17,121 nt of DNA from Planctomycetota bacterium (lineage in GTDB: Bacteria > Planctomycetota > Brocadiia > Brocadiales > Brocadiaceae): positions 1 through 17,121 of the forward strand of contig JACRII010000057.1 of assembly GCA_016235875.1 (NCBI GenBank). Direction: 5' to 3'. The position numbers were made by a program, and so were the translations under genes. The number at the start of each line of letters is the position of its first letter. The first letter of the stretch is position 1. Below are positions 1 through 17,121 of this stretch, one piece after another. The notes beneath the pieces were generated by a model. That model was given only the letters and a program-made list of their open reading frames with translations, was not told the DNA's origin and ran no database searches.

Positions 1-293
1 GCACGGTCATCGTTATAGTGATACATATAGGGAGAAAAGGTATTTGGCTCAATCTTATGAAAGTCGGCAAGAAACGAAAAGACGTCTTCGACCTTAATAG
101 CGCCGTCCTGCGACGAGATGTAGAGTTCGACGCGGTTACAGGTCGATAAAATAACAATCTCTGCGTTTTGGTCTTGATATTTCTGGGAAAACAGAGATAA
201 GGCGTTATTGATACTATTGGGATTAAAAGCTAGTTTTTCCCTGACTTCTATCGGCGCTGATTTATGATTCAATCCTACAACAATAATACTCAT
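1..293 (-). CDS. hemA: Glutamyl-tRNA reductase, N-terminal part (gene continues beyond window start)
   Basis: My own translation of the minus strand from the ATG (reverse complement of 291-293) gives MSIIVVGLNHKSAPIEVREKLAF...AEIVILSTCNRVELYISS...FHKIEPNTFSPYMYHYNDDR. GxNHKxAPxxxRE and the STCNR catalytic-Cys motif are hallmark HemA N-terminal signatures. AAGGA lies 7 nt upstream of the ATG. The ORF is open to the window edge, so it is absent from the supplied ORF track. Confidence 0.9.
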   Translation of the reverse strand, partial: MSIIVVGLNHKSAPIEVREKLAFNPNSINNALSLFSQKYQDQNAEIVILSTCNRVELYISSQDGAIKVEDVFSFLADFHKIEPNTFSPYMYHYNDDR

Positions 294-340
294 AATCTAA
301 TCCTTAGCTCAAGCAAGCCGAAACAAAAACGTATAAAGTG

Positions 341-1297
341 TCACTGAACATTCAACAACTCAGTATGCGTTTGTTCGCTTACCTTCTGAAAGGCATGCTT
401 TGATCCCATAAAGAAGGTGCCAATAAAGGTAAAGAGTACCAGGCAAAAACCCACAATAGTCAAGCATGCGATCTTGGTGCCGTGAAATGATGCGATCAGA
501 CGCATATGCAGCAATGCCGCATATATCAACCAGGTTGCCAATCCTAAAATAACCTTATAATCAAGATACCACATCTCACCCAAAACATTTTGTGTCTTTA
601 CCCAAAATGTGCCAAATACAAGGCCAAGGGTGAGGAGCGGAAAGCCGAATGAAATCGTCTTCCACATCATCTTGTCAATCCCTTCGAGCGAAGGCAATTT
701 GTTAAAAAGAGAACCGAACAGTTTGTGTTTCAATTGCCTCTGCTGTGTCAAATACATGATGCTTAGACTAAATGATATAGTAAAGGCGGCATATCCCACG
801 AATATAGGAATGATGTGCGCTATGAGCCAGAAATTCTGAAGGCTTACGGTAATCAACAAATTTCCTCCGTCAAACGTAAGAGCCCATATTGAAAGCGCAG
901 TAACAACAGGCAATAAAAATGTGTCTAAAGATGGCAGCTTGTAAAGGTAGTCCAGATTTATGTAAACAAAGAGAATACACCATAGCAATGAGACGAAAGA
1001 CTCATACACGTTTGTTATGGGAATGTTGCCCGATTCAAGGCCCAGGAAAACAATAAAGCCGCTGTGGATGAAAAACCCCATCATCATTGTCCATTTGGCA
1101 ACTTTTTTATCAAAAACACCGGGCTTTACGATGTATCCGATTGACCAAACGGAAGATATAAAATACAAAATTATGGTAATGATAAAAGGGATATGAGACA
1201 TCTGTATCATAGTAAATACTGTAAGAAATAAATATTCATTAATCAATGAAAATTTCAAAACGTCCTGCTTTGCGTTTTTAGTTTTTTTAATTGACAA
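341..1297 (-). CDS. Polytopic membrane protein, cytochrome c assembly (CcsA/HemX-like) family
   Basis: 318-aa ORF with about 8 hydrophobic segments. TTG start (reverse complement of 1295-1297) is preceded by AAGGAG. The C-terminal stretch GEMWYLDYKVILGLATWLIYAALLHMR looks like a degenerate CcsA W-rich/His signature (WGxxWxWDPKE...TWLxYxxxLHxR). It lies 47 nt upstream of hemA on the same strand, a recurrent hemA neighbourhood. Confidence 0.65.
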   Translation of the reverse strand: MSIKKTKNAKQDVLKFSLINEYLFLTVFTMIQMSHIPFIITIILYFISSVWSIGYIVKPGVFDKKVAKWTMMMGFFIHSGFIVFLGLESGNIPITNVYESFVSLLWCILFVYINLDYLYKLPSLDTFLLPVVTALSIWALTFDGGNLLITVSLQNFWLIAHIIPIFVGYAAFTISFSLSIMYLTQQRQLKHKLFGSLFNKLPSLEGIDKMMWKTISFGFPLLTLGLVFGTFWVKTQNVLGEMWYLDYKVILGLATWLIYAALLHMRLIASFHGTKIACLTIVGFCLVLFTFIGTFFMGSKHAFQKVSEQTHTELLNVQ

Positions 1298-1372
1298 AAG
1301 CTCCTTTGTCCGATACCCTACATCGTAGTAAGGACATACTCATCTAATGATTCAAATAGGAGGTATGAGTTT

Positions 1373-1594
1373 ATGGCGGAAGAACTAAAAATAACAAAAA
1401 AAACCAGTATCGGAGATGTAATTAAGCAATATCCAGAGGCTGAGGCTGTAATAAAAAAATATTTCGGGGCAGGATGCTTTACCTGTCCGGGTTCAAAAAC
1501 GGAGGATATTGCCTTTGGCGCTACCATGCACAACATATCTCCCGATGTTATTATTAAAGAATTGAACGAGGTCATTAGTAAGAAAAAAGGGTAA
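1373..1594 (+). CDS. DUF1858-type small redox-disulfide (CxxC) protein
   Basis: 73 aa. AGGAGG at 1358-1363 lies 9 nt before the ATG. The sequence IGDVIKQYPEAEAVIKKYFGAGCFTCPGS...ATMHNISPDVIIKELNE fits the small hybrid-cluster-protein-associated redox disulfide / DUF1858 family, recognised from memory. Confidence 0.75.
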   Translation: MAEELKITKKTSIGDVIKQYPEAEAVIKKYFGAGCFTCPGSKTEDIAFGATMHNISPDVIIKELNEVISKKKG

Positions 1595-1618
1595 TATTTT
1601 CAGATAAGGAGAATTCAC

Positions 1619-1837
1619 ATGAAAGAGAGAATAGAAGAGGCATTGAAACATATCAGACCTGCACTGCAGGCGGATGGCGGCGATATAGAACTTGTAAGCG
1701 TAGAGGGGGGTGTTGTAAAGGTGCGTCTGAGAGGCGCCTGCGGATCCTGTCCCAGTGCATTGATGACGCTGAAATACGGCGTAGAGGAACGTCTCAAGGA
1801 AGAGATTCCTGAAGTAGAATCGGTAGAACTCGCATAG
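1619..1837 (+). CDS. NifU C-terminal domain (Nfu-like) Fe-S cluster scaffold/carrier protein
   Basis: 72 aa. AAGGAG at 1606-1611 lies 7 nt before the ATG. IRPALQADGGDIELVSVEGGVVKVRLRGACGSCPSALMTLKYGVEERL is the canonical Nfu/NifU C-terminal domain pattern, including its CxxC. Confidence 0.85.
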   Translation: MKERIEEALKHIRPALQADGGDIELVSVEGGVVKVRLRGACGSCPSALMTLKYGVEERLKEEIPEVESVELA

Positions 1838-1876
1838 TACATTTTATGTTTGATTTAAACACTGAGGAGTTTCTAA

Positions 1877-2554
1877 ATGAGTTTAGTATTGGGTCCAATC
1901 CATTATTGGATGTTTGGGAAAATAAAAACTACCGAGTCGAGAGAATCTGCCATAGTCTCTGCATTTAAAGAAAAGTACGGTGCAGATGCAGATAAAATAC
2001 TTGATCAGGTGTATAAGAAATATCCAAAAACGAACAATAACAAACCCCTTGAAGAATTGCTGGCCAATAAGTCAATACATCAGGGAATTCAAAGTCTCAT
2101 CGTAGAAGTAGAAACACGGGAAGCCGCAGTAGTTGCCGCCTTCTGTGCCAAATATCCTGATGCCGCAAAAGTAGCAGCAGAGGCCGCACATAAACATGGC
2201 ATTAGTTGTGGAAAAGAGGCCGTTAAAAGCAAAGGGCTGTCAGCGGCAGATTACAACAACACCTCGAAGGCATTTGAGATAATGGGTGACTTTCACAGCG
2301 ACGGAATGCCATGTGATCGTGGTGCACAGGTAGTATCGGAATCTGAAAAATGCACATCCTGGGATCACGAAAGCTGTGTCCATGAACCGTACTGGAAAAA
2401 TGCCGGTGCAAACTTTTTAACGATGTGCGATATTGTCAACGAATGGATTGCAGGATTCGGTGAGGGAGTAAATCCCAAAATCAGTTACAAACGTTCAAAA
2501 ACCCTTGCTGCAGGAGACCCCTCGTGTTTAGGTAGTTTCGAAATAAAGAAATAA
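1877..2554 (+). CDS. Hypothetical protein with Cys/His-rich C-terminal domain (function unknown; C-terminal ...TLAAGDPSCLGSFEI tail resembles ATC-hydrolase/V4R-type GDxxC endings)
   Basis: 225-aa ORF. GAGGAG at 1864-1869 lies 7 nt before the ATG. The stop is 2 nt before the next gene's ATG, so it is embedded in the operon. The C-terminal half carries C146, C159, C167, C184 and C217 plus several His. The family assignment is only a weak recollection. Confidence 0.6.
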   Translation: MSLVLGPIHYWMFGKIKTTESRESAIVSAFKEKYGADADKILDQVYKKYPKTNNNKPLEELLANKSIHQGIQSLIVEVETREAAVVAAFCAKYPDAAKVAAEAAHKHGISCGKEAVKSKGLSAADYNNTSKAFEIMGDFHSDGMPCDRGAQVVSESEKCTSWDHESCVHEPYWKNAGANFLTMCDIVNEWIAGFGEGVNPKISYKRSKTLAAGDPSCLGSFEIKK

Positions 2555-2556
2555 GC

Positions 2557-3582
2557 ATGTCAGATCGTTATGCACGGCAGGTACTGTTCTACGGCATAGG
2601 TAATGAAGGCCAAAAGATACTTATGGAGAAGACTGCCGTGCTCGTTGGCTGCGGCGCATTGGGCTGTACTTCAGCAAATCTTCTCGTCCGCAGCGGAATC
2701 AAATGTCTCAAGATTGTTGACCGTGATTTTATCGAAGAAAGCAACCTGCAGCGCCAATCCTTATTTGACGAAGAAGATATAAACAAAAACCTCCCAAAAG
2801 CTGTTGCCGCACAAAAGAAACTTCAGAAAGTTAATTCCCAAATACAGATCGAGGCAATTGTTGTTGACCTCAGCCCATCCAATATTGAAACTATTCTGGA
2901 GAGCGCAAATATCGTTATCGATGGAACTGATAATTTTGAGTCACGCTTTCTCATCAATGATTATTGTGTGAAACACGGGATACCTTGGATTTACGGGGCT
3001 TGCATTGGGAGTATGGGTTTAACCATGAACATTATTCCATCAAAAACTCCCTGTCTCCGATGTGTACTCGACACTATTCCACCTTTTGGCACGACTGAGA
3101 CATGCGACACAGCAGGAATTATCGCACCCATTGCCAGTATGATTGCCTCTATTCAGGCAGCGGAAGCGCTAAAAATATTAACAGGGAATTACGATGCCTT
3201 GAGTAAAGGGCTTTTGAAGATAGACCTCTGGCATAACGAAATTAAAAAGCTGCATACCGATGATATTCGGGAGAAATCCGATTGTATAGCGTGCAAACTA
3301 CACCAGTATGAATTCCTGTCCAAAGATAGGTATTCAATGACAATCTCCCTGTGCGGCAGAAATGCCATACAAATTTTACACCCTAACGGATCGAATCTTG
3401 ATCTGGCGAAACTTGCAGAACGATTAGAGCATGTGGGTGAAGTGTCTTTTAACCGCTTTCTTTTACGGCTGAAAATAGACATATATGAGTTAACGGTATT
3501 TCCAGATGGACGATTAATTATTACCGGTACTAACGATGCCGCTGTGGCAAAGGGACTTTATGCAAAATATATAGGAATGTAA
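2557..3582 (+). CDS. ThiF/MoeB/HesA-family E1-like adenylyltransferase with C-terminal extension
   Basis: 341 aa. N-terminus is RYARQVLFYGIGNEGQKIL, followed by the nucleotide-binding loop VLVGCGALGC. Also present are DRDFIEESNLQRQ and the two CxxC pairs (PCLRC and DCIAC) that form the structural Zn site in MoeB/ThiF. About 90 extra residues follow the second CxxC. Confidence 0.85.
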   Translation: MSDRYARQVLFYGIGNEGQKILMEKTAVLVGCGALGCTSANLLVRSGIKCLKIVDRDFIEESNLQRQSLFDEEDINKNLPKAVAAQKKLQKVNSQIQIEAIVVDLSPSNIETILESANIVIDGTDNFESRFLINDYCVKHGIPWIYGACIGSMGLTMNIIPSKTPCLRCVLDTIPPFGTTETCDTAGIIAPIASMIASIQAAEALKILTGNYDALSKGLLKIDLWHNEIKKLHTDDIREKSDCIACKLHQYEFLSKDRYSMTISLCGRNAIQILHPNGSNLDLAKLAERLEHVGEVSFNRFLLRLKIDIYELTVFPDGRLIITGTNDAAVAKGLYAKYIGM

Positions 3583-3583
3583 T

Positions 3584-4732
3584 ATGAACTATCTCGATAA
3601 TGCAGCAACAACGTTTCCAAAACCAGAAATTGTATATAAAACAATGGACACCTTTTACCGAACACTGGGCGCAAACCCTGGACGGTCAGGTCACAAGATG
3701 GCAGTAGCGGCAGAAAAGGAAATTGAAGATACCCGTGCGGTTGTCACGAAATTATTAGGTATCAAGAATAGTAATCAATTTGTTTTTACCTTTAATGCAA
3801 CCGACGCCATAAACATGGGGATTAAAGGTTTACTCAAACCCGGAGACCATGCCATTACCACTTATCTCGAACACAACGCCGTATCCCGCGCACTCCATGG
3901 ACTAGAGAAAAGAAAAATAATTACTGTAACCAAAGTAAAAAATTCTCAGGACGGCTTTATTGAACCAGATGATATCAAGAATGCCATCACGCCCAGAACA
4001 CGTTTGATTGTTATGGCGCATGCACCCAATGTCATCGGTACGATCCAGCCCATCCAGGAGATTGGCAGGATCGCAAGAGAAAAGAACGTCATATTTATGG
4101 TAGATGCCGCCCAAACTACCGGTGTGTGTGAAATTGACGTTAACCAATGCTTTATCGATATGCTCGCTTTCACAGGACACAAAGGTCCGCTGGGCCCAAC
4201 TGGAACGGGGGGGTTGTATGTGGGAGAAGGGGTAAACCTTGAACCGTGGAGGGAAGGGGGGACAGGTTTTGAACCGGCCTCATTATCCCAGCCGGAAGAA
4301 CTACCTTTCAAGCTGGAGAGTGGCACACCAAATACCGTCGGTATCGCAGGACTCAGGGCAGGGGTAGAATATGTTCTATCCAGAGGAATTCAGACGATCA
4401 GAAAACATGAACAAAAATTAACCGGCAAACTCATAAACGCTTTAAAGGATGACCGGCGATTCATTTTGTACGGAACTACGGATATTTCCAAAAAGGTTGG
4501 TATCCTCTCCATAAATATCAAAGGATTTAAGCCCGCAGAAGTCGGCGCCATTCTTGATCAATCCTTTGACATTGCCGTTCGCACTGGTCTCCACTGCGCT
4601 CCCTTTGCGCATCAGGTGTTGGGCACGTTTCCAGACGGTACTGTCAGAGTCAGTCCGGGATGTTTCAATACAGAAGCGGACGTAAACCAACTCATAACCG
4701 CACTGGATAAAATCGCAAGTGAAAAAATATAA
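3584..4732 (+). CDS. Cysteine desulfurase family protein (class V PLP aminotransferase fold)
   Basis: 382 aa. The ATG is 1 nt after the upstream TAA. The N-terminus YLDNAATTFPKP, the PLP-lysine context AFTGHKGPLGPTGTGGLY, and the C-terminal RTGLHCAP (catalytic-Cys loop) are typical of the NifS/CsdA-like family. Confidence 0.85.
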   Translation: MNYLDNAATTFPKPEIVYKTMDTFYRTLGANPGRSGHKMAVAAEKEIEDTRAVVTKLLGIKNSNQFVFTFNATDAINMGIKGLLKPGDHAITTYLEHNAVSRALHGLEKRKIITVTKVKNSQDGFIEPDDIKNAITPRTRLIVMAHAPNVIGTIQPIQEIGRIAREKNVIFMVDAAQTTGVCEIDVNQCFIDMLAFTGHKGPLGPTGTGGLYVGEGVNLEPWREGGTGFEPASLSQPEELPFKLESGTPNTVGIAGLRAGVEYVLSRGIQTIRKHEQKLTGKLINALKDDRRFILYGTTDISKKVGILSINIKGFKPAEVGAILDQSFDIAVRTGLHCAPFAHQVLGTFPDGTVRVSPGCFNTEADVNQLITALDKIASEKI

Positions 4733-4752
4733 TTAAATATTCCATCTATATT

Positions 4753-4929
4753 ATGTACTGCAGATACGAAAATCGTGGGCGTTGTGAATTGAACAAGAAA
4801 GAGTGCGTTCCCACTTCAAAGGGATGCGTTATAAAAACCGTTCCGGGTGTTACATTGATTGGTGATACAAAAAAGCAGTCACCCAAAAAAGACGACATAT
4901 CAGTTAAGAATAAACAATCGAGTCATTAA
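4753..4929 (+). CDS. Possible small Cys-rich protein (58 aa), below the ORF-track length cutoff
   Basis: My own translation gives MYCRYENRGRCELNKKECVPTSKGCVIKTVPGVTLIGDTKKQSPKKDDISVKNKQSSH. Four Cys are regularly spaced (C3, C11, C18, C25). The ATG is 20 nt after the desulfurase stop. No SD is visible. The 3' end overlaps the convergent queC by 26 nt. Confidence 0.25.
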   Translation: MYCRYENRGRCELNKKECVPTSKGCVIKTVPGVTLIGDTKKQSPKKDDISVKNKQSSH

Positions 4930-5575
4930 TACCTGCTTCTTTAAAGGCCTTTAACCGTAGGAAACAGCTATGACATACGCCGCAGGCTTTATCCGTGTTT
5001 TTGTAACACGACCAGCTCAGGTGGAAGGGGGCATTTAAAGAAATGCCCATTTTCACAATCTCTGATTTGCTTTTGCTAATGAGCGGGGTTTCCACCTCGA
5101 TGCATGTTGTGGGTTTCGTCCCTGCCTTGATAAGTTTGTTAAAGGTTTCATAATAAATTGGCCTACAATCGGGATAACCAGGGCTGTCCTGTTCCACAGC
5201 GCCAATAAATACCTTCTTCGCCCCAATAACCTCTCCCCAGGAAACGGCAATGGTCAAAAAAAGCGTGTTTCGAAAGGGGACATATGAGGTGGGAATTTCT
5301 TTGCTGTTTAACTGTGCATCCTGAACGGTCATGCTCAAATCCGTTAGACTCGAACCACCAATCTTGCCCAAATAATCAATGTTAGATATGAGAATCCTTT
5401 CTTCTGGAATGTTGTAGAATGCTGCAATATCCCGAAAAGCCATAAGCTCCCGCGATTCTGTGCGCTGATTGTAGTTAACGTGTAAGAGCGCAATCTGGTA
5501 TTGTGTATTCGCAATAGCCGCAGTTACACAGCTATCCATTCCACCGCTTACCAGTACTATAGCTAATTCTTTCAT
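4904..5575 (-). CDS. queC: 7-cyano-7-deazaguanine synthase
   Basis: 223 aa. The N-terminal PP-loop is AIVLVSGGMDSCV, and the C-terminal Zn-binding cysteine cluster is SWSCY...CGVCHSCFLR. Both are diagnostic of QueC. Confidence 0.92.
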   Translation of the reverse strand: MKELAIVLVSGGMDSCVTAAIANTQYQIALLHVNYNQRTESRELMAFRDIAAFYNIPEERILISNIDYLGKIGGSSLTDLSMTVQDAQLNSKEIPTSYVPFRNTLFLTIAVSWGEVIGAKKVFIGAVEQDSPGYPDCRPIYYETFNKLIKAGTKPTTCIEVETPLISKSKSEIVKMGISLNAPFHLSWSCYKNTDKACGVCHSCFLRLKAFKEAGINDSIVYS

Positions 5576-5634
5576 GGAAAATTTATCTCACCGCTTCCTT
5601 TGCGTTCTCTGCGTCTTTGCGGTAAATATCTATT

Positions 5635-6270
5635 TTAAACTCCTCTTGTTTGTGGCTCCCAGATATATTTATGGAGTTGGAGCTGAAATCGCACATCGAG
5701 ATTATCTTCCAAAATCCATTGAACAACCGTTTTAGGAGAAATTTTGCCAAAGGCGGTTCCTACTAGTACTCTGGCAATTTTGGGTAAATTATATTTCTGA
5801 ATTACGGCCTTCGTCCAGTCATAATCATTCCGTGAACTTAAAACGAATTTCACCTCATCCAGCTTGGCCAGATAGTCGATATTTTGCCAGTTCATTAGAT
5901 GACTCATATTGCTGTCAGGACACTTGATATCCATAATTTTAATGGCTTTTTGAGGTATCGTGCGGATGTCGTAACTCCCGTTCGTTTCGACTAAAACAGT
6001 GTAATTTTTATTCAGTAACGCTTCAAGTAAAAACGGCGTGTCATTATTTGACAGCGGTTCACCTCCAGTAACACAGACTATTTTAGTCTTGAATCTGGCA
6101 ATGCATTCAAGAATAGTACTCAAGGACATTTCATTCCCTTCATCATAGGCGTAAGTGGTATCACAGTAGCTGCAACGTAAATTACAACCCGTTACACGTA
6201 TGAAGGCGCAAGGGAGGCCGGCGTAAGATGTCTCTCCTTGAATACTCTTAAAGATTTCGTTAATTTTCAT
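5635..6270 (-). CDS. queE: 7-carboxy-7-deazaguanine synthase (radical SAM)
   Basis: 211 aa. INEIFKSIQGETSYAGLPCAFIRVTGCNLRCSYCDTTYAY is the QueE N-terminus with the CxxxCxxC-type cluster motif. It sits directly upstream of queC on the same strand. Confidence 0.9.
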   Translation of the reverse strand: MKINEIFKSIQGETSYAGLPCAFIRVTGCNLRCSYCDTTYAYDEGNEMSLSTILECIARFKTKIVCVTGGEPLSNNDTPFLLEALLNKNYTVLVETNGSYDIRTIPQKAIKIMDIKCPDSNMSHLMNWQNIDYLAKLDEVKFVLSSRNDYDWTKAVIQKYNLPKIARVLVGTAFGKISPKTVVQWILEDNLDVRFQLQLHKYIWEPQTRGV

Positions 6271-6416
6271 AGGTTTTAATTTTATTAAATATGTGGGAGT
6301 AAAGCAAGCTCTGTAATACGGTATATTTAAGTTAGGAAAAAATATTTATTGAATAATTCCATTAATTATGAGATATTATTGTACAAAACGGGGCAACGAG
6401 ATTCTTCACGGAGTTT

Positions 6417-6470
6417 ACCCTGAGCAAAATTAGACCCTTCGCGCTGCTCAGGGTGACAAAGACGAAGGGT
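6417..6470. other. Interleaved inverted repeats (a-b-a'-b' order, H-type pseudoknot topology) in an intergenic spacer
   Basis: ACCCTGAGCA (6417-6426) is the perfect reverse complement of TGCTCAGGGT (6445-6454). ACCCTTCG (6434-6441) is the perfect reverse complement of CGAAGGGT (6463-6470). The 5' arm of the second stem lies in the loop of the first, and the 3' arm of the first lies in the loop of the second. Confidence 0.6.
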
Positions 6471-6528
6471 TCATAATAAATATAACTATTACCCTGCGGA
6501 TATTTTCGATACAAGAAAGGGAGGAATT

Positions 6529-7140
6529 ATGGCAACAATTTTGAAAGAAGATATTTTACGTAGGAAAAATAAGGAAACCAGCAGCAAAGAAAAGGTCGAC
6601 AAGATAATGAGCACGATAGTTGCACCACCCGTGCAATCGAACCTGCCAAAATCAGAAAGTAAAGAAAGCAAGCCAACCTCAGAAACAGTAAAACCTGCAG
6701 AAAGTACCGCAAGGCAGCATATCCTCAGCAGCGAAATATTGATAGAAGGAGAGTGTTCATCTGAACTTGACGAGATCAGAAACAGGCTTTTAAAAGAATT
6801 AAAACCTTCCGGTGAAATAGAATCAATTCTTGTGGATCGCATCGTTTCTGGTGTTTGGCGATTGAAACGGTGTTTGAAGATTGAAAGCCAGATAATAGAG
6901 TTTGAGTCGTCCGGCATTCAGGAGTACGAGCAAGGATTTTTTAGGACTAGAAAGAGAACAAATAAAGAACTGTCTCAATTAAGGGCTTTAAAAATAACTG
7001 AAGGTAAAAACAGGCTTGAGGAATTATCCAAATATGAAACCATCTTGGAAAGACAAATATATAAGGCATTAAGTGTACTGGATAAACTCAGACAAAATGG
7101 ATCAGTATCAGAAAAGAGGGTGTCAAGGAAGGCAAAATAG
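6529..7140 (+). CDS. Hypothetical protein (Ser/Lys/Glu-rich N-terminus, helical/coiled C-terminal half)
   Basis: 203-aa ORF. A strong SD (GGGAGG at 6517-6522) lies 6 nt before the ATG. I recognise no family. It contains the pattern SGEIESILVDRIVSGVWRLKRCLKIES. Long non-coding spacers flank it on both sides. Confidence 0.7.
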   Translation: MATILKEDILRRKNKETSSKEKVDKIMSTIVAPPVQSNLPKSESKESKPTSETVKPAESTARQHILSSEILIEGECSSELDEIRNRLLKELKPSGEIESILVDRIVSGVWRLKRCLKIESQIIEFESSGIQEYEQGFFRTRKRTNKELSQLRALKITEGKNRLEELSKYETILERQIYKALSVLDKLRQNGSVSEKRVSRKAK

Positions 7141-7160
7141 GTGTGTTGCGTTTTGGACAG

Positions 7161-7189
7161 GTAGAGACAGGTTTAAAACCTGTCTGTAC
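7161..7189 (+). terminator. Hairpin downstream of the 203-aa ORF (possible weak intrinsic terminator)
   Basis: GTAGAGACAGG (7161-7171) pairs with CCTGTCTGTAC (7179-7189): 11 bp with one G/G mismatch and a 7-nt loop, TTTAAAA. Only TTT follows, so the U-tract is poor. It starts 21 nt after the stop codon. Confidence 0.4.
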
Positions 7190-7431
7190 TTTGGACACAT
7201 AGCGAAAAAGAAACGAATATCCAAAGTTTGTCAAAACTTCCCAACATTATAACATAATATATATTATCAGACGTTACAAATTTGATTAGGTGCGCTACTC
7301 TGTCGATGAAATTTTTGCAGTCGTGAGGTTTATGGATTTATAAGTTTCGGCTGCAATCGGCATGAACCCACTCCCCTCAATTTGATTTCGATACTCAGTA
7401 ATTTCTTTTCTATCAAGCTTAAAGAATATTA

Positions 7432-7460
7432 TTGACAAGATAAATTATGTCTGCTACTAT
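7432..7460 (+). promoter_or_regulatory. Sigma-70-like promoter for the ACP-led operon
   Basis: TTGACA (7432-7437), an exact 17-nt spacer, and TACTAT (7455-7460), with AT-rich sequence upstream (AAAGAATATTA). This predicts a leader of roughly 70 nt before the ACP start at 7536. An imperfect dyad GACA-N10-TGTC (7434-7451) overlaps the -35 element and spacer. Confidence 0.5.
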
Positions 7461-7535
7461 GTTTTCGTTGTTTTCAAAATTACTATGAATATATATGTGT
7501 CTTTTGTTTCGGTAGTTTAATAAAGGAGGATAATT

Positions 7536-7805
7536 TTGAACGCTGGAGAGATTGAAAAAGGTGTAACCGCTATTGTTGCAGAGGTTACTGAGTTAGACGA
7601 AAAGGAGATTTGGGACAAAAGAGATGCAAATTTCTTTAAAGACCTTGAGATAGATTCCCTTTTAGCCTTAGAGATTCTGGCACTCATTGAAAAGAAGTTT
7701 AAAGTGCAAATACCTGAAGAAAAGCTTGTTGATATTACCTCATTAAACGCAACAATTGATTTAACAAAATCAGTATTGGCAGAGAGCGGCAAACTCACCT
7801 CATAA
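7536..7805 (+). CDS. Dedicated acyl carrier protein
   Basis: 89 aa. The TTG start is effectively forced: an in-frame TAA lies at 7521-7523, the protein has no internal Met, and GGAGG at 7525-7529 sits 6 nt upstream. FFKDLEIDSLLALEILALIEKKF contains the DSL phosphopantetheine-attachment serine (Ser41, codon 7656-7658) at the start of helix II. Confidence 0.9.
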   Translation: MNAGEIEKGVTAIVAEVTELDEKEIWDKRDANFFKDLEIDSLLALEILALIEKKFKVQIPEEKLVDITSLNATIDLTKSVLAESGKLTS

Positions 7806-7841
7806 GATGCTTGATACATAGCGCAACAAGACACAAACCAA

Positions 7842-7892
7842 TTACCCCCCTTTATTTACCCTTCTTAATGAACGGTAGATAAAGGGGGGTAA
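7842..7892 (+). terminator. Strong stem-loop between ACP and fabZ (partial terminator, attenuator or mRNA-stabilising hairpin)
   Basis: TTACCCCCCTTTATTTACC (7842-7860) pairs with GGTAGATAAAGGGGGGTAA (7874-7892): 19 bp with one G-U wobble that is allowed only in the plus-strand RNA, and a 13-nt loop. There is no clean U-tract after it (AACTTTATTAAAAATTT). Confidence 0.55.
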
Positions 7893-7988
7893 AACTTTAT
7901 TAAAAATTTAAAGCATAATATTTATTATTGTGTAATACGATTACCGAGTAATACTTTACATGATTAACACAAAAAAAGCATACTTACA

Positions 7989-8441
7989 ATGATATTATTT
8001 GAGGAAATTCGATCTCTTCTTCCTCAAAAATATCCTTTTCTATTTATTGATAAGGTTGTTGAGTTCGAAGAGGGGAAAAAAATCGTTTGTATCAAAAATG
8101 TATCCGGCAACGAACCTGTCTTTGTCGGACATTTCCCTGATTTTGCCATCATGCCAGGTGTCTTGATCATCGAGGCGATGGCACAGGCTTCTATTATCTT
8201 ATTCAGGAAGAGCCTCCCCCCTCAGCAAAACGACAAGAATACCGTTTTTTTATTAGCATCAGTCAATAATGCACGGTTTACAAAACCTGTATTCCCCGGC
8301 GATCAACTCTTCATAGAAATCATCGTGGAAAAAATTGTCTCCAAGGGCGCTATTGTTCAGGCAACGGTAAAAGTTGAAGAAAAAACCGTTGCGAAGGCAT
8401 CGTTGACCTTTGGCATTGCAGAAAAAAGTGCTTTGGTATAG
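7989..8441 (+). CDS. fabZ: 3-hydroxyacyl-ACP dehydratase
   Basis: 150 aa. LLPQKYPFLFIDKV...VFVGHFPDFAIMPGVLIIEAMAQ is the canonical FabZ hot-dog signature, with the catalytic His (GHFP) and Glu (IEAMAQ) intact. No SD precedes the ATG. Confidence 0.92.
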   Translation: MILFEEIRSLLPQKYPFLFIDKVVEFEEGKKIVCIKNVSGNEPVFVGHFPDFAIMPGVLIIEAMAQASIILFRKSLPPQQNDKNTVFLLASVNNARFTKPVFPGDQLFIEIIVEKIVSKGAIVQATVKVEEKTVAKASLTFGIAEKSALV

Positions 8442-8444
8442 TTT

Positions 8445-9665
8445 ATGAATAAACGTGTTGTTATAACAGGCGTAGGAATGATCACCCCTATCGGGTCAGG
8501 AAAGGACACATTTTGGAAGGCCCTTATTGCAGGGGCGTCTGGTGTGGACAACGTGACGTGCATAGATACTTCCGGCTATAAGGTTCATAAAGGATGTGAA
8601 GTTAAAAATTTCAATTATGCGGATTACATAAAAGACGACATTCTCAAAAAAATTGGCAAAGGTTCGCAATTTGCGATAGTAGCCACAAAGCTGGCTTTAA
8701 ACGATGCCAGGCTTGATTTGAATAAGACTAACTTAGAACGGATTGGGGTCTCTGTTGGAACAACCGCAGGAGAAATACAAATCCTGGAAAAAGTTAATTA
8801 TATCAGGCATAAAGATGGTGAAGATAAGGTCGACCCAGACCTGTTTTTGAAGCATCCTTGTAATAACATCCCGGCTAATATTGCTATTGAGTTTGGTTTG
8901 AAAGGTCCCAATACGATTATACCCACTGCCTGCGCTGCGGGTAATTATGCAATTGGATATGCCTATGACTTGATTAAGTTTGGAAGGGTGGACATGATGT
9001 TTGCCGGCGGTTCAGACCCTTTTTCGAAAGTTGCCTATACGGGATTCGCCAGACTGGGCGCTATTGCCCCTGATATCTGCCAGCCCTTTGATAAAAATAG
9101 AAAAGGCATGATGGTGGGTGAAGGCGCTGGGATGCTTCTTCTGGAATCGCTTGACCATGCAACAAAGAGAAATGCGAATATTTATGCTGAAATTATCGGT
9201 TATGGGCTTAGCTGTGATGCGTACCATATTACAATTCCTCATCCAGACGGCGAAGGTGTTGTCTCTGCTATGAAAAAAGCACTAAAAAGCGCAAACCTGA
9301 GTCCTAAAGATGTCCAGTATGTTAGTGCACATGGAACGGGAACTCCTGCGAATGACAAGGCTGAAACGATTTCAATTAAAAAGGTGTTCGGGGATAAACC
9401 CAGTAATCTTGCAATTAGTTCCATAAAATCAATGATTGGACATACCATGGGGGCAGCTAGCGCTATTGAGGCAATTACTTGCGCATTAGTTGTCCAGAAC
9501 GATATAATTCCTCCAACGATAAATTATGAAACGCTGGATCCGGAATGTGATCTGGACTATGTACCCAATGTTATGAGAAAACAACGGGTAAATATTGCAC
9601 TGAACAACGCCCATGCATTTGGCGGTAACAATAGTTGTCTGGTTGTAAAAAAGTTCACAGGATAA
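8445..9665 (+). CDS. fabF: Beta-ketoacyl-ACP synthase II type ketosynthase (catalytically complete)
   Basis: 406 aa. The ATG is 3 nt after the fabZ stop. The active-site Cys is in [12 protein letters not shown] (Cys163, codon 8931-8933). The two His are in [11 protein letters not shown] and [30 protein letters not shown] and the C-terminal [14 protein letters not shown] are also present. This is the full FabF/KAS II signature set. Confidence 0.92.
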
Positions 9666-9674
9666 AAAAGGTTT

Positions 9675-10919
9675 GTGATGGAAAAAACGAGAATCGTTAT
9701 TACAGGTGTTTCGGTTATCTCGCCTCTTGGGGCAGACAAGGATATTTTTTGGAAAAATTTAACCGAAGGTGTATCGGGTATAAAACCCGTCACCCTGTTC
9801 GATGTAAGTAAATTTAATAGCAAGCAGGCGGGAGAAATCTCTGGTTTTGATGCCAAGATTTATCTTGGTCAAAAAGGAATCCGACATATCGATAGAACCT
9901 CGCTCCTTGTATCATCAGGAACGGTTCTTGCCATCAAAGATGCGAACCTCGAAAACAATACCTATAGCGGTGATGAGCTGGGCATTGTCGTCGGCTCTAC
10001 CTATGGAAGTATTGACAGCATCAGTTCCTTTGATTTCCAGTCTTTGCGCGAAGGTCCCAGTTATGTCAATCCCATGGACTTTCCTAACACCGTGTTGAAT
10101 GCGCCAGCAAGCCGTGCCTCTATTTTCTGTAAGGCCACAGGACTCAATACCACCATTTCAAACGGCGTGACAAGCAGTATCGATGCTATTATTTATGCCT
10201 CTGATTTCCTTCGTATGGGTCGTGTAAAGGCAGCAGTTGTAGGCGGTGTACATGGATTAACCCATGACATATTTTGGGGTTCACATAATTCAAAGATACT
10301 GGCTGGCAGCAAGAACGGAACGCCGGAAATTTGCGCTCCATTTGATAAGAGGCGCAATGGAATGATTATTGGCGAGGCATCGGCGTTAGTTATTCTGGAA
10401 ACTTTGGAAGACGCTTTGAAGAGAAATGCGCATATATATGCTGAAGTTAAGGGTTACGGAACTGCATTCGAGCCTAAAATGGCCGTCAGCAAAGAATATC
10501 AAATAGACGGTAACAGGAGAGCCATTATGAACGCTCTTAATGACGCCAATCTGACACTGCATGACATTTCCTATATCTCCGCCAATGCCTATTCCGGTAT
10601 TCATGGCGATGCTCTTGAAACTAAAGTTATCAAAGAAGTCTTTGGTATGCGATCAAAACTCATCCCTGTGTCAGCTATAAAATCTATGACCGGTGAGTGT
10701 TTTGACGCCTCAGGTGCATTACAAACCATAGCCGCATTGATGTCCATCAAAACACACACAATTCCACCCACTATAAATTATAAGGAACCGGATACAGAGT
10801 GTGATTTAGATTACGTGATCAACAACAGCAGGGCTGTCCCAGTCAAGAACGTCCTTATAAACTCTTTCTCCCGATTGGGAAATAATTCATCCTTAATTAT
10901 CTCCAAATACAAACCGTAA
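9675..10919 (+). CDS. Ketosynthase homologue lacking the Cys-His-His triad (chain-length-factor-like, probably non-condensing partner subunit)
   Basis: 414 aa, with a GTG start at 9675 or an ATG at 9678. It aligns without gaps to the upstream KS over the conserved blocks (VITGVSVISPLG, RRNGMIIGEASA, HIYAEVKGYG, IPPTINY..D.ECDLDYV). The catalytic Cys position reads NGVTSS (Val; codons about 10164-10178). First His becomes Met (EPKMAV). Second His becomes Asn (ISANAYSG). The GH of KSMxGH becomes GE. Confidence 0.85.
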   Translation: MMEKTRIVITGVSVISPLGADKDIFWKNLTEGVSGIKPVTLFDVSKFNSKQAGEISGFDAKIYLGQKGIRHIDRTSLLVSSGTVLAIKDANLENNTYSGDELGIVVGSTYGSIDSISSFDFQSLREGPSYVNPMDFPNTVLNAPASRASIFCKATGLNTTISNGVTSSIDAIIYASDFLRMGRVKAAVVGGVHGLTHDIFWGSHNSKILAGSKNGTPEICAPFDKRRNGMIIGEASALVILETLEDALKRNAHIYAEVKGYGTAFEPKMAVSKEYQIDGNRRAIMNALNDANLTLHDISYISANAYSGIHGDALETKVIKEVFGMRSKLIPVSAIKSMTGECFDASGALQTIAALMSIKTHTIPPTINYKEPDTECDLDYVINNSRAVPVKNVLINSFSRLGNNSSLIISKYKP

Positions 10920-10922
10920 TTC

Positions 10923-12377
10923 ATGCTGTCTTCCGATACGTGTATTCAATCCACAAAAAAGGATATGCTATATCCTTATTATGATGCGATTGTGATTGGC
11001 TCGGGCGTAGCAGGATTAGTATGCGCTGCATTTCTTGCCAAATGTGGAAAAAAAGTGCTTATGGTGGAGCAACATTTCATTCCCGGAGGTTATTGTACTT
11101 CTTTTAAGCGAAAGGGTTTTACCTTCGATGCCGCAGTTCATCATATTGGCGGTTGCGGAAAATGGAGTGTTGTCGGTCGCTGCTTTAAGACACTTGGGAT
11201 TGGAATGGATTTCTATCCTCTCGACCCAATGGATCACCTGATTTTCCCCAACTTCAGCATTGAAATTCCAGCCGACCTGGATGAGTATATCGCACGTTTA
11301 CAGGATCGTTATCCATTGGAAAAAGACAACATTAAAGATTTTTTCCAGGATTTTATAAAACTCTACCGCGCTACATTTAACAATGAAAAGAGTCAAATTA
11401 TTGATAAATATAAGGATCAAACATATGGCGAGATGTTAGATGCCTTTTTTAAGAACGACGAACTCAAGATGATACTTGCCGGCCAATGGGGATACATAGG
11501 TCTCCCCCCTACTCAGGCATCCGCTATTGCAATGTGTCAAATGATGATCAATTATCTCAAAGACGGCGCATTTTTTCCTGCGGGTGGTACGCAAGAGTTT
11601 GCTAATGCAATTTTTAAGAAATTTATTGATTTTGGCGGACATGTTATGCTATCATCAAGAGTCAAGAAAATCCTTCTGAATGGTAGTTCCGTAAAAGGCA
11701 TTAAGTTACAGGATGGTAAAGAAATTTACTCCGGTTTAGTTGTGTCGAATGCTGACGCCAGGCAGACTTTTTTTGACCTATTAGAAGGTAAATCCGATCC
11801 ATCCTTTCTTAAAAAAGTTGAGGAGATGAGAGAAAGTTGTTCCTTCTTTCTTTTATATTTAGGCGTTGGAGGTGATGTAGATTTAACGAAGGTAAAGAGA
11901 GGGTTTTATCATACGGCCACAGATGCAAGCGCTATGGACAAAGAATGGTTATATATTTCCGTTCCAACAAAAATAAGTCCTACCCTTGCACCTTCAAATA
12001 AGCAAATAATATCTGTGGTTGTCTATTTGAATAAAGCGATGTATAAAAACGTTACCGATTGGAAATCTTTTAAAGAACGCATGACATTACAAACGATCAA
12101 TAGATTAGAATCATATATTCCTGATTTAAAAAAATATATCGAAGTAAAAGAGTCAGCTACACCGAAAACCCTGGAACGTTACACATCAAACACAAGCGGA
12201 GCTGCTTATGGCTGGGAAGTCACGGTCGACCAAATGTGGGAGAATAGACTATCACAGAAGACACCGATTGAAAATCTATATTTAACAGGTCATTGGACAA
12301 GACCAGGTCCTGGGATTTGTGCCGTTGTCTCTTCGGGATGGAGCGTAGCTAATTTAATTATGGAGAATTGGAGGTAA
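10923..12377 (+). CDS. CrtI/phytoene-desaturase-family FAD-dependent oxidoreductase
   Basis: 484 aa. The ATG is 3 nt after the upstream stop. The N-terminal dinucleotide fold is YDAIVIGSGVAGLVCAAFLAKCGKKVLMVEQHFIPGGYC. The C-terminal GAAYGW...NLYLTGHWTRPGPGICAVVSSG block is typical of CrtI/CrtD-type desaturases and isomerases. Confidence 0.85.
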   Translation: MLSSDTCIQSTKKDMLYPYYDAIVIGSGVAGLVCAAFLAKCGKKVLMVEQHFIPGGYCTSFKRKGFTFDAAVHHIGGCGKWSVVGRCFKTLGIGMDFYPLDPMDHLIFPNFSIEIPADLDEYIARLQDRYPLEKDNIKDFFQDFIKLYRATFNNEKSQIIDKYKDQTYGEMLDAFFKNDELKMILAGQWGYIGLPPTQASAIAMCQMMINYLKDGAFFPAGGTQEFANAIFKKFIDFGGHVMLSSRVKKILLNGSSVKGIKLQDGKEIYSGLVVSNADARQTFFDLLEGKSDPSFLKKVEEMRESCSFFLLYLGVGGDVDLTKVKRGFYHTATDASAMDKEWLYISVPTKISPTLAPSNKQIISVVVYLNKAMYKNVTDWKSFKERMTLQTINRLESYIPDLKKYIEVKESATPKTLERYTSNTSGAAYGWEVTVDQMWENRLSQKTPIENLYLTGHWTRPGPGICAVVSSGWSVANLIMENWR

Positions 12378-12385
12378 ATAAAAAT

Positions 12386-13846
12386 ATGAGTAGAAAAATG
12401 ATGTTAATTAATCCACATAAACCGGGCAGGCATGGTGAGGAGAGTATTACGGTAATCGTTCAAATGCCTTTAAATCTTGCCTACGTTGCCGCTCTTACAC
12501 CCGGTGATTGGGAATTTGACGTTATCGACGAAAATATTGAATTGGCAATAAACGATAATGATGAACTCACTTTTAAACCGGTAGACCTTGTGTGTATTAC
12601 CTCAGTTACCTATCAGTCTCCCAGGGCATACAAGATTGCAGCCGCTTGCAGGAAAAAGGGCATGACAGTAATCATGGGTGGAATACATGCATCTGTTGTG
12701 CCTGAAGAGGCCGCAAATTACGTTGATGCTGTTTTTGTGGGTGAGGCAGAAGAAGTGTGGCCACAGGTCATAAAAGATTTTGAAGCAGGAAAATTAAAAA
12801 AGGTCTACCAGGGCGGCTTACCCCCCCTTAGCCTGATGAAGAAGGTGTATCCAAACCGCGAACTCTTGAAAAATAAATACAACTATAAATTTTCTTCCAT
12901 CGTAACAACAAAAGGATGCCCCAACTATTGTGATTTTTGCAGTGTACCCACATTCCAGGGCAGAAAATTCAGGGAAAGACCTTATGAAGATGTCCTCGAT
13001 GAGATGGCAGCCACAGATTACAAGGGATTGATGTTAGCGGAAGATAACTTCTACGGTCATGGAAAAAAATCAAACGAGAGGGCACGAGATCTTTTCAAGG
13101 GAATGGTGGAACGTGGCATACACAAAGACTGGTTAGGATTCACGGCGTTAAACATCTCTCAAGACCAGGAAACATTAGATTATATGGCCAAGAGCGGCAA
13201 TTTTGGTATGCTTATCGGTATAGAATCTACGAATGAGGCCGTTTTGGAGAAAATGAATAAACGTGTGAACCTGAAGTTGGGTACCGATAGTTATTTTGAT
13301 TGTATCCAAAAGATTCACAACGCCGGCTTGGTTGTCTGGGGTTCCGTGGTATTTGGGGCCGATGGAGACGACAAAGATTCTTTTAAAAGAATGACTGAAT
13401 TTATATTGGAAAACAATATTGATATTCTCACCTTTGGCATTAACTGTCCCTTCCCCAAGACGCAACTCTATGCAAGACTGGATTCAGAAAAGAGGATTTT
13501 CAGGAAAAATTATCCGGAGGATTGGCAATATTACGATACAGCCCATGTGGTACACCGTTTCGTAGACATGTCATTGGAAAACTTTATTGAAGGCATGCAG
13601 TATGTTTATGACCATATTTATGCAGGTGATAACCTAAGGACACGATTCAGAAACTCAATTAAAACAACAAAGAATCCCAGAAACTCCATGTTTGCATTCA
13701 GGGTGGGTTCGGATTGGAAACAAGTTTTTGAACAAGTATTGCAGAATTTGAAGGAATTATACGATTCAGGCGATTATTATCAGGACTGGTACAAATCAAG
13801 TGCAGTACCTGTTTCAAAGCCAGTTATGGAAACAGTAACCACATAA
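12386..13846 (+). CDS. B12-binding-domain radical SAM enzyme (class B rSAM)
   Basis: I prefer the ATG at 12386 (MSRKMMLINP...), with GGAGG at 12370-12374. The track's TTG at 12368 would overlap the upstream gene by 10 nt. The N-terminal cobalamin-binding-like domain reads DLVCITSVTYQSPRAYKIAAACRKKGMTVIMGGIHASVVPEE. The radical SAM motif GCPNYCDFC (CxxxCxxC) is encoded at 12917-12940. Confidence 0.85.
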   Translation: MSRKMMLINPHKPGRHGEESITVIVQMPLNLAYVAALTPGDWEFDVIDENIELAINDNDELTFKPVDLVCITSVTYQSPRAYKIAAACRKKGMTVIMGGIHASVVPEEAANYVDAVFVGEAEEVWPQVIKDFEAGKLKKVYQGGLPPLSLMKKVYPNRELLKNKYNYKFSSIVTTKGCPNYCDFCSVPTFQGRKFRERPYEDVLDEMAATDYKGLMLAEDNFYGHGKKSNERARDLFKGMVERGIHKDWLGFTALNISQDQETLDYMAKSGNFGMLIGIESTNEAVLEKMNKRVNLKLGTDSYFDCIQKIHNAGLVVWGSVVFGADGDDKDSFKRMTEFILENNIDILTFGINCPFPKTQLYARLDSEKRIFRKNYPEDWQYYDTAHVVHRFVDMSLENFIEGMQYVYDHIYAGDNLRTRFRNSIKTTKNPRNSMFAFRVGSDWKQVFEQVLQNLKELYDSGDYYQDWYKSSAVPVSKPVMETVTT

Positions 13847-13880
13847 TACGGTAAATAGGCATATGAATTCTTAATGGAAT

Positions 13881-13925
13881 TTATAAAGGCACATCAATTT
13901 CATAATTGTTGATGTGCCTTTATAA
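13881..13925 (+). terminator. Intrinsic-terminator-like hairpin closing the lipid operon
   Basis: TTATAAAGGCACATCAA (13881-13897) is the perfect reverse complement of TTGATGTGCCTTTATAA (13909-13925): 17 bp with an 11-nt loop. The GC-rich core GGCACATCAA/TTGATGTGCC is followed by TTTATAATT. It starts 35 nt after the radical SAM stop codon. Confidence 0.6.
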
Positions 13926-13963
13926 TTGATAATAATCATGGTTTTGTGTTCGGCGGTTATGTC

Positions 13964-14380
13964 ATGGAAAATATCCTGAACCGAATTAGAGATTTCAGTA
14001 AAAAGGTTGAATTATTTTATGTGGCAACATCAAACCAAAAGAAAGAGGTACACCTCGCGGTAGCGAAGGGTTTGATTTTTTTACCTGACAATGAACATGT
14101 GGCTTTCAAGTCGTGGTTTTGCAAAAAAACAATAGAAAATATTCTTGAGAACCCGAATATATCTATTGCTATCTATGATACGAAGACCGATATGGGTTAT
14201 CAAATAGTTGGCAGAACAGTCTCAAAAAACGTGGTAGCTGTTTTAGATGGTTACTCACCGAGGTTGGAAAAGATTGAAAAAGAATATCCACAGGAAGAGT
14301 ATCAGTTGAAAGTAAAAATTATAAACATTATGGATTTACACAGAGTAGCTCATTCTGACAAGTATCTTTTACTTAATTGA
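13964..14380 (+). CDS. Pyridoxamine 5'-phosphate oxidase-like (FMN-binding split-barrel) family protein
   Basis: I prefer the ATG at 13964 (MENILN...) over the track's GTG at 13946. LFYVATSNQKKEVHLAVAKGLIFLPDNEHVAF...TIENILENPNISIAIYDTKTDMGYQIVGR follows the usual PNPOx-like pattern (..aT.....P....k.......l.F......T..Nl..NP.vs..v.d....g.qi.G.). The family call is from memory. Confidence 0.5.
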   Translation: MENILNRIRDFSKKVELFYVATSNQKKEVHLAVAKGLIFLPDNEHVAFKSWFCKKTIENILENPNISIAIYDTKTDMGYQIVGRTVSKNVVAVLDGYSPRLEKIEKEYPQEEYQLKVKIINIMDLHRVAHSDKYLLLN

Positions 14381-14420
14381 TTTTCGTCCATAACATCTTA
14401 ATTTCAGAAGGAGGTGAAAC

Positions 14421-14549
14421 ATGATAGGCAAGTTATTATCTTTATCAATGGAGAAATCGATCATTCCGGATATTAGTCCAAAAGCAATTATGGTTATTGC
14501 CATTGCGCTAATATTCGTTATATTATTCACCTGGAAAAAGGAGGGATAA
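14421..14549 (+). CDS. Small single-pass membrane peptide (42 aa), below the ORF-track cutoff
   Basis: My own translation gives MIGKLLSLSMEKSIIPDISPKAIMVIAIALIFVILFTWKKEG. An excellent SD (AAGGAGGTG at 14408-14416; the GGAGG core is 6 nt before the ATG). A C-terminal hydrophobic helix is followed by KKEG. Its last codons (AAG GAG GGA TAA) provide the SD for the next gene, whose TTG start abuts the TAA. Confidence 0.55.
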   Translation: MIGKLLSLSMEKSIIPDISPKAIMVIAIALIFVILFTWKKEG

Positions 14550-15983
14550 TTGCCTGAGAGAAGCGCTGCCTTCGATCTGGTAATCATTGGTGGCGGGCCT
14601 GGCGGTTACGTATCCGCTATAAAGGCTGCTCAGCTTGGAATAAAGACTGCACTCGTCGAAAAGAATAAAGTTGGTGGTACGTGTTTGCATCAGGGTTGCA
14701 TCCCGACAAAGGTACTTTTATATTCTGCGGACATTTACCGTAAGTTACTTAAGGCACATGAATATGGAATTACTTTTGATAAAGTAGGGATTAATTATCC
14801 ACAGTTTCATCGACGCAAAGAGTCCGTCGTTAAACGATTATTCCAGGGAACGCAATTTCTCCTCAAAAAAAATGGCGTTGAGGTCTTTGAAGGCGAAGGG
14901 CAACTCACTTCTGCGCATAACGTATTAGTTAAAAAAAAGGGAACAGACATTGTTGAATTAGCAGCAAAAAATGTTATCTTGTCTACCGGTTCTGTTCCAC
15001 TCATTCCCTCTACAATTCCCTGCGATGGGAAATACGTACTCACCAGCGATGACATCTTATTACAGGAAGAAATTCCTAAATCTATTATTATAGCTGGTGC
15101 CGGTGCTGTAGGAATTGAGTTCGCGTATCTTTTTAATATCCTTGGTTCAAAAGTTACCATCGTAGAACTTCTGGATGACGTTCTTCCTGCTGAAGACAAA
15201 GAAATCCGCGCTACTTTAAGGAAATTACTTACGAAAAGAGGTGTAGACATTTTAACAAATACCTCGTTAGAAAAGGTCGAAGTTGATAATGGCGTCCGTG
15301 TAGAAATAAAAAGCAAGATTGATACCCCCCGCTCCCCTACCACAACCGAAAATAAGGAATATTTACAAGCAGATTATTTACTCCTTGCCTTGGGTAGAAC
15401 ACCAGCCTTGGCACATCTTGGACTAGAAAAACTGTCATTAAGTTTTAAAGGAAAATATTTGCAAACGAATGAAGTTATGGAAACCAGCCAAAAGGGACTC
15501 TATGCAATTGGAGACATTACCGGTACTCCCCTTCTAGCTCATAAGGCTTCAAATGAAGGTCTATGTGCCGTTTCTCACATTGCCGGCAAAGAAACTACCC
15601 CAATAAATTATCAAAACATCCCACGGGTGACATATTGCTCTCCACAGGTAGCAAGTGTAGGTCTTACACAGGATGAGGCTGAAAGCAAAGGATACAAAAT
15701 AAAAGTGGGAAAATTTCCACTCATTGCCAATAGTAAGGCCATTATTGACGGAGAATATGAGGATGGATTTGTAAAGATTATTGCAGATGAAAAATACGGT
15801 GAAATATTGGGAGCGCATGCCGTAGGACCAAATGTGGGAGAGTTGATGTGGGGTATCTCACTTACCACACTTTTAGAAGGTACGGCTTCTGAGCTATCGA
15901 GAAATATATACCCCCACCCTACTCTTTCTGAAGCAATTCTAGAGGCTGCCCATGCAGTTGTTGATAAAGCGATACATTTATGA
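14550..15983 (+). CDS. lpdA: Dihydrolipoyl (dihydrolipoamide) dehydrogenase
   Basis: 477 aa. The TTG start is forced: an in-frame TAA lies immediately upstream, there is no ATG before the Rossmann fold, and GGAGG at 14540-14544 sits 5 nt upstream. Motifs present: FDLVIIGGGPGGY, the redox-active disulfide GGTCLHQGCIPTK, a second dinucleotide fold IIAGAGAVGIEFA, and the C-terminal HPTLSE interface motif. Confidence 0.92.
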   Translation: MPERSAAFDLVIIGGGPGGYVSAIKAAQLGIKTALVEKNKVGGTCLHQGCIPTKVLLYSADIYRKLLKAHEYGITFDKVGINYPQFHRRKESVVKRLFQGTQFLLKKNGVEVFEGEGQLTSAHNVLVKKKGTDIVELAAKNVILSTGSVPLIPSTIPCDGKYVLTSDDILLQEEIPKSIIIAGAGAVGIEFAYLFNILGSKVTIVELLDDVLPAEDKEIRATLRKLLTKRGVDILTNTSLEKVEVDNGVRVEIKSKIDTPRSPTTTENKEYLQADYLLLALGRTPALAHLGLEKLSLSFKGKYLQTNEVMETSQKGLYAIGDITGTPLLAHKASNEGLCAVSHIAGKETTPINYQNIPRVTYCSPQVASVGLTQDEAESKGYKIKVGKFPLIANSKAIIDGEYEDGFVKIIADEKYGEILGAHAVGPNVGELMWGISLTTLLEGTASELSRNIYPHPTLSEAILEAAHAVVDKAIHL

Positions 15984-16011
15984 TTATATGTCTGGAAATT
16001 TCTAAAGTTTT

Positions 16012-17121
16012 ATGAAAGCATCAGATTTACTTGTAAAATGTTTGGAAAACGAGGGTGTTCGCTATATCTTCGGAATCCCCGGCGAGGAAAACATAGACAT
16101 CCTCGACTCTTTGTTGGATTCAAAGATACAATTCATTCCGACACGCCATGAACAAGCCGCTGCTTTTATGGCGGATGTCTATGGCCGGTTGACGGGTAAG
16201 GCAGGTGTATGCTTATCCACGCTCGGACCCGGGGCTACCAATCTTGTAACGGGCGTTGCCGATGCCAATCTGGATCGAGTGCCCCTTGTTGCTATTACCG
16301 GCCAGGCTAGTCTCGACCGGATGCACAAGGAATCTCATCAATACATGGACACCGTTGCTTTATTCAAGCCAATTACAAAATGGAATACCCTTGTTCATAC
16401 AGCCGACATTATCCCTGAAGTTGTCAGGAAGGCATTTAAACTTGCCCAGATGGAAAAACCAGGCGCTACTCACATTGACTTTCCAGAGGACGTAGCAAAG
16501 GCAGACCTCATAGCTCTACCAATTCCCTTGAAAGCAGAGGCACATATCCCCTACCCCACCGAAGAGACATTAGGAATTGCCGCACAGTTAATTTCAGATG
16601 CAAAATACCCGGTTATTCTTGCGGGAAATGGCGTCATCAGATCTCAAGCTTCTGAATCTTTAACAAACTTTGCAGTAAAATTAAATATACCTGTAGCCAC
16701 CACGTTTATGGGCAAAGGAGCTATCTCAGATGATTGGCCACTCTCCTTGCTTTCAATTGGCCTGCGGGATGATGACCATATTTCTTGCGGTTTTGACCAG
16801 GCAGATTTAATTATCGCTATTGGATATGACCTTGTGGAATACCCCCCCTACAAATGGAATCCATATAAGTCAAAGAAGATACTTCACATCGACGTTACTC
16901 CCAGCGAGGTAGACGCCTATTATAATGTTGATATGGAAGTAATTGGTAAAATTTCTGAAACCCTTGACCATTTGTCTGGTATGGTCAGAATAAAAGAGAC
17001 AAAACATATTATCAGTATTTTGCGAAATTCAGTTACAGAAGAATGCAAAACTACACACGACGATACATCATTTCCCATGAAGCCTCAAAAAATATTGTGC
17101 GTTGTGCGCGAAGTATTAAAA
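16012..17121 (+). CDS. Thiamine-diphosphate-dependent acetolactate-synthase-family enzyme, N-terminal 370 codons (continues beyond window end)
   Basis: My own translation from the ATG at 16012 is open to the window end (1110 nt, no stops): MKASDLLVKCLENEGVRYIFGIPGEENIDILDSL...TRHEQAAAFMADVYGRLTGKAGVCLSTLGPGATNLVTGVADANLDRVPLVAITGQ... This is the classic ThDP Pyr-domain signature of the AlsS/IlvB family. It is absent from the ORF track because it has no stop codon. Confidence 0.88.
   Translation, partial: MKASDLLVKCLENEGVRYIFGIPGEENIDILDSLLDSKIQFIPTRHEQAAAFMADVYGRLTGKAGVCLSTLGPGATNLVTGVADANLDRVPLVAITGQASLDRMHKESHQYMDTVALFKPITKWNTLVHTADIIPEVVRKAFKLAQMEKPGATHIDFPEDVAKADLIALPIPLKAEAHIPYPTEETLGIAAQLISDAKYPVILAGNGVIRSQASESLTNFAVKLNIPVATTFMGKGAISDDWPLSLLSIGLRDDDHISCGFDQADLIIAIGYDLVEYPPYKWNPYKSKKILHIDVTPSEVDAYYNVDMEVIGKISETLDHLSGMVRIKETKHIISILRNSVTEECKTTHDDTSFPMKPQKILCVVREVLK

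What the first reader, a model, noticed from the sequence alone, without database searches (positions are those of the whole stretch)
7432..13925. Self-contained ACP / FabZ / KS / KS-like / CrtI-like / B12-radical-SAM operon: candidate ladderane-type or other exotic lipid pathway
Seen in the sequence: six same-strand genes, ACP (7536-7805), FabZ (7989-8441), KS (8445-9665), KS-like (9675-10919), CrtI-family flavoenzyme (10923-12377) and B12-binding radical SAM (12386-13846). After the ACP, the gene junctions are only 3, 9, 3 and 8 nt. The set is bracketed by a TTGACA-17-TACTAT promoter-like site and a 17-bp terminator hairpin, so it reads as one transcription unit. Established knowledge: ACP, FabZ and FabF are type II fatty-acid-synthase parts. 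CrtI-family enzymes desaturate or isomerise long hydrocarbon chains. Class B radical SAM enzymes perform methylation, cyclisation and C-C bond chemistry on unactivated carbons. Inference: an acyl chain built on a private ACP is desaturated and then radically rearranged, which points to a specialised lipid pathway rather than housekeeping FAS. From memory, this gene content and order is the cluster singled out by comparative genomics in the anammox bacterium Kuenenia stuttgartiensis (Rattray et al. 2009, Biology Direct) as a candidate for ladderane (fused cyclobutane) lipid biosynthesis. I recall locus tags around kuste3603-3608 but have not verified them. To my knowledge that chemistry has never been reconstituted, so the system remains functionally undescribed. 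Alternative reading: a highly reducing type II PKS-like polyene pathway.
Basis: partly seen in the sequence, partly recalled or inferred. Interest (0 to 1): 0.92.

Follow-up and report, generated by a model that had tools for sequence, protein, structure and literature searches.

The report
Anammox "Cluster I" lipid operon, not anammox-exclusive
This is the Brocadia copy of the already-described anammox "Cluster I" (kuste3603-3608), the leading but unproven candidate for making ladderane lipids. The same gene block also turns up in high-GC genomes labelled Acidobacteriota, Planctomycetota and Myxococcota, which conflicts with the published statement that it occurs only in ladderane producers.

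Summary
Six same-strand genes (ACP, FabZ, KS, catalytically dead KS, CrtI-like flavoenzyme, B12-domain radical SAM) lie at the stated coordinates, with junctions of 3, 9, 3 and 8 nt. The region is the ortholog of Kuenenia stuttgartiensis kuste3603-3608 ("Cluster I"). It is 78-96% identical in protein to Brocadia sinica JPN1. Four of its proteins match solved structures of the anammox-specific (amx) proteins: amxACP, amxFabZ and the amxFabF2/amxFabFmut heterodimer. So the system is already known, and four of the six proteins are characterised. The product is still unknown.

New here:
1. The same block, in the same order, occurs in at least 20 loci of 53-70% GC labelled Acidobacteriota, Planctomycetota or "Spirochaetales"; a related CrtI-like protein is labelled Myxococcota. 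A FabG-like ketoreductase usually follows it. This contradicts the literature claim of exclusivity.
2. A second radical SAM-KS-dead KS module is repeatedly adjacent to the block.
3. The TTGACA-17-TACTAT promoter is conserved across Brocadia and Kuenenia.

Most likely the block is a private ACP assembly line: KS/chain-length-factor pair, ketoreductase and dehydratase, with no enoyl reductase. It would make short unsaturated acyl-ACPs that the flavoenzyme and the radical SAM enzyme then tailor. It is probably needed for ladderane synthesis but is not sufficient.

The parts
7432..7460 (+). Sigma-70-type promoter: TTGACA, 17 nt, TACTAT with an upstream TG
   Evidence: Found by the scan. The block AATATTATTGACAA...GTCTGCTACTATG is conserved in window, B. 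sinica and Kuenenia within otherwise diverged intergenic DNA.
7536..7805 (+). amxACP ortholog (89 aa, TTG start, phosphopantetheine Ser41 in the DSL motif)
   Evidence: PP-binding 53 bits. Below the canonical AcpP cut-off: TIGR00517 49.9 vs 70.45 bits. Matches 7auf, Kuenenia amxACP, at E 9e-44. The TTG start and the AAGGAGG ribosome-binding site are conserved.
7842..7892 (+). Strong hairpin between ACP and FabZ (23-nt arms, 5-nt gap). Candidate attenuator, terminator or RNA-stabilising stem.
   Evidence: region folds at -38.5 kcal/mol, z -8.0. Not present in B. sinica or Kuenenia.
7989..8441 (+). amxFabZ ortholog (150 aa): catalytic His48 and Glu62; amxFabZ signatures Ile69, Thr98 and Val117
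   Evidence: NF000582 FabZ 156 bits. Matches 8ayd at E 2e-77. Signature columns; the signatures are defined in PMC10139942.
8445..9665 (+). amxFabF2 ortholog: active ketosynthase (Cys163, His296, His333)
   Evidence: Matches 9s5h_B at 836 bits over all 406 residues. Catalytic triad columns.
9675..10919 (+). amxFabFmut ortholog: chain-length-factor-like dead ketosynthase (Cys to Val165, His to Asn304, His to Glu341)
   Evidence: Matches 9s5h_C at 804 bits. Triad columns. Same substitutions as Kuste3606 in PMC2649909 Table 2.
10923..12377 (+). CrtI/CrtD-fold FAD enzyme (the cluster's 'PDH', kuste3607 ortholog); GxGxxG at residues 26-31
   Evidence: Amino_oxidase and NAD_binding_8. crtI_fam 184 bits against a cut-off of 238. 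AlphaFold2 model pLDDT 92; best fold matches 4rep (TM 0.83) and 4dgk.
12386..13846 (+). B12-binding-domain radical SAM enzyme (kuste3608 ortholog); CxxxCxxC at Cys178, Cys182, Cys185
   Evidence: AlphaFold2 model pLDDT 91. Best fold matches are AprD4, MgmA, TsrM, TokK, CysS and OxsB.
13881..13925 (+). 17-bp perfect hairpin after the radical SAM gene (no U-tract)
   Evidence: Conserved in B. sinica, absent in Kuenenia.
13946..14380 (+). PNPOx-like small flavin-binding protein. Conserved neighbour in Brocadia only; membership of the system unproven.
   Evidence: PF01243 32 bits. 76% identical to the B. sinica neighbour. Absent at this position in Kuenenia.
14421..14549 (+). Conserved 42-aa hydrophobic micro-ORF abutting the next gene. 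Conserved neighbour; membership unproven.
   Evidence: Near-identical peptides follow Cluster I in B. sinica and Kuenenia.
14550..15983 (+). Dihydrolipoyl-dehydrogenase-type flavoprotein. Conserved neighbour in Brocadia and Kuenenia; membership unproven.
   Evidence: TIGR01350 527 bits, above its cut-off. Same position in L013 and L014.

Best explanation
The region is the Brocadia ortholog of anammox 'Cluster I' (kuste3603-3608). It is an orthogonal type II acyl-carrier-protein (ACP) assembly and tailoring module.

Steps shown for close orthologs in the literature:
- The active KS and the dead KS form a KS/chain-length-factor-like heterodimer. It decarboxylates malonyl-amxACP, so it primes itself. 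In crosslinking it favours C6-C8 chains.
- amxFabZ dehydrates (3R)-3-hydroxyacyl chains only on amxACP, not on the housekeeping ACP. It strongly prefers chains of C8 or shorter.

Steps inferred here:
- A FabG-type ketoreductase (KR) completes each cycle. It acts in trans in anammox bacteria and is encoded directly after the block in the non-anammox versions.
- No version carries a FabI-type enoyl reductase next to the block. The ACP-bound product is therefore probably a short enoyl or polyenoyl chain.
- The CrtI/CrtD-fold flavoenzyme desaturates or isomerises C-C bonds of that chain.
- The B12-domain radical SAM enzyme activates an unactivated C-H bond, leading to C-C bond formation (cyclisation or ligation) or to methyl transfer.

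In anammox bacteria this most likely supplies a ladderane-specific intermediate. The block is not sufficient alone. A second module (radical SAM, KS, dead KS, with or without a dienoyl reductase, KR and a muconolactone-isomerase-like gene) is repeatedly next to it and probably belongs to the same pathway.
For: Identity:
- Same six genes in the same order as Kuenenia (L013) and B. sinica (L014), at 73-96% protein identity.
- Matches to solved structures 7auf, 8ayd, 9s5h_B and 9s5h_C.
- amxFabZ signatures Ile69, Thr98 and Val117, and the dead triad Val/Asn/Glu.

Biochemistry of orthologs: heterodimer, decarboxylation, C6/C8 preference; amxFabZ chain length and ACP specificity.

KR follows the block, and no FabI-type enoyl reductase was seen next to it:
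- L001, L006, L007.
- L018, L020, L021, L023, L024, L026, L031.

Linkage to a second radical SAM-KS-dead KS module:
- L008, L009, L011, L016, L025-L027.
- In the kuste2802-2805-like locus L005 and in L016 it carries an Old-Yellow-Enzyme/2,4-dienoyl-reductase-type gene.

Other support:
- A Desulfobacterales relative has CrtI-like, KR, ACP, DH, KS and dead KS plus a dienoyl reductase, but no radical SAM gene. This suggests an unsaturated-acyl core with the radical SAM enzyme as an add-on.
- Folds: CrtD/CrtI and class-B-like radical SAM.
- KS, CrtI-like and radical SAM trees each recover the Brocadiales clade in 100% of bootstraps, so the block is inherited as a unit.
Against: - kuste3603-3608 expressed anaerobically in E. 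coli gave no ladderanes and no new fatty acids, although all six proteins were detected.
- No polyunsaturated or cyclopropyl fatty acids have been seen in anammox bacteria, and labelling patterns do not fit the polyene or cyclopropane rearrangement schemes.
- There is no direct evidence linking any Cluster I protein to ladderanes.
- The block also occurs in organisms not known to make ladderanes.
- Cobalamin use is only inferred from a Pfam domain (39 bits against a cut-off of 32.1). The closest solved fold is AprD4, which from my own knowledge binds no cobalamin.
- The short-chain preference was measured by crosslinking and dehydration, not by elongation.
Confidence: 0.6

Rival explanations
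1. The module makes a specialised lipid or polyene that is not a ladderane, for example a conjugated, methyl-branched or otherwise radical-modified short acyl unit. Anammox bacteria and the high-GC carriers would share this product, and the cyclobutane-forming chemistry would be encoded elsewhere.
For: - The complete block is present in Acidobacteriota-, Planctomycetota- and 'Spirochaetales'-labelled MAGs and in soil-type contigs at 53-70% GC; a related CrtI-like protein carries a Myxococcota label.
- Expression in E. coli gave no ladderanes.
- The nearest radical SAM families by score include the methylases HpnR, PhpK and MgmA.
- Rattray et al. already found related clusters in Desulfotalea psychrophila, which makes no ladderanes.
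Against: - The cluster is conserved in every anammox lineage sampled: Kuenenia, Brocadia, Jettenia, Scalindua, Anammoxibacter and Tripitaka labels.
- It is reported as the second most highly expressed fatty-acid cluster in Kuenenia, which fits a bulk membrane lipid.
- The carriers outside anammox bacteria are rare and all uncultured, so their lipids are unknown.
Confidence: 0.25
2. The non-anammox carriers themselves make ladderane-type (fused cyclobutane) lipids with this module. Cluster I would then be the true ladderane core, and ladderanes would not be exclusive to anammox bacteria.
For: - All six genes are orthologous and collinear. The amxFabZ-type bulky tunnel residue, the dead KS and the CxxxCxxC motif are retained.
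- The module is often joined to the second radical SAM-KS-dead KS set, as it is in the Brocadiales locus L016.
Against: - Ladderanes have so far been reported only from anammox bacteria.
- Protein identities are only 33-59%.
- The Brocadiales and non-anammox versions form separate clades, so their products may differ.
Confidence: 0.12
3. The region is an ordinary duplicate of housekeeping type II fatty-acid synthesis, or an aryl-polyene pigment cluster.
For: - The KS scores as FabF (PRK07314, 454 bits).
- Precomputed Pfam lists give ApeI-like and ApeP-like hits on orthologous dehydratases.
Against: - The window holds no FabD, FabG, FabI or FabH.
- The ACP scores below the AcpP cut-off.
- The second KS lacks the whole catalytic triad.
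- amxFabZ does not accept the canonical ACP.
- No aryl-polyene-type genes were recognised: Pfam scans of the other window ORFs show only cytochrome c assembly, ThiF, cysteine desulfurase, QueC/QueE, PNPOx-like, dihydrolipoyl dehydrogenase and a TPP enzyme.
- From my own knowledge, CrtI-like and B12-domain radical SAM genes are not part of aryl-polyene clusters.
Confidence: 0.03

Closest known systems
Anammox 'Cluster I', kuste3603-3608 of Kuenenia stuttgartiensis (Rattray 2009; Javidpour 2016; Dietl 2023; Granatino 2026 preprint)
   Same: Six genes in identical order and on the same strand. Protein identity is 73-91% to Kuenenia and 78-96% to B. sinica. It has the same dead-KS substitutions, the same amxFabZ signatures, the same promoter block and the same downstream micro-ORF plus lpdA-like pair.
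   Different: This genome has tighter KS/dead-KS spacing (9 nt, against about 55-100 nt). It has an extra 183-nt ACP-FabZ spacer with a strong hairpin. Like B. sinica, it has a PNPOx-like gene after the radical SAM gene.
Highly reducing type II PKS KS/CLF systems, for example ishigamide Iga11/Iga12
   Same: An active KS is paired with an adjacent catalytically dead homolog on a private ACP. A dehydratase is present and no enoyl reductase. The Iga11 KS (6kxd) scores 335 bits against the window KS, close to the 360 bits of B. subtilis FabF.
   Different: The dead subunit looks FabF-derived: 255 bits to B. subtilis FabF against 137 bits to the actinorhodin CLF. It carries Val, not the Gln of aromatic-PKS CLFs. 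The system is joined to a CrtI-fold flavoenzyme and a B12-domain radical SAM enzyme, which those PKS systems lack.
kuste2802-2805-type cluster (ACP synthase, B12-domain radical SAM, FabF, non-canonical FabB)
   Same: Paralogous radical SAM (about 54% identity) and a KS/dead-KS pair (L005). It is physically adjacent to Cluster I-type blocks in L008, L009, L011, L016 and L025-L027.
   Different: It has no ACP, FabZ or CrtI-like gene. It often carries an Old-Yellow-Enzyme/dienoyl-reductase-type gene, an enoyl-CoA hydratase, a KR or a muconolactone-isomerase-like gene. It does not lie in this window.
Non-anammox 7-gene module found here (ACP, DH, KS, dead KS, CrtI-like, radical SAM, KR) in Acidobacteriota- and Planctomycetota-labelled MAGs
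   Same: Same six genes in the same order. A bulky residue sits at the FabZ tunnel position (Ile in 4 of the 5 named high-GC MAG loci, Ala in L006; Leu in the unlabelled contig L011). The dead KS and the CxxxCxxC motif are retained.
   Different: GC is 53-70% and protein identity 33-59%. A FabG-like KR is appended, and sometimes a convergent FabH. The active-site Cys of the dead KS is replaced by Ala, Gly, Leu, Ser or Glu instead of Val. The sequences form a separate clade.
CrtI/CrtD carotenoid desaturases and class B (cobalamin) radical SAM enzymes
   Same: Fold-level matches: 4rep with TM 0.83, and AprD4, MgmA, TsrM and TokK with TM about 0.6-0.7.
   Different: Scores fall below the NCBIfam family cut-offs (crtI_fam 184 of 238; TIGR04072 90 of 360). 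The Kuenenia ortholog does not replace CrtI in a lycopene assay.

Membership tests
Anammox Cluster I (kuste3603-3608) | Six genes ACP, FabZ, FabF, dead FabF, PDH (CrtI-like) and B12-domain radical SAM, collinear on one strand | tested here: met
   Same order as in L013 (Kuenenia) and L014 (B. sinica).
Anammox Cluster I (kuste3603-3608) | amxFabZ signatures: Ile instead of Gly at tunnel position 69, Ser/Thr at 96, Val/Ile at 115 (S. brodae numbering) | tested here: met
   Ile69, Thr98 (equivalent to 96) and Val117 (equivalent to 115). Definitions.
Anammox Cluster I (kuste3603-3608) | The second FabF homolog lacks the Cys-His-His triad (Val, Asn, Glu in Kuste3606) | tested here: met
   Val165, Asn304 and Glu341. 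Reference residues.
Anammox Cluster I (kuste3603-3608) | The host is an anammox (Brocadiales) bacterium | tested here: met
   Best hits are Brocadia and Kuenenia proteins. Flanking gene order is shared with B. sinica JPN1. GC is about 40%.
Anammox Cluster I (kuste3603-3608) | KS/dead-KS heterodimer formation and malonyl-ACP decarboxylation | not testable with these tools
   Inferred from full-length matches of 836 and 804 bits to the crystallised heterodimer 9s5h.
Anammox Cluster I (kuste3603-3608) | Cluster found exclusively in ladderane producers (as stated in PMC10139942) | tested here: not met
   The same block occurs in L001, L006-L009, L011 and L018-L033 at 53-70% GC. This is a property of the family, not of this member.
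Type II PKS KS/CLF (aromatic type) | The CLF carries Gln in place of the active-site Cys and groups with actinorhodin-type CLFs | tested here: not met
   Val165. It scores 137 bits to 1tqy_B against 255 bits to B. subtilis FabF.
Highly reducing type II PKS (polyene-forming) | KS/CLF, KR, DH and ACP with no enoyl reductase | tested here: inconclusive
   KS/CLF, DH and ACP are present, and no enoyl reductase. The KR is missing from the window but lies directly after the block in non-anammox homologs. The product is unknown.
Aryl polyene (APE) cluster | Accessory genes that I recall from memory as typical of APE clusters (a second ACP, acyl/glycosyl transferases, a LolA-like/exporter gene, a thioesterase) around the KS pair | tested here: not met
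   No such genes were recognised in the 17-kb window. APE clusters, as far as I know, have no CrtI-like or radical SAM gene.
TIGR04072 rSAM_ladder_B12 (lipid biosynthesis B12-binding/radical SAM protein) | Score at or above the curated cut-off of 360 bits | tested here: not met
   90.4 bits. It is the best-scoring NCBIfam model but falls far below the cut-off.
CrtI phytoene desaturase family (TIGR02734) | Score at or above 238 bits, and phytoene desaturase activity | tested here: not met
   184 bits. The Kuenenia ortholog gave no lycopene when it replaced crtI (literature).
Class B cobalamin-dependent radical SAM | N-terminal B12-binding domain plus a CxxxCxxC radical SAM core | tested here: met
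   PF02310 39 bits (cut-off 32.1) and PF04055 52 bits. Cys178, Cys182 and Cys185 are invariant across 50 homologs.
Class B cobalamin-dependent radical SAM | Actual cobalamin binding or use | not testable with these tools
   The best fold match is AprD4, which from my own knowledge has the domain but no cobalamin.
Housekeeping FAS II | Canonical AcpP (TIGR00517 at or above 70.45 bits) together with FabD, FabG, FabI and FabH | tested here: not met
   The ACP scores 49.9 bits. None of those genes lies in the window.

The most novel reading that the evidence does not exclude
The Cluster I-type module, extended by a ketoreductase and often by the second radical SAM-KS-dead KS set, is an old, portable pathway. 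Uncultured Acidobacteriota, non-anammox Planctomycetota and possibly Myxococcota would also use it to make ladderane-type or related radical-cyclised lipids. Ladderanes would then not be an exclusive anammox biomarker, and the minimal gene set could be read off from what all carriers share.
Probability: 0.15. Interest if true: 0.9.

Novelty: already known. Interest (0 to 1): 0.5.

Why it matters
How ladderanes are made has been an open question since 2002, and Cluster I is the consensus candidate. This window adds one more ortholog, which is nothing new in itself.

What may help the field is the comparative result obtained while checking it:
- The block is not exclusive to anammox bacteria.
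- Outside anammox bacteria it carries its own ketoreductase.
- It is repeatedly fused or adjacent to a second radical SAM-KS-dead KS module.

Together these define a testable minimal gene set. They also offer high-GC versions from other hosts for heterologous expression, where the Kuenenia six genes alone failed. Finally, they caution against using the cluster, or antiSMASH-style 'ladderane' calls, as a marker for anammox bacteria.

Tried and rejected
- Rfam scan of the whole window found no family, so no cobalamin or SAM riboswitch. No tRNAs were found.
- The simple terminator scan flagged neither real hairpin, because both lack a U-tract. The promoter scan as a whole was at chance level, so I relied on cross-genus conservation instead.
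- TIGR04072 'ladder' radical SAM membership was rejected on score.
- The idea that the ACP-FabZ hairpin is a conserved attenuator was rejected. It is absent in B. sinica and Kuenenia and is not a repeated element in the window.
- The genome-contig scan used two narrow peptide patterns and returned only 5 loci, so it gives no prevalence estimate.
- Literature searches for the MAG accessions gave nothing useful.
- I found no paper reporting the block outside anammox bacteria. The library does not cover subscription journals.
- I could not test whether the high-GC MAGs lack hydrazine synthase, because only about 21 kb per locus was available. The non-anammox call rests on record labels, 53-72% GC, flanking genes (pectinase- and apiosidase-type in L001) and separate clades.
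- An apparent mosaic (CrtI-like 78% but radical SAM 95% identical to B. sinica) was rejected as evidence of recombination. The CrtI-like gene is the least conserved gene in every comparison.
- The structure searches did not discriminate methylase from cyclase for the radical SAM enzyme, or desaturase from isomerase for the flavoenzyme.

Full report
**1. The observation**

- ACP, 7536-7805
- FabZ, 7989-8441
- KS, 8445-9665
- KS-like, 9675-10919
- CrtI-like flavoenzyme, 10923-12377
- B12-domain radical SAM enzyme, 12386-13846. ATG 12386 gives the 486 aa typical of its homologs.

Pfam and NCBIfam agree with every assignment. The junctions read from the sequence are 3, 9, 3 and 8 nt.

Key residues are in place:

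| Protein | Residues |
|---|---|
| ACP | Ser41 in the DSL motif |
| FabZ | His48, Glu62 |
| KS | Cys163, His296, His333 |
| Radical SAM | Cys178, Cys182, Cys185 |
| Flavoenzyme | GxGxxG at 26-31 |

The KS-like protein has lost the whole catalytic triad: Val165, Asn304 and Glu341.

**2. Signals around the genes**

The TTGACA-17-TACTAT site at 7432-7460 exists. Such sites occur at chance frequency in this AT-rich region (23 found, 21.7 expected). What makes this one credible is conservation. The block AATATTATTGACAA...GTCTGCTAC(T/C)ATG, the AAGGAGG ribosome-binding site and the unusual TTG start of the ACP are shared by the window, Brocadia sinica and Kuenenia, while the rest of the spacer has diverged.

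The 17-bp hairpin at 13881-13925 is real and is conserved in B. sinica. It lacks a U-tract.

It has 23-nt arms, and the region folds at -38.5 kcal/mol with z -8.0. It sits 36 nt after the ACP stop codon, inside a 183-nt spacer. It is absent from B. sinica and Kuenenia. The claim that all six genes form one transcript is therefore not secure for this genome.

**3. What it is**

The radical SAM protein is 95% identical to that of B. sinica JPN1 and 87% to that of Kuenenia stuttgartiensis. Across the six genes, protein identity to B. sinica is 96, 87, 92, 87, 78 and 95%.

The flanks match too. The upstream 203-aa hypothetical gene, the downstream PNPOx-like gene, a 42-aa micro-ORF and an lpdA-like gene are shared with B. 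sinica. The micro-ORF and the lpdA-like gene are also shared with Kuenenia.

Four proteins hit solved structures of the anammox-specific (amx) proteins over their full length:
- 7auf, amxACP
- 8ayd, amxFabZ
- 9s5h chain B, amxFabF2
- 9s5h chain C, amxFabFmut

kuste3603 is the ACP, 3604 FabZ, 3605 FabF, 3606 the non-canonical FabF, 3607 the phytoene-desaturase-like gene and 3608 the radical SAM gene. The dead-KS substitutions equal those tabulated for Kuste3606. The three published amxFabZ signatures are present. This is 'Cluster I' in a Brocadia species.

**4. What is already known about it**

- Rattray et al. 2009 singled it out by comparative genomics.
- Javidpour et al. 2016 expressed kuste3603-3608 in E. 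coli. All six proteins were made, but there were no ladderanes and no new fatty acids. kuste3607 could not replace CrtI.
- Dietl et al. 2023 showed that amxFabZ works only on amxACP and prefers chains of C8 or shorter.
- A 2026 preprint shows that the two KS form a KS/chain-length-factor-like heterodimer. It decarboxylates malonyl-amxACP and favours C6/C8 chains. This refutes the idea that the dead KS ligates a preformed ladderane.
- No reconstitution exists, and there is no genetic system.

The finding is therefore correct but already known, and 'functionally undescribed' is too strong.

**5. What I found beyond that: distribution**

The literature states that the cluster is 'encountered exclusively' in ladderane producers. 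[quoted passage not shown]

Following radical SAM homologs at 56-59% identity led to the same six genes, in the same order and on the same strand, in these records:

| Locus | Record label | GC |
|---|---|---|
| L001/L002 | Acidobacteria MAG | 60% |
| L006 | Acidobacteriota MAG | 58% |
| L007 | Planctomycetota MAG | 70% |
| L009 | Planctomycetota MAG | 58% |
| L008 | 'Spirochaetales' MAG | 69% |

A metagenome scan added 16 more contigs at 53-70% GC. Gene order was preserved wherever the contig reached. A JGI contig at 66% GC carries the genes inside a larger cluster (L011). Protein-cluster labels add Vicinamibacteria and Myxococcota.

Protein identities to the window are ACP 51-56%, FabZ 45-51%, KS 53-59%, dead KS 33-38%, CrtI-like 39-44% and radical SAM 56-59%.

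These versions keep the dead KS (the Cys is replaced by Ala, Gly, Leu, Ser or Glu), the bulky FabZ tunnel residue in most cases, and the CxxxCxxC motif.

In neighbour-joining trees of KS, CrtI-like and radical SAM proteins, the Brocadiales sequences form a clade in 100% of bootstraps. The non-anammox sequences fall outside it: they form a clade in 100% of bootstraps for the CrtI-like protein and in 52% for the KS. These are therefore neither contaminating anammox contigs nor recent transfers from anammox bacteria.

**6. Anatomy that bears on mechanism**

- In the non-anammox loci a FabG-like ketoreductase directly follows the radical SAM gene. In two of them a FabH converges on the block. No FabI-type enoyl reductase was seen next to the block in any lineage.
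- A second module (radical SAM, KS, short dead KS) lies immediately after the block in L008, L009, L011 and L025-L027. In the Brocadiales locus L016 it converges on the block and carries an Old-Yellow-Enzyme/2,4-dienoyl-reductase-type gene, a ketoreductase and a muconolactone-isomerase-like gene. This is the kuste2802-2805 type. Repeated linkage across phyla argues that the two Kuenenia clusters serve one pathway. It also fits the failure of Cluster I alone in E. coli.
- A Desulfobacterales MAG has dienoyl reductase, CrtI-like, ketoreductase, ACP, dehydratase, KS and dead KS genes but no radical SAM gene. The unsaturated-acyl core with its flavoenzyme may therefore be older than the radical SAM addition.

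**7. Folds**

The radical SAM model (pLDDT 91) is closest to AprD4, MgmA, TsrM, TokK, CysS and OxsB. It is a class-B-type architecture. Cobalamin use is unproven, and methylase chemistry cannot be told from cyclase chemistry.

The flavoenzyme model (pLDDT 92) is closest to a gamma-carotene desaturase (4rep, TM 0.83), then to CrtI and to plant phytoene desaturase. That fits an enzyme acting on C-C bonds of a long hydrophobic chain. By sequence both proteins fall below the curated family cut-offs.

**8. Most likely mechanism**

- *Shown for orthologs.* The KS/dead-KS heterodimer primes itself by decarboxylating malonyl-amxACP and handles short chains. amxFabZ dehydrates short 3-hydroxyacyl-amxACP.
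- *Inferred.* A FabG-type ketoreductase supplies the reduction. No enoyl reduction follows, so short enoyl or polyenoyl-ACP accumulates. The flavoenzyme desaturates or isomerises it. The radical SAM enzyme then forms a C-C bond or adds a methyl group by radical chemistry.
- *Inferred.* In anammox bacteria this feeds ladderane synthesis together with the second module.

I put 0.6 on this package. Within it, identity with Cluster I is about 0.97, and involvement in ladderane synthesis about 0.5-0.6.

The main rival, at 0.25, is a non-ladderane specialised lipid shared with the other carriers. The more radical reading, at about 0.12-0.15, is that the other carriers also make ladderane-type lipids.

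**9. Verdict**

- The system is already known.
- Interest is moderate. The window itself adds nothing new. The check showed that the cluster is not anammox-exclusive and pointed to a larger conserved gene set, which makes the long-standing ladderane question somewhat more testable.

Noticed in passing
window 7842-7892: The strongest inverted repeat in the window (23-nt arms) lies in a 183-nt ACP-FabZ spacer. B. sinica has a 77-nt spacer and Kuenenia a 48-nt spacer, and neither has the hairpin. It looks like a lineage-specific insertion that may uncouple ACP expression from the rest of the cluster.
   Followed up: partly
window 14421-14549 and 14550-15983: A 42-aa hydrophobic micro-ORF (MIGKLLSLSMEKSIIPDISPKAIMVIAIALIFVILFTWKKEG) ends directly against the TTG start of a dihydrolipoyl-dehydrogenase-type gene. 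The same pair follows Cluster I in B. sinica and Kuenenia. By eye the peptide is far better conserved than the 64-77% of the dehydrogenase. No Pfam family matches it.
   Followed up: partly
window 13946-14380: A PNPOx-like small flavin-binding protein lies between the post-radical-SAM hairpin and the micro-ORF. It is present in the window and in B. sinica (76% identity) but not at this position in Kuenenia.
   Followed up: partly
window 6529-7140 (and antisense 6489-6917): A 203-aa Lys/Ser/Glu-rich hypothetical protein with no Pfam or NCBIfam hit lies directly upstream of the cluster. It is 66% identical to the B. sinica neighbour and is followed by its own hairpin at 7161-7189. The overlapping antisense ORF is probably spurious.
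   Followed up: partly
window 341-6270: Unrelated housekeeping genes lie upstream: a CcsA-like cytochrome c assembly gene (-); a tightly coupled operon of a weak ATC_hydrolase-like gene, ThiF/MoeB and a class V cysteine desulfurase (+, 1877-4732); and QueC and a QueE-like radical SAM gene (-, 4904-6270). This upstream context differs from B. sinica.
   Followed up: no
window 16012-17121: A thiamine-pyrophosphate enzyme (acetolactate-synthase-like N-terminal and central domains) runs off the end of the window.
   Followed up: partly
L011 4100-21437 (JGI 3300082212, 66% GC): A large cluster holds ACP, a dehydratase, an FGE-sulfatase-like gene, a Polyketide_cyc2 gene, KS, dead KS, the CrtI-like gene, two B12-domain radical SAM genes, a muconolactone-isomerase-like gene, KS, dead KS, a ferredoxin, an enoyl-CoA hydratase, a ketoreductase, another KS pair and a FabH/chalcone-synthase-like gene. 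It looks like a merged version of several Kuenenia candidate clusters in an unknown organism.
   Followed up: no
L036 6000-15300 (Desulfobacterales MAG): A related cluster without any radical SAM gene: Old-Yellow-Enzyme/dienoyl reductase, FMN reductase, CrtI-like, ketoreductase, ACP, dehydratase, KS and dead KS. It may be the kind of cluster Rattray et al. noted in Desulfotalea.
   Followed up: no
L012 10001-11425 (GCA_051388875.1): A stand-alone paralog of the radical SAM enzyme (58% identity) sits next to MlaD/E/F lipid-transport genes in a Brocadiales-related genome. The same genome also has the six-gene block (L037).
   Followed up: no
L003/L004 6579-11431 (Planctomycetota Bin8, same contig as L007): The same genome carries a separate KS, short dead KS and B12-domain radical SAM set, with a divergently oriented plain radical SAM gene. 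It lies about 300 kb from its Cluster I-type block.
   Followed up: no
window 10923-12377 compared with L013-L017: The CrtI-like gene is consistently the least conserved of the six. Against B. sinica it is 78% identical while the others are 87-96%. Against L016 it is 56% while the others are 60-79%.
   Followed up: partly

Follow-up and report, generated by a model that had tools for sequence, protein, structure and literature searches.

A triad-less FabF-type ketosynthase of a Brocadiaceae Cluster I locus, very probably the inert partner of the adjacent active ketosynthase

The gene at positions 9675–10919 of the window, that is, of the whole 17,121-nucleotide stretch analysed here, very probably encodes the inert subunit of an obligate amxFabF2/amxFabFmut heterodimer (amxFabFhet) belonging to the anammox Cluster I. 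The assignment draws on orthology, loss of the catalytic triad, kept tunnel residues, synteny and purifying selection at the window locus. The loss of the active site has been in print since 2009, and structures and assays of the heterodimer appeared in 2026, so that the window presents an already-known finding; the modest addition beyond the prior work lies in hints of a wider clade of triad-less partner ketosynthases and of loci resembling Cluster I in organisms other than the known anammox lineages.

[quoted passage not shown] The features of the region are as follows.

7432..7460, forward strand: candidate cluster promoter ahead of the ACP gene, sigma-70-like TTGACA-17-TACTAT with an upstream TG (weak)
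7536..7805, forward strand: amxACP, anammox-specific acyl carrier protein (PF00550)
7842..7890, forward strand: intergenic hairpin between the ACP and FabZ genes (dG -37.4 kcal/mol, z -8.7)
7989..8441, forward strand: amxFabZ, 3-hydroxyacyl-ACP dehydratase (PF07977; NF000582, 156 bits)
8445..9665, forward strand: amxFabF2, active ketosynthase with intact triad and gate (Cys163, His296, His333, Lys328, Phe392)
9675..10919, forward strand: amxFabFmut, triad-less ketosynthase paralogue and putative CLF-like partner (homology, alignments)
10077..10097, forward strand: predicted tunnel-lining segment of amxFabFmut with Phe135, Thr138 and Val139 in B. fulgida numbering (motif position)
10923..12377, forward strand: CrtI/phytoene-desaturase-like FAD oxidoreductase of the Kuste3607 type (PF01593, PF13450)
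12368..13846, forward strand: B12-binding radical SAM enzyme of the Kuste3608 type (PF04055, PF02310)
13946..14380, forward strand: PNPOx-like flavin-binding protein (PF01243)

The amxACP gene has a TTG start and an AAGGAGG ribosome-binding site, and its product, which carries the DSL phosphopantetheine site, matched PDB 7AUF with 149.9 bits and 9S5I chain E with 145.4 bits; amxFabZ matched 8AYD with 261 bits and 7QV0 with 201.6 bits. The flavoprotein, syntenic in about 50 genomes, scored 184 bits against TIGR02734, below the cut-off, and the top NCBIfam match of the radical SAM enzyme, also below cut-off, was TIGR04072, a lipid-biosynthesis B12/radical SAM family. The PNPOx-like gene was found directly 3′ of the radical SAM gene only in Wunengus/Brocadia-type loci and may serve the cluster as an accessory gene specific to that lineage. 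Long structured ACP–FabZ spacers occurred only in the close relatives of the window, and the hairpin in its spacer may be an attenuator or an mRNA-stabilising element. Promoter and terminator scans of the region gave matches no more numerous than those in shuffled sequence.

The ORF 9675–10919 encodes a full-length FabF-type ketosynthase, which comprises 414 aa when read from a GTG start. The ATG at 9678 is probably the true start, giving 413 aa, because an AAGG lies at 9668–9671, six bases ahead, and residues counted from this ATG are numbered as in the B. fulgida orthologue. Only 9 nt separate the ORF from that of the adjacent ketosynthase at 8445–9665 (406 aa), and N- and C-terminal ketosynthase Pfam domains were found in both products, with E-values of 1.4e-33 for PF00109 and 5.3e-23 for PF02801 in the 9675 product. 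Against TIGR03150 and PRK07314, this product scored 323 and 317.4 bits, under the cut-offs of 493.75 and 387, respectively. The blocks that the preliminary description listed as retained, RRNGMIIGEASA, HIYAEVKGYG, IPPTINY and CDLDYV, were all found in the translated ORF.

The two adjacent ketosynthases were then compared for their catalytic residues. The BLASTP alignment of the two spans 407 columns at 35% identity (E 2e-80), and its single gap, of 6 residues, lay far from the catalytic motifs. In this alignment, TACAAG of amxFabF2 pairs with NGVTSS (Cys to Val165), DAYHIT with EPKMAV (His to Met269), SAHGTG with SANAYS (His to Asn304) and KSMIGH with KSMTGE (His to Glu341). The identical four pairings were obtained when the 9675 product was aligned by phmmer to B. 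subtilis FabF (4LS6), and MAFFT alignments of about 100 and about 165 homologues reproduced them. The loss of the Cys and His residues, claimed beforehand from an ungapped comparison, was thus confirmed by all three alignment methods, and it stands, since an indel restoring Cys and His at the catalytic positions was looked for in a proper alignment and none was found. The FabF triad is composed of the Cys, the His of HGTG and the His of GH, and the conserved His of DAYH is non-catalytic. The earlier wording that both His and the GH motif were lost is therefore right in that all three His are gone, but only two of them are catalytic and the AYHIT His is no triad member. In addition, Lys336 of KSMxG is kept, an Arg takes the place of the gate Phe, and Glu341 and Cys 342 lie close to the former active site.

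To this protein, chain C of PDB 9S5H from B. fulgida aligned gap-free with 804 bits and 86.4% identity, and the 8445–9665 product matched chain B of the same entry with 836 bits and 90.6% identity. Phe135, Thr138 and Val139 of the window protein are identical to those of 9S5H chain C. Judged from the sequence, the 9675/9678–10919 product is thus the orthologue of amxFabFmut (Kuste3606/Broful02170). Kuste3606 was reported earlier to deviate at Val163, Asn298, Tyr300, Gly302, Lys328, Glu333 and Arg392 (Rattray et al., 2009; PMC2649909), and the same residues were found in the window protein; its Val165, Asn304, Glu341 and Lys336 match the Kuste3606 row in Table 2 of that study, which also remarked on synteny with Desulfotalea.

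The orthologous pairs were characterised in a bioRxiv preprint of May 2026 (Granatino et al., 2026; 10.64898/2026.05.19.726425), in which the two subunits were named amxFabF2 and amxFabFmut and their complex amxFabFhet. Upon co-expression, the K. stuttgartiensis and B. fulgida pairs co-purified, and either subunit alone was inactive; the complex decarboxylated malonyl-amxACP and formed acetoacetyl-ACP, and no elongation past acetoacetyl-ACP was detected in the assays of the preprint. The crystal structure of the B. fulgida heterodimer displayed a single productive tunnel via the amxFabF2 triad, partly walled by Phe135, Thr138 and Val139 of amxFabFmut, and the amxACP touched both subunits in an ACP-complex structure. 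Mutations of the amxFabFmut tunnel residues shifted the preference for probe length, C6–C8 being favoured over C16 in what is a non-physiological crosslinking reaction (Granatino et al., 2026). [quoted passage not shown] The opposite outcome, in which the two proteins do not associate and the 9675 product condenses on its own, does not agree with the K. stuttgartiensis and B. fulgida data. According to the 3D surface potentials, the helix-loop-helix of amxFabFmut and that of its partner are of opposite electrostatic character (Granatino et al., 2026); net charges counted here from sequence, a crude count that ignores 3D structure, were negative for this segment in both subunits.

On this basis, we infer that heterodimer formation, activity of the joint subunits only, and the tunnel geometry hold also for the proteins of this organism. 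In the proposed mechanism, amxFabF2, the only subunit with a Cys-His-His triad, would catalyse the acyl transfer, the decarboxylation of malonyl-ACP and the Claisen condensation. The amxFabFmut would preserve the thiolase fold together with the dimer interface, insert its helix-loop-helix (Phe135, Thr138 and Val139) into the wall of the acyl tunnel of its partner, and contribute roughly half of the surface on which the ACP docks. It would thereby make amxFabF2 active and bias the complex to short (C6–C8) acyl chains. The physiological product would then likewise be a short (C6–C8) acyl chain, which may feed ladderane synthesis via PDH-like and radical SAM enzymes, and Cluster I is implicated as a candidate locus for it.

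The conservation of both ketosynthases was then evaluated in a locus scan that used one genome per species and found 59 related loci. The closest loci, with 93–100% protein identity, belong to Brocadiaceae MAGs including Candidatus Wunengus sp., and the best genome matches of amxFabFmut were Brocadiaceae proteins of 81–99% identity. An exact-sequence look-up of the window protein in public assemblies gave no hit, and the source was assigned from matches of 97–100% to Brocadiaceae MAGs. In a word-indexed search for homologues, the top 120 matches were all anammox orthologues, so that distant relatives were beyond its reach. The six-gene order is the same in about 50 Brocadiales species genomes. 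Cys, His and His were present in 47/47 scored Brocadiales orthologues of amxFabF2, and its six tracked positions were Cys/His/His/Lys/His/Phe in these 47, with one locus (L008) gapped at the gate position. In contrast, 0/48 scored orthologues of amxFabFmut had the triad; since the same pattern recurs in 48/48 Brocadiales orthologues, the triad loss is not a matter of chance. Phe135, Thr138 and Val139 were invariant in all 48, the Lys was always retained, and Glu or Asp always occupied the position of the second His. The residue at the former Cys position was Val in Brocadiaceae; B. sapporoensis has Ile there, and about eleven lineages that branch deeply have Glu.

Selection on the two genes was quantified from Nei-Gojobori dN/dS. 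In comparisons with unsaturated dS, the values were 0.05–0.06 for amxFabFmut and 0.04–0.10 for amxFabF2, indicating that amxFabFmut is under strong purifying selection and as constrained as its active partner. It could be asked whether the gene is a functionless, decaying duplicate of the adjacent ketosynthase, as all catalytic residues are gone and it stands in tandem with its paralogue. Given that its dN/dS of about 0.05 is as low as that of the active partner, it is not a pseudogene; its frame is full-length and intact in about 50 genomes at divergences down to 60% identity, and in Kuenenia both FabF homologues are expressed (Granatino et al., 2026). The selection and conservation data refute the decaying-duplicate reading for practical purposes, and we give it next to no credence.

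In a second alternative, the triad-less ketosynthase would be an enzyme in its own right that catalyses some other reaction; it was suggested, for instance, that the mutated paralogue brings a ladderane moiety synthesised separately into FAS II (Rattray et al., 2009). The protein is indeed conserved and under selection, Glu341 and Cys 342 remain near the old active site, and amxFabFmut has a second tunnel of its own, in which a PEG molecule was bound in the crystal (Granatino et al., 2026). However, the former Cys position holds no nucleophile and varies among Val, Ile and Glu, with Thr in the S. brodae orthologue (Granatino et al., 2026), which is unexpected for a catalytic residue and therefore argues against a new catalytic role there. 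Moreover, the orthologue alone showed neither activity nor crosslinking, and the predicted ACP docking is at the amxFabF2 entrance and not at the defunct tunnel (Granatino et al., 2026). With the position variable and non-nucleophilic and the lone orthologue inactive, the independent-enzyme reading was rejected as quite unlikely, and the inert-subunit assignment is retained.

Further, 1.84 billion cluster representatives were searched exhaustively for relatives of amxFabFmut, and the best 150 were classified. Half of these 150 representatives (75) were stand-alone ketosynthases without an intact Cys-His-His triad, 39 were fusions of about 820 aa joining an intact ketosynthase to a triad-less second half, and the others were intact ketosynthases (13) and megasynthases (23). 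Among the 75 stand-alone triad-less proteins, the Lys was kept in 72 and Glu replaced the second His in 62, and an NPxxFPNTV motif in the tunnel-lining loop was common to most of them. In a tree built by the simple neighbour-joining method from sampling biased toward amxFabFmut-like proteins, 96 of 100 bootstraps placed amxFabFmut within a clade made up solely of dead ketosynthases and holding at least 90 of the 107 triad-less sequences, and amxFabF2 grouped with the intact partner domains. When the PDB was searched with a profile of the amxFabFmut clade, 9S5H chain C (600 bits) was the only solved member, and among NCBIfam models none is specific to the dead clade, no member of which reaches the cut-offs set for generic FabF.

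Loci related to Cluster I were also observed beyond the known Brocadiales. One of them (L060; Logan SRR32147499_23400, 17.5 kb, 56% GC), equidistant from all anammox lineages, has the full order of ACP, FabZ, ketosynthase, dead ketosynthase, PDH and radical SAM genes together with extra radical SAM and ketosynthase genes. A Thermodesulfobacteriota MAG carries a partial copy of the cluster at a contig end, and Acidobacteriota MAGs carry an ACP gene followed by the ketosynthase/dead-ketosynthase pair, which in one of them (L057) precedes genes for an HMG-CoA reductase, an SDR and an amine oxidase. Considering both the tree and these loci, we lean, by a little, toward the reading that amxFabFmut is one of many triad-less partner ketosynthases that form a large and uncurated clade, derived from FabF and apart from KSbeta and ApeC, with the Lys kept, Glu at the second His and the NPxxFPNTV tunnel motif; that it is neither an anammox invention nor a FabF copy that degenerated recently; and that Cluster-I-like loci exist beyond the known Brocadiales. 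As part of this reading, the clade would comprise stand-alone proteins and fusions of about 820 aa in many phyla, and the data suggest that the ketosynthase/dead-ketosynthase module predates the anammox cluster and has a broader distribution. If so, inheritance or transfer would account for the module, and perhaps for the cluster as a whole, and its presence would not be a strict marker of ladderane production. As separate observations, three further representatives lie in short or heterogeneous contexts that name no known pathway; one of the contexts is KS′-KR-ACP, and another has FabA/ApeI-like, ACP and GCV_T genes with a fused KS-KS′.

Ladderane lipid biosynthesis is an open problem of bacterial lipid biochemistry, for which Cluster I is the leading candidate locus. 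[quoted passage not shown] To this, the window adds an orthologous example and the support of about 50 genomes, with universal triad loss, invariant tunnel residues and purifying selection, and the wider triad-less family could supply genetically tractable hosts for studying the module.

Compared with known systems, housekeeping FabFs (KAS II; B. subtilis 4LS5/4LS6 and E. coli 2GFW) were the best non-orthologous matches of the window protein, of the same fold and length and with 255 bits in phmmer. FabF is, however, a homodimer with a Cys-His-His triad in each subunit, while the window protein is triad-less and stays below the TIGR03150 cut-off.

The classical KSalpha/KSbeta pairs (actinorhodin, 1TQY) are likewise composed of an active ketosynthase and an adjacent full-length Cys-less paralogue, and form heterodimers in which, as in the amxFabFmut orthologues, the dead subunit shapes the acyl tunnel. 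The window protein might itself be a classical type II PKS KSbeta that primes by malonyl-ACP decarboxylation at its own site: its gene lies directly 3′ of that of the active ketosynthase, as in KSalpha–KSbeta pairs, and the orthologous heterodimer does decarboxylate malonyl-ACP (Granatino et al., 2026). But KSbeta has Gln at the Cys position, where the window protein has Val165 and its orthologues Val, Ile or Glu, and both decarboxylation His are absent. By phmmer, the window protein scored 142 bits against the actinorhodin KSalpha and 137 bits against the KSbeta, compared with the 255 bits to FabF, and the clade profile gave 428 bits for FabF, 316 for the actinorhodin KSalpha and 278 for the KSbeta. 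Moreover, the FabZ in the operon points to a reducing system; from classical type II PKSs the anammox system differs in its reducing, FAS-like character and in its preference for short acyl chains. Based on Val165, the missing His residues and the FabF-leaning bit scores, the Gln-type CLF reading was rejected, and we consider it very improbable. The preliminary description had stated that the protein cannot be a Gln-type decarboxylative primer; this agrees with the Val at the Cys site, with the nuance that the orthologous heterodimer decarboxylates malonyl-ACP, an activity that presumably sits at the intact subunit of the amxFabF2/amxFabFmut pair.

Similarly, the ApeO/ApeC aryl-polyene KS/CLF (6QSP and A. 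baumannii structures) combines a ketosynthase with an inactive partner in a FAS-like type II cluster. The ApeC-type CLF is about half-size and has a single thiolase half, whereas the window protein has 413–414 aa and both PF00109 and PF02801; by these features and its matches, it is placed outside the classical KSbeta and ApeC families. Another KS/CLF heterodimer that works on reduced acyl chains is Iga11/Iga12 (6KXD-F), from the highly reducing type II PKS that makes ishigamide. The closest structural neighbour reported for amxFabF2 is Iga11 (Granatino et al., 2026), and amxFabF2 of the window matched 6KXD_A with 335 bits. The CLF chain of 6KXD was absent from the best 60 PDB matches of the window amxFabFmut and from those of its clade profile, and the dead subunits of the two systems appear not to be closely related.

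The closest system is the characterised amxFabFmut itself (Kuste3606, Broful02170 and Scabro02228; 9S5H and 9S5I), with which the window protein shares the Val/Asn/Glu replacements, the Lys, the gate Arg and the tunnel residues. It thus fits the pattern of the characterised orthologues, in which Val/Thr, Asn/Cys and Glu stand for Cys-His-His and Lys328 is kept, and it occurs in the same six-gene context in an anammox host. Differing from the characterised loci, the window represents another genus-level lineage, whose nearest relatives are Ca. Wunengus and Brocadiaceae MAGs from groundwater, and this lineage has a long hairpin-bearing ACP–FabZ spacer and a PNPOx-like gene after the radical SAM gene.

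Natural fusions of an intact ketosynthase with a C-terminal triad-less ketosynthase were represented by about 39 cluster representatives of roughly 800–830 aa (P0122–P0263), and the existence of these fusions provides genetic evidence that such pairs function as one unit. Unfused pairs were found outside Brocadiales as well, and a Cluster-I-like locus was recovered from a Logan assembly.

L057, 4289–11028, also L054–L056: ACP, ketosynthase and triad-less ketosynthase, Acidobacteriota MAGs
L052, 3021–7185, at a contig end: ACP (62%), FabZ (57%), ketosynthase (58%) and triad-less ketosynthase (42%), Thermodesulfobacteriota MAG
L060, 644–12079: Cluster-I-like locus, Logan SRR32147499, 56% GC

In the Acidobacteriota MAGs (L054–L057), the ketosynthase matched KS1 (amxFabF2) at 55% and the triad-less one matched KS2 (amxFabFmut) at 35–38%, and in the latter Leu or Gly replaces the Cys, Ser or Ala the first catalytic His, and Glu the second. 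Downstream of these three genes, L057 has an HMG-CoA-reductase-like gene, an SDR and an amine oxidase. The Thermodesulfobacteriota locus, with genes for a BadF/BcrA-type ATPase and a DUF362 Fe-S protein upstream of its ACP, recalls the Desulfotalea synteny described earlier (Rattray et al., 2009; PMC2649909). L060 preserves the full order of ACP, FabZ, ketosynthase, dead ketosynthase, PDH and B12 radical-SAM (rSAM) genes; extra B12 rSAM paralogues and extra ketosynthase genes, two of each, are also present. It was equidistant from every Brocadiales lineage (KS2 47–49%, KS1 58–60%, rSAM about 60%), and could represent a lineage that is sister to anammox Cluster I or was its donor.

Within the Brocadiales, the residue at the former Cys position of KS2 was Glu in about eleven deep-branching lineages (L034, L038–L047) and Ile in B. 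sapporoensis (L019); a 2026 preprint (10.64898/2026.05.19.726425) names only Val and Thr for this position of amxFabFmut.

Further features were located in and around Cluster I of the window.

7842–7890: perfect hairpin of 19+3 bp between the ACP and FabZ genes, dG −37 kcal/mol, z −8.7
13946–14380: PNPOx-like (flavin-binding) ORF, immediately 3′ of the B12 rSAM gene
Within 341–6270, minus strand: CcsA-like cytochrome c assembly protein
Within 341–6270: ThiF-family protein
Within 341–6270: class-V aminotransferase
Within 341–6270, minus strand: QueC
Within 341–6270, minus strand: QueE-like radical SAM protein
14550–15983, downstream of the cluster: dihydrolipoyl dehydrogenase

The hairpin lies in an ACP–FabZ spacer of 183 nt; among the loci compared, only the near relatives of the window had spacers both long and structured, and those of Brocadia, Kuenenia and Scalindua measured 33–80 nt. 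Its role may be to set the ACP-to-enzyme ratio, as an attenuator or a stabiliser; alternatively, the hairpin may be an inserted repeat element. The PNPOx-like ORF was kept after the rSAM gene in Wunengus/Brocadia-type loci (75–90% aa), and no counterpart was detected in the loci of Kuenenia and Scalindua; the ORF is a candidate lineage-specific accessory gene for Cluster I. The flanking genes (341–6270 and 14550–15983) appear unrelated to the cluster.

The text of the same preprint places the amxFabFmut gene just upstream of amxFabF2; in the window (8445–10919), as in every one of about 50 loci inspected, the intact ketosynthase gene comes first and the dead one lies downstream of it. This order resembles that of type II PKS clusters, in which KSbeta comes after KSalpha.

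Follow-up and report, generated by a model that had tools for sequence, protein, structure and literature searches.

A CrtI-like flavoenzyme gene and the radical SAM gene that follows it in the window (the whole 17,121-nucleotide stretch of DNA analysed) are, judged by sequence comparison, the orthologues of kuste3607 and kuste3608 of Kuenenia stuttgartiensis "Cluster I". On balance we favour the reading that they close the main candidate operon for ladderane biosynthesis, in which the flavoenzyme would change unsaturation and the radical SAM enzyme would form carbon-carbon bonds. The biosynthesis of ladderanes (linearly fused cyclobutanes) has long resisted explanation in lipid and radical enzymology, and these two enzymes are the prime suspects for its unusual chemistry. 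The pair is already in the literature, as kuste3607/kuste3608 of the putative anammox ladderane cluster (PMC2649909, PMC4790861, PMC10139942), and the window alone contributes one more Cluster I orthologue. New here are the conservation of the gene order and of a tight junction over 45 distinct junctions, the equal tightness of all junctions from FabZ to the radical SAM gene, and the finding that complete syntenic copies on high-GC contigs contradict the published exclusivity of the cluster to ladderane producers. An earlier note on this DNA had read the two products as a tailoring pair; that reading agrees with published proposals and with an adjacency kept across lineages, but the note missed that the pair was the known kuste3607/kuste3608.

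Source and gene content of the locus

The window, with a GC content of 41%, lies on a contig of a metagenome-assembled genome of the Brocadiales (anammox). The closest proteins carry Ca. Brocadia, Jettenia and Kuenenia names at 78–95% identity, the radical SAM protein sharing 95% identity with its counterpart in Ca. Brocadia sp. AMX2 and 87% with the one in K. stuttgartiensis. There is no hydrazine synthase gene in the window, so the assignment to an anammox host is drawn from protein similarity alone.

Six genes lie on one strand in the order acyl carrier protein (ACP), FabZ, ketosynthase (KS), catalytically dead ketosynthase (chain-length factor, CLF), CrtI-like flavoenzyme ("PDH") and B12-type radical SAM enzyme, the pair standing at the end of the operon (Table 1). 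These six genes recur in Kuenenia in identical order and orientation, with identities in that order of 91, 83, 88, 82, 73 and 87% (73–74% for the flavoenzyme), and the functions listed for kuste3603–3608 (PMC4790861 Table 2) correspond one for one to the window genes. Both loci also share a GGAGG within the final flavoenzyme codons and a downstream lpd gene preceded by a 42-codon ORF. They differ in the gap between flavoenzyme and radical SAM genes (8 nt in the window, 4 nt in Kuenenia), in the spacer after the ACP gene (183 nt with a hairpin, against 48 nt), and in a PNPOx-like gene (13964–14380) and a strong hairpin after the radical SAM gene, both of which are absent in Kuenenia.

Table 1. 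Features of the operon; positions are counted from the first nucleotide of the window
Feature	Position	Strand	Basis or remark
Sigma-70-like promoter candidate (TTGACA, 17 nt, TACTAT, extended -10 TG)	7432..7460	+	76 nt upstream of ACP gene
Acyl carrier protein (amxACP, kuste3603 orthologue)	7536..7805	+	PF00550, 53.2 bits; 91% identical to Kuenenia
RNA hairpin in ACP/FabZ spacer, 19-bp stem and inner 3-bp stem	7842..7892	+	Predicted fold
FabZ-type 3-hydroxyacyl-ACP dehydratase (amxFabZ, kuste3604 orthologue)	7989..8441	+	PF07977, 97 bits; NF000582, 156 bits; 83% identical to Kuenenia
Active ketosynthase (amxFabF2, kuste3605 orthologue)	8445..9665	+	Catalytic triad Cys163/His296/His333; 88% identical to Kuenenia
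Catalytically dead ketosynthase, chain-length-factor-like (amxFabFmut, kuste3606 orthologue)	9675..10919	+	Triad positions Val/Asn/Glu
CrtI-family FAD flavoenzyme ("PDH", kuste3607 orthologue)	10923..12377	+	ATG start, 484 aa; NAD_binding_8 and Amino_oxidase matches
Shine-Dalgarno GGAGG (candidate) for radical SAM gene	12370..12374	+	Within last two sense codons of flavoenzyme gene
Radical SAM enzyme with N-terminal B12-binding-type domain and possibly DUF4070-like C-terminal helical domain (kuste3608 orthologue)	12386..13846	+	Pfam, alignment, model
GCPNYCDFC, CxxxCxxC motif for radical SAM [4Fe-4S] cluster (predicted)	12914..12940	+	Translation, alignment
Perfect 18-bp hairpin	13881..13925	+	35 nt after radical SAM stop; -28.5 kcal/mol, z = -5.6

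The candidate promoter is the top-scoring site of the region, as a match to the consensus only. The spacer that follows the ACP gene (7806–7988) folds at -48.5 kcal/mol (z = -7.7); its hairpin, which is not conserved in the 48-nt gap of Kuenenia, may act as a partial terminator or stabiliser. FabZ has ApeI/ApeP-like matches in precomputed Pfam annotation. The substitutions of the dead ketosynthase, shared with Kuenenia, are those given for Kuste3606 (PMC2649909 Table 2) and belong to the mutated second-ketosynthase triad that characterises Cluster I (Cys to Val or Thr; His to Asn, Glu or Cys). Formation of a heterodimer by amxFabF2 and amxFabFmut has been shown (bioRxiv 10.64898/2026.05.19.726425). 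No FabI-type enoyl reductase is encoded in the cluster. The hairpin beyond the radical SAM gene is probably the 3' end of the operon transcript or a stabiliser of it; since no T-run follows, it is not a canonical intrinsic terminator.

The flavoenzyme/radical SAM junction

The immediate adjacency of the two genes was confirmed: the flavoenzyme stop TAA occupies 12375–12377 and the radical SAM ATG begins at 12386, leaving a spacer of 8 nt (sequence 12360–12388, atggagaattggaggTAAataaaaatATG). The ribosome-binding site that had been placed inside the last codons of the upstream gene is likewise present, in TGG AGG, and the string aattggaggtaa is common to the window and to Kuenenia- and Brocadia-type loci. 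A TTG at 12368 had been suggested as an alternative start. It is in frame and would overlap the flavoenzyme gene by 10 nt, but is an unlikely start; the ATG is the better prediction because the gene caller of the source assembly picks it and the N-termini of homologues align there (17 of them within 1–3 residues), and the MEVNKN extension that would begin at the TTG is not conserved among homologues.

A stop and a start a few nucleotides apart, with the Shine-Dalgarno sequence inside the upstream gene, is the spacing expected of translational coupling, and the two genes are thus predicted to be coupled, as the earlier note proposed. Such coupling would not be specific to the pair. The other gaps are 3 nt (FabZ/KS), 9 nt (KS/CLF) and 3 nt (CLF/CrtI-like), and with all junctions from FabZ to the radical SAM gene equally tight, the coupled unit would be a five-gene block.

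The CrtI-like gene was found directly upstream of the radical SAM gene in every locus with enough flanking sequence, from 35 to 76% GC. The 45 distinct junctions have a median gap of 8 nt: 26 measure 10 nt or less, five are 4-nt overlaps and only three exceed 30 nt. The pair is an invariant unit within a tightly packed five-gene block, and so strict an adjacency across very different lineages strengthens the tailoring-pair reading.

The CrtI-like flavoenzyme

Assignment of the first product to the CrtI family was borne out by the Pfam domains NAD_binding_8 (50.2 bits) and Amino_oxidase (46.5 bits) and by its structural match: the AlphaFold model (pLDDT 87) has desaturases as its nearest solved structures (4rep, 4dgk and 5mog), the best being 4rep with a TM-score of 0.82. 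With CrtI/CrtD (4dgk, 4rep) it shares an N-terminal FAD-binding GxGxxG, a three-domain fold and a conserved C-terminal motif. It differs from them in an identity of only about 20–22%, in a score under the cut-off of TIGR02734 (crtI_fam; 184.3 against 238.1 bits), in a fatty-acid/polyketide rather than isoprenoid gene context, and in that the Kuenenia orthologue is inactive on phytoene: kuste3607, 73% identical, did not replace CrtI and failed to restore lycopene synthesis in E. coli (PMC4790861).

A CrtI-type enzyme beside fatty-acid-synthase parts is, as had been remarked, unusual, and its homology to CrtI/CrtD (E = 3.8e-29 to 4dgk) might be taken to mean a genuine carotenoid enzyme that merely neighbours fatty-acid genes. 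This we regard as extremely improbable, given the sub-threshold family score, the failed crtI complementation by the Kuenenia orthologue (PMC4790861) and a position between CLF and radical SAM genes that is fixed in all lineages. Carotenoid genes nearby would, according to the earlier note, have spoken against its reading; there are none in the window or in the surrounding 21-kb locus.

The best curated match of the flavoenzyme is the carotenoid isomerase family TIGR02730 (190.3 bits against a cut-off of 586.9), slightly over crtI_fam. This match, the lack of a FabI-type reductase in the cluster and the lack of phytoene desaturase activity in the Kuenenia orthologue (PMC4790861) would all suit a saturase (RetSat-like, of the CRTISO branch) that supplies the missing enoyl or polyene reductase instead of desaturating. 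The nearest solved structures are desaturases, however, and among the sequence features examined none separates desaturase, isomerase and saturase; a saturase is in our estimation unlikely.

The radical SAM enzyme

The second product had been described as a radical SAM protein with an N-terminal B12-type domain, and both Pfam models score above their cut-offs: B12-binding (PF02310) with 39.1 against 32.1 bits at residues 28–127, and Radical_SAM (PF04055) with 52.3 against 29.5 bits at residues 172–340. The cluster-binding motif GCPNYCDFC is present, its cysteines C178, C182 and C185 being invariant in the family alignment; it begins at 12914, position 12917, given earlier as its start, being that of the first cysteine. 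The C-terminal region, previously put at roughly 170 aa and devoid of motifs, is about 146 aa long. Comparison with DUF4070, as the earlier note had advised, gave a borderline score (21.5 bits against a cut-off of 22, residues 359–434), and PF13282 appears in the precomputed annotation of many orthologues. The family is a sharply bounded clade with a paralogue, the kuste2803 type; beyond the clade, the first cluster representative has 46% identity and the others 43% or less.

In the model of the protein (pLDDT 83.9) the N-terminal domain has a Rossmann-like beta/alpha fold. Its structural neighbours are AprD4, MgmA, TsrM, CysS and OxsB, with AprD4 (6fd2) the best at a TM-score of 0.67. AprD4 reportedly has a B12-type domain yet does not use cobalamin, so that with this enzyme as the nearest solved structure cobalamin dependence is not assured.

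Among curated families the best score is to TIGR04072 (rSAM_ladder_B12, lipid biosynthesis B12-binding/radical SAM protein), 90.5 bits and far under the cut-off of 360. Both methylases and the non-methylating HpnJ and BchE are among the nearest families; HpnR, the PhpK family and the MCR glutamine methylase score similarly to HpnJ and BchE. BchE, HpnJ and OxsB, for which ring-forming or rearrangement chemistry has been proposed, are built like the window protein, with a B12-type Rossmann domain at the N-terminus and a radical SAM barrel after it, HpnJ and BchE being among its best curated matches and OxsB among its structural ones. Its scores to BchE and HpnJ (64–85 bits) are nevertheless far under the family cut-offs (481–650), and its substrate, in contrast to theirs, would be an acyl-ACP. 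A published similarity network groups Kuste2803 with HpnJ and BchE (PMC9204698). Cyclisation, one of the two chemistries that the earlier note thought conceivable, is still a live option; methyl transfer and ring formation are inseparable by sequence.

An ordinary class B cobalamin-dependent C-methyltransferase would methyl-branch fatty acyl chains, while the flavoenzyme would desaturate or reduce them to prepare or finish the site. Mid-chain methyl-branched fatty acids do occur in anammox bacteria. Most characterised cobalamin-dependent radical SAM enzymes are methylases (PMC13598231, PMC9204698), and methylases figure among the structural neighbours (MgmA, TsrM, CysS) as well as among the curated families that score like HpnJ and BchE. 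Branch methylation of bulk fatty acids would, however, need no dedicated short-chain ACP, KS/CLF and dehydratase; the family stands sharply apart from all characterised methylases, and the protein scores near the cut-off of no curated methylase model. We think a methyltransferase quite unlikely.

Proposed function

As regards the substrate, the order of steps, the use of cobalamin and the link to ladderanes, we infer the following scheme. A short enoyl or polyenoyl chain (about C4–C8) would be assembled on the dedicated ACP by the KS/CLF heterodimer and the dedicated FabZ, together with a ketoreductase acting in trans. The FAD enzyme would then alter the unsaturation of the tethered chain, either desaturating it or isomerising its double bonds (cis/trans or positional). 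Finally the 5'-deoxyadenosyl radical of the radical SAM enzyme, with cobalamin as a possible auxiliary, would abstract hydrogen and form C-C bonds, the outcome being ring closure or ligation rather than methyl transfer.

Parts of this scheme touch on published work. Cluster I is highly expressed (PMC4790861), amxFabZ and the KS/CLF heterodimer favour C6–C8 substrates and the cluster's own ACP (PMC10139942; bioRxiv 10.64898/2026.05.19.726425), and reviews regard the radical SAM enzyme as the presumed cyclobutane-forming enzyme (PMC13459092, PMC13598231). No experiment ties any Cluster I protein to ladderanes (PMC10139942; bioRxiv 10.64898/2026.05.19.726425). Anammox bacteria have yielded neither polyunsaturated nor cyclopropyl fatty acids, and isotope labelling misfits both polyene-cascade and stepwise ring-closure schemes for the ladder part (PMC10139942).

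Two other systems offer parallels. In polyene systems of the type II KS/CLF kind (ishigamide Iga11/Iga12, aryl polyene clusters) the KS/CLF heterodimer is joined, as here, by a dehydratase and an ACP, and an enoyl reductase is lacking; no polyene product is known from anammox bacteria. Jaw5/C10P, in which a radical SAM enzyme coupled to an iterative PKS cyclopropanates an alpha,beta-unsaturated thioester intermediate, provides a precedent for the installation of rings during chain growth (bioRxiv 10.64898/2026.05.19.726425; PMC13459092). Both are analogies to the window in logic only. Jaw5 is a HemN-like radical SAM enzyme and is not known to have a B12 domain.

Probable distribution outside anammox bacteria

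Complete syntenic clusters were found on contigs of 53–76% GC that bear Acidobacteria or Planctomycetota labels; among the proteins of this high-GC clade some are labelled Vicinamibacteria or Myxococcota. In these clusters the radical SAM gene is followed by an added gene for a FabG-like reductase, and the flanks contain genes for glycoside hydrolases, TonB-dependent receptors and Ser/Thr kinases; their carriers do not look like anammox organisms. The flavoenzyme and radical SAM families are distributed in parallel, through the anammox clade and the high-GC clade, after which similarity drops sharply; this speaks for a functional link between the two. No ladderanes are known from the groups whose labels these contigs bear. 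The cluster has been claimed to be exclusive to ladderane producers (PMC10139942), an argument for its specificity that the syntenic high-GC copies weaken. It is somewhat probable that Cluster I, the flavoenzyme/radical SAM pair included, is not exclusive to anammox bacteria and that orthologous clusters, complete, syntenic and tightly packed, exist in high-GC bacteria. If so, either cyclobutane (ladderane-type) lipids are made outside anammox bacteria or the product of Cluster I is more general and not ladder-forming.

The second of these would mean that the six-gene module makes a different ACP-bound product common to anammox and non-anammox bacteria, for example a short acyl primer or lipid that derives from a polyene or is otherwise modified, with ladder formation, if enzymatic, encoded elsewhere in the genome. 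Besides the high-GC clusters themselves, it could draw on the likeness of KS/CLF, dehydratase, (ketoreductase) and ACP without enoyl reductase to type II polyene synthases, on the ApeI/ApeP-like matches of FabZ, on the C6–C8 preference, which fits the making of just a short lipid part (PMC10139942), and on heterologous expression, since neither new fatty acids nor ladderanes arose when kuste3603–3608 were expressed anaerobically in E. coli (PMC4790861). Against it, the cluster is conserved in the sampled anammox genera and highly expressed (PMC4790861, PMC10139942), anammox bacteria have shown no alternative product, and the high-GC carriers could themselves make ladderane-like lipids. We hold a different product to be possible but doubtful, and keep to the ladderane operon as the preferred reading. 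Under either, the high-GC orthologues are new material for heterologous expression, which has so far failed for the anammox radical SAM enzyme, and the module provides other enzymes to reconstitute and other organisms whose lipids can be analysed.

The kuste2803-type paralogue

The kuste2803-type radical SAM protein is a paralogue within the same tight family, 52–55% identical and of the same domain layout, and forms a separate clade in the neighbour-joining tree. Its cluster, kuste2802–2805, comprises an ACP synthase, the radical SAM enzyme, a ketosynthase and a dead ketosynthase, so that here too a radical SAM gene lies beside a KS/CLF-like pair; it differs from Cluster I in having no CrtI-like partner and in that the radical SAM gene precedes the ketosynthase genes instead of following them. 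In some high-GC lineages Cluster I is fused in tandem with a second radical SAM-KS-CLF unit of this kuste2803 type, which argues that both clusters serve one pathway.

Identity of the gene pair

In the rSAM locus of Kuenenia stuttgartiensis all six genes recur in the order seen in the window, with identities of 91% for the acyl carrier protein (ACP), 83% for FabZ, 88% for the ketosynthase (KS), 82% for the second, chain-length-factor-like ketosynthase homologue (CLF), 73–74% for the CrtI-like flavoenzyme and 87% for the B12-domain radical SAM (rSAM) enzyme. [quoted passage not shown] Given the same genes, gene order, listed functions and dead-triad residues, the flavoenzyme and rSAM genes are the orthologues of kuste3607 and kuste3608 in Cluster I, which is the leading candidate for ladderane synthesis (PMC10139942; bioRxiv 10.64898/2026.05.19.726425; PMC13459092). 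The pair is already in the literature as a candidate, with a putative function. The window adds one more orthologue; the comparative results bear directly on the question of that function, the most relevant being the probable occurrence of Cluster I outside anammox bacteria and its tandem fusion with a paralogous cluster.

Cluster I is highly expressed, and kuste3603–3608 in anaerobic E. coli produced no new fatty acids (PMC4790861). Its FabZ (amxFabZ) favours C6–C8 substrates on the cluster's own ACP (PMC10139942), and its two ketosynthase homologues are described as a KS/CLF-like heterodimer (bioRxiv 10.64898/2026.05.19.726425). In published work, heterologous expression has not yielded the Cluster I rSAM.

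The Kuenenia locus differs from the window in lacking a hairpin of the type found after the ACP gene, its ACP–FabZ spacer being 48 nt rather than the 183 nt in which that hairpin sits, and in lacking a PNPOx-like gene after the rSAM gene. In the window this gene (13964–14380; pyridoxamine 5'-phosphate oxidase fold, flavin-binding) lies between the rSAM gene and lpd. It is followed by a 42-codon ORF at 14421–14549 (MIGKLLSLSMEKSIIPDISPKAIMVIAIALIFVILFTWKKEG) with a GGAGG of its own and a single hydrophobic helix, ending directly at the lpd TTG start (14550); Kuenenia has a 42-codon ORF at the same place (9520–9648 of the fetched locus L002).

Organization of the operon

Features of the operon and its borders in the window
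Feature	Positions	Strand	Remarks
Promoter-like site	7432–7460		consensus-type match
ACP	7536–7805	plus	
Strong hairpin after ACP gene	7842–7892		19-bp stem + inner 3-bp stem; z = -7.7
FabZ	7989–8441	plus	
Ketosynthase (KS)	8445–9665	plus	intact Cys/His/His triad
Second ketosynthase homologue (CLF)	9675–10919	plus	Val/Asn/Glu at triad positions
CrtI-like flavoenzyme	10923–12377	plus	ATG start, 484 aa (ORF analysis)
B12-domain rSAM	12386–13846	plus	possible starts TTG 12368 or ATG 12386
Hairpin after rSAM	13881–13925		perfect 18-bp, 35 nt past rSAM stop, no T-run; z = -5.6
Promoter-like site	13899–13926		overlaps hairpin after rSAM

The junction between the flavoenzyme and rSAM genes reads atggagaattggaggTAAataaaaatATG. 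The two ORFs, the 8-nt spacer between the flavoenzyme stop codon (12375–12377) and the rSAM ATG, the embedded SD sequence and the 10-nt overlap that a TTG start would create were all found where the earlier note had placed them, GGAGG occupying 12370–12374 within the final two sense codons (TGG AGG) of the flavoenzyme gene. The TTG start was rejected in favour of the ATG because the extra N-terminal residues it would add are not conserved; the ATG is also the start used by the gene call of the source assembly, and 17 homologues begin no more than three residues from it.

The tight junction, which had been taken as a sign that the pair is coupled, is real but not special to the pair. The other gaps of the block are of similar size (FabZ/KS, 3 nt; KS/CLF, 9 nt; CLF/CrtI, 3 nt), and the packing therefore belongs to the five-gene block 7989–13846. 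Across 45 distinct CrtI-to-rSAM junctions the median gap was 8 nt, with gaps of 10 nt or less in 26, a 4-nt overlap in five and gaps exceeding 30 nt in three. Genomes of the Kuenenia and Brocadia types share the string aattggaggtaa at the junction; those of the Scalindua-like group have the SD shifted to just behind the stop codon. One of the three long gaps, of about 92 nt (locus L011, 6907–7012, from a 52% GC Rifle Planctomycetes genome), shows by eye an inverted repeat, ggttacaggagacagggaacagg / cctgtgtcctgtggcctgtttcctgt.

The hairpin after the ACP gene could give a higher ACP-to-enzyme ratio, and that after the rSAM gene probably marks where the lipid operon gives way to the PNPOx-like gene. 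A scan of the whole window against Rfam gave no family at threshold, so neither hairpin is a known RNA element. A Lys/Glu/Ser-rich ORF of 203 aa (6529–7140, plus strand) with no Pfam match closely precedes the promoter region of the operon; it is overlapped by an antisense ORF of 142 aa (6489–6917, minus strand), and the source assembly calls the plus-strand ORF.

The flavoenzyme

The flavoenzyme matches Pfam NAD_binding_8 and Amino_oxidase. Among sequences of solved structure, those nearest to it belong to Pantoea CrtI (4dgk, E = 3.8e-29) and to 4rep, a gamma-carotenoid desaturase, upon which its AlphaFold model (18 homologues; pLDDT 87) superimposes with a TM of 0.82. The top NCBIfam model is carotenoid isomerase (190 bits). 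A genuine carotenoid role was nevertheless rejected and has a negligible probability: the crtI_fam score of 184 bits lies below the cut-off of 238, neither the window nor the 21-kb locus showed carotenoid genes in gene annotation and domain searches (the earlier note had named such genes as telling against its proposal), and kuste3607 did not complement crtI (PMC4790861).

The relatives of the window's flavoenzyme are proteins of Brocadia, Jettenia, Kuenenia and Scalindua. These anammox enzymes are 43–47% identical to a high-GC clade (57–76% identical among its members) bearing Acidobacteria, Vicinamibacteria, Myxococcota and Planctomycetota names. Desulfobacterales proteins are more distant (38%), and genuine CrtD or RetSat-like proteins more distant still (25–30%).

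The radical SAM enzyme

The rSAM protein contains Pfam B12-binding (39.1 bits; cut-off 32.1) and Radical_SAM domains, and the GCPNYCDFC motif is present, encoded at 12914–12940 rather than 12917–12940 as first noted. The DUF4070 domain proposed as a means of classification gave a borderline match (21.5 bits against a cut-off of 22). Among curated families the best was TIGR04072, "rSAM_ladder_B12", followed by HpnR, HpnJ, PhpK, MCR glutamine methylase and BchE; membership of TIGR04072 was rejected, the score being 90 bits where 360 are required. The structural model (pLDDT 83.9) resembles AprD4, MgmA, TsrM, CysS, OxsB and MiaB, and a PDB sequence search with the rSAM profile gave remote matches only (AprD4, MgmA, TsrM, MiaB).

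An identical protein is encoded on contig DBJWYS010000024.1 (GCA_052360725.1), and the nearest others are those of Ca. Brocadia sp. AMX2 (95%) and K. stuttgartiensis (87%). Together with the names of the flavoenzyme's relatives, these matches place the window in an anammox bacterium. The family as a whole is covered by a single full-length entry (62% identical, 686 bits) in a library of 1.84 billion representatives at 50% identity; identity falls to 46% (431 bits) for the next entry and to 43% or less for the rest, a drop which shows the family to be sharply bounded. Among the matches listed from GTDB species genomes there were four orthologues, the other 76 loci encoding relatives of 27–38% identity. 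None of the long relatives checked was a fusion to a CrtI-like domain; they carried an unannotated N-terminal extension only, except for P0377, a 1210-aa protein in which an MMPL-type lipid transporter is fused to a B12-rSAM domain 35% identical to the window's rSAM. This fusion is a hint that lipids may also be substrates for the closest relatives beyond the family.

Probable occurrence of Cluster I outside anammox bacteria

In all fetched loci with enough upstream sequence, the kuste3608-type rSAM gene is the last of a series that begins with ACP and continues with FabZ, KS, CLF and CrtI-like genes, always in this order. This includes 60% GC contigs (L004/L005/L006/L093) labelled Acidobacteria bacterium 13_1_40CM_2_60_7 by NCBI, GCA_036790625.1 included, in which the six genes are accompanied by a FabG-like reductase and FabH and flanked by glycoside hydrolases. 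A 72% GC Planctomycetota contig (436–884 kb) carries the full cluster with a 4-nt CrtI/rSAM overlap, and a second KS-CLF-rSAM set about 300 kb away. The complete loci include L092 (70% GC; the same contig has 72% GC at L007/L008), L095–L099, whose high-GC contigs bear Acidobacteria or Planctomycetota labels, and, as read from the gene table alone, P0411 (JGI 3300056388 contig); on a 120-kb JGI contig the cluster lies beside a TonB-dependent receptor. The high-GC carriers also comprise assembly GCA_004295085.1, the JGI contigs Ga0070741_10000951 and Ga0070735_10003386 and a 153-kb contig of JGI 3300082212. Wherever sequence continues in L004/L005/L006/L093, L092, L095–L099 and P0411, a FabG-like SDR follows the rSAM gene; a ketoreductase adjoins the cluster only in the non-anammox versions.

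The literature ties Cluster I to ladderanes by co-occurrence and expression arguments, with no experiment (PMC10139942; bioRxiv 10.64898/2026.05.19.726425), the cluster being "encountered exclusively" in ladderane producers (PMC10139942). The co-occurrence argument is weakened, and the published exclusivity contradicted, by complete clusters in high-GC genomes which do not resemble anammox organisms. That the module makes a non-ladderane product common to other phyla is accordingly a possibility to be taken seriously, though an unlikely one. A non-exhaustive literature search, which may have missed an earlier report, revealed none of true Cluster I orthologues outside anammox bacteria; its only finds were "ladderane"-type cluster calls based on 1.2–1.35 kb fragments with two to three genes (PMC11968836).

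In a neighbour-joining tree of the rSAM family, one anammox clade is of the kuste3608 type and another of the kuste2803 type; in the latter, locus L010 has the order ACP synthase-rSAM-KS-dead KS, that of kuste2802–2805. A further Brocadiales clade is sampled by a single locus with a solitary rSAM gene, and two more clades stem from metagenomic contigs that are high-GC or unnamed. Directly after Cluster I, three high-GC loci (L091, L100, L102) carry a second rSAM gene and then more ketosynthase genes. L091 (66% GC, 153-kb JGI contig) additionally encodes ferredoxin, enoyl-CoA hydratase-type, SDR, MIase, FGE-sulfatase-like and Polyketide_cyc2 proteins. On one 95-kb, 50% GC contig, Cluster I and a second rSAM-KS-CLF unit lie no more than about 18 kb apart (L129 and L140). 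Since Cluster I is physically fused to the second unit in some genomes, the arrangement suggests that kuste3603–3608 and kuste2802–2805 may belong to one pathway.

Proposed function

The pair is a conserved unit which closes a dedicated type II synthase possessing ACP, KS/CLF and dehydratase but no enoyl reductase, and both enzymes have intact cofactor motifs. The observation in the earlier note was confirmed, and its interpretation as a tailoring pair partly supported. The synthase would provide a short unsaturated acyl-ACP, the flavoenzyme would alter the unsaturation of that chain, and the rSAM would form C–C bonds through hydrogen abstraction with cobalamin as auxiliary. That the flavoenzyme is instead a saturase standing in for the missing enoyl reductase is rather improbable; such a role is compatible with the sequence of steps proposed here.

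For the rSAM, we favour ring formation or ligation over methylation as the likelier reaction: no characterised methylase is close to the family, the enzyme belongs to a system that builds chains on a dedicated ACP, and the B12-rSAM enzymes that do not methylate are all ring-forming or ring-rearranging (PMC13598231). A branch-forming methylase is quite unlikely.

Other genes

The Brocadia-type locus L001 has another FabA/FabZ-fold gene (17782–18255, minus strand), with about 31% identity to the cluster FabZ, about 6 kb downstream of the rSAM gene; it recurs at that position, on the opposite strand to rSAM, in at least seven other Brocadia-type loci. The remaining genes of the window specify QueC, QueE, a ThiF-type enzyme, a cysteine desulfurase-like protein, a cytochrome c assembly protein, the PNPOx-like protein and dihydrolipoyl dehydrogenase. 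Three of its genes form a packed trio at 1877–4732, encoding a weakly ATC_hydrolase-like protein, a ThiF/MoeB-type adenylyltransferase and a class V aminotransferase (cysteine desulfurase-like), which looks like a sulfur-transfer module unrelated to the pair.
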